A DNA stretch of 64,000 nt, taken from IMG/VR virus record IMGVR_UViG_3300042402_007133, one strand, 5' to 3'. The translations under genes were made by a program, and so were the position numbers. Below, piece by piece: positions 1 to 64,000 of the stretch. Positions within the stretch are counted from its first letter, which is position 1; every line of letters starts with the position of its first letter. This DNA comes from an uncultured virus (IMG/VR IMGVR_UViG_3300042402_007133) (taxonomy: Duplodnaviria; Heunggongvirae; Uroviricota; Caudoviricetes). A model generated the notes under the pieces. It saw nothing but the letters and a program-made list of their open reading frames with translations. It was not told the DNA's origin and did not search any database.

Positions 1-260
1 GTCTCATCTATCGTGGAGAAATGCCGTATGTGTTTAACCTTCAAAGGCGATATTGCAATTACTAAGTCCCTTGGATAGAATATGCCCTTTGAAGGCAGGA
101 TCGCAGGGGAGACTGACTTGTTTCCTGGAACCTCTCTTACGTCTTGTCTTTGTGTTAGGATCTTTTCTAGTGCAGCCTTTGCATTGGTCTCAAGCTCTTC
201 ATCAGACTCTATGAATTTCTTTAGGTAGTCCTCATTCTCCTGATCAAATATGCTATTCAT
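1..260 (-). CDS. Baseplate hub assembly protein (T4 gp26-like), runs off window edge
   Basis: Not in ORF track; manual translation MNSIFDQENEDYLKKF...AILPSKGIFYPRDLVIAISPLKVKHIRHFSTIDE; LPSKGxFYP motif typical of gp26-like proteins; follows tail tube gene. Confidence 0.5.
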   Translation of the reverse strand, partial: MNSIFDQENEDYLKKFIESDEELETNAKAALEKILTQRQDVREVPGNKSVSPAILPSKGIFYPRDLVIAISPLKVKHIRHFSTIDE

Positions 261-288
261 GTCATTTCCTTAATGGTAGTAGGATGTT

Positions 289-297
289 CTATATATC
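289..297 (-). promoter_or_regulatory. Putative late promoter GATATATAG
   Basis: Recurrent motif, about 30 nt upstream of the ATG at 260. Confidence 0.55.
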
Positions 298-306
298 CAT
301 TCATAG

Positions 307-333
307 AAAAAGAGGGCCGATAGGCCCTCTTTT
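307..333. terminator. Intrinsic terminator hairpin
   Basis: AAAA-AGAGGGCC-GATA-GGCCCTCT-TTT, downstream of tail tube gene. Confidence 0.8.
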
Positions 334-354
334 GATCGTATTGTGCTTGTTTTC

Positions 355-960
355 TTATCGGGTGATATTGTCCCAGTAGTCTGCCCTAAATGTAAATCCA
401 GAGATCCTGGAGATCTCAGTTCCCGTATCATAGCTAAGAGCATCGAATGGGGTTGTAAGAGGAGTTGTTGGGAATATCTGCCTGAATGTTATCTGCTTGA
501 TGATTACACCCTTCTTGTTGTAAACAAGGACTGTCATGAGCGTAGGATCATCAGATGTTCCTGCATACTCAGACTTTAATCCAAGCTCACCAGTAAGAGG
601 ATTGTAGACCAAATCTGTCCATGCCTTTAGTGCCTTATAGACATAAGCGCTGTTTGCATTGTCCAAGTTCAGTTCAAAATCAATTGTTATATCAGCAAAT
701 GTTGAATCTGGAAGAGCACCAGCATAAGAACGTGTGACGCCCTTATACTTTTGTGCTACTACTGCTGGTATTTTTTCAATACCACCCAGACCGCCAACGC
801 TGATTACGTTGTCGAGAATCAGCTGGGAGTTTTCCCAGGGTGTTCCCGTCCTTATTGCCGCAGGAGGAGTGATTCGAACCTCAAACAAATTCTTGTATAC
901 CGGTTCAAATGACTGCATTGAAGCCTGGGACAATCTAAAATGTGGAAGACCTGATGCCAT
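355..960 (-). CDS. Tail tube protein (T4 gp19-like)
   Basis: 201 aa directly after sheath gene; NLFEV, YKALKAWTDLVYN, IFPT, FRADYW motifs. Confidence 0.8.
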   Translation of the reverse strand: MASGLPHFRLSQASMQSFEPVYKNLFEVRITPPAAIRTGTPWENSQLILDNVISVGGLGGIEKIPAVVAQKYKGVTRSYAGALPDSTFADITIDFELNLDNANSAYVYKALKAWTDLVYNPLTGELGLKSEYAGTSDDPTLMTVLVYNKKGVIIKQITFRQIFPTTPLTTPFDALSYDTGTEISRISGFTFRADYWDNITR

Positions 961-991
961 ATGTTTATGCTTATTTTTTTATCTTCTTAAA

Positions 992-3900
992 TTAGACTAT
1001 TGTGAAACCGCCAGTTGATATTCCACCAGTCTTGAACACTGTGATTCTGTTGATGATCTTCTGAAGGCCTCTTGCTGGCTCTATTTGAACATCTATGATT
1101 CCAATGTTTTGATCGATGATCGCGGCAGTGTTATTTGTTTCATCCATGATTACGCGGTAATCATAAATTCCACCAGCTGTCCTTACTCCTTCGAGGAAGC
1201 TTGATACCTTGTTCTTTATCTCAAGTCTCGTTGCTTCATCATTGAATTCAAAGAGGAAGTTAGTCAGAGTTGCTTCAATGTTCTGCTCAACCGTGATAAG
1301 AAGATCTCTAACATGCAGGTTGTTGAATGCTGATATTGTCTTCTGGAACGTTGTCTGATTTGCAAAGATCATTGTTCCAACGCCTCTCTTTGTTATGATA
1401 GGATTGAAACCAACTGGCTCCAGGTTTTCTCTATCTGACAAGAAGAGATCTGCTTCAACACCAACAAGATTAGGATTGCTTATCACACCACGCCTTGTTC
1501 CTGCAACTATTGCATAAGGATATCCTGAGATAAACTTCTGAATAAAGTTGTTAGAAACATCTGATGCTGGTGGAACAAGTATGTTCTTGTTGTTTTCCCT
1601 GATCACAAGATATGGGAAGAACACTCCACAGTACTTAGCACCATTTCCTTCATTTGGTAGGGAGAATGTGAACGTTGGTCCAAGGGAAAGATTTCCACCC
1701 TGTGCAATGTATGCTGTGTTTAGAACAGGTCTTGGAACTCCAGCTGCAGGATCAGGAACATCCGTGAACCTAGGATCCGTTGATTCGTAGAACTCCTTCA
1801 TTGAAGGTGGATTCAAGAATGCAAGGCACTTTCCTCTTGACATTGCAAGTCTAGAAAGGATGTTCTTTGCACCCATCTGTGGAGCAAGACCACCATCAAA
1901 TGTATCAACTATGTACCTAAAGTCGATTATGTCTGTGTCTGCAAGAGACTCATACAGGTTTGTATCTTCAAGAACTCCAAGGATCTTCTCAAGCTGAGAT
2001 TCCTTTGTTCCTGTTGCTGAAGGAAGATGATAATCTGTCATGACAAATCCAGAAAGATTTGTCAGCTGGTATGTTGATATCAGACTTTCAATTCCACCAT
2101 ACTTAACAACAGCAGGTGAAGTTGTTTCATCCTTTATGTAAACTGGTTGATTTGTTGTTGCTTGATATGTAATGATACCTGTCACTGAGTTCACCTTCTT
2201 AACCTTTGTCTGAATCTTTGCCATGTGGTAAGAAGGGTTTCCAGACTCATCATAGACGATGCTTACTAGGTAGTCACCAACATTGAATGAAGCACCATTG
2301 CTTTCTGTGAATGTTATTGTGGTCCTTGATGTATCCCAGCTTTGAACAGAAAGATCAGTCAAAAGCGTCTCAGATGATAGAGTTATTGTTACATCACCGG
2401 AGTCTTCGATGTTTGTGTCAACATCCCTTGTGTTAAGATCTGCATCTGTGTAAGGATAGATGTAAAGAATTTCAATTCCGTTTGCATCCTTTCCTCTTTG
2501 ATACTTGAGGTAGCCAGACGGATTTACTGATGTATCACCAGTTTCTACTGCCTCATATGCCTGACCATCAAGAACTGTTGCTGCGTTGTAGTCCTCAAAT
2601 ACTGTAGCATAAGAATATGCAACCCATGCATCATCCTCTGTTCCAACAGTTCCGCCTCTCCAGACCATATCAAATGAATCTGGCTCATAAACAAATGCTA
2701 TGTTGTCTGAACCACCAGAAGTATAGATCCTTGGTGTCACTGTTGAACCAAAAACTACCTTATAGCTTGTCTCAACTGAGTTATCAACAAGTTCTGCAAA
2801 GTTTGTGCTTGGATCGATTGTTACTGTCATTTCATCAGCCGAAGAGTCATATGACGCAGAATCAACTGTCACATAGAAGTACTTTGTTGCATCTGCTGCA
2901 TTTACAACCAATATTTGCTTTCCAGCTGCAAGACCTGCATCGGAAGTCAAATCTGTTGCAGATGGGAACACTATATCAAGTCCAGTCGAAGGACATGGAG
3001 ATATTGTGTACTGTGTGTTGTTCTCTTCTGTTGTCTTAGATGCATGCGTGTAAGCAACCTTAAGATACGTTTCACCGCCCGAAATAACTTCGCCAACAGA
3101 CTTGATCAGACCCCATCTTCCGAGATCTGTATCAGTTGTATTTAGAAGAACAAGGCTCTTTGATGCCGTAACATTTGACTTTATTGCATTGTAATTTGTA
3201 AGTGTAAAGTCAAGATCTGTTGATAGTGGCTTCTTTATGGAAAGAACGTTATCAAACCAACCATAAGCTCCACCAACCTTGCTGCTCTCAATAGAGAACC
3301 ATGTGTTTGATGTGTCACCTTCATACACAGTTGTTGATGCAAAGTTAGGCTGCTGATCATCTGCTGTTGTTGGTGTTAGGTTTGGCGTTATGCCCATCTG
3401 AGCAACATCAATTGCATTTGTGAGAACTTGTCTTGCATTGAAACCATAATCCTTTGTTGATTCAAGGTTTGCCTTGTATGAAAGGAAGTTCATCGTTGAG
3501 AACGTCGTCTCAGTGTCGGCAAAGCTGTGACCAACCATGTCAACCTTGCTTGTTGAATCTGCATAATTTCCTAGTGCATCTCTGTTTATTGCACAGAAAA
3601 GACCTGTTACGCTTGTTGCATTGTTTACAATGGTATCAATTGATTGGTTAACATTATTGTTGTCAATGAAGTCTGGGATTATACAACCAACAAAGCTTCC
3701 AATTGTTATCACATCAGGCGATGCAAGGAAGTTTGTTGCCTGATCTTTCTTAAGACCTTGCTTGTTGAAGAATGTTGAATACACAGGATCTGTTGAAAGA
3801 ACTTCATAGTTGTTCCAATTTCCTTGAACTATATCAATCTGTACAAAATACTCAGAGAGGTTATCCCATTCGTAGATGTAGTCTGGAACAGATTCGTTTA

Positions 3901-4486
3901 TCTGTGAATAGTATTCCTTTGCTGTGATATCATAGCCTGTTATTCCAGTTGCCTTTCTAACCATTATGGATATAGGCTTTTGGCCTACGTTCACAAAATC
4001 AAAAAGCTTTCCTTCGTTAAGGGCATTTGTGTTGGCAACAGCAATGAGATTTTCTTCAGAAAGCTTATAGAATCTATCTGTGTCGTAAAAGCTCTCGTAT
4101 AGGCTTCGTGCTTTTACACCATTTGATTCACCAGCAGATAGGGAGTATGCAGTGTAATCAACTGCATCGCCGCCATCATAAATTGGCTTATTATTTAATG
4201 GTAGAAGGTTGATAGCATACACTGGGCCTAGCCTCAATGCAGTGTTAAGAGATCTGTGGAAGAATGAACCTCTAGTTTCAAGGAACTTATCTACGTCCCC
4301 AAATATCGTTTTTGCATCCTTTGCATCTCTCAGAAATACTGGAGTGTTGAAAGGGCCCTTCCTTGAAAAGCCAACAACCAATCGAAGGGTGTTTGTGTTG
4401 ACGACTATCCTTTCGCTAGCATCGAATTCTACAGTGTAGACTCCACTAGCTTTGAACCTATTTAGATCAAGGGTTACTGTTGCCAT
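992..4486 (-). CDS. Contractile tail sheath protein (T4 gp18-like), 1164 aa
   Basis: SGVYTVEFD and GFSRKGPFNTPV N-terminus; AGTRRG, GFNPI, LHVRDLLI, LFEFND, DETNNT C-terminal sheath motifs. Confidence 0.92.
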   Translation of the reverse strand: MATVTLDLNRFKASGVYTVEFDASERIVVNTNTLRLVVGFSRKGPFNTPVFLRDAKDAKTIFGDVDKFLETRGSFFHRSLNTALRLGPVYAINLLPLNNKPIYDGGDAVDYTAYSLSAGESNGVKARSLYESFYDTDRFYKLSEENLIAVANTNALNEGKLFDFVNVGQKPISIMVRKATGITGYDITAKEYYSQINESVPDYIYEWDNLSEYFVQIDIVQGNWNNYEVLSTDPVYSTFFNKQGLKKDQATNFLASPDVITIGSFVGCIIPDFIDNNNVNQSIDTIVNNATSVTGLFCAINRDALGNYADSTSKVDMVGHSFADTETTFSTMNFLSYKANLESTKDYGFNARQVLTNAIDVAQMGITPNLTPTTADDQQPNFASTTVYEGDTSNTWFSIESSKVGGAYGWFDNVLSIKKPLSTDLDFTLTNYNAIKSNVTASKSLVLLNTTDTDLGRWGLIKSVGEVISGGETYLKVAYTHASKTTEENNTQYTISPCPSTGLDIVFPSATDLTSDAGLAAGKQILVVNAADATKYFYVTVDSASYDSSADEMTVTIDPSTNFAELVDNSVETSYKVVFGSTVTPRIYTSGGSDNIAFVYEPDSFDMVWRGGTVGTEDDAWVAYSYATVFEDYNAATVLDGQAYEAVETGDTSVNPSGYLKYQRGKDANGIEILYIYPYTDADLNTRDVDTNIEDSGDVTITLSSETLLTDLSVQSWDTSRTTITFTESNGASFNVGDYLVSIVYDESGNPSYHMAKIQTKVKKVNSVTGIITYQATTNQPVYIKDETTSPAVVKYGGIESLISTYQLTNLSGFVMTDYHLPSATGTKESQLEKILGVLEDTNLYESLADTDIIDFRYIVDTFDGGLAPQMGAKNILSRLAMSRGKCLAFLNPPSMKEFYESTDPRFTDVPDPAAGVPRPVLNTAYIAQGGNLSLGPTFTFSLPNEGNGAKYCGVFFPYLVIRENNKNILVPPASDVSNNFIQKFISGYPYAIVAGTRRGVISNPNLVGVEADLFLSDRENLEPVGFNPIITKRGVGTMIFANQTTFQKTISAFNNLHVRDLLITVEQNIEATLTNFLFEFNDEATRLEIKNKVSSFLEGVRTAGGIYDYRVIMDETNNTAAIIDQNIGIIDVQIEPARGLQKIINRITVFKTGGISTGGFTIV

Positions 4487-4515
4487 TGCGTGATTTTTTT
4501 TCTAGTTCTATTTTC

Positions 4516-4524
4516 GTATATATC
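4516..4524 (-). promoter_or_regulatory. Putative late promoter GATATATAC
   Basis: About 30 nt upstream of sheath start codon. Confidence 0.6.
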
Positions 4525-4538
4525 ACGCAGCAGAAAAA

Positions 4539-6437
4539 TTACAGAGTAAAATTAAGATTTGGTGGGCGCTCAGGCTTAAATTCAGCATCAAACAGATTAA
4601 ATGCATCCCCAATAGAAAATCCTCCATCATCTTGGTTGTCTAATGTGCTATAAATGCTCTCCTGTATGCTATTTTTTATGCTTTCATCGATGCTATCAAA
4701 CAAATCCTCAACCTGCAGCAAGAAGTCCTCTCCTGCTGGTTGTCCATCAATGTCAAAGTCTAAGAGGTATGGACAAAGATTAACGCATGTCATTGCAACA
4801 TCATCATGGTGTGCTGAGTCTGCAGCATAGGAGGCATCAGTCTTCTGGAAATTTATAAGCTCCTCACAAGTTGTTTTTTCATAAATTCGTATCTTTCCAA
4901 TCTGCTCAAGACGCTTAAATGTAGTGCAGAAGAGATTCTTGTTATCCCTTTTTATCCTGACGCCTGGCTTCTTCTTCTTTGAGTCCTTTGTGTGTCGTGT
5001 ATGAACAAAGATATCTTCAAAAACGTCATCCATGTATTTTGGATCATTCAAGACCCTAGAAATGAAATAATCGCCCTTAAAGTTTATCTCTACTATGGCC
5101 TTAGTATTATCAACGCCTAAGTAGTTCACAAGGACTTCCGCAAATATCCTTGCTGCATTCTCAATGGAGACCCTATTATCCTTAAATAGGGCTATCTGGC
5201 TTAGATAGAAGAAGTCGCTCTCCTGGGTTGGATTCTTTACCTTTTTGAGATCATCATCTTTCCTGATCCTAAGCTCAAATATGTTGAATACGGTTGAGTC
5301 ACGACCATTTCCATCGGCAAGGTCAACGGAGATGGCAAACCTCTTTCCATCAAAGTCAAAGTCAAAGTCTGGGTCCCAAACAAGCCCATCATGGTTTATG
5401 TCAAGATCGTGTATCTCTGGTATCTCTCGCCACTCATAATGCTTCTGACCGTTCTTCAACCTTTCTATCTGCTCTTCTGACAAGAGCATCTTAGATCCAG
5501 TAAAGAACTTTAGGCCGTACTCAGTCTCAAACTTTTCCTGACCATTTATGCCAAGGTTCTGTATTTCCTTTTGCTTCCATGCCTCATCTCTTCCCGGAAC
5601 TTCCCAGTAATCGATCCTTGAGGATTTGTATTCGTTTGTTCCATTAACACCTCCCATGTAGAGATCATAGAAGAGGTTAGGACCATTTGGCGTGCTTGTT
5701 ATTATGACCTGAGAGACTTTTGATGAAGATAGCGTAGGGTATATGGATGTATAGAATGCCTCAGCAATGTTATCAGGAACGAATGCAAACTCGTCAGCAT
5801 AAAGCAGGTGAACTGTTTTACCACGACCAGAGCTCTTGGTTGTTGTTTCTGCAAATATCTTGCATCCATTATCGAAGTACATCGTTTGAACATTGTTAAC
5901 AACGATGCCAGGTTTTAAGAAGTAAGGAAGCCTATCATAGACGTCCTTTATCTTTTCCATGATCTCTTTTGATGTTGCACCTTTGTTTGCAAGAATCAGA
6001 ACGTTTCTGTCAACATGGAAGCATATGTACCATGTGATGTAGATCGCAGATGTAATTGTTTTTCCTACCTGGCGGCTTGCGAGTAGGGCAACATATCGAT
6101 TGTTCTGGAAATCAGCAAGAGTTCTTACTTGATAGTCACGGAGGGTTATCTTCTGTATACCCTGGTCTGTCATTGCACTTGCATACTTGTCTGCAAAATA
6201 AACCACATCTCTTGCACACCTCTTGAATTCTTCAATCTCTTCTTGTGTGTACTGGAATGGAAGGTTTGGTGCCTTTTTACCTATGTCACCATCTATGAAC
6301 GGAGGCGTGCCAAGTTTTTCGCCTTTGCTATACTGTTCAAAGTATGTGTCTATCTTGTTTGTTGACCAAACAGATGATAGTTTTTCTTTTGCTTCGTCAG
6401 TATCGTGTACCGTTATCTTTGTAAAAAGCTTTGACAT
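4539..6437 (-). CDS. Terminase large subunit (T4 gp17-like)
   Basis: LRDYQ, SRQVGKT (Walker A), YADEFAF (Walker B), STPNG, SVDLADG, HDDVAM. Confidence 0.95.
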   Translation of the reverse strand: MSKLFTKITVHDTDEAKEKLSSVWSTNKIDTYFEQYSKGEKLGTPPFIDGDIGKKAPNLPFQYTQEEIEEFKRCARDVVYFADKYASAMTDQGIQKITLRDYQVRTLADFQNNRYVALLASRQVGKTITSAIYITWYICFHVDRNVLILANKGATSKEIMEKIKDVYDRLPYFLKPGIVVNNVQTMYFDNGCKIFAETTTKSSGRGKTVHLLYADEFAFVPDNIAEAFYTSIYPTLSSSKVSQVIITSTPNGPNLFYDLYMGGVNGTNEYKSSRIDYWEVPGRDEAWKQKEIQNLGINGQEKFETEYGLKFFTGSKMLLSEEQIERLKNGQKHYEWREIPEIHDLDINHDGLVWDPDFDFDFDGKRFAISVDLADGNGRDSTVFNIFELRIRKDDDLKKVKNPTQESDFFYLSQIALFKDNRVSIENAARIFAEVLVNYLGVDNTKAIVEINFKGDYFISRVLNDPKYMDDVFEDIFVHTRHTKDSKKKKPGVRIKRDNKNLFCTTFKRLEQIGKIRIYEKTTCEELINFQKTDASYAADSAHHDDVAMTCVNLCPYLLDFDIDGQPAGEDFLLQVEDLFDSIDESIKNSIQESIYSTLDNQDDGGFSIGDAFNLFDAEFKPERPPNLNFTL

Positions 6438-6446
6438 CTAACATTT

Positions 6447-7046
6447 TTATTCACCTGAAGCTTGATCATCTATCTCTTGTTTAAGCTTCATGAGTATGTC
6501 CCTTGACCCTCTTGATATCTCAACATCCATGTCTGACTTTGTTAATGTTTGTGCCTGCTGTGTTATTGATCTCCCAGATGGAGAAGACGTGTCCGTCCTC
6601 ATCATCCATTGGTTTGCAAGAGACTTGTAGCTATCATTTAGATAAACCTGCATGAGAGCAAGCTGCTGGTTATACTCTTTCTTCTTTGATATAAGGGACG
6701 TCTGCGTATCAATGAGCCTAGGCGTTATGTTTCCTTGGTCTATCTCTGCTAGAACCTTCTTTAGAGTGTATGATGAGCTGACTATGCAAAACATTATGTC
6801 TGCTAGATTGTCTATGTCAACAAGCCTCTTTTGAACCATTACTGACTCAGATTTGAAATCGTCCTGCACATAAAAGTTTATTATTGAGTCAACCGTCATC
6901 TCAGCTTGTTTCCTTATATCCTCTTGGAGAACATCAAAATCAACATAGACCTGTTGGGCAGGCTGCATTGGATTTCCTCTCTCCATAGGATTTATGGAGC
7001 CAAAGTTCTTGGCCATGCTTTCTAATTCATCTAATATGTTGCTCAT
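6447..7046 (-). CDS. Putative terminase small subunit
   Basis: Helical 199-aa ORF immediately upstream of terminase large subunit; mainly positional. Confidence 0.4.
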   Translation of the reverse strand: MSNILDELESMAKNFGSINPMERGNPMQPAQQVYVDFDVLQEDIRKQAEMTVDSIINFYVQDDFKSESVMVQKRLVDIDNLADIMFCIVSSSYTLKKVLAEIDQGNITPRLIDTQTSLISKKKEYNQQLALMQVYLNDSYKSLANQWMMRTDTSSPSGRSITQQAQTLTKSDMDVEISRGSRDILMKLKQEIDDQASGE

Positions 7047-7058
7047 TGTGGGGATTCC

Positions 7059-9095
7059 TTATACAGACTTTCCAATGTATGGACTTCTGATCTGTGGTAT
7101 TGCATTATCAATTATCATTCCAGACTCTGCATCTAGAACGATAGTCTGGTTTAGGAACATGGACTGCTGTTCCTCTGGAATTATTGTATCCATCAACCTT
7201 ATGTTAGTTATGACACTAGGACCTGCCCTGAGGACATACTTAGCAGTGGATGATAGATTTGTATATGTTGGTGATTCCTGGAGGCTTGAGTACACAAGAT
7301 CAAGGTCAACTGTTTCGTTAGGATCTGACATCTTCCAGATGTTGAGGAGCGTCTGATTAAACTCCTTGGATCTTGAATATGCAAGTGCATAGAATGTTGA
7401 TGTATCCAATGGATCTGCCGATCCTGCTGACTCAACGTCATACCAGGTCTCAATATCTCCAAACTTCACAAGGAAGTATCTTAAATTATAGCTGCTTATC
7501 TCAAATAGGTTATCTCCTGTAATGAAGTAGTTCTTGTATGTCTTCTTGAATCTTACCTGCCATGAAGCAGGAACCGTAAACCATTGGCCATAGTTCTGTT
7601 CTATGTAACCTCTCCAGACATTCAGATCTGAATCATAGTAGAGGAAGTAGTCAGAAGGAGGATCGCAGATGTATTCCCAGTTTGCCCCAACTCGTACAAC
7701 TTCAACAACATTAAGAGGGAAAGAGAAGCTGTTCCTTATTGAATACATTGTTATTGTATCTCCTGCAGAAACATCCTTTATCTCTTGATTAAGTATTATG
7801 GAAACGTATCCATTTGAAGTCGATCTATTTATGGAAACAAAGTTATCTTCATATGTTTTGACAGAAACTGCTGGAGAGTTGTCCTTAAACCAGGCAGTGA
7901 ACGTTCTATTGGAGTTTGATGGCCAATTGAATGTAAGATCGTACTCAACTCCTATGTCATAGCCCTGTCCTGTTTCTGGGAGTATCGATGACATGTCATA
8001 CCTGAAGTTTGTCAGTATATTGAAGTAGTTTTCCAGGTTCTGTTCTATGATGACCAGGTTTGGATTTATGGAAGATCTCAATAGGTCAAACTGTACTGAT
8101 TTTTCTGTGAACTGTTGTTTATCTGTATACTTCTTCTCTTGCAGGTCCTGCTCTTCTTGAAAGAGTTCCTTTGTGTTCTTTGCTATTTCGTCAAGATTGA
8201 GAAGCGGGTTCTCTGAGTCTGGAACTGTTGAAGGAACAATGACGTTGGTCTTTCTTGGCGACCACTTATAGAGGGATACTTTGTAAAACAGCTGAGTCTG
8301 CATGAAGTTCCTGCTTAAATAGGAATCCATGACCTCATAAATCTTATCCATCAGAGGGAAGTAAACAATATCTCTTTTTTGGGGCTTTGCACCCTCGCCA
8401 AATATAGATTCAAAGTACTTCTTATCAATGTGAACTTCAAATGGAATTCCAGAGAAGTCAACACCAAACGGAGAGAAGTTGTAGTTTGCATCTGGAAGTT
8501 CATTGTTTGGAACAACGATCTTTAGACATTTTGCAGGTTGAACATTCTGCAGTGCATACTCTCTCAGTATTACGTCTGTTCCAAAGTCATCTACTGTTGC
8601 CCTATAGTAGTTTGATTCAATCCCAAACTGCTTATTTATGATCGTTGATAGACCCTGGACCATCTGAATGACTTCTCCTACAGCATATGGATTGTAGTTG
8701 AAGGAGTTCAGAAACATTGTACCCTTTACATTTCCTATTCTGTATGCATTAAAGACTGGATTAGGCTTTGCTGGCACAGGTGGAAGAGCGTACTGTGTTG
8801 TGTTGAGCGCAATTGAATCTATAGTGACAGGAGATCCTGAATCTAGCGTGTATCTAAACTTTGCCCAGACTTCTGGAGATGGCACTGTTACCAATGAATA
8901 ATTATCAGGATTTGTGAGGTCCTCATATGCAGAAAAGCTCTTGTTATCAAAAGACCAGCTAAACTCCTTTGTCAACACAGAATCTGGACCAGTAGCTACT
9001 GTGTCAGTAAACCCATCAACAGATCCCACAAGATCATATGGTGTGTTAGAAACAAATATGGCATAGTCGCCTGGATTCTGAAGAGTTGTTGGCAT
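7059..9095 (-). CDS. Neck/head-closure protein (T4 gp14-like core) with extra domains
   Basis: PFEVHIDKKYF...PQKRDIVYFPLMDKIYEV resembles the gp14 PxxGDLIYFP motif; start moved to ATG 9095, just after AATATATAG (9100-9108). Confidence 0.6.
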   Translation of the reverse strand: MPTTLQNPGDYAIFVSNTPYDLVGSVDGFTDTVATGPDSVLTKEFSWSFDNKSFSAYEDLTNPDNYSLVTVPSPEVWAKFRYTLDSGSPVTIDSIALNTTQYALPPVPAKPNPVFNAYRIGNVKGTMFLNSFNYNPYAVGEVIQMVQGLSTIINKQFGIESNYYRATVDDFGTDVILREYALQNVQPAKCLKIVVPNNELPDANYNFSPFGVDFSGIPFEVHIDKKYFESIFGEGAKPQKRDIVYFPLMDKIYEVMDSYLSRNFMQTQLFYKVSLYKWSPRKTNVIVPSTVPDSENPLLNLDEIAKNTKELFQEEQDLQEKKYTDKQQFTEKSVQFDLLRSSINPNLVIIEQNLENYFNILTNFRYDMSSILPETGQGYDIGVEYDLTFNWPSNSNRTFTAWFKDNSPAVSVKTYEDNFVSINRSTSNGYVSIILNQEIKDVSAGDTITMYSIRNSFSFPLNVVEVVRVGANWEYICDPPSDYFLYYDSDLNVWRGYIEQNYGQWFTVPASWQVRFKKTYKNYFITGDNLFEISSYNLRYFLVKFGDIETWYDVESAGSADPLDTSTFYALAYSRSKEFNQTLLNIWKMSDPNETVDLDLVYSSLQESPTYTNLSSTAKYVLRAGPSVITNIRLMDTIIPEEQQSMFLNQTIVLDAESGMIIDNAIPQIRSPYIGKSV

Positions 9096-9123
9096 AAGGC
9101 TATATATTTGTTGCCATTTTAAC

Positions 9124-9158
9124 AAAAAAATCTCCTATACAAATGTACAGGAGATTTT
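9124..9158 (-). terminator. Intrinsic terminator
   Basis: AAAATCTCCTRTAC inverted repeat with T-tract on minus strand. Confidence 0.75.
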
Positions 9159-9178
9159 AATGGATTTGGTCTTTGTTA

Positions 9179-9880
9179 TTAGCCTCTTGGTTTGATGTCA
9201 ACTGTGTCCTTCCTTCCAGATTTTCCACGTTTTGCACGTGCATCAATCCAGGATTTAAGAACAAGCTTTTGCTCAGAAGAAAGGATCTTTTCTAGTTGGT
9301 TTATGAAATCTGTGTCGCATGCCTTTATGCATTCTCGAACATTTGTGCGCATTGGAAGATTTTTAAGTGCATCGGCCACTCTCTTCTTTAATGATGCCAG
9401 CTTTTCACGTGCTTGGGCCTTTGTTATTTTTCCTTCACTCAATGCCTTCTTAATTTGTGCCTCAGCTAATTTAGCATTTCTAAAAATTTCAGATTCAGCA
9501 TCCTTAAGCGGCTTTACACAATTATCAACACACATTCTATGCTTTATAAGAAGTGCTTCTACAGTTTTTCTTTGTTCCAGTGAAAGATTAAGTTTAACTA
9601 AGAGATCACCAAATATTGTTGGTGGTGCCTTTCTTATTGTATCTTTGCGACCAGTTTCTGATGTATCTTTCTTGCGTTCCGATGTATCACGTTTGCGATC
9701 GTTTGAATCCTTTCTTACAGAATCCTTATTTGGACGTTCCTTTACTTCCTCTGCCTGAATGTAGGAGTCATTGGTGATGTATACTGCCTGTGGTTCAACT
9801 GGCTGATTTATCACATCTGTGCATGAAGGAATTGATATTACCGCAAAGGTTAAAAGAACTGTTAAAATTACATTTTTCAT
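9179..9880 (-). CDS. Lipoprotein, helical and basic, unknown function
   Basis: Signal peptide ending IPSC; two CxxC pairs (CVDNC, CIKAC); short RKDT repeats. Confidence 0.7.
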   Translation of the reverse strand: MKNVILTVLLTFAVISIPSCTDVINQPVEPQAVYITNDSYIQAEEVKERPNKDSVRKDSNDRKRDTSERKKDTSETGRKDTIRKAPPTIFGDLLVKLNLSLEQRKTVEALLIKHRMCVDNCVKPLKDAESEIFRNAKLAEAQIKKALSEGKITKAQAREKLASLKKRVADALKNLPMRTNVRECIKACDTDFINQLEKILSSEQKLVLKSWIDARAKRGKSGRKDTVDIKPRG

Positions 9881-9963
9881 ACTAATCCTTGTTTTAAGAA
9901 TACATTAACAACTGAATATTGAATAATCCATTTTGCTAGAAAAGGTTACAATTACATGGTATT

Positions 9964-10797
9964 TTATGTGAGTAGGTTGTAATATTCTCTAAAATGCTTT
10001 ATTCTATCAGGAAGTCCTATTGTTCCACCGTTAACCCTCTTTGTTACAGCTGTAACAACATCATCAGATGCACCCTTGTCGCATATGGACCATATTCCAT
10101 TTGAATCAAAGAAAAATGCAGCTGAAGCAAGAGGATACTTTGTTGCAACAAGATCTGGATTTGCAATAACATCTTCTCCTATGAACTGTGCAAACTTTGT
10201 ATAGTTTGATTTTCCTGTGAGCTGAATGTATCCACGGCCCCTAAACTTGAATCCCTCGCCTGTTGATTCATCTCCATTGCCCATTCTACCGCCATAGACC
10301 CTTGAAGCAATCTTTTCTGGTTTACGAGCATATGATTCATTCAGAGATCCAGGAAAATACTTTGGAAATATCTTCTTTAGTCCATCTGCTGAATAATTCA
10401 AGTTTTCTGATACTGCCTTAAATCCAGCGGATTCATGGCCACACTGTGCAAGAAAGTGTGCAAGCCTAAGATTGCTTGTGATATTAAACTTTGCTGCTGT
10501 ATCCGGTATCTGTGCTATCACTGCATCAGGTATGTGGCCTTTCAGTGCTGATAAATTCAATGGTCCTGCATTGCTTATCACAACTGCTGGAGCAGATTCT
10601 GCAACAGCAGTTGCAGCTATGCCCATCTTTTCTAATGTCTTTTGGCCTGCTATTCCATCTGCATCCAATCCATTCTTTTGTTGCCAAGCCTTTAGTGCAG
10701 TCTGTGTTCCTGGCCCAAACTTTCCGTCTGCATTAACACCAAGAGCGGCTTGTAGCTTCTTTACTTCTTCTCCTTCTGATCCTAGTTTTAGTGTCAT
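9964..10797 (-). CDS. Endolysin: peptidoglycan-binding domain plus GH19 domain
   Basis: ADGKFGPGT and ADGIAG PG-binding repeats; HFLAQCGHES, FRGRGYIQLTGKSNY, VTKRVNGG. Confidence 0.92.
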   Translation of the reverse strand: MTLKLGSEGEEVKKLQAALGVNADGKFGPGTQTALKAWQQKNGLDADGIAGQKTLEKMGIAATAVAESAPAVVISNAGPLNLSALKGHIPDAVIAQIPDTAAKFNITSNLRLAHFLAQCGHESAGFKAVSENLNYSADGLKKIFPKYFPGSLNESYARKPEKIASRVYGGRMGNGDESTGEGFKFRGRGYIQLTGKSNYTKFAQFIGEDVIANPDLVATKYPLASAAFFFDSNGIWSICDKGASDDVVTAVTKRVNGGTIGLPDRIKHFREYYNLLT

Positions 10798-10799
10798 TT

Positions 10800-11102
10800 T
10801 TACATGTTATTTTCTGTTGGCTGTTCTGTTGTCTCTTCTGGCTTCTTCTCTTTCTGTATCTGTGTCACCATGTATCCTGCTGCAGCAAGCTCAATACCTG
10901 CCCACATTGCAAAATCTGACGCAGACATTGTTTCAAATTTTGATGTTAGCCAGTGTATCATTCCCCATTGTGCAACAAAGAATGCGATTCCTGACTCAAT
11001 CCTCTTCTTTGAAAAGAAGGAAGGCTTGCTGCTGTACATGTTCATTAACTCTGTAACGAACCATTTGATGCCAGCCCATGCTGACTTAATGTATTTGATC
11101 AT
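10800..11102 (-). CDS. Putative holin
   Basis: 100 aa, two hydrophobic segments, charged tail, directly upstream of endolysin; GATAAATAG at 11126-11134. Confidence 0.55.
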   Translation of the reverse strand: MIKYIKSAWAGIKWFVTELMNMYSSKPSFFSKKRIESGIAFFVAQWGMIHWLTSKFETMSASDFAMWAGIELAAAGYMVTQIQKEKKPEETTEQPTENNM

Positions 11103-11156
11103 GTGGTTGGATTTTTTTACCAGTTCTATTTATCTCTAAAAATCTATTTTTTTATG

Positions 11157-11190
11157 AAAAAAATCCCCTCTATGAAGACATAGAGGGGAT
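11157..11190 (-). terminator. Intrinsic terminator
   Basis: ATCCCCTCTATG-AAGA-CATAGAGGGGAT with T-tract on minus strand. Confidence 0.8.
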
Positions 11191-11217
11191 CGTATGTATA
11201 GCTATAAAGAAATACTA

Positions 11218-14200
11218 TCAATCAACAAAAATACCCATTGTATCCATCCAACCAGCCTGTCTAGCAACTATCCACTGAAGGCCTCTTTTTTGTACTGAGA
11301 AATGATATGTTCCCTTCTTCACAAAACCAGAGAACATGATTTCTTGCTGGCCAATTTCATTCACAGATGTGAGTGTAAGCGGAGCATCAATTCCAACTGA
11401 TACTTCAACAATATTATTCTTAACCACAATACCGTATGGTGAACCTATGTCAATTACGCGACGAACGTTTGCACAGACCGGAACAACTGCAATTTCATCA
11501 GGAATAACATTGATGACAACATAAGATGATGCAACTTTATCAGCCTTATTTATTGTGTAATAAAGGCCATCAACTGTTGATACTGACTTGGAGTAGAGAA
11601 GCGTTTGGAATTCTTTTGTTCCCAAAAATCCATCTACCTGTGGTGTTGTAACCAGATCAATTTCAACCATACCTGAACTGGTCTTTTCATCGATCAGTGT
11701 TGCAGTTGGAAAGTTTGTCTGGTTAATCAATTCAGGCGTGATGATGTTGTTATCATATGTTATACGAAGACGGGCAGATTCAACATTGCCTGAATCAATT
11801 GATTCTGGTCTTGGCTCAAGGAAGAATGATGCCTTTGCAGCCTTACCAATTTCAATGCCCTTATCGCCAACAATGCGGAGTGTTGTTTCTAGATACTTTC
11901 CATCTCCAGTTACATCACCAACAAGCTCATTTTTGTTCAAATCCTCAAATACAATTTGCGTTGAGAACTTGTTGTCTTGGTAAGGAAGACGACCATTCAG
12001 ATTTTGTCCTGCCTTCAGTCCAGCCTTGGTTACTTTATCAGGCGCGAATTCAACATTGAATGTGAATGGAACTGTTGGATCAACTTGAAATGGTTGAAGC
12101 GATTGGCCTTGTGCTGGATTGAACAGAAGATAATCACCGCCTCTGAACTCCTTGAACGTTAGAATCGTTGAGTAAGCAGCATTGCCAACAACTGTTCCGT
12201 TTGTCGTTGTTCCAATCCACGTAATCATGTGGACTGGTTCAACCTTGTTTTCACCTGGAGTTTCGCCTTGAAGCGTTGCAAAGTTTGTATCAAGAACATT
12301 GCCATACAAACGGTATTGTGTCCTAAATACACCAGGCTGTGTTGGCTTGAAGTCAACAAATACTGGTTCATTTGTGAGCCCAGAAACACGGAGAGCTGGG
12401 TTGAATCTAATCGTCTTTGTTCCTGTGTTTGACCAAACAAATGGTTCGTTGCCAACTATGACAAGTGAGTCAACCAACAAGTCCATCGTTCCACCTTCAT
12501 TATTTGTGAGTGGAGCAAACGCCTTTGTGTTCCTATTTGATATGATGATAGGAAGTGTTGTTACAGAATTTACAACCTGTGACTTCCAATCTTGGTCCGT
12601 TATTTCTACCATTGGTTGAAGAGCAATTCCTTCGAGTGTTGACTTTGACTGTCTTACATCTGTTGCAACTCTGTAATCAACCACAAAATCAACACTGAAC
12701 TTTCTTTCGCTCTGGCGCCCATCAGTTTCTGTTGGGGTGAAATAAACATCGATGATTTTCTTATCGTTTGATGTCATGCCATTACGGAGGTCAACTGGTT
12801 CTGTGAAAGAAAAGTATCCAGCATCTGAGCCAACAAGGACTATCTTTTCAATGTATGAAACGGTGTTTCCAAGATTCTGTATTGTTACTTTACCAGCATA
12901 TCTTGTGATTCCCTTTGATTCTTGGTACTTATCAATTACACGCTCAGTCCAGGAGAACGGAGAAACTGAGAGTTGAGCATCTGAGCCACCACCTACCAAT
13001 TCAGAATACAACTTTTCCTTTGTTGCGTTTGTCGTGTAGTCAATACGAAGTTTATGAGTTACCCCAACTTCACCATTTGGTGAATAATCAACATCATACT
13101 TAAATCTCTGGCCGGGTTTTAGTGTAAGCGGCAGTGACTTGATGAGTGTTGAGTTTGTAAAGTGAACATCGCCGCGAGGCTGATACTCAGTAACAATGAT
13201 ATCAGATTGACCAGCATTTAGAAGTTCAACTTGCTTTGTTTGTTTATCCATCGATGGGATAACGCCCCAATTTTGGTCACTAGCATAAAATAGAGGTTCA
13301 TCGCCCTTGATTGAAACAGGAAGAAACTTTAGGTCAACACAATTGATGTTAGCAAGGAGTGTATCCCTTGATGTAGCTTCAGACAGGGCAGTTCCACATA
13401 CTTGTACTTCCTTTGATTCATTTGGACCAAGAGTGACTGTATTTGGTGTTACTGTGAAGTTTGGCTTGCTAAATTTAAGGTCAGTAAGTGTGATTGGTGT
13501 TTGCTGTTTGTTCACAACAACCACTGTTGAACAAATCTTTGCGCCAATAGGATGAGTTCCAAAGTTTACTTCTTTTGGATTAAACTCTAGGTCAATTCCA
13601 TCATAACGAAATTCTTTCTCAATCCAGTTACCTGATCTGGTGATTACACGGATTCTTGCAAATGCAGGTAGCTTCTTATCAATCACATTCAACTTGAATG
13701 GAAATGCCTTATACTCTGTGAGATTATCAACATCTGCTTCAAGAACAAAGTTGTTCTCTTCTTCAACGATGAATGCAAAGAATTGTGCACATGTTGAATT
13801 TTCAGGAAGCAGTTTGACTTTACCATCAACATCACCGCAGACGATTTGGTATTCAATGTCAAGCGAGTCATCACAAGGAATTGAAAGATCAACTGATACA
13901 GGTGTTCCGTATGCGCGGCCTTGCTGAAGACCATCGAGGGAACCATAGTTCCAAGCACACCAACGAACTTTTGGGTCCACTGACTCTATGTAGTGGTCTC
14001 CTGCACCGATAGGTGTACGAATAAATGCATATGGCGTTCCTTGTAATGGCCTAACTGCGCCACCAAAGGCTGATGTAAGTGTTCTTCCATCCACCTTTAT
14101 CTTACCAATTTCAGTATATGTGATTACGATGTTCAAGAAGTTATCCATGCCCTCTGGGGAATGGAATACACCATAGTTTGTCCAACGGTCAACTGATGGA

Positions 14201-15456
14201 ACATATTCCATCATCGGCATACCGGATTCAACTGTTGGATGGCCTTGTGGTGTTTCGTTATTCTTTCTATCAAATGGTAGAAACGCCGGTGGTAATACTT
14301 TTGCATACGCCTTACCATATTGTGTTGCAATAACTGGTTTATCAGATTTCCAATATGTTGCCTCTTGAAGGGTTGTCGCCAAGAACGATTCACCCTTCTT
14401 CAACATGCGTTCCGGTGCAAGACCAGTTCCATCGCTTCTCATGCGATACATCCTTGTACCATCTTCCAATGCAATGAAGCGAACAACATCACCTCGGTCA
14501 TCCTCGATGCCGATCTCTGCGCCCGACTGTCCAACTCCTGAATTACGAAGCGGTGTATACATCGATGGGATCGTTACAAACTCAGTTCCGCTCATCTCAA
14601 TAGGCAACATAGCATCGTGAACGTTATTGCGAATGAAGTGGGCTTCTGTTGCAAAAATGCCTGATGGTGGAAGAACATCAGGGTAACGAAGGATTGCAAC
14701 CTTAGTGTGCCCTGATATTACACCGACTGGTTTATTGGAACGAATGAGAGTTCCTGAAAGGTCCGTCACCCATTCTTTGTTAAAGTTCTCATCAATCTTT
14801 CCCTTGATGAGATATGTTTCACCCTTATCAAGTGTGATCGTTTGCGATTGTCCTTTAAGCGCACCTGGATTATCATTGCCGCCTTCAGTTGCCCAAACAG
14901 GAGTATATGTAACTACTGTGTTATCCCTGCCTGCAATCAAAAGGATCTGTGATGGACGATACTTGTAATCGCCATTCTGGCCATAACGGTCCTGATACAT
15001 GTTTGCAGTATAGTAATTCTTACCCCATGATTCTATTGGAAGGTGACGGGCAAGCTCGCCATTTCCCATCCAAGCCTGGTATGTGGAAACGGATATTGGC
15101 GCCTTACTTGTAACAAGAATGCCATATCCTGCCTTCGTCTGTGAGTTGACATTCATGTAGATTGTTGACACAGAAATCTTGAGGACCTTATTTGCCTCAA
15201 CAGAATACTCTCTGTCCATCCTTGGATTGTCATTTATGCCAGCTGGAGTCTGTACTCTCACCTTTGTTTTCACCTTTGATGAGATGAACAGCTGCATTGG
15301 TTGAGGAAGGGGCTTCTCTGATGGACTTGCCCAGACCTGTGGAAATGCAACCATATATCTGGTTCCCTCTGTGAGATTTAGTTTGTTTTGGGAGTTCTGT
15401 GTGAACCCCGAAACCGTCATTGCAACGAATGCTAGGACGTAAAGCAATTGTTTCAT
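11218..15456 (-). CDS. Large secreted protein: IgGFc-binding-like N-terminal region, repeated Ig-like (choice-of-anchor D/ASH-like) domains, possible degenerate sorting domain
   Basis: Signal peptide from ATG 15456 (MKQLLYVLAF...); LPIESWGKNY, DLSGTLIRSNKPVGVISGH, SDKPV, AYGTP; NFG/NWG...NxG beta-sandwich repeats. Confidence 0.75.
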   Translation of the reverse strand: MKQLLYVLAFVAMTVSGFTQNSQNKLNLTEGTRYMVAFPQVWASPSEKPLPQPMQLFISSKVKTKVRVQTPAGINDNPRMDREYSVEANKVLKISVSTIYMNVNSQTKAGYGILVTSKAPISVSTYQAWMGNGELARHLPIESWGKNYYTANMYQDRYGQNGDYKYRPSQILLIAGRDNTVVTYTPVWATEGGNDNPGALKGQSQTITLDKGETYLIKGKIDENFNKEWVTDLSGTLIRSNKPVGVISGHTKVAILRYPDVLPPSGIFATEAHFIRNNVHDAMLPIEMSGTEFVTIPSMYTPLRNSGVGQSGAEIGIEDDRGDVVRFIALEDGTRMYRMRSDGTGLAPERMLKKGESFLATTLQEATYWKSDKPVIATQYGKAYAKVLPPAFLPFDRKNNETPQGHPTVESGMPMMEYVPSVDRWTNYGVFHSPEGMDNFLNIVITYTEIGKIKVDGRTLTSAFGGAVRPLQGTPYAFIRTPIGAGDHYIESVDPKVRWCAWNYGSLDGLQQGRAYGTPVSVDLSIPCDDSLDIEYQIVCGDVDGKVKLLPENSTCAQFFAFIVEEENNFVLEADVDNLTEYKAFPFKLNVIDKKLPAFARIRVITRSGNWIEKEFRYDGIDLEFNPKEVNFGTHPIGAKICSTVVVVNKQQTPITLTDLKFSKPNFTVTPNTVTLGPNESKEVQVCGTALSEATSRDTLLANINCVDLKFLPVSIKGDEPLFYASDQNWGVIPSMDKQTKQVELLNAGQSDIIVTEYQPRGDVHFTNSTLIKSLPLTLKPGQRFKYDVDYSPNGEVGVTHKLRIDYTTNATKEKLYSELVGGGSDAQLSVSPFSWTERVIDKYQESKGITRYAGKVTIQNLGNTVSYIEKIVLVGSDAGYFSFTEPVDLRNGMTSNDKKIIDVYFTPTETDGRQSERKFSVDFVVDYRVATDVRQSKSTLEGIALQPMVEITDQDWKSQVVNSVTTLPIIISNRNTKAFAPLTNNEGGTMDLLVDSLVIVGNEPFVWSNTGTKTIRFNPALRVSGLTNEPVFVDFKPTQPGVFRTQYRLYGNVLDTNFATLQGETPGENKVEPVHMITWIGTTTNGTVVGNAAYSTILTFKEFRGGDYLLFNPAQGQSLQPFQVDPTVPFTFNVEFAPDKVTKAGLKAGQNLNGRLPYQDNKFSTQIVFEDLNKNELVGDVTGDGKYLETTLRIVGDKGIEIGKAAKASFFLEPRPESIDSGNVESARLRITYDNNIITPELINQTNFPTATLIDEKTSSGMVEIDLVTTPQVDGFLGTKEFQTLLYSKSVSTVDGLYYTINKADKVASSYVVINVIPDEIAVVPVCANVRRVIDIGSPYGIVVKNNIVEVSVGIDAPLTLTSVNEIGQQEIMFSGFVKKGTYHFSVQKRGLQWIVARQAGWMDTMGIFVD

Positions 15457-15491
15457 AGGCGCTTTATTTTTTGGTATCATGTATGTATAAG

Positions 15492-15866
15492 TTAGCTGTT
15501 CTGCTTTTGCTGCATGTAGCACAGCATTATGTTTGCATAGTTCATTATGTCGACCAAAGTATCCTCAATTGACTCATTTTTAACGCTTGGGTCATTGTTT
15601 TCGACCAAATTTCCTATCCTAGAAAGTTTGTCGCACATCCTCACAAGAATGCCCTTTTCAAGAGGAACTCCGACAGATTCACAGAGTCTGAAGTTTCTGT
15701 AAGGATCATCTATTGTTGCGTAATCCTTTGTCTTGCTTATGACAAGATCTAAAGCATTCAGTGAATTGTTGACCATGGCTGATACAAATATGCCACGGTT
15801 CCCTTCCAAAGAACCCAATTTCTCAAATAAAGTTTCACCCTTTGTTACAGTTGTATTATTTACCAC
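15492..15866 (-). CDS. Nucleotide-modification-associated domain 1 (DUF1599-like) protein
   Basis: KTKDYA, GILVRMCDKLSRI, ESIEDTLVDIMNYA. Confidence 0.75.
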   Translation of the reverse strand: MVNNTTVTKGETLFEKLGSLEGNRGIFVSAMVNNSLNALDLVISKTKDYATIDDPYRNFRLCESVGVPLEKGILVRMCDKLSRIGNLVENNDPSVKNESIEDTLVDIMNYANIMLCYMQQKQNS

Positions 15867-16278
15867 TGTTCTTCTCCTTTAGTAATTTTTCAAAATGTAA
15901 AATCTCTTTCAAAGTTTCATCCTCCATAATCTCTATCACAGAATCAAAGTCCTTCTTTGACATCTTGTTGAGCTTCATCCACTCTTGAATTGTTGCCTTC
16001 TCAGGATATTTCTTTGATCCCTGTTTCTCCTTCTTCTTTGTCTTTGTGTACATCCAAGAGGGTGGCTTTGTAAAGAGGCGATTAAGAACATCCTTCCATG
16101 AATCAACAGCAGATGACGATGTTATGTGTCTGTTGTTAAAGAGGTTTGCCTGCATGGGAAAGTTTATTGACATGAACCTGTTGACCATGAAGAAGTTTTT
16201 GCTCTTATCATAGGTCTTGATGTTTTCCCACTTTGAATTTCTATCAAATATCTGTTTCATCAGATCAAATAGATCCAT
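15856..16278 (-). CDS. Clamp loader small subunit (T4 gp62-like)
   Basis: MDLFD, FMVNRFMS, WMYTKTKK pattern; 140 aa. Confidence 0.55.
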   Translation of the reverse strand: MDLFDLMKQIFDRNSKWENIKTYDKSKNFFMVNRFMSINFPMQANLFNNRHITSSSAVDSWKDVLNRLFTKPPSWMYTKTKKKEKQGSKKYPEKATIQEWMKLNKMSKKDFDSVIEIMEDETLKEILHFEKLLKEKNSGK

Positions 16279-17984
16279 TATGCTATCCTCCTTACTTTTA
16301 CTCTTTCTATGAAGGATTTTGGAAGATGTTTTACATCAAGCAGCTGATCAAAACATGAATCAATGATGTATGTTATTGCCCAATCATCCATGCTCCGAAC
16401 GCTTCTTCCTGTTCCCTGTATGATGTTGTTTGCTGTCTTTGCCATGTACTTTTCTGGATACATCTCTAGGAGCTTCTTCATGAACTCATCAGAGACATTT
16501 GGGAATGGGACCTTAAAGAATATCTGAAATCGTGAAAGATCATCGTCAAAGCTTAGGCCTTCCAGAAGAGACGGTCCTATCAACACTCCGTTCTTGCTCT
16601 CTTTAAACCTCTGTATTGCATCTTCCTTCTCAGATGACGTTGAGTATGTTATGAATCTATCTGATGCTGATGAAGAATTAACAATGTCGTTCGCAAGCAA
16701 GAAGCTTGAACTGTGGACTATTCCTCTATCATCGGAGTGCTTTGCTATGATCTTATCACATACCTCAAGGACCTTTGGGAAATTCTTCTCTCGGTTTGCC
16801 CAGTTTAACTTGTAACCTCTGAAGAAGAATATTGGGCTCTTCTCAAGATCAAACTGATTGTCGATCTCTATGTAGTCCCACTTTTCAAGCCCTATGAACT
16901 TTGCGTAGCTCTCTGGGTTTCCAAGAGTCGCGGACATGAAGGTCTTGAATCCAGACTTTTCAAGGAGCGTCTTCTTTATGAGGCCAGATTCATTTAGGTT
17001 TTTGAATGAGAATGTCCTCTCATCCTTTCTATCTGATATCTTAACTAGATCTCTTTCATCCTGTAGGCATTCAAGGTAGTCTTCGATCTTACAATACGTG
17101 TCGCTTATCCGGTCTATGTTTCTCTGTGCTCTAACTATGTGGGCAGGAACCGGCTCTCCAAACTTCCATTTTCTTCCACAGTATTGCGTGAATGAATCCT
17201 TTGTCTTCTTCACCTCAGCAAGCAATGCCTTCAGTGATGCCATTGATCGTATCATGTCTTTTGGATCAGTCGCAGAGCATATTGCATCAACTTCCTTTCT
17301 TACATCTCTTGAGTTGTTTCGCACAGAGGAAACATCTGCTGAATACGCATCGATGTAATCGCTGACAGTTTCTGATATTCTGTGTGATATTCTAGGAGAG
17401 AAGTGGCCCTGGACTATGTCTTGGACCTTGTGTGCTTCGTCAAAGAAACAGAAGTTTCTCTTATCAAACTTTGCCATTGCTCCCTGCTTCTCAAGAACGT
17501 AGTTCAGCTGGAGAAGCCAGTAGCTGTAGTTTAGGAGAGCGGTCTTTGAGTATGCCGCATTGTCCCTCCTTGAAAAGTAGGGGCAATCAGAGTAGCATGG
17601 TATGTCCCTTCCTGATCCCTTTGTTCTGCACTCACCGAGAGATATTGGCTGAAGGTTGACTAGACAGTCATAGTTGTCAAGGCCTTTTATTGAAGGGATA
17701 TTGAAGCCTAACCTATCGATGTCATTCTCATACTGTGTCTGTAGGCCAAGATCTGATGTTAGTATGTAGCCAGTATGGCCCATTGCATTCAGTAGGCTGG
17801 ATCCAACAATCGATATTATGCTCTTTCCAGTTCCAGTTGGGGCATCTATAAGTATTGCACCTGTTGGATTGCTAATCATCGAATTTGCAATCCGCATGAT
17901 CGTTTCTTCCTGGAATGACCTGAACCTGAATCCCTTTTCATAGAGGGGCTTCATTACATCATCTAGCAATGACTGCGGATCCAT
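16278..17984 (-). CDS. DinG/Rad3-like SF2 helicase
   Basis: APTGTGKS, DEAH, SATL, GLSFDDD, KVPFP, QGTGRSVRS; four-Cys cluster after motif Ia. Confidence 0.88.
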   Translation of the reverse strand: MDPQSLLDDVMKPLYEKGFRFRSFQEETIMRIANSMISNPTGAILIDAPTGTGKSIISIVGSSLLNAMGHTGYILTSDLGLQTQYENDIDRLGFNIPSIKGLDNYDCLVNLQPISLGECRTKGSGRDIPCYSDCPYFSRRDNAAYSKTALLNYSYWLLQLNYVLEKQGAMAKFDKRNFCFFDEAHKVQDIVQGHFSPRISHRISETVSDYIDAYSADVSSVRNNSRDVRKEVDAICSATDPKDMIRSMASLKALLAEVKKTKDSFTQYCGRKWKFGEPVPAHIVRAQRNIDRISDTYCKIEDYLECLQDERDLVKISDRKDERTFSFKNLNESGLIKKTLLEKSGFKTFMSATLGNPESYAKFIGLEKWDYIEIDNQFDLEKSPIFFFRGYKLNWANREKNFPKVLEVCDKIIAKHSDDRGIVHSSSFLLANDIVNSSSASDRFITYSTSSEKEDAIQRFKESKNGVLIGPSLLEGLSFDDDLSRFQIFFKVPFPNVSDEFMKKLLEMYPEKYMAKTANNIIQGTGRSVRSMDDWAITYIIDSCFDQLLDVKHLPKSFIERVKVRRIA

Positions 17985-19105
17985 TATGACATCATAGAGA
18001 AAATGTCAGAATCTATTCCACTGTCTTTCTTTGATGAGTATGTCCATTCAGGCTTGATCTCATAGACCTTTGATTCATTCAGATCAAACGATCGTCTTGG
18101 CTGGTCTGTGTTTGAAAGCTGTATCTCATCTGGTATTATCTCTCTGTCAAGATACATCAGCGTTATGTTGTCCAGTATGGATTCAGTGACCTGATCAACT
18201 GTCAACTGCTGCTTTGATATCTCAATTGCTTGTTTTGCAATGCTTGTTCTGAATGATGAATTAAATCGAAGGTCATTCATCACAGCTTCACTGTATCCAA
18301 TGCCATCCATGAGCTTTTCAACCATCCTAGGGGTGAATGAATACGTCCTTTCATTTCCTTCGGAATCCGTCTTCTTCCATTGCAAAGCAGATGGAACATT
18401 GTCTCCTTTATCACCTTCAAAGACTTTGACTATGGAAACCTGGATTGGATCAACAAACTCTTGCTCGTACTGTGAAGATATCTTGTGGATCTTTTCTGCT
18501 GATGATTCTTCTCCCATTGAAAAGAGGTCGTCGATATCAGTAGACCCGTTTGACCAGTCAATCCCATTCAGGTCTTGATGGAATGTGAACTTCCTCACCT
18601 TGAACATTGGGTTGTAAATGCAGACGAGCTCGCCATCATTGTACCTAACGCACTGGTTGAGGTCTCTATCGGATGTGACTATTATTGATGACTCTCCATT
18701 CTCAAGAAAATGCTGAGACCAGAGATAGAGGAGATCATCTGCTTCTGCCCTATGTTCAGATGATACTATGAACCCACATTCTGAGATTACCTCTGCAAAC
18801 TCGTTTGATACACGGTGGAATTCTTCCCAGTTGACCTTTGCTTCATCCTTTACCCTGGTTCCTTTGTATGATATCCTCTCAATGAGATCTTTCCTCCAGG
18901 ACCTAGAATCCTTTGCCCAGATGAGTTTTCCCATCATGGACTTAGGAAATATTGCCACTATCGAGTTTATGTCCTCCATGAGCTTCTTGACAAACAGTGG
19001 AGCATCCTGCTCATTATCAAAGAAGCGGCCAGGCGAATTGTTTGCAAGAGAGAAGAGGTTTCTGTGAAGGAGGAAGCTTGAGTCGAATAATATGTTTATT
19101 GCCAT
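17984..19105 (-). CDS. 5'-3' exonuclease / T4 RNase H-like flap nuclease
   Basis: ILFDSS, SWRK, YKGTR, EADD, SDRDLNQ, GDKGDNVP; start set at ATG 19105. Confidence 0.88.
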   Translation of the reverse strand: MAINILFDSSFLLHRNLFSLANNSPGRFFDNEQDAPLFVKKLMEDINSIVAIFPKSMMGKLIWAKDSRSWRKDLIERISYKGTRVKDEAKVNWEEFHRVSNEFAEVISECGFIVSSEHRAEADDLLYLWSQHFLENGESSIIVTSDRDLNQCVRYNDGELVCIYNPMFKVRKFTFHQDLNGIDWSNGSTDIDDLFSMGEESSAEKIHKISSQYEQEFVDPIQVSIVKVFEGDKGDNVPSALQWKKTDSEGNERTYSFTPRMVEKLMDGIGYSEAVMNDLRFNSSFRTSIAKQAIEISKQQLTVDQVTESILDNITLMYLDREIIPDEIQLSNTDQPRRSFDLNESKVYEIKPEWTYSSKKDSGIDSDIFSMMS

Positions 19106-19193
19106 TTTAACTTTCTTTGAAATTTTTGAAACATCGGCCCGTGTCAACGTATAAAAAACTTATGGGCCCGTTTTTAGTATACCCTATGGTACC

Positions 19194-19946
19194 TTAGGCC
19201 AGCCTCATTGGCTTCCTATCCACGTTTATTTGGTCCAGATCTATTGATACATTGCTGAACCTTATGAGGACCTTCAGCGTTGATATCACATCTCCTTCAC
19301 AATACTTTGCAATCTCTTCATAGTCCTTATCATCCCAGAAGAGCTTTGAAACATGTGCACCAAAGTGCTCAAGCTTTGGGCTTTCCATGCCAAGGCTAGT
19401 TGTCAAAAGGTCCAGACTTGTGTAGCTATGGTTGAATGATCCAAACTTCCAGATGTCCTGTGTGTCAAGTATCCGGACGTCCCATGGCTTCTTTGTTGTC
19501 GTGTCTATGTTTTCATTGGGTTGTATCCTGTTGATGTATGCTCTTCTTGAGAAGAATGGAACATCAAACCCCTTTGCGTTATGCCCTGCAATCCAAGATG
19601 ATTTTGCAAACATCTTATTTGAAGACTCAATTATATCACGCTCGTTCTCGCCCCCAACGGATATGATCTGTATTGTGCTATGTCCATCTTCTTGCTCAGT
19701 GTACATTGCAAATGAAGCATTAACTATTCGCCCAAACTCTGGATAAAGACCTGCATTATTAAAATAGGATTCTTCGTTGCTTGAACACTCAATAAAGCGT
19801 TCATCTCCTGCCTTCTTTCTCTTTTCACATAGTGTGTTCCAGAGGTCAACCATACGAGGATTTGATTCGCCCATCTCGTCAAGCGTCCTGTGTGAGCTTG
19901 TTGTCTCAAGATCGAAACAGACAAGGCCAGAAAAATCTATAAACAT
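19194..19946 (-). CDS. PolB-related stand-alone 3'-5' exonuclease
   Basis: FDLET, PEFGRI, GHNAKGFDVPF, KPWD, SLDLL, YCEGDV. Confidence 0.85.
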   Translation of the reverse strand: MFIDFSGLVCFDLETTSSHRTLDEMGESNPRMVDLWNTLCEKRKKAGDERFIECSSNEESYFNNAGLYPEFGRIVNASFAMYTEQEDGHSTIQIISVGGENERDIIESSNKMFAKSSWIAGHNAKGFDVPFFSRRAYINRIQPNENIDTTTKKPWDVRILDTQDIWKFGSFNHSYTSLDLLTTSLGMESPKLEHFGAHVSKLFWDDKDYEEIAKYCEGDVISTLKVLIRFSNVSIDLDQINVDRKPMRLA

Positions 19947-20073
19947 GCATGCATCCTAAAATGTGTATAAATGGTTATGTGCGTAATATATGCAATTCTT
20001 CTGAAATGATTGCAGTAAACATTAAATATATAGGCTAAATTTAGACTTGTTAAATACTTAAAAGGATTAAGAA

Positions 20074-20640
20074 ATGAAATTATCAATTCTGGTATGTTCT
20101 GTAAACAATCGTGTAAAAACCTTCTTGCCAAATGTGCTTAGCAAATTGACTGAGCAATCAGAAAAATACGATGATGTTGAGATCATAACCCTGGTGGACA
20201 ACAAGAAGATCGTGTTAGGTGATAAGCGAAATATGCTCATCAATATTGCATCCGGAGAATACGTTGTTTTTGTCGATGACGATGATGATGTGTCCCATGA
20301 TTACATAGATACCATATACCAAAGCATCAATGATGGAACTGATGTGGTGACGTTTACGGTAAACGTCTCTCTAAATGAGAGCAAATACAAACCATGCTAC
20401 TACTCAAAGGATTTTATGCATGACTATGACACAGACGATGCATACTATAGGCTCCCAAACCATATTATGTGCATAAAACGCGACCTGTGTTTGCAAACGC
20501 CTTATAGGCCACTGTTGAGGGGAGAGGATGCAGAATTCAGTAGGGAATTGCTTCCAAAAATAAACACAGAAAAGACGGTCGATAAGGTCATATACTTCTA
20601 TAACTTCAACCAACAAACAACAGAAACCCAAAGGGTCTGA
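20074..20640 (+). CDS. Glycosyltransferase family 2-like
   Basis: LSILVCS, KRN, GEYVVFVDDDD, GED; AATATATAG at 20025-20033. Confidence 0.82.
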   Translation: MKLSILVCSVNNRVKTFLPNVLSKLTEQSEKYDDVEIITLVDNKKIVLGDKRNMLINIASGEYVVFVDDDDDVSHDYIDTIYQSINDGTDVVTFTVNVSLNESKYKPCYYSKDFMHDYDTDDAYYRLPNHIMCIKRDLCLQTPYRPLLRGEDAEFSRELLPKINTEKTVDKVIYFYNFNQQTTETQRV

Positions 20641-20693
20641 ATTGTTGCACTGCTTTCAAATATATAGTCTAAATTTAGATAGGTTCAGCAATT

Positions 20694-21890
20694 ATGCTTA
20701 AATTCAATGATTTTGAGGCACTAAATGAGAAGGCAAACAACGACCTTCCAAACCGTGTCGACCTGCTTGTTAAGGCCTTCACCAAAGAAGAACCGAGAAT
20801 ATCAATGGATCCTTGGCCAGAAAGCGTCACAAAGGAAGGCACAAATGACACATTTTTTGGCATTCGCATGTACCTTGGCGACGTCCTGTTCAGGGTCAAT
20901 TGGAAGAAGGGAACATCTGAGCCTAGCATCATAGACGTATGGGACAACAAAGGAAAGAATGAGATAATGCCTAAGGTATCGATCATTGGAAACTTTGAGC
21001 TCTTCCGCATGGTCACACCAAACCTGATGGATTTGGTAAAATCACTTGCTGCTGGAAAGGAAGTGCCCCAACAAAAGATGGCAATGGCATTTGAAGCAGA
21101 ATCTGCTGGATCTTCTCCAAGAATAGTTCCTGCTCCGCCAGAAGATACCGATGATACCGTTCAGCCTCAATCAGAGTTCAGCGACCAAGAGTTCAGCATC
21201 TTTGATGAGCTAAGGACACTGGTCATAATGGTCATAAACAATGTTAATCCATCCCTGATCATAACAGGGCGAGGAGGAATTGGAAAGACACACACAGTCA
21301 TGAGCACCCTCAAAGAATTTGATCTGGTCAAAGACGAGGAGTATGTGGTTGTAAAAGGCGCATCGACTGCACTTTCCATGTACAAGGAGCTCTATAACAA
21401 CAACGGAAAGATCGTCATATTTGATGACTGTGACAGCATATTCAAGGATGCTGATGGCGTAAATATCTTAAAGGCGGCACTTGATAGCTACGATGAGCGT
21501 GAGATATCATGGCTCTCAAAGTCAACATATGATCCAGCAACACAGTCACCAACAGAGTCAAGACCTGTCCCAAACAGGTTTACTTTTGACGGACAGATAA
21601 TCTTCATATCAAACCTCCCGATGGAAAAGGTCGATTCAGCTGTTAGGACAAGAAGCTATACGATAGACATCAGCCTAACAGAGGAAGAGATATTCAACAT
21701 AATGGAGAAGAACCTTGCAAACATACTTCCAAATGTGGATCTTGCCACAAAGAAGGAAGTCTTCAATTTCATCAAGAATGAATACAAGTCAACTGCTGAG
21801 ACCGCAAATGTAAGGACGCTGATAAAGGCAATAAAGATACGCCTCAGCGGAGCCCCTAACTGGAAGGTCCTTGCATCAAAGTATGCATGA
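20694..21890 (+). CDS. AAA+/P-loop ATPase with N-terminal capsid-targeting-like peptide
   Basis: GRGGIGKT, IFDDCD, NILKAALDS, IFISN; begins MLKFNDFEALNE; AATATATAG at 20659-20667. Confidence 0.75.
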   Translation: MLKFNDFEALNEKANNDLPNRVDLLVKAFTKEEPRISMDPWPESVTKEGTNDTFFGIRMYLGDVLFRVNWKKGTSEPSIIDVWDNKGKNEIMPKVSIIGNFELFRMVTPNLMDLVKSLAAGKEVPQQKMAMAFEAESAGSSPRIVPAPPEDTDDTVQPQSEFSDQEFSIFDELRTLVIMVINNVNPSLIITGRGGIGKTHTVMSTLKEFDLVKDEEYVVVKGASTALSMYKELYNNNGKIVIFDDCDSIFKDADGVNILKAALDSYDEREISWLSKSTYDPATQSPTESRPVPNRFTFDGQIIFISNLPMEKVDSAVRTRSYTIDISLTEEEIFNIMEKNLANILPNVDLATKKEVFNFIKNEYKSTAETANVRTLIKAIKIRLSGAPNWKVLASKYA

Positions 21891-22850
21891 TCACTTGTTC
21901 AGCGACTGCTGAATCTCAAACACCAAGGCCAATAGATTGACAACTTGGTCGATGACCTGAGTCCTCTGTGCCTGGTACTTTGCAACAAGTATTATTATCT
22001 CAGGGATCTTCTTGATCTTATCTGGATTGTTCTCACGTAGCCATTCAATGAACTCAGTTCCAAGGGATTGTAGGACATCATCGACCTTGTCTGAGTAGTT
22101 TGTGAGGATCTCTTTGTAGTTGTTTATTGGATCACTTGGTCCTGCTATTAGCTGAAACAGCTCCACGAATGACCAGTTCAGACTCTTGATGTCACTGACT
22201 TCTATCTTCTTTATTCCCTTGATGTGCCAGCCCTGAATCCTGTTGTACATCTTCCTCATGTCAGGGAAGTTGCGCTTTACAAATTCTTTCAGCGCTTCAT
22301 CGGACATGTCAATCTCAAGCTTTCCTATGAGGACCTTTAGCCTCTTGACCTGTATGTTATAGAGCCAATCCTCTTCTTCTCGGTTCACTGGGTCAAATGA
22401 GATGACCTCAAACCTTGATTGTATGTGGTCAGGGACCTTGTTTATGTAGTTACACGTTCCAACAAACCTTGCAGTTGCAGAGAACTGTTCAATCGTTGCT
22501 CTGAGAGCCTTATAGAACTGTTCGCTTGCGCCATCCATCTCGTCAAGAAGGACGACCTTCATTCGGTCTCCACTTGTGTTCAGGAGTGATACTGTGGAAC
22601 AGAAGTCTATGATCTGTGTTCTGACGGTTTCAACTGATGACTCATTTGATACGTTGATGTATAGATGGTCATAACCGGATGCAAGTATTCTTGCAAGTGT
22701 GGTCTTTCCTGTTCCTGGGTTTCCTGTTAGTAGAAGGTTCTGGTGAAGCCTTCCATCCTTAACATGCGATTGGATCCTTGGGAGAAGGATCATGTGTTCA
22801 AGAGACTTTGGGCGAAACTTTTCTGTGAATAGCTTCTGTGTTGTAGACAT
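21891..22850 (-). CDS. Clamp loader large subunit (T4 gp44/RFC-like)
   Basis: EKFRPK, GNPGTGKTT, LLDEMD, IQSRF, FPDMRK. Confidence 0.93.
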   Translation of the reverse strand: MSTTQKLFTEKFRPKSLEHMILLPRIQSHVKDGRLHQNLLLTGNPGTGKTTLARILASGYDHLYINVSNESSVETVRTQIIDFCSTVSLLNTSGDRMKVVLLDEMDGASEQFYKALRATIEQFSATARFVGTCNYINKVPDHIQSRFEVISFDPVNREEEDWLYNIQVKRLKVLIGKLEIDMSDEALKEFVKRNFPDMRKMYNRIQGWHIKGIKKIEVSDIKSLNWSFVELFQLIAGPSDPINNYKEILTNYSDKVDDVLQSLGTEFIEWLRENNPDKIKKIPEIIILVAKYQAQRTQVIDQVVNLLALVFEIQQSLNK

Positions 22851-22888
22851 AAAAAAACCTAAGATGATTTGAGATCTTAGGTCTTTTT
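22851..22888. terminator. Intrinsic terminator hairpin
   Basis: ACCTAAGAT...ATCTTAGGT flanked by A and T tracts. Confidence 0.7.
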
Positions 22889-22910
22889 ATCTGATGTATG
22901 TTGTGTGTGT

Positions 22911-23615
22911 TTACTTAAATGATGTCGGAAGGCTGTATGATCCGCTGGATTTTTTACCTCCACTACTCTTTGGTTGTGCTACCTTTGCTTGTGTTTGTTG
23001 CTGCGGCATTGTCTGGCTTGCTGGCTGTGCTGAAACCTGGACTTCTACTGGTTGCAGTCCTATCTTTATGGTAGAAAAGAATTGTGCCCAATCGCTGTCA
23101 AAATCCATATTGAATATGTGCATTCTTTCCTCAAATGATTCCATACCAGTTGGAGTTATTGAATCAAAGTTCTTTGTCTGCACGGCCTTTTTTATAGGAA
23201 GATAAAAGTGATCAATCCAAATTTTGTATATTGCTCCTGAATTTTGTAACGAGTTTGCACCTACAGTAACATAGTCAGGACCATTTCCTACCTCATACTT
23301 CATATTACCTTGTGAGAGAAAATCCTTGAGGTAATCTATCATACCTTTATACTTTGATGTCACTGGAGAAGACCCAAGCAATGCAACTATAAAGTTTTGT
23401 GGTATTATTGAACTATCAACGTTGCTATCCTGAAATACCCACTTAAATGAAGTAAGATCCTTACCTGTTTCTGCCTTAAAAAAATTTATTGCCTTTTGCC
23501 AATATGAAGAATCAGGAGAAATAAATGTATTGTTTGGCATGTACATGCCAATTTCACCTTCATTTAATTCCTGATTAGTATTGAATTGTTCAAATGTCTT
23601 TATCATTGTATTCAT
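22911..23615 (-). CDS. Hypothetical protein, putative head-internal protein
   Basis: Begins MNTMIKTFEQFNTNQELNE. Confidence 0.65.
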   Translation of the reverse strand: MNTMIKTFEQFNTNQELNEGEIGMYMPNNTFISPDSSYWQKAINFFKAETGKDLTSFKWVFQDSNVDSSIIPQNFIVALLGSSPVTSKYKGMIDYLKDFLSQGNMKYEVGNGPDYVTVGANSLQNSGAIYKIWIDHFYLPIKKAVQTKNFDSITPTGMESFEERMHIFNMDFDSDWAQFFSTIKIGLQPVEVQVSAQPASQTMPQQQTQAKVAQPKSSGGKKSSGSYSLPTSFK

Positions 23616-23625
23616 TTATTTTAGC

Positions 23626-25242
23626 TTACACAAGTTCAGATATTGCAATAGGCATTACCTTCTGTAGGAATTCCTTTGTTATAGGACCAATCTTTCCATC
23701 ACCTACACCATTTCTCAATGGTGGAACTCCATATTTAGTTTGTATGTCACGGATTATGTTTGAAAAGAATTGGTCATAATTCCCATCCAGAGGATTTTTT
23801 GAAATGTCCCAGTTCTTAACACTGTCTATGCCAGTCTGCTTTCCTCCAAATGTGTAGTACACAAGCTCCTTTAACGCCTTTACCTTGTTTGGATCATACC
23901 CTGCTTTTCCTGGAAGATATAGGGTATCATCAGACAGCATTGCTTTTAGGTTAGGGTCTCTAAACAGGACTGCTATCTTCTTTCCTCTTTCAGAATCTTC
24001 CATCATTGACGGCGTTCTTGCTGCTTTTGCTGCTTCCTCTCTTCTTGTCTTCTCCACCTGTTCTGCCGCCTTTGTCTTTGCAACAATTGCAGTCTTCTTC
24101 GTCAGGTATGCATACAGACCCTTCATGACAACAAAGTTCAATAATGCGACATATACTGCCTGCATTGCAGGTATGAACAGAGTTGCTTTAACTTCTTCCG
24201 ACTCTGGTCCTTCCCATTTCAATGATATTATGTCCATTGAGATTGAATCAAGGGATGAAAGAACATCCTTTACTCCTTCGGTCTTTACACCTCTTCCAAA
24301 AAGTACCTTCAAAGACTCATCATTTATCTTGCCCCTCTGGATCATTGCGTTATAGTTAACGCCATTGTCAGAACCGATGCGATCCATAAATGCATCGTCT
24401 TCCTGGATTGCAAGCTGGTAAAATACCCCAAGACGAACAAATGGATCCATTGACATCATGAGCTCAAGCTCTGACATTGGATTCTTGCTTGTAATGTAGT
24501 CTTTTTCCTGATCAAGCACAGCCGTAGCATCAGTGATCTCTTCAAGATCAGTGTTATCGGCAGCATTCATTGCAGCGTCAATGTTTGTTGTTCCGAGCGT
24601 CTTCAGCGTCTTTGAAAACATTTCATTTATGAGTCTCTCTGTTCCTGCCACTCCTCTGTTTGCACCAATCTCTTCAAGAAGTGATATCAGTTTCTTGCCT
24701 TCATCGCTCTGAACAAACTCATCTATCGTTGGCTTCAATGGAGCTGCAGTTGCGCGACTGAATACCTGTGCTATCTTATTGACAAGCTCTTGTGGTATAT
24801 TAACCTCTCCTGCAATTCCTCTTATTCCAAGAATGTCGGACTTGAATGTCTCTCCCTCTTCCTTTCCGGTTAACGTAGAAACAAACTTGCTTTCAAATGA
24901 TGTGATTGCCGTCTTTAAGTAGTCTATCTGTGCTCTAATGAGATCGATTCCCTTTGCCTTCTTCTCCATTCCTCCTTGGAAGAACGGTGAATATGCAGGA
25001 ATTGCAGCTGAAATCTTTGACATTAGATCCTTATCATCAGTATCGATGTTCAATGCCTGCATGAGGCTCTTGTCCTGATCCAGAAGCGAGCTATCATCGC
25101 CCCAAAGGTAGATGTCATTCAGCTTCTTCTTATCAACATCAGAAAAGTCGGTCCTTTCATAGACCCTCTTAAAATCAGAGAATTTAATCCCTAACTTTCC
25201 TGATTGTGTAAAGACATTCTCAAATATCTTTTTCTTATCCAT
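23626..25242 (-). CDS. Hypothetical helical protein with C-terminal PG-binding-like motif
   Basis: IKFSDFKRVYE near N-terminus; IQTKYG...GDGKIGPIT at C-terminus; GATATATAG at 25258-25266. Confidence 0.65.
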   Translation of the reverse strand: MDKKKIFENVFTQSGKLGIKFSDFKRVYERTDFSDVDKKKLNDIYLWGDDSSLLDQDKSLMQALNIDTDDKDLMSKISAAIPAYSPFFQGGMEKKAKGIDLIRAQIDYLKTAITSFESKFVSTLTGKEEGETFKSDILGIRGIAGEVNIPQELVNKIAQVFSRATAAPLKPTIDEFVQSDEGKKLISLLEEIGANRGVAGTERLINEMFSKTLKTLGTTNIDAAMNAADNTDLEEITDATAVLDQEKDYITSKNPMSELELMMSMDPFVRLGVFYQLAIQEDDAFMDRIGSDNGVNYNAMIQRGKINDESLKVLFGRGVKTEGVKDVLSSLDSISMDIISLKWEGPESEEVKATLFIPAMQAVYVALLNFVVMKGLYAYLTKKTAIVAKTKAAEQVEKTRREEAAKAARTPSMMEDSERGKKIAVLFRDPNLKAMLSDDTLYLPGKAGYDPNKVKALKELVYYTFGGKQTGIDSVKNWDISKNPLDGNYDQFFSNIIRDIQTKYGVPPLRNGVGDGKIGPITKEFLQKVMPIAISELV

Positions 25243-25264
25243 TTGAAAGTATTTTTCCTATATA

Positions 25265-25486
25265 TCACCGCTTATCACCCTTTTCTATTGGCTCAAGTGC
25301 ACCTTCTCCGCTAACGCCATACTTCTTCTTGTACTTCTTCAGCCAGTCTTGGTAGTTAAGCGTTGTGAAGTCTGGATTGCTCTGTGATTTCTTGAACTCC
25401 TTTGCGACAGTAAAGTAGTACTCTTTGTTATCGTGGGGTTGAACCAAATACTTGGGTTCCTTGTACTTATGATCCTTTATGGCCAT
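25265..25486 (-). CDS. Hypothetical protein, 73 aa
   Basis: MAIKDHKYKEPK...; overlaps the end of phoH by 20 nt. Confidence 0.5.
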   Translation of the reverse strand: MAIKDHKYKEPKYLVQPHDNKEYYFTVAKEFKKSQSNPDFTTLNYQDWLKKYKKKYGVSGEGALEPIEKGDKR

Positions 25487-26222
25487 TTCCTTTTCCCTTT
25501 CCGCCTTCATTTGTTTGCATGTTCTTTTCCTTCCATTCCTCGTACTTCTCAACGATGTCAATGATGATCTTGTTCCTAACGATGTCCTTCTTTTCAAACG
25601 TGAATGTTCCTATGTTGTTGACATCCTGTATCATCCTCTGAAACTCTGGAAGCGCAACAAGGTTGTGTCGGATGTCGTGTTGGCTGACGTCTCCACATAT
25701 GACCATCTTACTGTTCTCACCGAGCCTTGTGATGTATGTCATCAGCTGGTGGAAGTTCATGTTCTGTGCTTCATCAAGTATCATGAATGCATTGTTGAAC
25801 GTTGATCCACGCATGTAGGCAACAGGCCTCATCTCAATCCTATCGACTTCCTTGAGCTTCTCAAACATCGGCTTTCCTATGATCTTATGGAATGTAGTGA
25901 CGTAGCTCTCCATGTATGGTGAGATCTTCTCATCGACTGATCCAGGAAGGAATCCAAGATTTTCCCCTGCCTCAACTATTGGCTTTGTTATTATGATCTT
26001 ATTCATTGCAGAAACGCCTGATAGGTTCTTTATTGCAGCATAGCATGCTGTGAATGTCTTTGATGTTCCTGCCGGTCCTGTTGCTATTGTTATGGTATTT
26101 TTTTCTATCGCATTAAAGAATTCCTTCTGTCTGTCTGATAGGTTCACCGAATTTAGATATTCCTTGTAGTCTATCTTTTCCATTGCTCTTTCTACCGCTT
26201 TGACCGTTGCTCTTTTTGCCAT
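25467..26222 (-). CDS. phoH: PhoH-like ATPase
   Basis: GPAGTSKT, LGFLPG, YMRGSTF, LDEAQN, TRLG, GDVSQHD, DIVR. Confidence 0.95.
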   Translation of the reverse strand: MAKRATVKAVERAMEKIDYKEYLNSVNLSDRQKEFFNAIEKNTITIATGPAGTSKTFTACYAAIKNLSGVSAMNKIIITKPIVEAGENLGFLPGSVDEKISPYMESYVTTFHKIIGKPMFEKLKEVDRIEMRPVAYMRGSTFNNAFMILDEAQNMNFHQLMTYITRLGENSKMVICGDVSQHDIRHNLVALPEFQRMIQDVNNIGTFTFEKKDIVRNKIIIDIVEKYEEWKEKNMQTNEGGKGKGNGHKGS

Positions 26223-26697
26223 ATGTGTTGTTGTTTTTACCCATGAAACGGAGAAACCTTGATAGTACCTCCCTCTGGGATATCATTATATTTTTTGCTG
26301 CATCTTGTAAATTGAACCATGACCATTCATCGATCTCTGGAACAATTATGGTTTTTCCTTCACTATCTTTTGTCTTTGTGTAGTTGCTCTTAAATGCAAA
26401 TCCATCTGGTGGATCAAATTCAAATGTCCAGACACTAACCTCCTTTTTTCCTGATGGGTACCGGACCTTTCCAAGATAGAACCTTGGAACGTTAGGAGGT
26501 ATGAGTCCTGTCTCTTCAAAGAACTCCCTCTTTGCTGCTTCTTCTGCATTCTCACCGTCGTCGATCCTTCCCTTTGGTATCCCCCAGAGGTTCTTCTTCT
26601 GTTTCTCTAATGAGAATGGCCTACACAGAAACACTTCTATGTCGTCTCCCTTTCTTCTGTACATGAGGAGGCCTGCTGATTGTGTAGGATCTTCCAT
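26113..26697 (-). CDS. NUDIX hydrolase
   Basis: SAGLLMY; Nudix box PKGRIDDGENAEEAAKREFFEETG; PEID; CATATATAG at 26701-26709. Confidence 0.9.
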   Translation of the reverse strand: MEDPTQSAGLLMYRRKGDDIEVFLCRPFSLEKQKKNLWGIPKGRIDDGENAEEAAKREFFEETGLIPPNVPRFYLGKVRYPSGKKEVSVWTFEFDPPDGFAFKSNYTKTKDSEGKTIIVPEIDEWSWFNLQDAAKNIMISQREVLSRFLRFMGKNNNTYGKKSNGQSGRKSNGKDRLQGISKFGEPIRQTEGIL

Positions 26698-26709
26698 ACT
26701 CTATATATG

Positions 26710-26739
26710 AAAAAAGGGGACGTTGAAAGTCCCCTTTTT
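26710..26739. terminator. Intrinsic terminator
   Basis: AAAAAAGGGGAC...GTCCCCTTTTT. Confidence 0.8.
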
Positions 26740-26762
26740 GCTTAGCTCTTATTTACTTAGGC

Positions 26763-26939
26763 TTAGGCCAAGTAACCTTCTTTTTGAAGCAGCGCAACAA
26801 CGACCTTCACCTGTTCAGCTGAAAGCTCGCTTGTGAGAAATGATGTAAGAACTCCATGCATAAAAAGATCAAACTTTTCTGCATTTGGATCTTCAACCTT
26901 CTTCAAAAGGCTCTTTACCTTCCTTGTTACGATTTCCAT
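26763..26939 (-). CDS. Small hypothetical protein (58 aa), absent from ORF track
   Basis: MEIVTRKVKSLLKKVEDPNAEKFDLFMHG...KEGYLA; AGGAG upstream; fills the gap between gene and terminator. Confidence 0.65.
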   Translation of the reverse strand: MEIVTRKVKSLLKKVEDPNAEKFDLFMHGVLTSFLTSELSAEQVKVVVALLQKEGYLA

Positions 26940-26965
26940 GTCTAACTCCTATTTTTTGTGATTTA

Positions 26966-27436
26966 TTAAATTGTTTCTGATGATGGACCTATTGCGTATT
27001 CGCTTGTTTCTACTGCAACAAAGTCCTTTGTTTCAAGACTTGCATACATTATCTGTCCGTTCTTCAGCAGTATATCCCCAAATGGAATCTCTTGTTCCAA
27101 AAAGCACAGATACAGGCTTCCCTTTCCGATCCTTTTTACGTCATCAAGCGTGAGCTTGAGGAGTATGCTGGCAGAATCTGCAACAAGCCCTATAAGTCCC
27201 AACTGGCTTGATATTATGTCAGTTGACCGAATGTATGTTATTGATCCTTCCCTCTTATCGAAGTTCAATGAATTGACTTTGCACTTTACCTGCTGCATGA
27301 CATTCTTATTAAAGAACTTCACAAACTTTCCCATATCCTTCTTCAGGGATTCTGGATATTCATCAAAAAGGGGCTGTGACTTTGTTGCTTCTTCCTCTTC
27401 AAATATCTGAGAATATGTCTTCAAAAAATTTCTCAT
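26966..27436 (-). CDS. Hypothetical protein, putative head-internal protein
   Basis: Begins MRNFLKTYSQIFEE; TATATA at 27463-27468. Confidence 0.6.
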   Translation of the reverse strand: MRNFLKTYSQIFEEEEATKSQPLFDEYPESLKKDMGKFVKFFNKNVMQQVKCKVNSLNFDKREGSITYIRSTDIISSQLGLIGLVADSASILLKLTLDDVKRIGKGSLYLCFLEQEIPFGDILLKNGQIMYASLETKDFVAVETSEYAIGPSSETI

Positions 27437-27489
27437 CTAATGTGTTTTTTTCAAGTTCGTATTATATACCAATGTAAGAAAACAAAAAA

Positions 27490-27888
27490 ATGTCTGTCAT
27501 GGATAAAGCATATAAATCAAAGAACTATGATGCATTCCTCACAAGCGGAGAAAAGTATCAAAAGGGCCAAAAAATGAAGGACAGTGACATCGGTGACGAT
27601 GTTAAGGGCACGATGGAAAAGCCAGTTGATGGATTCAAGCAGAATTCTGGTCTTGGAAAGAAAGTCATGGACCAGATGAAGTATGCACCAAAGACTGTTA
27701 GCTATGCAGAGTTCACAAATGCAAAAAGGAATGCAAAGCTCCAGTCTATGGTAGGAGCAGGAACAAAGGATGAATCATCAAAGGAAAAGATGGAATCATC
27801 TGAAATGGCAACGCTTCCAGCACACAAGAGAGAGAAGAGCTTTGACATCGATGTAACTGACTACAAGCCAAGGAAAGCAAAGGGCTAA
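27490..27888 (+). CDS. Hypothetical hydrophilic Lys-rich protein
   Basis: 132-aa ORF divergent from the shared TATATA element. Confidence 0.6.
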   Translation: MSVMDKAYKSKNYDAFLTSGEKYQKGQKMKDSDIGDDVKGTMEKPVDGFKQNSGLGKKVMDQMKYAPKTVSYAEFTNAKRNAKLQSMVGAGTKDESSKEKMESSEMATLPAHKREKSFDIDVTDYKPRKAKG

Positions 27889-27937
27889 AACCCTAAGAAA
27901 TAGTTATAACCATAGGAAATCGGTTGATATAACACAT

Positions 27938-28417
27938 ATGTCAATCGATTTCTTTTTTATTAAGACAAGACCTGTGAAGTCCCCTGTCAGAGGGACCTCT
28001 GAAAGTGCAGGCATAGATTTTTTCATACCTGAAGACTTTGAAGAAGTAGAAGTTCGTCCAGGTTCATCAGTCATGATTCCTTCCGGGATCAAGTGTTCAT
28101 ATCCTCCTGGGTATGCATTGATACTTTTCAATAAGTCTGGAATTGCATCAAAGTACAAGCTCACATCGCTTGCAAATGTTTGCGATTCTGACTACCATGG
28201 AGAGATACACATCTCCCTCATAAATGTTGGAAAGGATGTAGTCAAAGTTTCTCCAGGCATGAAGATTGCTCAGTTCATACTCGTTCCTGTTGCACTCGCT
28301 CAACCAACAGAGGTTGAAAACGAAGAAACTTTGTGGAATCATTGGAATAATCAACGTGGCGGCAACGCTTCATCTGAAAGAGGTGAAGGCGGATTTGGAT
28401 CCACGGGAGAATTTTAA
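27938..28417 (+). CDS. dut: Trimeric dUTPase
   Basis: SAGIDF, KSG, DSDYHGEI, KIAQ, RGEGGFGSTG. Confidence 0.95.
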   Translation: MSIDFFFIKTRPVKSPVRGTSESAGIDFFIPEDFEEVEVRPGSSVMIPSGIKCSYPPGYALILFNKSGIASKYKLTSLANVCDSDYHGEIHISLINVGKDVVKVSPGMKIAQFILVPVALAQPTEVENEETLWNHWNNQRGGNASSERGEGGFGSTGEF

Positions 28418-29799
28418 TGATAGATGTTGAGCAAGAACCAGGGCTCTTAAAGATAAGCAGATTCAATGACGATGGCATGATCGTCTTTGAGAACATACCA
28501 ATACCCGATTCTGAGAGATTTGAATGGGAGTATGCAACAAGGCTCAAAGATGTTGATCCAAAGTGGAGGTCATGGGACAACCGTGCAATCAGAAAGTCAA
28601 AGAAGACCATGCTTTCCAGGTACAGGGTTGAGGAGTTTTTATACGGGCTCCCTGATGAAGTAAAGGACAGAATATACAAGCCAAACAGGCCAAAGGTCTG
28701 GTTCTGTGACATTGAGGTTGAGGTGACCGATGATGGATTTCCTGAGCCAGCAAACGCACCAAACAGGATAACAACAATATGCTTTGCACACGGTCAAAAG
28801 GCATTTGTTCTTTCCATAAAGCCGCTTGATGAAAGCGATGTTGCTGACATACAGAAGGATGTAAACAGTTACTTCCAAAAGTATGGTGCAGACTTCTCTG
28901 TCAAGTTCATAAGCTTTGAGAATGAGTATGAGATGTTGTATGTCTTCTTCAATAAGTACATACCGCAGATGCCACTCCTCACGGGATGGAACTTCACAAA
29001 CTTTGACTGGCAGTATCTGGTCAATCGTTGCAAGAGGCTGAACATCGACCCAAGCGTTGCATCTCCAAGCAAGAAGTTTGTTGGCAAAGAGGGAATACCA
29101 CAGCACAGGCCAGTTGTCGACTACATGATGATCTATAAAAAATGGGACAACAAGGTAGATGTCAAAGAGTCATCAAAGCTTGACTATGTTGCAGATCAGG
29201 TGCTGAAGCTGACAAAGATCAAGTACAATGGAACGCTTAAGGATCTCTATGAGAAGGACTTTAAGAAGTATGTGTTCTACAACATAGTTGACACCCTTCT
29301 TGTCATGTACATCGACAAAGAGATCTCGGTGATGGGAACCTACCTTTCACTTGCAAACATCTCCCGTGTTGAGCTTCTCGGAGCATTTAGTCCGATCAGA
29401 ATGACTGAAACCCTTCTGGTCAGAGAGTTCTACGATAGAAACAGAATCCTTGTTAGAAAAGGAGAGCTCGAAGAAGGAAAGACATATGAGGGCGCATTTG
29501 TTAAGGATCCTGTTCCTGGATTGTATGAATGGGTTGTGACGTATGACTTTGCAAGTCTGTACCCTACAACCATGAGGCAGTTCAACATATCGCCAGAAAC
29601 ATACCTTGGAAAGAGGGATGATCTGGAAGGAGAAGAATATATAAGAACCGCCACAGGAGCAGTGTTTGATGCCAAGACGGATTCAGTGTCCAGGCACTTC
29701 CTAACAAACCTGTTCAACAGACGAGTTCAGAGCAAAGAAGAAGCAAAAGACATAGAAAAGGCAATAGAAAAGTTGAAGAATTTACAAAAACAAAAATAA
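28417..29799 (+). CDS. Family-B DNA polymerase, N-terminal subunit of a split enzyme
   Basis: ExoI CDIEVE, ExoII GWNFTNFD, ExoIII YNIVD, motif A DFASLYP; ends in the fingers region without KxxxNSxYG or YGDTDS. Confidence 0.85.
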   Translation: MIDVEQEPGLLKISRFNDDGMIVFENIPIPDSERFEWEYATRLKDVDPKWRSWDNRAIRKSKKTMLSRYRVEEFLYGLPDEVKDRIYKPNRPKVWFCDIEVEVTDDGFPEPANAPNRITTICFAHGQKAFVLSIKPLDESDVADIQKDVNSYFQKYGADFSVKFISFENEYEMLYVFFNKYIPQMPLLTGWNFTNFDWQYLVNRCKRLNIDPSVASPSKKFVGKEGIPQHRPVVDYMMIYKKWDNKVDVKESSKLDYVADQVLKLTKIKYNGTLKDLYEKDFKKYVFYNIVDTLLVMYIDKEISVMGTYLSLANISRVELLGAFSPIRMTETLLVREFYDRNRILVRKGELEEGKTYEGAFVKDPVPGLYEWVVTYDFASLYPTTMRQFNISPETYLGKRDDLEGEEYIRTATGAVFDAKTDSVSRHFLTNLFNRRVQSKEEAKDIEKAIEKLKNLQKQK

Positions 29800-29806
29800 G
29801 GAAAAG

Positions 29807-32275
29807 ATGCAAATGTATACCTACGAAGAGGCATTCCAACTTGCGTTGGATTATTTTGCAGGCGATGAGCTTGCAGCAAAGGTCTTTCTTGACAAATACG
29901 CTCTTAGGGACAACCAGCAGAACCTGCTGGAAGCAACGCCAGAGCATATGCATAGGAGGATCTCATCTGAATTTGCTAGGATTGAAAAGAAGAAGTTTTC
30001 TAATCCTATGTCAGAGGATCAGATATTTGGCCTCCTCGATCGATTCAAGTACATCATCCCACAGGGAAGCCCGATGTTTGGAATCGGAAACAATTACCAG
30101 CTGATCTCGCTATCAAACTGCTATGTTGTTGATTCTCCAAAGGACAGCTACGGTGGAATCATGAAGATAGATGAAGAGCTTGCACAGATCTCAAAGCGCC
30201 GTGGCGGTGTTGGTGTTGACATCTCAACGCTCAGGCCAGCAGGAACAGGCGTCAAGAACGCTGCAAGGACAAGCACCGGAATCGGTTCTTGGATGGAAAG
30301 GTATTCAAACACAATTCGCGAAGTTGGCCAGTCTGGCCGCCGTGGTGCGTTGATGCTTACGGTCGATGTTGCACACAAGGACATTGGGAACTTCATCACA
30401 ATCAAGAATGATGACTCAAAGGTCACAGGTGCAAACATCTCAGTTAGGCTCTCAAATGAGTTTCTGGATGCAGTGAAGAATGAAGAGAAGTTCAGGCTTC
30501 GCTTCCCTGTTGATGCACCGCCTAGCGACAACGATGTATGGGTTGACGCAAAGGACCTATGGAAGAAGATCATCAAGAACGCATGGCAACGCGCAGAGCC
30601 GGGTCTTCTCTTCTGGGATCGTGTAACAAGCCACAACATGGTTGACTGTTACAAGGACTTTGGTTTTGAAACAGTCAGCACAAACCCATGCAGTGAGCTG
30701 CCATTGTGCACATACGACTCATGTCGCCTTATGGTTCTTAATCTCTTCTCATACGTAGAGAATCCGTTTACACAAAAGGCCAAATTCAACTTCTCGCTCT
30801 TCAAGGAGCATGCTGCAATCTGCCAGAGGCTCATGGACAACATGATCGATCTTGAGCTTGAGAAGATTGAAGGAATCATCAAGAAGATCAAGTCTGATCC
30901 AGAGGATTCAGAGACAAAGAAGACCGAGCTTGACCTGTGGAACAAGGTAAAGAAGAAGTGCCAGGACGGAAGAAGAACAGGAACTGGCATAACTGCAATG
31001 GGTGACATGATTGCTGCACTAGGATTGGGCTACGGCTCAGAAGAAAGCATCACCCTTGTTGATAAGATCCACAAGATGATGATGGTTGCATCTTTCAGGT
31101 CATCGGTTGATATGGCAAAAGAGCTTGGTGCGTTTCCAATCTGGAACTGGGATCTTGAAAAGGATACAAGCTTTGCAAAGGAGATCCAAAAGGCAGACAA
31201 GGAACTCTACGCAGACATGGAGAAGTGGGGAAGAAGGAACATTGCAAACCTCACAATCGCTCCTACCGGCTCGCTCTCAATCCTGTCACAGACAACATCT
31301 GGTGTTGAACCACTGTTCATGTTGTTCCCTTACACAAGAAGGAAGAAGATCAATCCAAACGATGCGAATGCAAAGACGGATTTTGTTGATCAGAACGGAG
31401 ACCACTGGCAGGAGTTTGAGGTCTACCATCCAAAGGTAAAAATGTGGATGGATGTTACCGGCGAAAGTGACCTCAAGAAGTCTCCATGGTTTGGATTCTG
31501 TGCAGAGGACATCGATTGGGTTCAAGCAGTGAAGCTTCAGGCAGCAGCACAGAAGTACATCGATCATGCAATCTCAAAGACTGTTAACCTTCCAGAAGAA
31601 GTGACAGAAGAAGAAGTTGCAAAGATCTATGAGGCTGCATGGAAGTACGGTTGCAAGGGCATGACAGTGTATCGTAAGAACTGTAGAACTGGCGTTCTTG
31701 TTGAGAAGAAGACAGAAGAGAAGAAGCCAGAGAATGTCATCCAAAAGAATGATGCTCCTAAGAGGCCAGAAGTTCTTCAGGCAGAAGCATGGATCAGCAA
31801 TGTTAAGGGAAATCCTTACTACGTTGTGGTTGGTCTTCTAAACGGTGAACCATATGAGATCTTCACAGGAATCAATGAACATGCATCAGCAGACGGAACT
31901 GTAGGCAACATCATTCCAAAGAATGGAATGACTGGAAACGTGACAAAGAAGGGAAGAGGAAACTACTTCTTCAATTCAGGATCAGAGTCATACAAGCTCA
32001 CAAATGGACATAATGATGAGAACGCAGATGCATTGTGCCGCATGATCTCAACGTCTCTAAGACATGGATCTGATATATCATTTGTTGTGCATCAGCTTGA
32101 GAAGACAAAGGGAGACCTTCTCTCATTTGCAAAGGTTCTTGCGCGTGGACTGAAGAAGTACATCAAGGATGGAACAAAGGTTCACGGAGAAGAGTGTCCA
32201 TCATGTGGAGGCCACAATGTTGAACGAGGAGACGGTTGCGTCATCTGTCGCGACTGTGGATGGACTAAATGCTAA
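29807..32275 (+). CDS. nrdJ: Class II (adenosylcobalamin-dependent) ribonucleotide reductase
   Basis: SLSNCY, AEPGLLFWD, TNPCSE, IAPTG, AISKTVN, GMTVYR; C-terminal CPSC...CxxC zinc ribbon ending WTKC. Confidence 0.9.
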   Translation: MQMYTYEEAFQLALDYFAGDELAAKVFLDKYALRDNQQNLLEATPEHMHRRISSEFARIEKKKFSNPMSEDQIFGLLDRFKYIIPQGSPMFGIGNNYQLISLSNCYVVDSPKDSYGGIMKIDEELAQISKRRGGVGVDISTLRPAGTGVKNAARTSTGIGSWMERYSNTIREVGQSGRRGALMLTVDVAHKDIGNFITIKNDDSKVTGANISVRLSNEFLDAVKNEEKFRLRFPVDAPPSDNDVWVDAKDLWKKIIKNAWQRAEPGLLFWDRVTSHNMVDCYKDFGFETVSTNPCSELPLCTYDSCRLMVLNLFSYVENPFTQKAKFNFSLFKEHAAICQRLMDNMIDLELEKIEGIIKKIKSDPEDSETKKTELDLWNKVKKKCQDGRRTGTGITAMGDMIAALGLGYGSEESITLVDKIHKMMMVASFRSSVDMAKELGAFPIWNWDLEKDTSFAKEIQKADKELYADMEKWGRRNIANLTIAPTGSLSILSQTTSGVEPLFMLFPYTRRKKINPNDANAKTDFVDQNGDHWQEFEVYHPKVKMWMDVTGESDLKKSPWFGFCAEDIDWVQAVKLQAAAQKYIDHAISKTVNLPEEVTEEEVAKIYEAAWKYGCKGMTVYRKNCRTGVLVEKKTEEKKPENVIQKNDAPKRPEVLQAEAWISNVKGNPYYVVVGLLNGEPYEIFTGINEHASADGTVGNIIPKNGMTGNVTKKGRGNYFFNSGSESYKLTNGHNDENADALCRMISTSLRHGSDISFVVHQLEKTKGDLLSFAKVLARGLKKYIKDGTKVHGEECPSCGGHNVERGDGCVICRDCGWTKC

Positions 32276-32289
32276 CCAATCATATATAG

Positions 32290-34044
32290 ATGATGAAAAA
32301 AGGCCTAAACACACTACAACAGCTGGTAAAAGACAGGACGGAAGAGTTCATTAGTGAACTCTTCTCGTCTTATGTTGTTGTCACAGAAAAGATAGATGCT
32401 GCAAGGATAACATTCCAGGTGAAGAATGGAATGCTCTCCATTTGGAGAAAGGATGAGAGGTATCCAATATCGATCATCGACAGGACGCTTATGCAGTACT
32501 ATGAGAAGGCCATAGACCACATAACATCTGTAATAGACTACGCAGTTCTTCCTGAGAACTACCGTTTTGGTTGCTACTACTTTTCAAGTCTGACGCCAAA
32601 CAAGACCCAGTACAAGCGGATGCCAAAGAACAACATCGTACTTACCGATGTTAGGATAGTTGACCAGGATGGTGAAAAGATAAAGGACAACGGAGAGGTC
32701 ATAAGAAAGTGGGCAACTGAGCTTAGAATTGAGCCTGCGCCGATCATATTTGAAGGGTACTTGACAGACAAGCAGAAGGTCAAGATACTTGATTATGTGA
32801 AGCTCACACCAAAGGAGCTTCATGATCGGTATGGCAATCAAACGTTCTCAGAGTTTCTGATAAGAACTCTTAATCCCAACATAAACTCAAGCTTCCTTCA
32901 GGAAGAAGGCGTCTTTAGGCCTGATTCGATAATATTCAGGTTCAAGACAAAGGATGGAGGAACATATGTTGCAAAGACGATCGATCCTCTTTTAGCAAGC
33001 AACGCAGAGATGAATGAGGAGATCCCAGAATCAAGCGTTCCATCTGACCTATATTCCATAGCTCTGATGGATGTGTACTCGTTCATACTTGAGAATGGCA
33101 TGAACTACAACCTCAGAGAGAGGACGCCTGAGTTTAGGTACCTTGAGCTGATATGCCTTCTCTTCAATGACTTCATAGAAGCAAACCTAGAAAGGTACAG
33201 AGGAGTTGACTTCTCTGTTCCAAGCTTCCTAAAGAGCAAGGAATTTGATCTGAACAGAAGGTTCATTGAGAATGAGAAGACGCTTGAGCTTATGACAATG
33301 GATAAATCCTACGAACAGCTTTTCAAGATAATACTTGCAGGCCTCAGAAAGAAGAGAAGAAGAACGTATGGGCTTTTGACACAGTCAATGGTGAACCAGA
33401 TAAACCTTCTCATAGATGAGATAAGGGACATGGTAGAGATGCCCATAGTTGAAGGTTTCATGGACTTTTCAACATTCAGGATCTTTAAGGATGATGTCAT
33501 GAACAAGTTTGCTGATGCAGATGATCTGTTAAAGATGGAGTATGACGATGATCCTGTGAAGAAGACTGCAACGATAGTTGTTGTAAAGCCCCTAATCATC
33601 ACAAGGGAGTTTGAGAAGAGAATAAGAAATATGTCTGAGTTTGATCATGTGTTTCTCCTGTGTCTTCCAAATGAGGCATCTCCGTTCACTCAAGATGGAT
33701 TGGCATCTCAGATGGATTCATATGTAGCATCAACAAAGGATGCAATTGGATGCCATGTATGTAATGGTGAGGATGATCTAAAGAATAAGATCTCAGAGAT
33801 ATCAAATGATTATGAGATTGAAACGATATGTTCTCCGACTGATACAGTCGAATGGCTAAAGTCTTGCATCGATCAGGAGGTAGGAGACATTGGATACCTA
33901 GAAGACGAATCCAATGCAATCGAATACATACTAAAGGACGACTACTCTAGGTTCAAATCAGTATGCCCAACGTACATAAATTCAATGTACATGGCACTAC
34001 AAAGGGACATTGAGAAGACACAAAAAATAGACTACCAGACGTAA
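32290..34044 (+). CDS. Ligase/nucleotidyltransferase-fold-like protein, divergent
   Basis: VVTEKIDA resembles motif I KxDG; PIIFEG; CATATATAG at 32281-32289. Confidence 0.45.
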   Translation: MMKKGLNTLQQLVKDRTEEFISELFSSYVVVTEKIDAARITFQVKNGMLSIWRKDERYPISIIDRTLMQYYEKAIDHITSVIDYAVLPENYRFGCYYFSSLTPNKTQYKRMPKNNIVLTDVRIVDQDGEKIKDNGEVIRKWATELRIEPAPIIFEGYLTDKQKVKILDYVKLTPKELHDRYGNQTFSEFLIRTLNPNINSSFLQEEGVFRPDSIIFRFKTKDGGTYVAKTIDPLLASNAEMNEEIPESSVPSDLYSIALMDVYSFILENGMNYNLRERTPEFRYLELICLLFNDFIEANLERYRGVDFSVPSFLKSKEFDLNRRFIENEKTLELMTMDKSYEQLFKIILAGLRKKRRRTYGLLTQSMVNQINLLIDEIRDMVEMPIVEGFMDFSTFRIFKDDVMNKFADADDLLKMEYDDDPVKKTATIVVVKPLIITREFEKRIRNMSEFDHVFLLCLPNEASPFTQDGLASQMDSYVASTKDAIGCHVCNGEDDLKNKISEISNDYEIETICSPTDTVEWLKSCIDQEVGDIGYLEDESNAIEYILKDDYSRFKSVCPTYINSMYMALQRDIEKTQKIDYQT

Positions 34045-34652
34045 TGTCAGTCTTTCTAAACGCCAGATACAACCAATTTAAGTTCCTCTTTCCAAAGGGG
34101 TTCTTATACCCTGCAATAGAAGAGAAGTACAAGCAGTATCTAAAGGACCTTCCTACGCCATATGCAGACGTTAGGTCATTTCTAAACTCAACTGTCCAGT
34201 CAATAAGCTTTCCAGGAGTGACAGGAGTTACACCAGTTGATCAGATCCAGGCAGGACGATCTATTTCATACAGACAGGGCTATAAGTTCTCACAGGTTAT
34301 AAACAGGGAGTTTACTGTGACGTTTAGGCTTGTTGATGCATACCTAAACTACTGGCTCATGTATGAGCAGCTCATACGATACACAAACTTTGCTGCAGAA
34401 GAACCAGATGATCCAGGAAGCGAGTTCTTCCCTGATTTGGAGATACTCTATCTGACAAGCAATGGAAACCTTACAATCCTTCAAACGTTGAAGCAGGTCC
34501 TTTTTCTGGGAATAAGTGACCTGACGCCAACATACACTGACATATCAAACTCAACAAAGCAGTTCACATGCAGCTTTAGGTTCAACTACTTTGAGCTGCA
34601 GGTCCATCCTATGGACTACAGCGCATTTAATGTTGGGAATGTATATAGGTAA
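34044..34652 (+). CDS. Tail-tube-fold protein (gp3/gp54-like tail completion or initiator)
   Basis: VQSISFPG, FTVTFRL, LNYW, FTCSFRFN. Confidence 0.55.
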   Translation: MSVFLNARYNQFKFLFPKGFLYPAIEEKYKQYLKDLPTPYADVRSFLNSTVQSISFPGVTGVTPVDQIQAGRSISYRQGYKFSQVINREFTVTFRLVDAYLNYWLMYEQLIRYTNFAAEEPDDPGSEFFPDLEILYLTSNGNLTILQTLKQVLFLGISDLTPTYTDISNSTKQFTCSFRFNYFELQVHPMDYSAFNVGNVYR

Positions 34653-34664
34653 AATAATTTGGTA

Positions 34665-35132
34665 ATGAAGAACATCAAGACTTGGAATGAGTTTTCTAGG
34701 ATAAATGAGCTTAGAACAGAAACATATGCAGAGGTCGCAAATCGTACGGGAGGATATCCGGTGAGACTTACATATGCCGGTGTAGATTCTAGCGGAAAAA
34801 AGTATGTCAAGAACCCAAAAGGAGAACAAGAGGGAAGGATCAATAGATTGGCAAAGGAAAGATTCCAACAGGAGTTTCTAAAGGAGTTTAAACCTGGTAC
34901 GATCATAAATAATGGAGGCAAAGAATTTGCACTTTCAAACATTAAGTTTGAGTCAAACTACATGAACTACACATTGATATTTGAAGAAGTCAGTTCAGGT
35001 TCGGTGCTTCCAAAGATGTTGTACATATCGTATGATCCCCGTGAAGGATATTACATAGAGAACGAAGAGGACAACCTCGATGACAGATCAAAGAAGATCA
35101 TCTCTGATATGTTCAAATATAGAGGGAGATAA
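34665..35132 (+). CDS. Hypothetical protein, putative head-internal protein
   Basis: Begins MKNIKTWNEFSRINE; TGTATATAG at 34640-34648. Confidence 0.65.
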   Translation: MKNIKTWNEFSRINELRTETYAEVANRTGGYPVRLTYAGVDSSGKKYVKNPKGEQEGRINRLAKERFQQEFLKEFKPGTIINNGGKEFALSNIKFESNYMNYTLIFEEVSSGSVLPKMLYISYDPREGYYIENEEDNLDDRSKKIISDMFKYRGR

Positions 35133-35135
35133 CAC

Positions 35136-35384
35136 ATGAGCATGTATGAAGTAAACTACCGAGACTGGATACTGACAAGAAAAGACGTCCTCCTGAATAG
35201 AGGATATGACTGGAGAGGCAACATCCTAAAGAGGACCATAAGTCCATACATGTTCTCGAGCCTTAGAAGGACGTTTCACCTTCTGAACCTTGAGAGGCTG
35301 TTGGACTACACCCTTGATAGTGTGAAGGTGATAAAGAAGACCTTCATGTGGGTCTATCCTAAAGGCTTTCGTGATTTCAACTGA
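35136..35384 (+). CDS. Hypothetical protein
   Basis: 82 aa, in tandem with previous gene, followed by terminator. Confidence 0.6.
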   Translation: MSMYEVNYRDWILTRKDVLLNRGYDWRGNILKRTISPYMFSSLRRTFHLLNLERLLDYTLDSVKVIKKTFMWVYPKGFRDFN

Positions 35385-35389
35385 TAAAG

Positions 35390-35415
35390 AAAAAGGGATC
35401 CATTTGGATCCCTTT
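35390..35415. terminator. Bidirectional terminator
   Basis: AAAAAGGGATCC-ATTT-GGATCCCTTT between convergent genes. Confidence 0.8.
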
Positions 35416-35438
35416 ATTGTTTCTATCATATAGTGTAA

Positions 35439-36632
35439 TTAGCGAAGCTCAAAGATGCCAAGATCGCCCCAGATGTATTCAGCAACATCAGAATTGAGGC
35501 CTGCCTTCTTAAGAGCATCAAGGCTTGGGAGTGGATTCAACTCACGGAACTTCTTGAGATCAAGGCCGCTTGCAACCTTTGGATCAACTGGCTTCTCAGA
35601 GAAGAGAACATCTGGCTGAATTCCAACTCCCTGGATCTTCATTGTTCCACCGGCAAAGTACTCAGCAACTGTCATCTTGAATGATCCTCCTTCAACTTCC
35701 TTTACTCGCTGGATCACGCCTTTTCCGTAGCTCTTTGTTCCAACAACTGTTGCATTACGACGTGCCTTAAGTGTGCCTGCAACAATCTCGGCGCTTGATG
35801 CTGTGCCTGAGTCAACAAGAACAACGATGTTCTTGATGTTTTGAAGAGGGCTAAAGGCTTCAGACTTGATAGCCTCTTCTCCCTTACGGTTCTTGATCAC
35901 AAGCACTGTATCTCCTACCTTCACAAAGAGTGCTGCCATTGATTCACCTTCGCTGAGAAGGCCGCCTGAGTTTCCACGAAGATCAAGAACAACTGTATCG
36001 ATGCCCTTTGTTCCAAGCCGTGATGCAATGTTTGAGATGGAGTCTGTTACGCCTTCAGAGAACATGAACACTTTGAATCGGAGCGTGTTGCCCTGCTTCT
36101 TACCCATTGCTGTTGAAACCTTAACAGCTGAACGCTCAAACTCAACATTGAAGCCCTTTCCTGCTCGAGCAACTGATACAGCAACCTTTGTTCCAACCTC
36201 GCCACGAATGTTTGCAGATGCATCCTCGTGGTTCTTAACGATTTTTCCTGCAACTGAGAGGATCGTGTCACCGATTCCGATTCCCTGGTTGTAAGCTGGG
36301 CCGTCCTTCCATACCTTCGTGACAACCACAAAAGAATCCTTTGTGATGAGGCGAATTCCAGTAACACCCTTTACCTGTGAGCCAATCAGCATGTCATTAC
36401 GCTTTGCTGTCTCTTCTTCGCCATTGTAGTATGTGTATTCATCCAGCCGGTTAACCAATTCCTCCCATTCAAGCTGGTAGAGAGAGTCTGGTGCCTTTGG
36501 GTAGTATTCATTTTGGATCATAGGCCGAATGAAGAACTCGGCAATCTCGCTAGGCTTTTGACCCTTTGTCTGTGAGAAAGACTGTGCTGCTGTCGCTATA
36601 AATGCTGCGAGGAGGAGGATGATATTTTTCAT
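35439..36632 (-). CDS. S41 C-terminal processing peptidase (CtpA/Prc-like) with PDZ domain, secreted
   Basis: Signal peptide; GPAY...GDTIL PDZ; LDLRGNSGG, TASSAE, SYGKG, GIQPD. Confidence 0.9.
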   Translation of the reverse strand: MKNIILLLAAFIATAAQSFSQTKGQKPSEIAEFFIRPMIQNEYYPKAPDSLYQLEWEELVNRLDEYTYYNGEEETAKRNDMLIGSQVKGVTGIRLITKDSFVVVTKVWKDGPAYNQGIGIGDTILSVAGKIVKNHEDASANIRGEVGTKVAVSVARAGKGFNVEFERSAVKVSTAMGKKQGNTLRFKVFMFSEGVTDSISNIASRLGTKGIDTVVLDLRGNSGGLLSEGESMAALFVKVGDTVLVIKNRKGEEAIKSEAFSPLQNIKNIVVLVDSGTASSAEIVAGTLKARRNATVVGTKSYGKGVIQRVKEVEGGSFKMTVAEYFAGGTMKIQGVGIQPDVLFSEKPVDPKVASGLDLKKFRELNPLPSLDALKKAGLNSDVAEYIWGDLGIFELR

Positions 36633-36673
36633 TGCAGTCGTCCCTTAGTGGTTGGTTGAAATAACTTACAGAT

Positions 36674-36712
36674 GCAATATACATAGGAATATGGACCAAA
36701 AAAACTATTTTT
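36674..36712 (-). promoter_or_regulatory. Putative early promoter
   Basis: AAAAATAGTTTTTTT-N16-TATATTGC; same layout as 37987-38025. Confidence 0.45.
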
Positions 36713-36738
36713 GAACACACACTTTTCTTTTGGATCCT

Positions 36739-36747
36739 GATATATAG
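36739..36747 (+). promoter_or_regulatory. Putative late promoter GATATATAG
   Basis: Upstream of ORF at 36771. Confidence 0.6.
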
Positions 36748-36770
36748 ATAAGAGAAAAAAAATAAAGAAC

Positions 36771-37427
36771 ATGAAGTACGTAAAGCTATTTGAATCATGG
36801 TTAGATGATCATGTGTATGAGGCTGCCGATGTAAAACCATCTGAAGTTTCTAAGGCATTTCCTATTAACACTGAACAATGGGGGAGTATGGACTTTGTTA
36901 CTGGAAAGAAAGCCACTGACATGCAGGGATTGGCAACATACCTAGATCAGAAGCTCAAATCTTTGTCAAAGAATATACCGACTAAATTTAAGGTGATACT
37001 TAATAAAAAGGGCGGAGGCGATGAGGGAACTGTTGAAATAACAGCTGATAACAATCCAAAGTTAAAGTTTATAACAGGCGGCTCCCTATTCAAACCAAAG
37101 GATGCAAAATCCGATGAACTCAATCCATACGGTAAGACATTATTTAATTATGCTGGTTGGGTAGAAGATGGCGGAGAAAAGATCCCAGGCGATGTTGCAT
37201 CCCTTGATCTCTCACAGGGTGGAGACTGGAGGCTTGGAGAGTTCCTTTCAGCTGCTATACAGAAAAAGGATATTGCTGATATTAGCCAAAGTCCAAAAGA
37301 TTTTGCACTAAATGTTGCTTTGACTTATGACTCTTCGAAAGAAGGAAAGCCTGCTACAATCGATAACATTGTTTCAAAGGTCACTTCAGGAGTTGGCGAT
37401 AATCTTGCACCTAAAGAACCTAAGTAA
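36771..37427 (+). CDS. Hypothetical protein, putative head-internal protein
   Basis: Begins MKYVKLFESWLDDHVYE. Confidence 0.65.
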   Translation: MKYVKLFESWLDDHVYEAADVKPSEVSKAFPINTEQWGSMDFVTGKKATDMQGLATYLDQKLKSLSKNIPTKFKVILNKKGGGDEGTVEITADNNPKLKFITGGSLFKPKDAKSDELNPYGKTLFNYAGWVEDGGEKIPGDVASLDLSQGGDWRLGEFLSAAIQKKDIADISQSPKDFALNVALTYDSSKEGKPATIDNIVSKVTSGVGDNLAPKEPK

Positions 37428-37445
37428 TATTACTAATAATTAAAT

Positions 37446-37473
37446 AAAAAAAGGGGCAAATGCCCCTTTTTTT
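37446..37473. terminator. Bidirectional terminator
   Basis: A-tract GGGGC-AAAT-GCCCC T-tract. Confidence 0.8.
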
Positions 37474-37960
37474 ATTGATATTCAGTTGTCGTAAGAACTA
37501 CCATGTTGAAAAACCCATCCTTTACAAAAATCCCGATTGATATCTTCTTATATTTAGGTTTCATCAAAACATTGTAATGATCCTTTGATCCCAATAATGC
37601 CTTTGCAAAATGTTCAGCCGAAGAGCCATTTAATTTTTCTTTGCCAAATGCAACACATTCACCAAAGTGCTTCCATTCTTGATTTCTAAATCTTTCATAA
37701 CCAATCATTCTTTGATCACAATTACGATGTGCATCTTCACGTGTAAACTTATTCTTCTCGACATTAAAGTATCTATGTGTTGAATCTGCCCAGTCCGTTG
37801 CAAAGCAAAACGTATCCGCTTCATATTCAAGTGTATCTACACCTATTCTGCGTCTTTCTTCGTTAATAACATTTGCAGCAACTCGTGCAAGGGAATCAGT
37901 ATCTACGCGAGCTGATACAACTGAAGATGTAAGAACAAGTGCAAGCAAGAATGTTTTCAT
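37472..37960 (-). CDS. CAP/SCP-like secreted protein
   Basis: Signal peptide; INEERRRIG..L, H, GECVA, SKDHYNVLM, IGI. Confidence 0.75.
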   Translation of the reverse strand: MKTFLLALVLTSSVVSARVDTDSLARVAANVINEERRRIGVDTLEYEADTFCFATDWADSTHRYFNVEKNKFTREDAHRNCDQRMIGYERFRNQEWKHFGECVAFGKEKLNGSSAEHFAKALLGSKDHYNVLMKPKYKKISIGIFVKDGFFNMVVLTTTEYQ

Positions 37961-37986
37961 TGTAGTATCTCCTTGGTTGATTTATT

Positions 37987-38025
37987 CTAAATTACAAAAT
38001 CTATGCAATTAAAAAACTATTTTTT
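37987..38025 (-). promoter_or_regulatory. Putative early promoter
   Basis: AAAAAATAGTTTTTT-N16-TAATTTAG. Confidence 0.45.
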
Positions 38026-38047
38026 CAAATAAGGATACTATACTGGT

Positions 38048-38611
38048 ATGAAACGTGTGATACTTTCAAGAGATAAGGGAGATGAGACCATAAAGACCTG
38101 GCTCTCTTCCATGGGCATTGAGGTCCTTCCATCAACATCTAGGATGGACTCTTGGATAGATGGAATAGTTATAGGCGGTGGAAGTGACCCCGGAATTCCT
38201 GAAGACAGGGACCGTGATAAAATGGAACTTAAGCTCATAGACAACGCCATAAAAAACAGAATACCAGTTCTCGGTATCTGTAGGGGTGCTGAGGTAATCA
38301 CAGTCTGGGCCGGAGGAAGCCTTCAACCCCTTCCAAAGTATGCCATATCAAACCATCAGAGCAGATGGCATAAGGTCATATTCTCAGATATTTGGAGCAA
38401 AAGAGACCTTGACGTCTGGAGCCATCACCATCTTAGGATAGAGAATCCCGGAAGCCTGAAGGCTGCTGCGTTTGCTGAGGACGGAAGCATTGAGGCGATT
38501 GCTGATCCAAAAAGAAAGGTTCTCGGAGTTCTATGGCACCCAGAGAGGAGCGGCGATAATGGGTTGTTAAGCGTATACCCTTGGCTAAAATGGATCGAAA
38601 AGAGGTTCTGA
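38048..38611 (+). CDS. Class I glutamine amidotransferase-like / peptidase C26
   Basis: GGGSD, PVLGICRG, SHHH, DGSIEA, WHPE. Confidence 0.88.
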   Translation: MKRVILSRDKGDETIKTWLSSMGIEVLPSTSRMDSWIDGIVIGGGSDPGIPEDRDRDKMELKLIDNAIKNRIPVLGICRGAEVITVWAGGSLQPLPKYAISNHQSRWHKVIFSDIWSKRDLDVWSHHHLRIENPGSLKAAAFAEDGSIEAIADPKRKVLGVLWHPERSGDNGLLSVYPWLKWIEKRF

Positions 38612-38614
38612 CCT

Positions 38615-38866
38615 CTATTTAGAATCTTTCCATTGTTTGAATCCCTTTATCTTGTTCCAGCCAGGAACGTCCTTCATCTTTATTCCCTTTGGGCCAAGGC
38701 CGCGGTCCATCCAAGTGGCATACTCTCCCCATACCTTCTTCTTGCCCTTCTTCTTTGAATAGGCCATAGGTGAGTCTGTTATGTCAAACAGACCCTTTTC
38801 CATTGACACTTCGTCGCTTACGCCACCGAGGTTTATGAGTCTTGATTTCTTTTGCTTCATGTTCAC
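38615..38866 (-). CDS. Small basic hypothetical protein
   Basis: 83 aa, coupled to upstream ORF by a 4-nt overlap. Confidence 0.55.
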   Translation of the reverse strand: MNMKQKKSRLINLGGVSDEVSMEKGLFDITDSPMAYSKKKGKKKVWGEYATWMDRGLGPKGIKMKDVPGWNKIKGFKQWKDSK

Positions 38867-39450
38867 TTGTATATTGGATCAAGACTTTTTGGTGCTTTTG
38901 GCATTTCCCTCTTCTTCTTTTCTGGGTTGTGCCCCCAGATCTTAAGTGCAAGAAGTATCCGTGTTGGCACCATCTTCTTCTTTCCATCGATTGTCTTCTC
39001 ATCGTACCATGGATTTCCCTTTGCACGCTTTGACGTACCAGTCATCCTTGCATTGAATGAGTTCTGCTTCTTTGCCCACTTCCACATGGCAGGCGTCCAA
39101 TTCTCAAGCGCGCTGGACCATGACCCACCTGTTGGTATCATCTTCATTAGCCAACGAGCAGACTCGCGACCTGTGTCGATCCCAAGCTTTCCAGCAGCCT
39201 TTTGCTTCATGCCAGCCTGCTTTCCTTCTGTGGATTCATAGAACTTCTTGAGCTCATCGACAGACATGTTTATCCAAGTCCTCCATTCTGCCCAGGTCTC
39301 AAAGCTTGCACCGGTCTTGTTCTTTGGTTTAGATTCTTTCTTTGCCTCAGTCAGAGACTCCCATGCAGAGTATCCCATTATCCTATACTCATTGACTTTC
39401 TGTGAATATGCCTTTGGGTTTAGAGATCTGGCCTTTTCTGATAGATTCAT
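38863..39450 (-). CDS. DUF3140-like protein
   Basis: WINMSVDELKKF, GRESA, ALKIWGHNP; GATATATAA at 39466-39474. Confidence 0.7.
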   Translation of the reverse strand: MNLSEKARSLNPKAYSQKVNEYRIMGYSAWESLTEAKKESKPKNKTGASFETWAEWRTWINMSVDELKKFYESTEGKQAGMKQKAAGKLGIDTGRESARWLMKMIPTGGSWSSALENWTPAMWKWAKKQNSFNARMTGTSKRAKGNPWYDEKTIDGKKKMVPTRILLALKIWGHNPEKKKREMPKAPKSLDPIYK

Positions 39451-39508
39451 TGATAATCTGTTTTTTTATATATCATATATGTGTTATGTTTGTACTGTTA
39501 CCAACAAG

Positions 39509-39520
39509 GAAAGGAGGTGA
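39509..39520 (+). promoter_or_regulatory. Extended Shine-Dalgarno GAAAGGAGGTGA
   Basis: 6 nt upstream of the bS21 ATG; complementary to a 16S 3' end UCACCUCCUUUC. Confidence 0.85.
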
Positions 39521-39526
39521 GGTCAG

Positions 39527-39763
39527 ATGGCAAACAACACTAGTTTGCAGATCAAGAGCGGCTGTATCGGCGTTATCGTCGAGAAGGGTGAAAGCATCGA
39601 TCGAGCAATCCGTCGTTTCAAGAAGAAGATTGACTCTTCAAAGATCCTTAGAGAGTTTAAGGAGCGTCAGGAGTACATCAAGCCTAGCGAGCGTAAGAAG
39701 CAGCGCATGGCACGCGCAAAGCGTCGAGAAAAGGAACGTCGAATCTTGGCTGACCTGGACTAA
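39527..39763 (+). CDS. rpsU: Ribosomal protein bS21
   Basis: VEKGESIDRAIRRFKKK, ILREFKERQEYIKPSERKK. Confidence 0.93.
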   Translation: MANNTSLQIKSGCIGVIVEKGESIDRAIRRFKKKIDSSKILREFKERQEYIKPSERKKQRMARAKRREKERRILADLD

Positions 39764-39766
39764 GAG

Positions 39767-39795
39767 AAAGGGGACCAAAAGGTCCCCTTTTCTTT
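39767..39795 (+). terminator. Intrinsic terminator
   Basis: AAAGGGGACC-AAAA-GGTCCCCTTT-TCTTT. Confidence 0.85.
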
Positions 39796-39819
39796 GATAT
39801 ATAGCAGAAATAGGATCCT

Positions 39820-40515
39820 GTGGATTTCATAGATGACATAATAGATTGGTTTAAGGGGCTGTTTTCATCGGATGATGAGGTCAAAAACACCAAGGCAAAA
39901 AAATGGTCACCGCCTTACCAAAAGACTCCGTATGATTCAAGGACAATGCCAGACCTAAATGACATACCAGAGGATCTTGCAAAGTTTGCAGTCAGATGGT
40001 TTGTTTCCTCTGGAATGAGCATACAGGGCGCTGCTGCTACTGTGGCAAATCTTTGGAGGGAGAGCTATCTTAATCCATCGCAGCTCCAGATCATATCAGG
40101 AAAGCCAAAAGGTCCAGGCAGAGGGCTTGCTCAGTGGACTGATTCTACCTTGACAGGAAACAAGAAGGATGACGGGCTTCAAAGATGGGATCAATACAAG
40201 AACGATTTCTTCCCAATGCTAAAGAGGTCTAACAAGTTTTGGGACATCTATGGCATCGACGAAATAGAGCCACAACTGGCATACATCGTCTATGAGATGC
40301 GTGAGAAGTTTCCTGGCGTTTGGAGGAACATGACTTCACCAGGATCAGTATCCCAGAAGGCAATTAACGTCCTGACAAAGTATGAGATATCAAAGGATCG
40401 CAACGAAAAGGAAGAGCAGAACTTCAGGGCAAACCTGGCAGAGAAGATCTACAACATCGTAAAAAATGATAGTGCGCTGAAGGAACTTGTTGCAGCAAGA
40501 AAGGGGTCTAAATAA
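39820..40515 (+). CDS. Phage tail lysozyme-like muramidase
   Basis: GAAATVANLWRESYLNP, GRGLAQWT, QLAYIVYE, KYE; GATATATAG at 39796-39804. Confidence 0.8.
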   Translation: MDFIDDIIDWFKGLFSSDDEVKNTKAKKWSPPYQKTPYDSRTMPDLNDIPEDLAKFAVRWFVSSGMSIQGAAATVANLWRESYLNPSQLQIISGKPKGPGRGLAQWTDSTLTGNKKDDGLQRWDQYKNDFFPMLKRSNKFWDIYGIDEIEPQLAYIVYEMREKFPGVWRNMTSPGSVSQKAINVLTKYEISKDRNEKEEQNFRANLAEKIYNIVKNDSALKELVAARKGSK

Positions 40516-41540
40516 TGGCACTCGGATTCACAAAACAGTATGACACCTCAATATATGAGAAGGAACAATTCATAGAGATATGGCCTGAGATTTCAGAGAT
40601 AGGCCTTGAGATCTCTGAGGGTGTTCTTGATAAGATGGATGCAACATCTGTCATCACTCCAGGTTCAACAAATGATATTGTTGCATACCTAAAGGGCTGC
40701 ATATTCATGCTTGGCTTTTCAGACATTGATAAAGGAACAGATGTTGAGCTTTATGACCAGCATACTTCCGTTGCTGTAATCAAGACCAGGCTTGTGATGA
40801 AAGAAATGGGAATAGACGTTAAGCTTGTTGATGCAATAGATAGAGAGTTTGTTGAAGGACTTACAACGCTATTTCAAATATCAGATGAGTCACAGATATC
40901 AAAGCTCTGGGGCGTTCTAAAGGAAAACAAAGCAAAGGCACAACTTCCATCATCAATTGAGACTGTAGGAAAGCCTGAGGAAGATTATGCTCAAGGAGTA
41001 AAGAAGGCAAAGACAGATCCAAACGCATCATCTGATATAACGGCGCCAACATCATCGGTGATAAAGGGCCAACAGGTGAAGCCAGGATTTAACTTCCCAG
41101 TAGATTCTTCGATGGCAGATAAGTCCATACAGTACAGCCTTTCAAAGGATGGGCCAAAGCAGCTATCACCAAACTTCAAGGTATCTGATTTCAAATGCCG
41201 CGACGGATCAGATGTTGTGCTTATCAATCCATCATTGATTGACATGCTCGAAAAAATAAGAACACATTTTGGAAAGCCGGTTAAAATAGTATCTGCTTAC
41301 AGGACGCCAAACTACAACAAGATGCTAAAGGGTGCTGCAAAAAACTCACAGCACATGTATGGCAACGCAGCAGACATAAAGATAGATGGGGTTTCACCAA
41401 AGGAGATATACGATTGGCTGAATTCTTGGCACAAGGGAGGCCTTGGATTATACCCAACATTCACACACGTCGACGTTAGAAACACGGTCGGCAGGAGCCT
41501 TGCTAGATGGGGCGGGGCAAAGTCAACAGGAACTGCGTAA
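40515..41540 (+). CDS. Peptidase M15 (D-Ala-D-Ala zinc peptidase) domain protein
   Basis: LSPNFKVSDFKCRDG, SAYRT, SQHMYGNAADI, GLGLY, HVDVR. Confidence 0.88.
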   Translation: MALGFTKQYDTSIYEKEQFIEIWPEISEIGLEISEGVLDKMDATSVITPGSTNDIVAYLKGCIFMLGFSDIDKGTDVELYDQHTSVAVIKTRLVMKEMGIDVKLVDAIDREFVEGLTTLFQISDESQISKLWGVLKENKAKAQLPSSIETVGKPEEDYAQGVKKAKTDPNASSDITAPTSSVIKGQQVKPGFNFPVDSSMADKSIQYSLSKDGPKQLSPNFKVSDFKCRDGSDVVLINPSLIDMLEKIRTHFGKPVKIVSAYRTPNYNKMLKGAAKNSQHMYGNAADIKIDGVSPKEIYDWLNSWHKGGLGLYPTFTHVDVRNTVGRSLARWGGAKSTGTA

Positions 41541-41589
41541 CATAAGTAATCATTTTTAGTATAAACAAAGACAAAATCTAAGGAGAAGT

Positions 41590-41994
41590 ATGACAAAAGT
41601 CTTATTTTTGGTCCTATTCATGGGATCAGTGGTTTGTGGTGCGACCAACTTCCCTAGCCATATCGGCATGGGATCAAAGGCATCAACGGTAGGAAAGATA
41701 TCATCCTACTCGCGCGTAGGCAATGGCCTTTGGACAGGATATTGGAGGCCAAACAACTTCACAGTTTCTGTGAATGAGGAGGTAGTAGCAGGTCCTGCCG
41801 CAAAGGTATGGCCAAACCCATCAAATGGCATGTTCAACATTGAGCATGTTGGAAGCATCAAAGTGTTTTCACAGGTCGGAGCTCTTATGTTCCAGGGTGA
41901 AATTGATGGAACATTTGATATATCAGACGCTCCATCTGGAGTATACTTTGTAATAACACAAGACGGAAAAACAATCAAAATTATCAAACAATAA
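41590..41994 (+). CDS. Small secreted protein with T9SS type-A C-terminal sorting domain
   Basis: Signal peptide; KVWPNPSNGMFNI, DISDAPSGVYFV, KIIKQ. Confidence 0.8.
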   Translation: MTKVLFLVLFMGSVVCGATNFPSHIGMGSKASTVGKISSYSRVGNGLWTGYWRPNNFTVSVNEEVVAGPAAKVWPNPSNGMFNIEHVGSIKVFSQVGALMFQGEIDGTFDISDAPSGVYFVITQDGKTIKIIKQ

Positions 41995-42006
41995 GGAGAA
42001 CGGTTA

Positions 42007-43173
42007 ATGAAGAAAGTCTTACTTGCAATAATTGCAACACTGTTTACGGTTGCAACAAATGCACAAAACATCGATTTTACCTACCAAGGTTGGTCAGGTC
42101 AAAGTGGAAAGAACAATCTCAGTCTTTACATCGCGCGCGATGGTTTCAAGCTGGGTTCTGCATTCAATGATCAAAACTACCCAGTGTGGTATGTTGAGAA
42201 TCAAGAGGTTGAAATTGTCAATGGCGTTGTGAACTATCGTCTGAAGAACGTCAGTCTCGACTCACTTGTTAAGTATCGTGGAGATCTCTATCTCTATGTT
42301 GCAATAAATGGAACACCGCATGATACAATCATCATGGATCCTGCACCATATGCTGGAACGGCGATTGCCGCAACAAGGGCAAACACAGCAAAGCTTGCAG
42401 ACTTTGCAACAGATGCAGCACACTCAGCAAAGTCTGACACTGCAACATTTGCATTGAATGCACAGAATGCAGTGAATGCAACAAATGCGGTGAATGCACA
42501 GGAAGCTGCACATGCTCTAAAGGCAGATAGCGCATTGCATTCAAAGGAATCAGATCATGCTGTTAGAAGCGATGTGTCTCTCTATGCATCAAGCTCAGCA
42601 CATGCAGTTTGGGCTGACAGTGCAAAGTATGCCATCAATGCTTCTCGTGCAACACTTGCAGACCGTGCAACACTTGCCGACTCTGCAGTAAAGGCATCAC
42701 ACGCAGTGAATGCAACAAATGCAGTGAATGCAACAAATGCAGTGAATGCAACAAGGGCAGACAGTGCCAATGTTTCAGCAAACACACACTTTGTGTATGC
42801 AAACGGTGTTAACCTTGCAGCAATTGCAGCAACAGGTGCAGAAAACAATGCAACACTCATAACAAATGGAACATCACTCCAATGGAGAAGCTCAACAAGA
42901 ATTGAAGGAAGAACACAGCTCACACTTGTTCCTCTTGTAGCTGTTGATGCTGATGTCAGAACAGTGATCTATCGTGTTGCACAGGACATCAATATCCCAC
43001 TTCCAGCTGCAGCAGAAGGTCGAATCATCACAATTGTTAACAGTTCAACTGCAAACTTCCTATCAATCCAGGCAGGCATCTGGAACATTTGGGGCGGCGA
43101 TGTGGTCATTGGACCAAGAAACAGTGCAACATTGCTGTACACAAATGCCCAGTGGGTTATCATAGCACAGTAA
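42007..43173 (+). CDS. Secreted fibre/adhesin-like protein with Ala-rich AxxA repeats
   Basis: Signal peptide; YQG...NGVVNY...APYA N-terminal module; long AxxAxxA repeat stalk; beta-rich C-terminal domain. Confidence 0.7.
   Translation: MKKVLLAIIATLFTVATNAQNIDFTYQGWSGQSGKNNLSLYIARDGFKLGSAFNDQNYPVWYVENQEVEIVNGVVNYRLKNVSLDSLVKYRGDLYLYVAINGTPHDTIIMDPAPYAGTAIAATRANTAKLADFATDAAHSAKSDTATFALNAQNAVNATNAVNAQEAAHALKADSALHSKESDHAVRSDVSLYASSSAHAVWADSAKYAINASRATLADRATLADSAVKASHAVNATNAVNATNAVNATRADSANVSANTHFVYANGVNLAAIAATGAENNATLITNGTSLQWRSSTRIEGRTQLTLVPLVAVDADVRTVIYRVAQDINIPLPAAAEGRIITIVNSSTANFLSIQAGIWNIWGGDVVIGPRNSATLLYTNAQWVIIAQ
42703..42754 (+). repeat. In-frame 18-bp tandem repeat, about 3 copies (GCAGTGAATGCAACAAAT, AVNATN)
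   Basis: Directly visible; related copies near 42469-42498. Confidence 0.9.
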
Positions 43174-43178
43174 TAACA

Positions 43179-43322
43179 TTGGCGGGTCGCTACCGCAAGT
43201 AGTCTGCTAAGCCTATGGAAGCAATGCTTCTATGCTCAAAACTAGAGTGTGACTGCTAGGGATTGGGGGATATGTACCATCAATCAAGAACCGAGGGGTT
43301 ATTTTTCCTCTCGGTTCTTTTA
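43179..43322 (+). ncRNA. Candidate structured RNA: four hairpins plus terminator
   Basis: Consecutive inverted repeats fill the intergenic region; last is AAGAACCGAG...CTCGGTTCTTT. Confidence 0.4.
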
Positions 43323-43339
43323 TTTTTAATACATATGCA

Positions 43340-43615
43340 ATGAGAGCAGAAGATATTTTCTACCCAGACTATGACATGGAAGTAGAAAGGGCACTTGATG
43401 TGTTCTATGGAAAGCATGAGAGCAGTGAGTCTGATTTTATCGATTCGTGTCAAATTCTGGTTGACTCTGGTGTTTGGCTCATGGACAAGAACATTGGTGA
43501 AACCTGCTTGTTTCTTTTAGAGAATGGTTATCTTCTCCTTCCAGAGTATGATCAGATATCTCCAGATGGAGAATTCATGATATCAGGAACCCCAAGAAAA
43601 AATGTTTTTAACTAA
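43340..43615 (+). CDS. Acidic hypothetical protein
   Basis: 91-aa ORF in co-oriented gene array. Confidence 0.6.
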   Translation: MRAEDIFYPDYDMEVERALDVFYGKHESSESDFIDSCQILVDSGVWLMDKNIGETCLFLLENGYLLLPEYDQISPDGEFMISGTPRKNVFN

Positions 43616-43664
43616 CGTGGTTATTTCTTATTTTCGTAATCTCCTAAAAATAAGAAAGAGGCCA

Positions 43665-44360
43665 ATGATAGTTGCAATAGGTGATGTTCATGGGAAATTT
43701 GCACAGCTCACAGACAAAATAGAGTTCCTTAAACTTGAAAAAAACGTAAACTTTGTTCAGGTAGGAGACTTTGGTTTAGGGTTTGATAGCCCTCTTAGAG
43801 AGATTAAAAAGATGAAAGAGCTTGACCTTCTACTTCAGAGAATGGAATCAAAGATCTGGGTGATAAGAGGAAACCATGATAACCCAATGCTATGGCACCC
43901 AGATTTCTGCTACAAGCTAGATAACATAATTTTTGTCCAAGATAACACATTTGTTGATATAGAAGGGAAGAACTGCTTCTTTGCAGGAGGAGCAATATCA
44001 ATAGATAGAATAAACAGGAAGAAAGGCGCAACGTATTGGCCGCAGGAGCCATACAAGTGGAATGAGCCAACAGAAGTTCCAAGTAGAGTTGATCACGTCT
44101 TTACACATGATGTGTACCATCATTGTTCACCATTTACAATAGAATCTTCAATAACAAACAGGTGGATGTCGTACGATGGCCTTCTGAGGGATGACCTCAT
44201 AAACAGTCAAAAAGAGATGAAGACAATGCATGAATTCATTGCTTCAATAAATGATGATTTTTCCTGGCACCATGGGCACTACCATGAATCGCACTTTACA
44301 TCAATTGGAAGACAAAAGACATACTGCCTGTCAGAACTAGAATTCAAAGAAGTGATATAA
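43665..44360 (+). CDS. Calcineurin-like metallophosphoesterase
   Basis: GDVHG, QVGDFG, RGNHD, TH, HGHYH; start set at ATG 43665. Confidence 0.9.
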   Translation: MIVAIGDVHGKFAQLTDKIEFLKLEKNVNFVQVGDFGLGFDSPLREIKKMKELDLLLQRMESKIWVIRGNHDNPMLWHPDFCYKLDNIIFVQDNTFVDIEGKNCFFAGGAISIDRINRKKGATYWPQEPYKWNEPTEVPSRVDHVFTHDVYHHCSPFTIESSITNRWMSYDGLLRDDLINSQKEMKTMHEFIASINDDFSWHHGHYHESHFTSIGRQKTYCLSELEFKEVI

Positions 44361-44384
44361 CAAGCACACATAAAGGAGCAAAAG

Positions 44385-44651
44385 ATGGTAAAAGTTAAGA
44401 GGTTCACAGCAAACTGGTGCTCGCCATGTAGGGCACTTGCGCCGATAATTGAAGAGATAAAGCAGGAGTACACTGATGTTGAGTTTGAGACAATAGACAT
44501 TGATGAAAATCCAGAATTAGTCTCTGAACACGGGATACGTGGCATCCCAGTTGTTATCGTACAAAACAATGGAGTAGAAACAAGTAGATTTGTTGGTATA
44601 CAACCAAAAACAGTTTATGAGTCAGCAATAAACAGCCAAAGGAGCAATTGA
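44385..44651 (+). CDS. Thioredoxin
   Basis: WCSPC, IRGIP; AAGGAG RBS. Confidence 0.92.
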   Translation: MVKVKRFTANWCSPCRALAPIIEEIKQEYTDVEFETIDIDENPELVSEHGIRGIPVVIVQNNGVETSRFVGIQPKTVYESAINSQRSN

Positions 44652-44652
44652 T

Positions 44653-44856
44653 ATGTTGAATGGAAAGAATTGGTGGACAGATCCATCTGTTAAGTATGAC
44701 TACACAGAAGACTTTAATAAGAGAACAGAAGAGGCAGCCAAAGTTGTTTGGGATGATTGGTTTGGATCTGATCTTAATGATGGTGTAACAGGTCTTAGCC
44801 ATTTTGTCGATGCAGTTAAAGAGGTTATACATATAATGAACAAGCCCACTGCATAA
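44653..44856 (+). CDS. Hypothetical protein
   Basis: 67 aa, tightly packed. Confidence 0.5.
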   Translation: MLNGKNWWTDPSVKYDYTEDFNKRTEEAAKVVWDDWFGSDLNDGVTGLSHFVDAVKEVIHIMNKPTA

Positions 44857-45096
44857 ATGGAACCTGGCAGCTCCATATGGGACCTTCCATTAGTGGTTCT
44901 CGTCTTCTGTCTAGGAGGAACGCTGTTATCCCTAATGGTTGGTCTTTGGACAGCAGGAATTTTTTTAATAGGAATCATAAAAGGAACATCAGAAAGGCTT
45001 ATTGAAAAACATGGTAAAGCTAGTATCAATAACTCAACCTGTTTTAGAAGACTTGTCCGGATTCAGTCCGGAGGAAGTAATAGTTTACATCGCTAG
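44857..45096 (+). CDS. Small membrane protein
   Basis: Hydrophobic N-terminal half; 3' end overlaps thyX by 86 nt. Confidence 0.4.
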   Translation: MEPGSSIWDLPLVVLVFCLGGTLLSLMVGLWTAGIFLIGIIKGTSERLIEKHGKASINNSTCFRRLVRIQSGGSNSLHR

Positions 45097-45655
45097 GGTT
45101 AGCAATCCATCAAATCAATTGAACCGTGAGACTGTGCCAAGGCTTCTATCATACCTCATAAAGCACAAGCATTGGTCTCCATTTGAGTTTGTTGACATGA
45201 CTGTAGAGATCACGACAAGAAGGAGCATCGCTGCACAGATACTTAGGCACTGGAGCTTCTCGTTCCAGGAGTTCAGCCAAAGGTACTCAACTGCAACAAA
45301 GCTTCAGAAGATTGAACTGAGAAAGCAAGCAGACAAGAACAGGCAGAGCAGCGCAGAGTTGTTGAATGATGAACAGCTAGAGCTTCTTGTCGAAAATGCG
45401 CAACTGTTCTCTACGGAAGTTTACAACAAACTGTTGGAGGCTGGTGTTGCACGAGAAGTTGCACGTGATGTGCTCCCTCTCTCAACAGAGACGACGATGT
45501 ACATGAAGGGCAGCGTCAGGGATTGGATCCACTACCTTGAGCTAAGAACGCTAGAAGATACACAGAAGGAACACAGAGATATAGCAAACGCAATAATGGA
45601 ACTGTTCAAGGAGAACTTTCCAAGCATTCACAAGGCATTAAACCAACATTCATAA
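45011..45655 (+). CDS. thyX: FAD-dependent thymidylate synthase
   Basis: ARVSNP, HWSPFE, RHWSFSFQEFSQRY, EVARDVLP, TQKEHR. Confidence 0.95.
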   Translation: MVKLVSITQPVLEDLSGFSPEEVIVYIARVSNPSNQLNRETVPRLLSYLIKHKHWSPFEFVDMTVEITTRRSIAAQILRHWSFSFQEFSQRYSTATKLQKIELRKQADKNRQSSAELLNDEQLELLVENAQLFSTEVYNKLLEAGVAREVARDVLPLSTETTMYMKGSVRDWIHYLELRTLEDTQKEHRDIANAIMELFKENFPSIHKALNQHS

Positions 45656-45666
45656 AGGAAGAATAC

Positions 45667-45903
45667 ATGCAGTACTACGTAGCAAAGGTCAAGTTTGTGA
45701 CCACTGATGACAATGGTAAGGTAAGGAAGAGCTCAAGAGAATATCTTGTTGAGGCAGTTTCAATTGGAGATGCAGAAGTCATCGTCCATAAGAACCTTGC
45801 ATCTCTTGCACCAGAAGATTTTGAGATAAGCGCAATCAGCGAGTCAAAGATTGCAGACATTTTCACAAAGGATGTTCCAACAAAGGATGAGGATCTGTAC
45901 TAA
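45667..45903 (+). CDS. DUF4494-like protein
   Basis: YVAKVKF...NGKVRK..EYLVEAVSIGDAE...SKIADIF. Confidence 0.7.
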   Translation: MQYYVAKVKFVTTDDNGKVRKSSREYLVEAVSIGDAEVIVHKNLASLAPEDFEISAISESKIADIFTKDVPTKDEDLY

Positions 45904-46094
45904 TGGAAGCATACATCATCATTACACTGGGCGCAATATTTTCAGCAGCGTCTGGCTATGTCACGTGGCTATCATGGAAAGATGCAAGGATGGCATTCAA
46001 TCTCATTGCAAAGCTTGACTCAAAGATATACGGACTTGAAAAAGAAGTAGAGATGCTGAAGGAAGATAACAAGGAACAAATCCTCAAGTCATGA
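45903..46094 (+). CDS. Small protein with one TM helix and coiled coil
   Basis: Translationally coupled on both sides. Confidence 0.55.
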   Translation: MEAYIIITLGAIFSAASGYVTWLSWKDARMAFNLIAKLDSKIYGLEKEVEMLKEDNKEQILKS

Positions 46095-46783
46095 TAAACT
46101 CACCAAGGATATTCTACCATGCATTCCTCTGGAGTGAGTGGAAGCTTTTGGTACAAAACCAGATGCTAAGGCTTCACACCTCTGGGCTGCTAGATAAGAT
46201 GTCCATGATGATGATAGGTGTCTCTGCATTCAATGACGAGGACTACTCTTGGTTCAGGGATCTCTGGTCCGGCTTTACAAATGTCATTGTCCAAAGAACT
46301 CCGCATGAGCTGATGCCAAGAGAGGAACGCCCAACTCTGATGCTACTAAAGGAATGGTGTGATTCCTCAAAAGAAGACACACCAGTACTTTACTTTCATA
46401 CGAAGGGTCTCTCAAGGACTGGATACAATGTAGAGCTTTGGCGGCTCTACATGGAATACAATAACATTGATAGATGGAGGTACGCTGTTTCTGCTCTTAA
46501 CAACGGATGGGACACTTACGGTGTCAACCTGAGGGACGACACAGAAAAGCTCTTTGGGGCAAGGTACCTCCACTACAGTGGAAACTTTTGGTGGGCAAGA
46601 TCATTTTATGTGAAGGGTCTGGGTAAAACCCTCCTGACAGGAGCAAACAGATGGGAGGGGGAATTTTGGATCGGATCAAATGGAAGTAGAGACAGGATGT
46701 TCAATGCATTTGAATCTGATGTCGATCACTACGATGAAGAGTACAAGCTGAACAGATTCATAAAACCTGCAACAAAATTCTGA
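46091..46783 (+). CDS. Putative glycosyltransferase-like protein
   Basis: VLYFHTKG, HYSGNFWWA, EFWIG motifs recalled from glycan-locus proteins; function uncertain. Confidence 0.5.
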   Translation: MINSPRIFYHAFLWSEWKLLVQNQMLRLHTSGLLDKMSMMMIGVSAFNDEDYSWFRDLWSGFTNVIVQRTPHELMPREERPTLMLLKEWCDSSKEDTPVLYFHTKGLSRTGYNVELWRLYMEYNNIDRWRYAVSALNNGWDTYGVNLRDDTEKLFGARYLHYSGNFWWARSFYVKGLGKTLLTGANRWEGEFWIGSNGSRDRMFNAFESDVDHYDEEYKLNRFIKPATKF

Positions 46784-46784
46784 T

Positions 46785-47000
46785 ATGTACAAATACGTTT
46801 CTGTTGGTGAGAGAAAGTTCAAGGTAGTAAGAACCTGCAGAGAAGAATTCACATCAGAAGAGGTCAAGGAGTGCATAAAGCATAACAATCCTCTGATAGA
46901 TGTTGTCCTTAGCGATGGAAGAGGAAACCTACTCTTCTGCCATGAGACAAGGGATGTACAGTTCAGAGATCTTGTGCCAGATGACCAACCATCTGAATAA
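46785..47000 (+). CDS. Hypothetical protein
   Basis: 71 aa, tightly packed. Confidence 0.55.
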   Translation: MYKYVSVGERKFKVVRTCREEFTSEEVKECIKHNNPLIDVVLSDGRGNLLFCHETRDVQFRDLVPDDQPSE

Positions 47001-47077
47001 ATGTTTTTTTATCAATGTGGACTTTCATATATTTGTTCACATTGCTTCTAACATTTCATCAATACCCGGAGCGTTTT

Positions 47078-48199
47078 ATGTCAACGATGACCAAGAGTGA
47101 AGTTCTACAAGAGCTTGAGTCAAGCCGCAAAGATTGGCTCAAGGATGATTCATACACCGTGCATTCAATAGATTCAGTGGCTCTAGCAGACTCTGGGATC
47201 TATGTTGATAACATGCCCATGAACGAAAAGGCAATATCAAAGATGCTTTATCGGATGCAGCTGACAAACAAGTTCATCGACTACAAGAATCAGGTTGATT
47301 CTGTTGACTTTAAGACTGTGTTTGACAACATCGTTAGATGGAACCAAGGCAAGCAGATAATAACAAGGTCCAATGGAACAACAGTCTCTGATGTGTTCTT
47401 CTACAGAGGAGAAGAGGGATTCAATCCACAAAATCGCCTTGAACTTATCATTGATGGCGTCCATGGAAAGCTCAGCGAGATGTCAGATGATATTGAGATC
47501 CACAAGTTTGAGATGGATCTTTCAAGGAAGAACATCAAGTTTTCAACAGTTGATCCAACAACAAAGTTCAATGCAATTGGAAGTGATGAATGGGTGCTTG
47601 GATCAATCCTCAGCATTGGTCTAACAGAAGCATTTGCTTCTCCATACTACGGGCGTCTCATTTGCACAAATGGAATGGTCGATGGGATAAAGATGCGAAA
47701 GACATCGATTTCTGGAAAGGGATACACAGAGTCTGCAATATCCCAGATGATATCAAAGGGTGTGAACCTTAAGAAGCTTGTAGGCGATCACATCAAGGAA
47801 GTATCATCTGCTGCAACAGGATGCGATGCAAGCCTTTCAGAATATCTGAGCTTCAGGAAGATCATGTCAGAAGGACTGACTGATGAACAAAAACACCTCT
47901 CTGATATGCTCTTTCCATTGGACCACATTGAAGATGCATACGGCGGAAAGGAAGTCTTTGACCAAAATGATCAATGGAAGAGCACTGCAAAGTCGGGTGC
48001 AACAGTGTATGAGCTGCTCAATGACATCACAAAGTGGACGACACATGACAAGACAGTGAATAACCAGACGATGAAGGACCGTCTCAACGAGAAGGCATCA
48101 ACCTGGTTCATCAAGGGCAAATGGCACAATCGCAATGTTGCTCCAAATGTTAGCGTCCGACGTGCTCCAAGATTCAATGATTCTGTAGCGGTATTATGA
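47078..48199 (+). CDS. DUF932-like protein
   Basis: YYGRLICTNGMV and TVYELLNDIT; start set at ATG 47078 (GGAG upstream). Confidence 0.65.
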   Translation: MSTMTKSEVLQELESSRKDWLKDDSYTVHSIDSVALADSGIYVDNMPMNEKAISKMLYRMQLTNKFIDYKNQVDSVDFKTVFDNIVRWNQGKQIITRSNGTTVSDVFFYRGEEGFNPQNRLELIIDGVHGKLSEMSDDIEIHKFEMDLSRKNIKFSTVDPTTKFNAIGSDEWVLGSILSIGLTEAFASPYYGRLICTNGMVDGIKMRKTSISGKGYTESAISQMISKGVNLKKLVGDHIKEVSSAATGCDASLSEYLSFRKIMSEGLTDEQKHLSDMLFPLDHIEDAYGGKEVFDQNDQWKSTAKSGATVYELLNDITKWTTHDKTVNNQTMKDRLNEKASTWFIKGKWHNRNVAPNVSVRRAPRFNDSVAVL

Positions 48200-48480
48200 A
48201 AAGCCAAGAGAAGATAGACGAATTCATGGATCATGCATTGGACATGATGTTTAAAGCTGTTGGATTTGATTGCTTTGATGAAGAGTTCACCAAGCAGCCT
48301 GATTGGTATACCAAGAGGGAATGGTCAAAAGAGCAACAGGATGAATTCAGAGATTGGCTCATATCAGAATGCAGGACCAAGCTAAGGATGAGGAAGAAGC
48401 AGGCAGAAGTGGAGGCCGGCTTCTTCCTCCTCTCCTGGGGTTGGAAGACCAAGACCCTAGAATGCATCACAGCTGACTGA
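48196..48480 (+). CDS. Hypothetical protein
   Basis: 94 aa, ATGA-coupled. Confidence 0.6.
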   Translation: MKSQEKIDEFMDHALDMMFKAVGFDCFDEEFTKQPDWYTKREWSKEQQDEFRDWLISECRTKLRMRKKQAEVEAGFFLLSWGWKTKTLECITAD

Positions 48481-48500
48481 TATATAAAAGAAAAGTCACA

Positions 48501-48797
48501 ATGAGGAACATTAAATCTTACAGCGTGTTTGAGATGAACGATGATGATGAAAACATGTCAAACGACGTTTATCGTCTTACTGAGATCCTTGAAGAAATTG
48601 AGAATCTCATGAGCGAAGCAAATGACATAGTTAGATCAGTTTCTGATGACGTAGATCCAATAATCTATGATCGCTGGAGGCTTTATCCATACAACAACAT
48701 CATGTCAATGCTTTCAGCTGGAAGCAGGTATGATACATCATTCTCTGACATAATATCAGACATTGAAAAAGCAATGTCTGACGAAGAGGAGGATTGA
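48501..48797 (+). CDS. Acidic hypothetical protein, putative head-internal protein
   Basis: Begins MRNIKSYSVFE; GATATATAA at 48479-48487. Confidence 0.6.
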   Translation: MRNIKSYSVFEMNDDDENMSNDVYRLTEILEEIENLMSEANDIVRSVSDDVDPIIYDRWRLYPYNNIMSMLSAGSRYDTSFSDIISDIEKAMSDEEED

Positions 48798-48798
48798 T

Positions 48799-49320
48799 AT
48801 GATAAGGAAAGAAAAAACGGCTGAATTGTTTTCAGACTACTCATATGTAACGTTTGCTTCCTCTGCGGTTTTGTTTGCGGTTGGAGTTATAACTGTAAAC
48901 TTACCGCTTCTTCTTGTTTCATCGATACTCCTTTTTTCTTCGATGGATGCTATAGGATACTTTCATCTTGTTTGGGGCGGAGATCAAACAGTTCCAGCAA
49001 ACAACCAGGAACAGAGGTTAATATCCTATAGGTTCATACAGACAGTGTTTCAGGCATTGGTAACCCTGATCCTTTATGTTTCTGCAGGTGTTCAGTATGC
49101 TTTGGCATTTAATGCAATGTGGTGGTTTGGGCTCTGTGACATGCTTTACTACATACTACTGAAACAGAACTTTCTTGAATATAAAGATATGTTCTGGCTT
49201 TGGTGGACTCCAGCCGGAATCTTAAAATCGCTTGGTGTCATCAAGGACATTACCGGAGTCACGATGCTCATAGAATCAATTCTAGGAATCATTGTAGCTG
49301 GACTAATCCTTCTGCTCTGA
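48799..49320 (+). CDS. Multi-pass membrane protein
   Basis: About five hydrophobic segments; GGAGG upstream of ATG 48799. Confidence 0.65.
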   Translation: MIRKEKTAELFSDYSYVTFASSAVLFAVGVITVNLPLLLVSSILLFSSMDAIGYFHLVWGGDQTVPANNQEQRLISYRFIQTVFQALVTLILYVSAGVQYALAFNAMWWFGLCDMLYYILLKQNFLEYKDMFWLWWTPAGILKSLGVIKDITGVTMLIESILGIIVAGLILLL

Positions 49321-49394
49321 TAGATCTAAAAATATTTTCATTAGATCCATGGGGTTGTTAAGTTCCATGGATTTTTTTATCTTAGGAAGACGTA

Positions 49395-50156
49395 ATGCTA
49401 AGCGTAATAGTGCCCACAATGTGGCGCTCTCCTTATGTGGTTGATCTGCTCACCCAACTGAATGAAGTAGATTCAATAGGAGAGGTGATTCTCATAGACA
49501 ACGATCACACAAAATCAGTTGATCTCAGCCATTTAGAAAAGGTCGTTCACGTAAAAAACCCAGCCAATAACTACGTCAGTCCCAGCTGGAACCAGGGTTA
49601 TTCCATGTCAAAGCATGAAAACCTCTGCTTTCTAAACGATGACATCATAATACCAAAGAACATGTTTGACCTTGTTGATTCATTCCTTGGACCAAACATT
49701 GGAATGGTTGGTCTTCTTTCAGATGTGTATGAGAACATACTTCCAGGAAAGGAAAACCTTGGCCGAGCTGAAGGTGTTAGATTGACCCTGTGCACAAACA
49801 GGAACTTTGGATACGGCTGCTGCATATTCATGCATCGCAGCAACTATAAGATGATACCAGAAGAGCTTAAGATACAGTATGGCGACGACTTCCTCTTCTA
49901 TTCATGCCCAAAGAACAGCTTTGTTCTTGACGGGTTTCAGATAGTTGGAAAGCTCAGCGGGACGCTGTACGATGACAACCTCCAGCTGATAAACAAGGAA
50001 GAGGTTTCAGCAATATGCACAAGCGACCACAACTTCTTTTGGGAAGTGTGTGCAAAGGAAATCCTTAAGAGAGATCCGGTCGATGATCTTGATTCATTGA
50101 AGCTAGAGGCATTGGCAAGGTATGAACAACAGTCCAAAGGTAACTATTATTTCTAG
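49395..50156 (+). CDS. Glycosyltransferase family 2-like
   Basis: SVIVPT, ILIDND, SWNQG, FLNDDI, YGDD. Confidence 0.82.
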   Translation: MLSVIVPTMWRSPYVVDLLTQLNEVDSIGEVILIDNDHTKSVDLSHLEKVVHVKNPANNYVSPSWNQGYSMSKHENLCFLNDDIIIPKNMFDLVDSFLGPNIGMVGLLSDVYENILPGKENLGRAEGVRLTLCTNRNFGYGCCIFMHRSNYKMIPEELKIQYGDDFLFYSCPKNSFVLDGFQIVGKLSGTLYDDNLQLINKEEVSAICTSDHNFFWEVCAKEILKRDPVDDLDSLKLEALARYEQQSKGNYYF

Positions 50157-50174
50157 CAGGATATAACCAAAGTT

Positions 50175-50619
50175 AACATTGCTGTTCTTTGAAAATTAAA
50201 CAAAGAAAGGAAAACGTATGGATATTTTATCATTTGTACTAGGCATAGGTTGTGTTGTGGTTGCAGGGATGCTTGCAGGCACGGTATATTTGCTGCTTAG
50301 TGTGAGAGAGATGAAGATACGGATGAATAATTATGATGGTTCACATGCGAGTGATATGTCTGATATATTTAGAAGAGTTGACGAACAGGCATCAAGGCTA
50401 GACTCTAGGTTTGATAAGTGCATGCACAAGATAAATGCATTGGAAGTTAACTACAGGGGTCGGGCTTTTGATAAAACTCCACCGATTAACACACAAGATT
50501 GGTATGAAACTGTTCCACATACATGGCCTATTACAAAAAAATGGGAGTTTAATCCAGGCCCAACATGTTCTACTGGAGATAACGAAAAGGCTAAGTAAAT
50601 AAAAAAGAACAGCAATGTT
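50175..50619. repeat. Perfect 16-bp inverted repeat bracketing an ORF
   Basis: AACATTGCTGTTCTTT (50175-50190) and AAAGAACAGCAATGTT (50604-50619). Confidence 0.9.
50218..50598 (+). CDS. Membrane-anchored hypothetical protein
   Basis: N-terminal TM helix then coiled-coil-like segment. Confidence 0.65.
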   Translation: MDILSFVLGIGCVVVAGMLAGTVYLLLSVREMKIRMNNYDGSHASDMSDIFRRVDEQASRLDSRFDKCMHKINALEVNYRGRAFDKTPPINTQDWYETVPHTWPITKKWEFNPGPTCSTGDNEKAK

Positions 50620-50624
50620 TCTTT

Positions 50625-50706
50625 GCCCAAATGGCGAAATTGGCAGACGCACCAGACTTAGGATCTGGCGCCGTGAGGCATGGGGGTTCAAGTCCCTCTT
50701 TGGGCA
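50625..50706 (+). tRNA. tRNA-Leu(TAG)
   Basis: Acceptor GCCCAAA/TTTGGGC; anticodon arm CCAGA-CTTAGGA-TCTGG; long variable arm; GGTTCAAGTCC; no encoded CCA. Confidence 0.95.
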
Positions 50707-50737
50707 CGATAGTAAATACACACACAAGGAATTAACG

Positions 50738-51196
50738 ATGAAAAACACACTTCTTGCTTTTGCCATTCTCTTAACGTTCACGCTCATTGGTTGTACTGAA
50801 AATTATTCCAACGGTGAACGTATTGGATTTGTTACTAAGTTTTCCAACCGCGGTTTGATTTGGAAGTCTTGGGAAGGCGAATTGAACCTGACACAAACAG
50901 GCATGAACACATCATCCCTCTTTGAGTTTTCAGTAGATAATGACCATCAAGATGAAAATGTAGTGAAGGCTCTTGATTCAGCCGCCACTCTTGGTTGGAA
51001 GGTAAAGATTCGATACCACGAGACCGCATTCAAGAATTGGTTTCGTAATCGTGGAGAAACTGACCACTTTGTTGAAACCGTAGAAGTTCTTGACCGTACA
51101 CCACTTTCTGTGTTCAATGGCCAGCAGAGTAACATAGATAATACAGTATCTAAGACTGATACAATCTACCTGGTAATCTGGAAAGATAGGAAATGA
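50738..51196 (+). CDS. Lipoprotein of unknown function
   Basis: Lipobox LIGC; YSNGERIG...KFS..GLIWKSWEGEL; start set at ATG 50738 because the track start lies inside tRNA-Leu. Confidence 0.75.
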   Translation: MKNTLLAFAILLTFTLIGCTENYSNGERIGFVTKFSNRGLIWKSWEGELNLTQTGMNTSSLFEFSVDNDHQDENVVKALDSAATLGWKVKIRYHETAFKNWFRNRGETDHFVETVEVLDRTPLSVFNGQQSNIDNTVSKTDTIYLVIWKDRK

Positions 51197-51206
51197 TTTA
51201 ATTGTT

Positions 51207-51279
51207 GCGTGAGTAACTCAGTTGGTAGAGTCATAGCCTTCCAAGCTGTTGGTCGCGAGTTCGAGTCTCGTCTCACGCT
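51207..51279 (+). tRNA. tRNA-Gly(TCC)
   Basis: Acceptor GCGTGAG/CTCACGC; anticodon loop CTTCCAA; AGTTCGAGTCT. Confidence 0.95.
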
Positions 51280-51283
51280 CAAT

Positions 51284-51355
51284 GCAGCATTCGTCTAGGG
51301 GTTAGGACACCGCCCTTTCACGGCGGTAACACGGGTTCAATTCCCGTATGCTGTA
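51284..51355 (+). tRNA. tRNA-Glu(TTC)
   Basis: Acceptor GCAGCAT/ATGCTGT; CCGCC-CTTTCAC-GGCGG; GGTTCAATTCC. Confidence 0.95.
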
Positions 51356-51425
51356 CAAAAAAATATATGCCTAGGAGCTTCCTCTCCTGTCCTTTGAGGC
51401 AGTGACCGAAGCCTGGGTTTCTTTC

Positions 51426-51461
51426 GTAGGGTCCTAGTGCACTGGGGCCCTACTTCTTTTT
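51426..51461 (+). terminator. Intrinsic terminator of the tRNA cluster
   Basis: GTAGGGTCCTAG-TGCA-CTGGGGCCCTAC-TTCTTTTT. Confidence 0.8.
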
Positions 51462-51476
51462 CCAGTAGTATTAGAC

Positions 51477-51485
51477 GATATATAG
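51477..51485 (+). promoter_or_regulatory. Putative late promoter GATATATAG
   Basis: Between the tRNA terminator and the kinase gene. Confidence 0.55.
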
Positions 51486-51540
51486 GAAGTTATATGGCCT
51501 GTAAGGTTATGTAATTGATATAGTTAACATTACTAATAAA

Positions 51541-52965
51541 TTGGAGAACTCAATATCCCAAGAAGAAGCCCATAATATTGAACAACTGAGGCAATTTATC
51601 GATACATCTACCATCATATCAAAGGCAGATGCAAATGGTAAAATAACATATGTGAACAAAAAGTTTACTGAAGTCTCAGGTTACACCTTAGAAGAAATCG
51701 TTGGAAAGAACCATAATGTTCTAAACTCTGGTGAACACCCAAGAGAGTTTTGGTCAGAGATGTACAAAACGGTTGTAAAAGATAGAGGCATCTGGAATGC
51801 CGTATGCACAAATCGTTCCAAGGATGGAAACCTCTATTACGTTGACACCTATATAAAGGCAGAGTTTGATAAGCAGGGGAAACTAATTGAATTCATGTCC
51901 ATACGCCAGGACGTGACAAACATAAAGAAAAAAGAAGCAGAATTCAGAAACCGCATGACCGCCATAAACAATTCAAATGCGGTGATCGAATTTGACACAG
52001 AAGGTAATATCATCTACGCAAATAACCAGTTTTTAAGTGCAATGGGTTATAAAATGGATGAGGTACAAGGAAAACATCATAGAATTTTTGTAGACCTAGA
52101 GTATGCTGAATCTAAAGAGTACGAAGAATTTTGGGAACAACTACGTAAGGGAAATTATATGTCTGGCGAAGTATCCCGGGTTAAAAAGGACGGCTCTCTT
52201 ATACAACTTCAATCCACTTACAATCCCATATTCAATACGTCCGGTCAAGTTTATCGCGTGATGAAAATTGCAGTGGATGTCACAGACAGGCTTAACCAAA
52301 GAAGAGAGATAGAGAAGAAGAACTCCTACCTTGAACATGCTGCCAAGATACTCAGGCACGATATGCACAGTGGCATCAACACATACATACCAAGAGGCAT
52401 TAGTTCACTGGAGCGAAGACTCCCGGAGGAAAAGCAGAAGGACCTAAAGGTAGATGCGCCCATAAAGATGATCAAAGAGGGCCTTCGACACACGCAGAAA
52501 GTGTATAAAGGAGTTTATGAGTTTACCAACCTGGTAAAAAAGGATGTTGTGTTAAATAAGACAATGTGCAACCTCTCAACAATACTTGATGACTATCTTT
52601 CTGCTACTGCATACAGACCACAAGTTATAATTTCGGACCTTGGTGAGTCTGAAGTGAATGAGGCACTGTTTTGTACCGCAATTGATAACCTGATCAGGAA
52701 CGGTTTGAAGTATAATGACAGTCTGAAAAAAGAGGTGCATATACGAAGAGAAGGAGATCTTCTTTTTGTTGAAGACAATGGAAGAGGAATGACGCCAGCA
52801 GAATTCAAATATCTGTCTCAGCCATACACAAGAAAGGAAGGACAGAATGAATCCGGAACTGGCCTGGGTCTTAACATCTGTGTTGCAATAATTGAAGAGC
52901 ACGGGTTTGAACTAAATTGTCAACAAGTTACAACGGGAACAAGGATGGAGATAAAGTTAAAATAA
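51541..52965 (+). CDS. Cytoplasmic PAS-PAS sensor histidine kinase
   Basis: Two PAS/PAC domains (KDG...QDVT, KDG...VDVT); H-box ILRHDMH; N-box NLIRNGLKYN; VEDNGRGM; GTGLGL; TTG start uncertain. Confidence 0.92.
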   Translation: MENSISQEEAHNIEQLRQFIDTSTIISKADANGKITYVNKKFTEVSGYTLEEIVGKNHNVLNSGEHPREFWSEMYKTVVKDRGIWNAVCTNRSKDGNLYYVDTYIKAEFDKQGKLIEFMSIRQDVTNIKKKEAEFRNRMTAINNSNAVIEFDTEGNIIYANNQFLSAMGYKMDEVQGKHHRIFVDLEYAESKEYEEFWEQLRKGNYMSGEVSRVKKDGSLIQLQSTYNPIFNTSGQVYRVMKIAVDVTDRLNQRREIEKKNSYLEHAAKILRHDMHSGINTYIPRGISSLERRLPEEKQKDLKVDAPIKMIKEGLRHTQKVYKGVYEFTNLVKKDVVLNKTMCNLSTILDDYLSATAYRPQVIISDLGESEVNEALFCTAIDNLIRNGLKYNDSLKKEVHIRREGDLLFVEDNGRGMTPAEFKYLSQPYTRKEGQNESGTGLGLNICVAIIEEHGFELNCQQVTTGTRMEIKLK

Positions 52966-52978
52966 CGCAAACAATAAA

Positions 52979-53410
52979 ATGATCGATTCAATTTTGCTGG
53001 TAGATGATGAAAGCCTCTTTCATCTGGTGTTTGAGGATGCATGCAGCCTCTTAGACGTCTCGTTAACACTAGAATGTCTTAGTAGTTCTGATGAAGCTGC
53101 AAGAATATTCGAAGACCTATACAAGAATAAAAAAAACAGGCCCGAATGTGTGTTTGTTGATCTAAACATCATTGGGTCATCATTTGATGGGATTGAACTG
53201 ATCAGAAAGATAAACTATGAATTTGGAAATGGGATGGTCATAGGGATCATATCATCATCAAATGAGCCAGCAGAACAAGAAAAAGCAAAGAAGGCAGGTG
53301 CGCAGTTTTGGATAATAAAATCTGATGATATTGAACCTAGACTAGAGGCATTCAAGAGTGATTTTGAAAAGTTCAAAGACCGCTCCATGCCGTTCAAAAT
53401 TTATTCATGA
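52979..53410 (+). CDS. Single-domain response regulator (receiver only)
   Basis: ILLVDDE, VFVDLN (phosphoacceptor), DGIELI, ISSS, AGAQFWIIK. Confidence 0.92.
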   Translation: MIDSILLVDDESLFHLVFEDACSLLDVSLTLECLSSSDEAARIFEDLYKNKKNRPECVFVDLNIIGSSFDGIELIRKINYEFGNGMVIGIISSSNEPAEQEKAKKAGAQFWIIKSDDIEPRLEAFKSDFEKFKDRSMPFKIYS

Positions 53411-54009
53411 TGAAAGTTGACAAGGCAATTCGTGATTTTCTCATGAATACACAAAGGGAAAAGAGAGTCGTGCTAGAAGGTAGCATACTCAAGCTTATTG
53501 AAGCTGAGGATGGAGATATTGAATTTTCTGCATATCTTAAAGACGCAATTGAGAAAGATAAATTCACAAGAAAAAGGAGACTTGAGGTCACCAAACAGGT
53601 CCAGGAACAAAACACAGAGCTGCTTAACTGGCAAAAAGAAAACCAGGAGTTGATGGATAATCTAAAAACTGCATTATCAGAAGCAGAATCTTCAAGAGCT
53701 CTTGCAGAAGAATCCAGGCTTGATGCAGAAAAGGCAAAGGATGTTGCACTAAATGATCTCGATGTTCTTCAAAAGCGTTCACAAACTGAATTGATAAGCA
53801 CAATAGTGAAAGTTGCATTGGCAGTCATCATTAGTGTCGGTTTTGTGACAACGGCAATGTATGCAATTGCAATGTGGACAGGAAAGGACACCCAGATCAT
53901 TGGTTCTACATGGTCAAATATGTTTGGCATTCTTCTTACGAATGCATTTTCGATTGTTGGGACAATAATGGGCGTAAAATATGCATCAGAAAACAATAGC
54001 AATCAATAG
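53407..54009 (+). CDS. Coiled-coil protein with two C-terminal TM helices
   Basis: ATGA overlap with receiver gene; long heptad region; two hydrophobic segments. Confidence 0.8.
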   Translation: MMKVDKAIRDFLMNTQREKRVVLEGSILKLIEAEDGDIEFSAYLKDAIEKDKFTRKRRLEVTKQVQEQNTELLNWQKENQELMDNLKTALSEAESSRALAEESRLDAEKAKDVALNDLDVLQKRSQTELISTIVKVALAVIISVGFVTTAMYAIAMWTGKDTQIIGSTWSNMFGILLTNAFSIVGTIMGVKYASENNSNQ

Positions 54010-54034
54010 ATATATAGACAAAAATACAACCAAA

Positions 54035-54670
54035 ATGGCAAGAGTTTTGAACTTTACTCAGTTCATCAATGAGGCTGAGGATCAAAAGAAGATTGAATAC
54101 ATCTATGACAAAGCAGGAAAAGAAGTAGAAAAGGCCATACTTAACCTAGAAGGTTCAGACAGCGCACAGATGACAAAGCTTATGAACAAGTTTGTTGAGA
54201 CGTATGAACTTCTTAAGCAGGCACAGGAATCACACGATGAGGTTAAAGACGTCCTTAAGGATAAGATAAATGAATCTTTTACAGAGGAATTGAAGTTTGT
54301 CACAAGGATAATAAATACTGTCAAGTATGCATTCACATTCTCGAAGTATACAAAGGCAAAGGAAGAAACATCTGAAGTTGTTGATTACAAAGCTGCAATG
54401 AATGAGATGATGGAGATCTTCCCAGACATAAAGGATGGTCTGAAGGAGATAATAAAGAAACACACCGAAATAAAGAAGGTAGTAAAGAAGGAAATCTCTG
54501 GTTCAATAAAGTACACACATGTAACTCTGAACGAGGGACTTTCAGACATTCTAAAGGGCCTAATTACAAAGCTTGAAGGTATTTTTTCATCACTCTATCG
54601 TTCTCTTAAGACCATCGGCGGAAGGATCGATGATAAGTTTGAAAAGATCGATAGTCTATTAAAGGGTTAA
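54035..54670 (+). CDS. Hypothetical protein, putative head-internal protein
   Basis: Begins MARVLNFTQFINE (ATG 54035); internal LNE; GATATATAG at 54009-54017. Confidence 0.7.
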   Translation: MARVLNFTQFINEAEDQKKIEYIYDKAGKEVEKAILNLEGSDSAQMTKLMNKFVETYELLKQAQESHDEVKDVLKDKINESFTEELKFVTRIINTVKYAFTFSKYTKAKEETSEVVDYKAAMNEMMEIFPDIKDGLKEIIKKHTEIKKVVKKEISGSIKYTHVTLNEGLSDILKGLITKLEGIFSSLYRSLKTIGGRIDDKFEKIDSLLKG

Positions 54671-54674
54671 TTTT

Positions 54675-54794
54675 ATGCCATGGACATCACAGCCAATAAC
54701 AGTAGATGCTGATGTGATGGAAATTCTACAACAGCTTCCAGAAGAGGCCATAGTTGAATATCTGCAGTCTTTAGGATACGAAGTAAACAAGTAA
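54675..54794 (+). CDS. Small hypothetical protein (39 aa), absent from ORF track
   Basis: MPWTSQPITVDADVMEILQQLPEEAIVEYLQSLGYEVNK; fills gap ahead of a hairpin near 54801-54827. Confidence 0.45.
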   Translation: MPWTSQPITVDADVMEILQQLPEEAIVEYLQSLGYEVNK

Positions 54795-54849
54795 AACCAG
54801 AAGGCCTTCTCAAAGAGATGGCCTTCATCTATTTTGAAAGAAGAAAGTT

Positions 54850-56013
54850 ATGAGAGAGAAAGAAATACCCCTGTTTAAGGTCTACATGTCACAGGAGTCC
54901 ATAGATAGAACAGTAGATGTTCTTAACTCAGGATTCATCGGCCAGGGACCTGTTGTTGATGAATTTGAATCAATGTTGAGAGAGCGATTCTCGTGGGACT
55001 ACATCCTGACTGTCAACTCTGCAACTTCAGCAGAACATCTTGCCCTTCACATGTTGAAGGAAGAAGGCAAGACCGTTTTGAATTCAAGCTGGCCAGGAAT
55101 ACAACCAGGCGATGAGATACTTGCAACGCCGCTTACATGCACTGCATCAAACTGGCCTATACTTGCAAATGGATTCAACATCAAGTGGGTCGACATAGAT
55201 CCAACAACGATGAACATGGACCTTGACGACCTTGCAAGAAAGATTGGCCCAAAGACAAAGGCCATAATGATTGTGCACTGGGGCGGATATCCAAACGATC
55301 TCAACAAGCTCAAACAGATCCAAGAGAAGGCAAAAGAATTGTATGGCTTCAAGCCTGCAATAATTGAGGACTGTGCACATGCAATGGGAAGCAAGTTCAA
55401 TGACAGATACATAGGAACTCATGGAAACATCTGCACGTTCAGCCTTCAGGCCATAAAGCACGTAACATCAGGTGATGGCGGTCTTCTCTTCCTTCCGCAC
55501 AATGAATTGTACAGAAGAGGAAAGCTCCTTCGTTGGTACGGAATCGATCGAGAGTCAAACAGAAAGGATTTTCGATGTGAGGCCGACATACCAGAATGGG
55601 GATTCAAATTCCACATGAATGACATAAATGCTGCCATAGGAATGGGCAACATGAAGAAGATCGATGAGATAACAGGAAAGCACAAAAGCAATGCAGCATT
55701 CTATGACAGAGAGCTTGCGGGCGTAGCTGGAATCCAGACGTTGAAAAGAGAAAAGGGGCACGATTCTGCATTCTGGATATACAGCATCCTTGTTGAAAAC
55801 AAAGATGGATTCCAAAGGTGGATGAAGGAGCGTGGCGTTGCAACAAGCCAAGTCCACGAGAGGAATGACATACACAGCACGGTAAGACAATACAAATCAA
55901 TACTTCCAAATCTAGACAAGACAGTACCAATGTTAAGCTCAATACCTGTGGGTTGGTGGCTGTCCGAAGAGGATAGAGAATGGATAGTTGAATCCATAAA
56001 GATGGGCTGGTAA
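54850..56013 (+). CDS. DegT/DnrJ/EryC1/StrS-family PLP-dependent sugar aminotransferase
   Basis: VNSATSA, VHWGG, IEDCAHA, FSLQAIKHVTSGDGG, MNDINAAIG. Confidence 0.93.
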   Translation: MREKEIPLFKVYMSQESIDRTVDVLNSGFIGQGPVVDEFESMLRERFSWDYILTVNSATSAEHLALHMLKEEGKTVLNSSWPGIQPGDEILATPLTCTASNWPILANGFNIKWVDIDPTTMNMDLDDLARKIGPKTKAIMIVHWGGYPNDLNKLKQIQEKAKELYGFKPAIIEDCAHAMGSKFNDRYIGTHGNICTFSLQAIKHVTSGDGGLLFLPHNELYRRGKLLRWYGIDRESNRKDFRCEADIPEWGFKFHMNDINAAIGMGNMKKIDEITGKHKSNAAFYDRELAGVAGIQTLKREKGHDSAFWIYSILVENKDGFQRWMKERGVATSQVHERNDIHSTVRQYKSILPNLDKTVPMLSSIPVGWWLSEEDREWIVESIKMGW

Positions 56014-56014
56014 A

Positions 56015-56611
56015 ATGAAGAATCTTTTAATGTTGCTATTGGCTGTGTTTGCTATACAAACATTGGCTGCACAAAAAAGGGATAGCGTAGTCATAGAGAA
56101 TGACATCTATAAGATAGTGTATTCAGAGGTCCTTGAACAGCCTCTGTACATCAGATACACAGTTCTTTGTCCAGAAGGAACAGCGTCAAGATCCGGAATG
56201 GACTTCTATACAGAAAAGACTGTCCATACATCAGATGGAGAAGACTATGAAAAGAATGTTTGGGACAAGGGACACTGTGCTCCTGCAGCAGACTTCAATT
56301 GCACAAAAGAGATGCTGTACAAAACATTCTCATATGTAAACTGCATTCTACAACACGAGAAGCTTAATAGAGGCGCATGGAGGTTTCTTGAGGCCCATGA
56401 GAGAGAACTGGCAAAAACAAAAAACACCGTTGTGGAAATAAGGGTTGCATTCTCAAAGAAATCAATGAAGCTTCCAACTGGTGCAACAATTCCTGACGGT
56501 TTCTATAAGATGATATACACAAATGGAAATCTTGTTGAATGCTACTACTTTGACAATGCTATACCACCAGAACCAGACTACAACAGATATAAGATGAACT
56601 GTAAAAAATAA
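56015..56611 (+). CDS. Secreted non-specific DNA/RNA endonuclease (NucA/EndoG-like)
   Basis: Signal peptide; WDKGHCAPAADF, LNRGAWRFLE, IPDGFYK. Confidence 0.9.
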   Translation: MKNLLMLLLAVFAIQTLAAQKRDSVVIENDIYKIVYSEVLEQPLYIRYTVLCPEGTASRSGMDFYTEKTVHTSDGEDYEKNVWDKGHCAPAADFNCTKEMLYKTFSYVNCILQHEKLNRGAWRFLEAHERELAKTKNTVVEIRVAFSKKSMKLPTGATIPDGFYKMIYTNGNLVECYYFDNAIPPEPDYNRYKMNCKK

Positions 56612-56619
56612 TACTTAAG

Positions 56620-57561
56620 ATGTTAACGAGAGAACAGACAAACCTTCTTGAAAGGATGAAGACTGATTTAGAAAGGGCAAAAAACCCGTTCTATAAGCCA
56701 AGCGATTTCTTCTGGAAGAGGATAGTTGATGATTTTGAAAGACGCAGATTCAAGAATGAAGGAATTGGAGAGATACAGTCGCAGAGTTACAATGCCTTGT
56801 TTGCATTCTTATCTGGACACAAGTCTTCTCTAACTGGGCACGATAACATAGACTTTGAAATATGTCTATGGACTTTTTATACGCTGCTAAAATCCAGGGA
56901 CAAACATGGACTGTTGGATAAGACAGAAGCCCTAATAGCAACAGATGGGAGCCTATACCTTGACACGGATCGTGTTGTAGGAAGGCCTAGCCATTTAGAA
57001 AAGAAGCGCCTAACATGGGACTATCTGTTCTCAATGGATACAATACTTAGAATAGTTGAACAGTATCCAGAGGTATTGACCGAAGAGCTCAGCATATGTG
57101 AAGTAGGAGCAGGCTGGGGAAGGCTATCCTACTACTTCACCCAAGTCAATAACAAACTGAGATACCACATATTTGACATACCACACGTGCTTCTCATATC
57201 ACATGAGTACCTCGCTAGATCGACTAAGCACACAAGGGTGTTTTCTTATGATGAATCAAGCGTGTCAAGCAACGAACCAGGAATAAAGTTCTTTACATCA
57301 AACAAGCTTGAAGATCTTGATGGAAAGACATTTGACCTATTCATAAATCAGGCATCATTTCAAGAGATGACGCTAGAGCAGGTGACTGGCTATTTTGAAA
57401 GAATAAACGTGCTAAGCAAAAGGTTCTACAGCTTTCAAAGGTATGAGTGTCTAGACATGGAATACAAGAAGTATCCTATTTACCCAAACTGGACAAAAAC
57501 ATATGACGCAGACTGCTGCTTTGATCCTCTTTGGTTTGAACAATTCTTTGTAATAAACTAA
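56620..57561 (+). CDS. Putative sugar O-methyltransferase
   Basis: ICEVGAGWGRL, FDIP, DLFINQASFQEM. Confidence 0.75.
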   Translation: MLTREQTNLLERMKTDLERAKNPFYKPSDFFWKRIVDDFERRRFKNEGIGEIQSQSYNALFAFLSGHKSSLTGHDNIDFEICLWTFYTLLKSRDKHGLLDKTEALIATDGSLYLDTDRVVGRPSHLEKKRLTWDYLFSMDTILRIVEQYPEVLTEELSICEVGAGWGRLSYYFTQVNNKLRYHIFDIPHVLLISHEYLARSTKHTRVFSYDESSVSSNEPGIKFFTSNKLEDLDGKTFDLFINQASFQEMTLEQVTGYFERINVLSKRFYSFQRYECLDMEYKKYPIYPNWTKTYDADCCFDPLWFEQFFVIN

Positions 57562-57574
57562 TTGATAATCATTT

Positions 57575-58381
57575 GTGATACACTACATCGTTGCAGTATT
57601 TACAGGAAAAAGACAAAATAAAGTAATAAATGCCCGTCTTTCTGATCCAGCATATCTTGTCAAGAAGCACCTGTTTGGGTTGGAAACGCTTAAACTTCCA
57701 GATGTTGTAAAGGCAACTTTTGTTGTTAGCCCTTCTGACAATGAAGCTAGAGACCAGGAAGTGGTAGAATATGTAAAGAACTATGATAATAAGACTAGCA
57801 TAGAGATCGATGCGTACATAAAAGAAGACAATCTTCTGTTCTCATATGGCTCGTGGAACGATGCAATGGAAAAGAACATAGAGAATGATGAACACTTCTT
57901 TTTGATAGAGGATGATTACTTTCCGTGCTCGGATAATTTCTATGAGCCATTTGTTAAGAAGATGGAAGAAACTGATTCTGCATATGTTTGTCAGCTATGG
58001 TCTGATAAGTTTCTTAGCAGGCCATGTGCTGCAATAAGCAATGGATTGATGAGCATAGATGCAGCAAGATTCCACCACAAAAAATTTCGAGAGTGTCTTA
58101 ATCTGAGAAAGCTAAAAAATCGTAAAGCCCTTAATCATCAGCAAGGCGTAACTGCTCAGATACACTTCCTAGACGGTTACCAAAAGCTTGCCTTTCCAAT
58201 AACAGACATAGCAGAAGAATACGGTCAGCCGTTTCTTTCTCCAGAGAATCGTGTGTTCATGTATGGAAACAGGGTGAAGGGAATAATGATAAAGTGCGAA
58301 AGCTTTGGAGAGGTAAAGACAGAGCCAGCAACTTATCTACGTTATAGTCAAATAAGAATCACAGGATCAGGAGACGAATGA
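57575..58381 (+). CDS. GT-A-like protein, paralog 1
   Basis: YIVA, SYGSWN, FFLIEDDY, AYVCQL, AISNGL. Confidence 0.6.
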   Translation: MIHYIVAVFTGKRQNKVINARLSDPAYLVKKHLFGLETLKLPDVVKATFVVSPSDNEARDQEVVEYVKNYDNKTSIEIDAYIKEDNLLFSYGSWNDAMEKNIENDEHFFLIEDDYFPCSDNFYEPFVKKMEETDSAYVCQLWSDKFLSRPCAAISNGLMSIDAARFHHKKFRECLNLRKLKNRKALNHQQGVTAQIHFLDGYQKLAFPITDIAEEYGQPFLSPENRVFMYGNRVKGIMIKCESFGEVKTEPATYLRYSQIRITGSGDE

Positions 58382-59142
58382 TAAACTATATTGTAGCATT
58401 ATACGTTGGCCAAAGAGGAAACGGGGCTGTTAGCTCTCTGACAAAGGACCCAACATACATGGCAAAACGCCATCTTGATCTGTTATCATCCTTAAGCGTC
58501 CCTCTGATTAAAAAGGCAACTTTTGTAATATCTCCATCCTCTTCACATGAAGAAGACTTGCGAGCACTTGAGTTTATTCGAGAAAACAAAGTTAGTCTTA
58601 ATGAAATTGAAGTAGATGCATTCATAGGACAGAATAATCACAACCATTCCTATGGATCTTGGAACTTTGCCATGAATAAACACATCAACGATGGGATGGA
58701 CTTCTTTTTGATGGAGGACGACTATTTCCCATCAAGGGATGAGTTTTACATGCCATTCATTGAAAAAATGAATGATAGGATAGCATACGTCTCACAGCTT
58801 TACACGCACACTAGGGAACAGAGAAAGCATGCAGCAATAAGCAACGGTCTTATGAACTATGTTGCAGCAAAGAAGCACCATGAAGAATTTGGAAACTCTA
58901 TATCAATAGAAATTCCTAATAAAAAGCCATATGATGTGGGTGTTTACACCCAACTAAATTTTCTAAAGGGCTATGAAGGTATAGGGTACCGTATGGATGA
59001 TGTTTCAGAAAAGTATTGTCATCCATTTTTACAGAGAAGCAACAAAATAACAATATACGGAAATGTAAAGGGTGAAACTCTGATAGAACCAGTCTTCTAT
59101 GAGGATAGGATAAGAAGCACCTATAAAGTTTTATCAATGTAA
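58378..59142 (+). CDS. GT-A-like protein, paralog 2
   Basis: YIVA, SYGSWN, FFLMEDDY, AYVSQL, AISNGL. Confidence 0.6.
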   Translation: MINYIVALYVGQRGNGAVSSLTKDPTYMAKRHLDLLSSLSVPLIKKATFVISPSSSHEEDLRALEFIRENKVSLNEIEVDAFIGQNNHNHSYGSWNFAMNKHINDGMDFFLMEDDYFPSRDEFYMPFIEKMNDRIAYVSQLYTHTREQRKHAAISNGLMNYVAAKKHHEEFGNSISIEIPNKKPYDVGVYTQLNFLKGYEGIGYRMDDVSEKYCHPFLQRSNKITIYGNVKGETLIEPVFYEDRIRSTYKVLSM

Positions 59143-59158
59143 CCGTCAACTTTAAGAT

Positions 59159-59869
59159 ATGAAATTCTTGATACTACTATTTTACTATGAGAGGCCTGAA
59201 CTTCTTAAAAATGCACTCTCAACTGTAAAGTCCTCAACATATAAGAATTGGGATCTATGTGTGATAGATGATGGAACAAAATTTCCAGCATTCAATGTCA
59301 TAAATGAATGTTTCTCATCAGATGAACGAATGTCACACAAGATAACATACATTCAAACTTTTGATAGTGAGGAAAGGAAGAAGACCAGAGGAGGAAGCCA
59401 GTTTGGAGAGTATGCAAACTCAGCAATAAAGACAAGCGATGCAGACATCGTGTTAATGCTTTGTGATGACGATCTGCTAAAACCAGATTACATGGAACTG
59501 CTGAATGAATTCTACATCAACAACCCAGATGTTAAGTATTCGTATGCACACCTGGACTTCTATGATCCTACAATAGGTCTTCCTAGTGAAAGCAATATGG
59601 TTAGCGATGGATACACAAAGTATCTTGTGAGAAACACACACCCAATAAATCCTGTAAGAAGGCTTGACTCATCACAGGTTAGCTGGAGAAGAAGGAACTG
59701 TTTGGATGATGGGATACTTTTTCCGTGTCCAAGGACATCTAACCTAGATGAAGTGATCTATGGACACATGTATGTTGCATGGGGAGAATGTGTATTCAAC
59801 GGAATAAATGGTCAATGGAAGGGAATACATGAAGGCCAACTAATAAACCTTGCAAGAAAAGATAGGTAA
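59159..59869 (+). CDS. Glycosyltransferase family 2
   Basis: YERP, WDLCVIDDGT, LCDDD. Confidence 0.82.
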   Translation: MKFLILLFYYERPELLKNALSTVKSSTYKNWDLCVIDDGTKFPAFNVINECFSSDERMSHKITYIQTFDSEERKKTRGGSQFGEYANSAIKTSDADIVLMLCDDDLLKPDYMELLNEFYINNPDVKYSYAHLDFYDPTIGLPSESNMVSDGYTKYLVRNTHPINPVRRLDSSQVSWRRRNCLDDGILFPCPRTSNLDEVIYGHMYVAWGECVFNGINGQWKGIHEGQLINLARKDR

Positions 59870-59876
59870 AATAATA

Positions 59877-60698
59877 ATGGTAAATTACATAGTTGCTCTA
59901 TACCTTGGAAAGAGAAGGAATGGCATGGTCCAGGATTGCATGGACAAGGATCCGTTCTATCTCCTGAAGTCACACATGCTTGCGATACACAAGTATAAAA
60001 TGGATGGAATCCATAAGGTGACATTTGTCCTTAACCCGTCAGAAAATAAAGAGGCAGAGGATGCACTAGATTCTGTTTTTCAGGAATACAAGTCACTCTG
60101 TTCAAAGAAGGAAATAGAAATTGAGCTCATTAAAAACCCAGATAACAAGCACATATCATACGGTGCATGGAACTATGGTGTGATGAATGGGCTATCAGAC
60201 GAGAGGACAAAACACTTCTTCTTGTTGGAGGATGACTATGTCCCCTGTTCGGACAACTTCCATCTACCCTATATTGATAGAACGGGCCCGGACATAGCAT
60301 ATGTTTGCCAGCTTTGGACTCCATCATCTCCACAGCCAAAGTCCATACATTCTGGCCGTGTTGCAATAACCAATGGGCTTTTGAATGCAGACATATCAAA
60401 AAAGGTGTTTGAGAAGTATGGAAGATGTTTCATGTTGGATGTAACAGGAGACTATGGGCATCTATCAAAATCAAAGACATTGGACGATGTATCAAAGAAG
60501 TACATCCTTTCTGGTCCTGCACAGAAGTTTTTTGTTAGACTATACCAAGATGAAAACTACAGGATCGTAGATCTTGGTCCTGGGTGGCAACAGCTGTTCT
60601 TAAATTCTAGAACTATAAAAACATATGGAGAAGGAAACCCTGCAACTCTTTATCCAATAAATGAATATGTTCCAATAACACCGGAGTCATTTTTATGA
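59877..60698 (+). CDS. GT-A-like protein, paralog 3
   Basis: Start set at ATG 59877 (MVNYIVA); SYGAWN, FFLLEDDY, AYVCQL, AITNGL. Confidence 0.6.
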   Translation: MVNYIVALYLGKRRNGMVQDCMDKDPFYLLKSHMLAIHKYKMDGIHKVTFVLNPSENKEAEDALDSVFQEYKSLCSKKEIEIELIKNPDNKHISYGAWNYGVMNGLSDERTKHFFLLEDDYVPCSDNFHLPYIDRTGPDIAYVCQLWTPSSPQPKSIHSGRVAITNGLLNADISKKVFEKYGRCFMLDVTGDYGHLSKSKTLDDVSKKYILSGPAQKFFVRLYQDENYRIVDLGPGWQQLFLNSRTIKTYGEGNPATLYPINEYVPITPESFL

Positions 60699-61354
60699 TG
60701 AACATAAAGCTAAGACTGATTGATTACACAGATATCTCAACCATAAACAGGATACGAAATCAATCAGCGTCATACTTACATGATGATAGAACGTTCACCG
60801 AAGAGGAGACTCATGAATGGTGGCTACGATATGACCTAGATTGGTATGCAATAGTTCTAGATGGAGAAATGATAGGATACTTCAGAATATCAAACTACTC
60901 CAAGGAAAACCGAAACCTCTACATAGGAGCAGACCTAGCTGAGGAGCATAGAGGAAAGGGGATTGGGTATGCTGCATATCTGATGATGATGGAGATGTTG
61001 TTCAACCAAAGAAAGCTTAACAAGATAACGCTTGAAGTCCTAAGCACAAATGAAAGGGCATATGGCCTCTACAGAAAGCTTGGATTCTCCGTTGAAGGGA
61101 CAAAAAGACAGGAGGTATGGAGGGATGGAAGATGGGCAGATTCAATTGTGATGTCAATCACAAGGAAAGAATTCATGTCGCTGAACCCACAATCTGTTGC
61201 ATCTCCTTGCATAGGGATATGTCAAAGAGACGGAGACATATGCCTTAGCTGTGGAAGAACCATGGATCAGATAAGATCATGGAAGGATTTAAGCCCTGGG
61301 CAGAGGGCAGATGCAATAAATGAAATGATACAAATCAATGTAACAAAGCCATAA
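60695..61354 (+). CDS. GNAT N-acetyltransferase fused to a DUF1289-like Cys-rich domain
   Basis: HRGKGIG, NERAYGLYRKLGF; C-terminal SPCIGIC...CLSCGRTMDQIRSW. Confidence 0.8.
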   Translation: MMNIKLRLIDYTDISTINRIRNQSASYLHDDRTFTEEETHEWWLRYDLDWYAIVLDGEMIGYFRISNYSKENRNLYIGADLAEEHRGKGIGYAAYLMMMEMLFNQRKLNKITLEVLSTNERAYGLYRKLGFSVEGTKRQEVWRDGRWADSIVMSITRKEFMSLNPQSVASPCIGICQRDGDICLSCGRTMDQIRSWKDLSPGQRADAINEMIQINVTKP

Positions 61355-61396
61355 CTGTTGGCATATAACAAGAACAATAACCAAAAGGAAATACTG

Positions 61397-61660
61397 ATGA
61401 TTTTGGACATTAACCAAAACAATCCCGCTGAACAGGCGCCCCAGATGTCAAGGGAACAAATGATGAATGCAATTAGAGATGCATTTGCAACCCATGCAAC
61501 AGATCTTGCATGTGAAAAATGCAGCAATGATACATTCAATGAAGTGGTCAAGATAAAGAGGTTGAGCGCAATTGCATCTCCAACTGGAGAAGAGATGGTC
61601 CTTCCATTTAAGGTTTTCATCTGTTCAAAGTGCTCAGAGCCTATACCAGATATGAAATAA
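61397..61660 (+). CDS. Zinc-ribbon protein
   Basis: CEKC...CSKC; AAGGA upstream of ATG 61397. Confidence 0.65.
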   Translation: MILDINQNNPAEQAPQMSREQMMNAIRDAFATHATDLACEKCSNDTFNEVVKIKRLSAIASPTGEEMVLPFKVFICSKCSEPIPDMK

Positions 61661-61676
61661 ATTTTTTCTAGTTCTA

Positions 61677-61725
61677 GGGACCGTTTAATTTTGTGCCATT
61701 GCAAGAAATTGACGGTCCCATTTTT
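61677..61725 (+). terminator. Hairpin / probable terminator
   Basis: GGGACCGT...ACGGTCCC followed by ATTTTT. Confidence 0.6.
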
Positions 61726-61771
61726 ATTTCAGAATCAATAACAAAGCTAGACCTAAGGTGATATATAGAAC

Positions 61772-62152
61772 ATGTTAAATTCAGATAAAAATTTTGAAGC
61801 CATGAACATTACTTTGACGATAGCAAGAGTTGCATTTGTAACAGCTGCAGCATTCATCAACCCATGGCTGGTTATTCCTGCTTTCATAATAGCAGAATTG
61901 GTATCGACAAAATTCCAAAACAAGCCAGCGGTTGAGCAACCAAAGGCAGACACAATATTGAACGCAACAGAAGCTTCAGCAGAAGCAATTCAACCATTAA
62001 CACAAGAGCTGGTCATTGAGAAGGTTGAAGAAGTAAAGGCCGAAGAAGAGCCTAAAAAGAAGAGCAGGAAGAAAAGATCATCTAAGCTCTCTGATAACAG
62101 CAGCAACCAGCAGGTAAAGACGTCAAAGCCAAAGGGTAGGCGCAGCAACTAA
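61772..62152 (+). CDS. Membrane protein with basic disordered tail
   Basis: Hydrophobic hairpin; KKKSRKKR; GATATATAG at 61760-61768. Confidence 0.6.
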   Translation: MLNSDKNFEAMNITLTIARVAFVTAAAFINPWLVIPAFIIAELVSTKFQNKPAVEQPKADTILNATEASAEAIQPLTQELVIEKVEEVKAEEEPKKKSRKKRSSKLSDNSSNQQVKTSKPKGRRSN

Positions 62153-62240
62153 AATTAAATAACCAAGTCGTTTAATCGTCGAGCGACCGGAATCTGGAAT
62201 CTTCGGATTCCTTAGTATCACAAAATATTAAGGAGGAACT

Positions 62241-62723
62241 ATGAATTTTCAAAGATACGGCCTAGCTTTAGCTACGCTTTTTCTTGTTTTGATAACAAAC
62301 ATATACGCATTTGACATAGATGTTGAAAGCGTAATGAATACTGCTTTTATGGATTCAATAATACATGTTGAAAGCAGTGGGCGTGATAATGCTGTATCCC
62401 GAGATGGATCTGCTGGACCTTTGCAGATCAAAGCAGTATTGGTCAAAGATGTCAATAGAATACTTGCGCACAGAGGAGATACTCTGAGGTTCAGGATGAA
62501 AGACAGGTTTGACAGGGATAAAGCCATACAGATGTTCTGGATATACCAGAGCTTCTATGGAAAGCAAGGCGACAGCTTTGAGACCATGGCAAGAAGGTGG
62601 AACGGAGGCCCAAATGGACCATCCAAAAAGGCCACAAGAAAGTACTGGAAGAAGGTAAACAAGCAATTGATGCTAAGGGTCAGCAATGACATGGCAACAT
62701 CCCAATCAAGGACAAACCTATAA
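62241..62723 (+). CDS. Lysozyme-like / lytic transglycosylase with signal peptide
   Basis: IIHVESSG, GPLQI, ARRWNGGP, YWKKV; AAGGAGG RBS. Confidence 0.8.
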   Translation: MNFQRYGLALATLFLVLITNIYAFDIDVESVMNTAFMDSIIHVESSGRDNAVSRDGSAGPLQIKAVLVKDVNRILAHRGDTLRFRMKDRFDRDKAIQMFWIYQSFYGKQGDSFETMARRWNGGPNGPSKKATRKYWKKVNKQLMLRVSNDMATSQSRTNL

Positions 62724-63301
62724 TGTTGAAGAGCAGGCTTGCAATAGAAGGGCTTGAAATAATCAAGCCAACAAACCACAGCGATGAACGTGGATTCTTT
62801 TCTGAGATATGGAAGGATGAATCAGGTTTTCCAGAATTCAAGCAGATGAATATGTCTGTAAGCAAGCTCTGTACATTCAGAGGGCTTCACTATCAATGGG
62901 ATAGGCCACAGGGAAAGATGATACGTGTGGTAAAAGGAAGCGCAATATTCTTTGAACTAGATGTCAGAAGTTACAGTCCAACCTTTGGTGAGCATGAGGT
63001 AATTCCATTGAATGGAAAGACGAATGAATGGCTGTGGGTTCCTGCTGGGTTTGCAAATGGTTTCTTCACTCTTGAAGAAGACACACACGTAATGTACATG
63101 TGCACAGAAAAGTGGAGCAAGTGCGAAGGGTCAATAAATCACAACATCCTTGGATACGATTTTAATATGCTTGGAAGCATAAGAAACATATCAGAGAAGG
63201 ATTCCAATGCACCATCGTTTGATGAATCAATAGCACACTTGGAATCAATATCAGATTTTTTCCGCAATGACAGTAAAGGCGTTATAGAGATCAACGCCTG
63301 A
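62723..63301 (+). CDS. rmlC: dTDP-4-dehydrorhamnose 3,5-epimerase
   Basis: DERGFFSE, RGLHYQ, QGK, DVRSYSPTFG, WVPAGFANGF, SEKD. Confidence 0.88.
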   Translation: MLKSRLAIEGLEIIKPTNHSDERGFFSEIWKDESGFPEFKQMNMSVSKLCTFRGLHYQWDRPQGKMIRVVKGSAIFFELDVRSYSPTFGEHEVIPLNGKTNEWLWVPAGFANGFFTLEEDTHVMYMCTEKWSKCEGSINHNILGYDFNMLGSIRNISEKDSNAPSFDESIAHLESISDFFRNDSKGVIEINA

Positions 63302-63745
63302 GACGAATATCTTGTTGAAACTCTTCGTTGATTTTAGATAATCCCTTAGGATGTTTGGAGTAAACATATGTACATGTTTACGATTGTTCCATGGCCTCCA
63401 GTATTCCTGTGAATAGTCAGGAAGATACAAGAACAGAATGCCACCCGGCTTTAATTTATCTGTCCAATATTCCAGTGCCCCTACCCAGTCTGGTATGTGT
63501 TCAAGGCAATGAGAAGAGAACACATAATCCATGTTGGTATATGGAAAGTCTGTTGCGTGGTATTGGTTTATCTCGGGATCTACTGGATAAGATCCAGGAA
63601 ACTTCCATTCCATTCTGTTGCAGCCAACATCAACACCATCACCTTTGCAAACCTCTAGAGCAAATGGCATAACAAACCTTGCCGCAAAGCCATTCGTTTG
63701 GAATGCAGGATATTCGGCTTCATTGAACTTAACAGTTTCTAACAT
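63251..63745 (-). CDS. Class I SAM-dependent methyltransferase
   Basis: GVDVGC, DYVFSSHCLEH, LKPGGILFLYLP. Confidence 0.88.
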   Translation of the reverse strand: MLETVKFNEAEYPAFQTNGFAARFVMPFALEVCKGDGVDVGCNRMEWKFPGSYPVDPEINQYHATDFPYTNMDYVFSSHCLEHIPDWVGALEYWTDKLKPGGILFLYLPDYSQEYWRPWNNRKHVHMFTPNILRDYLKSTKSFNKIFVSGVDLYNAFTVIAEKI

Positions 63746-63778
63746 AACATCGTAGTTTGATCCTTATATAAGGAGGAT

Positions 63779-64000
63779 ATGGTAAATGTTTACACAGTTC
63801 TTAACGTATCCTTCAACCACACGAAGGAATACGTCTATCGGCTAAAGAGGTCGTTAGAAAAGAACTCCACTGTTTCCTTCAATTTCTTCTGTTTAACCAA
63901 TGAACAGCTTCCAGGAATAAACACGATCCCGGTTAGTGAGGAAGGAAAATGGGCAAAGATAGAACTGTGCAAGTCATCCATAAAGGGAAGAATCCATTAC
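63779..64000 (+). CDS. Putative glycosyltransferase, truncated by window end
   Basis: Not in ORF track; AGGAGG RBS; MVNVYTVL...EYVYRLKRSLEKN...FFCLTN...KWAKIEL. Confidence 0.55.
   Translation, partial: MVNVYTVLNVSFNHTKEYVYRLKRSLEKNSTVSFNFFCLTNEQLPGINTIPVSEEGKWAKIELCKSSIKGRIHY

Follow-up and report, generated by a model that had tools for sequence, protein, structure and literature searches.

Single-domain receivers can act by protein contact, as CheY does on FliM and as DivK does. The prevailing view is that a holin clock determines when virulent phages lyse their hosts, T4 lysis inhibition being the chief example of regulation. That system comprises the holin T and the antiholins RI and RIII, with direct antiholin binding on superinfection, as described in the available text of PMC11413866. 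According to excerpts of PMC7790227, signalling parts are encoded by phiCDHM1 (AgrD/B/C) and VP882 (VqmA-phage); as described there, phiCDHM1 lacks a cognate regulator, and VP882 couples lysis to a host cue that it senses, but through transcription. Passages of other sources report that pelagiphage kinases adjoin curli genes (PMC9599517), that phages of ammonia oxidisers have annotated two-component genes (10.64898/2026.05.02.722434, where Table S6 may list such genes) and that cREC receivers are said never to co-occur with histidine kinases (PMC7824862). Phage-borne kinases and receivers are already known as annotations, and sensed control of lysis is already known in T4 and VP882.

Here we analysed a 64,000-nucleotide stretch of DNA from an uncultured virus (IMG/VR record IMGVR_UViG_3300042402_007133), hereafter the window, in which three consecutive genes encode a histidine kinase, a receiver and a membrane protein (gene 3). 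We propose, tentatively, that this trio is a redox-sensing relay that acts through the membrane hairpin of gene 3 on the timing of lysis. As in CheY/DivK-type systems, the kinase has N, G1 and G2 boxes, and the receiver has an acidic pocket, a phospho-Asp, a Ser and a Lys and is without an output domain. The trio differs from them in being phage-encoded and nearly absent from bacteria, in having a DHp domain unmatched by Pfam HisKA (no match at E ≤ 0.1), in having Ser/Thr rather than Pro after Lys114 of the receiver, and in its putative target, a head–coiled coil–hairpin protein. It also differs from phiCDHM1, as that phage is described in the excerpts above, in having its receiver. The proposed model resembles T4 lysis inhibition in that a T4-like phage would tune its lysis time via a membrane protein under a sensed cue; however, we found no homology between the two, and T4 has neither a phosphorelay nor a PAS sensor. 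An earlier note on this DNA knew of no characterised phage system with this architecture, and we likewise found no description of a kinase–receiver–membrane effector trio in the literature searched, from which subscription journals were mostly absent.

A three-gene unit in a T4-like jumbo phage

The source of the window is an uncultured T4-like jumbo phage. Pfam identified tail sheath and terminase genes and PHROGs identified tail tube and head closure genes; further genes, judged from their translations and general knowledge, are what we take to be polymerase, clamp loader and ribonucleotide reductase genes. Our guess for the host is a member of the Bacteroidota, which is the affiliation of the sole bacterial relative of the cassette.

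The three open reading frames, all on the + strand, were confirmed at the positions where the earlier note had placed them. They encode a 474-aa sensor histidine kinase with a TTG start (51541..52965), consisting of PAS1, PAS2, a divergent DHp with H273 and HATPase_c; a single-domain receiver with phospho-acceptor D61 (52979..53410); and gene 3, a putative effector of 200 aa (53407..54009). The kinase and receiver genes are separated by 13 nt, and the start of gene 3 overlaps the receiver stop as ATGA.

Upstream of the trio lie tRNA-Gly and tRNA-Glu (51207-51356), followed by a terminator-like hairpin that would close this tRNA cluster (51426..51453, +) with a 12-bp stem, seven G-C pairs and a T-tract, which is a consensus match only; an Rfam scan yielded nothing but tRNAs above threshold. 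A GATATATAG motif, a probable late-type promoter, stands 64 nt 5' of the kinase start (51477..51485, +). The terminator and motif described earlier upstream of the unit were thus both recovered. At the 3' end of the unit we found no terminator; a second GATATATAG (54009..54017, +) covers the stop codon of gene 3 at 54009 and opens the next unit, whose 211-aa gene (starting at 54035) had no homologue among the 82 loci compared.

GATATATAG occurs seven times in the window against 0.28 expected, a count reached in 0 of 100 shuffles, and all seven exact occurrences are intergenic. The earlier description of it as a motif that precedes structural genes held in part. One exact copy precedes the tail lysozyme gene, the only Pfam-named virion gene so placed, and a relaxed form stands before the tail sheath gene; however, four of the seven exact copies precede unnamed genes, the remaining two being the copy before the kinase and one that points off the window. 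The relaxed form was missing before all nine genes of a replication or metabolic set that we chose ourselves, and also before the genes for tail tube, terminase and GH19, which may lie inside operons. The same motif is found 5' of the kinase in another locus (L012). The box TATAAATA, which we take to be the T4 late-promoter consensus, had no match in the window, where an ATATATA motif unlike TATAAATA occupies intergenic sites. That GATATATAG acts as a late promoter is a reasonable inference from its placement.

A soluble kinase with two PAS domains

Pfam recognised two PAS domains and HATPase_c (PF02518, E 1.4e-14) in the kinase. In an alignment of 62 kinase cores, from which three truncated rows had been removed, H273, N387, D412, G414, G416, G441 and G443 were invariant, the G1 pattern being D412-x-G414-x-G416, and Y429 was present in 56 of the 62. 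These results bear out the description of a soluble kinase with two PAS domains and intact H, N, G1 and G2 boxes. An AF2 model (pLDDT 87, pTM 0.52) contained an ATPase sandwich and a helical region besides two PAS folds; its helices at 248-271, 276-293 and 305-330 were of lower confidence, with the helix broken at 272-275 in the monomer. This break and the missing HisKA match weigh against the model proposed below. Kinase cores searched against GenBank phages gave only generic matches, at below 32% identity. We considered whether a membrane anchor had been lost by a frameshift and rejected this, because all 11 members of the kinase cluster are 470-474 aa long; soluble forms also occur in L026, L015 and L120.

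Compared with known PAS sensors, PAS1 (residues ~18-128) is of the Aer/MmoS/NifL type, and PAS2 spans residues ~136-250. The closest relatives by sequence or structure were MmoS (3EWK), Aer (8DIK) and NifL (2GJ3, 9QQ6): the best sequence match of the kinase among solved structures was MmoS 3EWK (E 1.2e-26), the top Foldseek match of its model was NifL 9QQ6, and for PAS1 as well as PAS2 the best solved match is a flavin PAS domain. The pocket residues of Aer are numbered H53, N85, R115, M69 and G28 in the available text of PMC9668731. In an alignment made via MmoS, H58, N91 and R122 of PAS1 correspond to the first three and are kept in all 18 phage domains compared; the equivalents of M69 and G28 are Met in 18/18 and Gly in 17/18. 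A Trp on helix F-alpha (Aer W70) is named as a key FAD residue in part of 10.1101/2023.04.23.537977; at this position PAS1 differs from its relatives in having Tyr75 in place of the adenine-stacking Trp (18/18, aromatic retained), which weighs against the proposed model, and PAS2 has W198 (26/26). PAS2 also keeps the pocket His, with the pocket Asn and Arg replaced by Arg and Ala. For BdlA, FAD is predicted for both PAS domains, according to an excerpt of PMC8694187.

On these grounds, flavin is a likelier cofactor than haem. Of the two cofactors that the earlier note named for PAS domains of this type, flavin gains support from the retained pocket residues and haem has none, both domains matching flavin PAS structures best. 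A LOV photoreceptor was rejected; His (H58 and H180) occupies the site of the photoactive Cys in both domains, a site that we take to lie within an N-C-R motif. The sensor input also varies across the family, which again sets it apart from MmoS, Aer and NifL: relatives carry two membrane helices with one or two PAS domains, GAF, a periplasmic coiled coil, what we read as a HAMP-like membrane sensor, or membrane helices alone. Since several relatives are without any PAS domain, redox sensing is not the input of the whole family.

The receiver and gene 3

The receiver matched PF00072 above the cut-off (34.6 bits), although the same search was silent in five genomes that carry the receiver and is thus insensitive here. 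Every one of 26 aligned sequences (64-84% identity) had D9, D10, D61, S92 and K114, and each was 142-145 aa long with no output domain attached, in agreement with the earlier reading of the protein as a receiver with DD, D, S and K and no output. Among 8000 scored candidates we found five longer forms, three of which are kinase fusions; none of those listed had a DNA-binding Pfam domain. One of the fusions (P0399) may be a frameshift artefact, and the existence of the other two (P0400 and P0401) supports cognate kinase–receiver pairing. The receiver had no match in 50,697 GenBank phage records.

Gene 3 consists of a head (~1-72), a coiled coil of variable length and a near-invariant two-helix membrane hairpin (~130-195). 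Residues E24, G25, K29, D51, R55 and R58 of the head are invariant. In its AF2 model, a turn separates a long helix (38-158) from a second one (163-198), and two hydropathy peaks (2.2 and 1.8) mark two hydrophobic helices; with the ATGA overlap, this agrees with the earlier reading of a translationally coupled 200-aa protein with a coiled coil and two membrane helices. We found 5848 homologues of similar length. Nothing above the cut-off was found for the family in Pfam, PHROG, NCBIfam or PADLOC, and there was no structural match at E ≤ 0.001 and no match in plasmids or in the 50,697 GenBank phage records. The ESM Atlas returned unnamed viral clusters only, with an automatic 'GLE1-like' label that Pfam did not support.

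The earlier description of gene 3 as holin-like found no support in these sequence and structure searches. Comparison of the hairpin with adjoining holins and holin candidates by hhalign gave probabilities of about 1% or less, which also disposed of a by-eye likeness to the small two-helix neighbours c14 and c17, and several loci of the family already hold an annotated holin. In the second hairpin helix, 24 positions within 162-193 were identical in 51 of 51 aligned sequences, a conservation that is inflated because these were the best matches. Holins are usually variable, and near-invariance would be atypical for them.

Lysis genes near the trio

Lysis is moderately likely to be the event that the relay controls. 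The main alternative, which we consider less likely, keeps the same relay and has the hairpin bind a conserved host membrane machine (for cell-wall synthesis, division, respiration or secretion) or block superinfection, so that proximity to lysis genes would reflect shared late expression. The near-invariant second helix, even with its conservation inflated by the choice of best matches, is what would be expected of a surface that binds a fixed partner, and the missing similarity to holins points the same way. The layout of the window also suits this alternative, since the trio is distant from lysis genes there: the GH19 endolysin lies 40.7 kb away, with an M15 peptidase at 10 kb and a weak SLT match at 8 kb.

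Across the family, 110 loci were pooled into 48 lineages at 85% identity and 23 at 75%. At 85%, 43 lineages were evaluable: in 31, at least one member had a muralytic gene no farther than 2.5 kb away, and 12 had none with adequate flank, the other five lineages being too short; at 75%, 12 lineages were linked to a muralytic gene, eight were not and three were too short. The 12 unlinked lineages count for the host-machine alternative. Unlinked lineages include L021 and L026, which hold two of the three receivers that group with that of the window (99/95), and the 20-locus L027 group. In L021, L022, L024 and L026, moreover, the trio adjoins a late sigma factor gene, which also favours this alternative. 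Against it stands an adjacency that is specific to muralytic genes, which may flank the cassette on either side and come from five enzyme families and one PHROG endolysin family.

Such genomes are, however, not poor in muralytic genes (three above the cut-off and one weak in the 64-kb window). We searched 15 long contigs for GH19; these had been selected by length, after the neighbourhood table had been seen. Nine had a single GH19 match, in six of them no more than about 2 kb from the cassette and in the others at about 10, 55 and 81 kb. With the window included, GH19 was within about 2 kb in six of ten contigs against 0.58 expected (P ~4e-6, ignoring kinship), a P that is overstated because the lineages are related. 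The adjacency is retained by a fused sensor–hairpin form of gene 3, in which GH19 is the direct neighbour in six of six loci (~3 lineages), and this too speaks against the hairpin acting on a host machine. The link to lysis timing suggested earlier is therefore upheld by the muralytic neighbours in 31 of 43 lineages, but not by the window itself, where the trio is not adjacent to lysis genes.

Domain swaps suggest a place for gene 3 downstream of the receiver

A profile of the head (residues 1-95) matched 129 representatives, of which 35 also matched the hairpin and many others were fragments. In six of the 129, the head caps a conventional HisKA-type kinase, and in L085 such a head–kinase gene stands directly behind the same receiver, in the order kinase, receiver and head gene, as in the window. 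Because of these kinases, the head appears to behave as an input module. Among the 120 listed of 800 longer homologues of gene 3, the hairpin was present in all 120 and the head in one, with PAS2-type domains in 112 and GAF in seven. Since these proteins keep the hairpin fused to PAS or GAF instead of the head, the hairpin appears to behave as an output. The receiver was not matched in any of four contigs that carry the fused form, only one of them being near complete. In L161 and L162, the receiver adjoins gene 3 without a kinase. A metagenome scan with the head–kinase fusion returned five generic kinases only.

The simplest reading of these swaps is that the head would receive the signal of the receiver and that the hairpin would be the output, which lends support to the earlier idea of a relay toward the membrane protein; gene 3 is thus likely to be the target of the receiver. 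In a second alternative, gene 3 would anchor the relay to the membrane or modulate it, with the receiver acting on host proteins (signalling, motility or a host kinase). The head on a kinase in L085 indicates that head proteins can belong to signalling, single-domain receivers are often sinks or connectors, and the two parts do occur separately, as a kinase–receiver pair with no gene 3 within its 4-kb locus (G325) and as a gene 3 with neither partner nearby (L024). We nevertheless judge this alternative improbable, as sensor–hairpin fusions without kinase or receiver are sensible only if the hairpin is the output, and the cognate receiver is almost absent from bacteria (four GTDB loci; one of 301 genomes of the family of L085).

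Conservation of the trio in viral contigs

We examined the best 80 of 252 viral loci of gene 3. In 78 of these, the gene immediately upstream encodes the receiver (75 by script and three with a match abutting the start), and the kinase is also present in 73; six of the other seven are cut by the contig end. Of the 74 viral loci that could be evaluated, 73 thus have the whole trio, the exception being L024. Of 31 new contigs from a scan with the head profile, 27 had all three labels, two had receiver and gene 3 without kinase, one was cut and one had a receiver left unlabelled by the ORF filter. That scan matched at least 521 viral stretches. One locus returned by a PhoH scan, on a contig that is 42% complete, was without gene 3.

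In GTDB, a receiver scan sensitive to close relatives only returned four loci, of which one is clearly bacterial. L083 has phage-type topoisomerase genes and neighbours common to viral loci, the contig of L084 reads to us as a large phage, and L086 is a 2-kb contig. L085 belongs to the Bacteroidota, with T9SS sorting domains and genes that we read as SusC/SusD-like. The earlier note had named two outcomes that would count against its proposal, a gene 3 not conserved beside kinase and receiver homologues and a trio found mainly on bacterial chromosomes; neither occurred, because the trio is conserved and almost confined to viral contigs. That it is a bacterial operon, captured recently or in decay, that plays no part in infection is very improbable and largely refuted: a version exists on a Bacteroidota chromosome and GC3 is lower in the trio (0.34-0.41) than in four replication or metabolic genes (0.48-0.50), but the adjacent phage gene is similar in GC3 (0.42), the head of the bacterial version is followed by a kinase instead of the hairpin, and hundreds of viral loci have intact frames and invariant catalytic residues.

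Proposed mechanism and implications

Judged from its sequence features, the relay is very probably functional. In the mechanism that we favour, a redox-sensing relay that times lysis, PAS1, which its pocket residues suggest is FAD-bound, would report the redox or energy state of the host and set autophosphorylation at H273. The phosphate would then pass to D61 of the receiver, as the invariant motifs, operon order and natural fusions suggest. The receiver would bind the head of gene 3, and the resulting change would travel along the coiled coil to the membrane hairpin, a step suggested by the domain swaps. From the gene neighbourhood, the hairpin might then gate access of the endolysin, as a regulated holin or an antiholin-like brake, and the phage would burst earlier or later according to the state of its host.

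It is possible, and we put it forward with reserve, that many lytic aquatic phages carry either a phosphorelay of their own or a one-protein sensor–hairpin that reads redox and gates lysis post-translationally via a new, signal-controlled holin/antiholin family, with the head as a new domain for binding receivers that bacterial kinases share. No full relay ending in a new membrane family was found in the literature searched, and such a relay would amount to a new kind of lysis control, should the hairpin gate the endolysin as proposed. The head would be a new receiver–output interface. Hundreds of viral contigs carry the trio, but none of the 50,697 GenBank phage records does, and all three of its genes are testable without phage culture. 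If the model is true, a relay of their own, with swappable sensors and ending at a membrane protein beside endolysins, would let virulent phages sense host physiology and act on it without transcription.

Sequence context of the cassette in the window

The intergenic stretch at 51357-51545, upstream of the kinase, folds better than its shuffled versions (z = -3.6), and additional hairpins adjoin the terminator within it. A six-codon ORF (51494-51514) lies between the ATATATA motif, the probable late-type promoter motif, and the kinase start. The gene directly 5' of the cassette probably encodes a lipoprotein and has tRNA genes on both sides (tRNA-Leu, tRNA-Gly and tRNA-Glu; 50625-50707 and 51207-51356).

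Several genes in the window (20694, 22911-23615, 34665, 36771, 48501 and 54035) begin with a similar peptide, K/N-x-F-x-x-F-x-N-E, and most of them are located behind an ATATATA motif. We take this peptide to be reminiscent of the head-packaging leaders of T4-like phages. A sugar-modification cluster occupies 54850-63745; it contains a DegT aminotransferase and a non-specific endonuclease, and on reading of the translations several further ORFs appear glycosyltransferase-like, acetyltransferase-like or epimerase-like. The same kind of reading picked out large secreted host-type proteins at 11218-15522 and 41590-41994, which look like Bacteroidota surface proteins and hint at the host of the phage.

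Variant arrangements and neighbours in relatives

At seven loci carrying relatives of the cassette (L006, L016, L070, L072, L076, L078 and L083), a single receiver is preceded by a tandem pair of kinases, the second of which carries a periplasmic coiled coil and also either a signal peptide or an anchor in the membrane; a secreted protein sometimes separates the two kinases. In the 483-kb genome G325 (loci L161 and L177), a receiver and gene 3, the putative effector, lie near 30 kb, apart from a kinase–receiver pair near 427 kb. On a Bacteroidota chromosome (L085; G012 contig C58:5709-9090), we observed a kinase, the same receiver as in the cassette and a head-capped second kinase, a gene set that could possibly form a receiver-controlled kinase cascade.

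At L021, L022, L024 and L026, the cassette, or gene 3, is followed immediately by a gene for a late sigma factor of the T4 type (phrog_234). Clusters c14 and c17 (for example, L069:5785-6033 and L071:5247-5489) comprise small membrane proteins with two helices and no annotation, often encoded next to the cassette and endolysin; the two clusters are mutually homologous (hhalign 95.7%), and their members are holin candidates.

YceI-family genes were found between the GH19 endolysin gene and the kinase at L111 (3166-3702) and between the kinase and receiver at L155 (4021-4545), with a Pfam E value of about 1e-44; genes of similar size to that at L111 are present at L112 and L113. Because YceI proteins bind isoprenoid quinones, the YceI-family genes at L111 and L155 would fit redox sensing.
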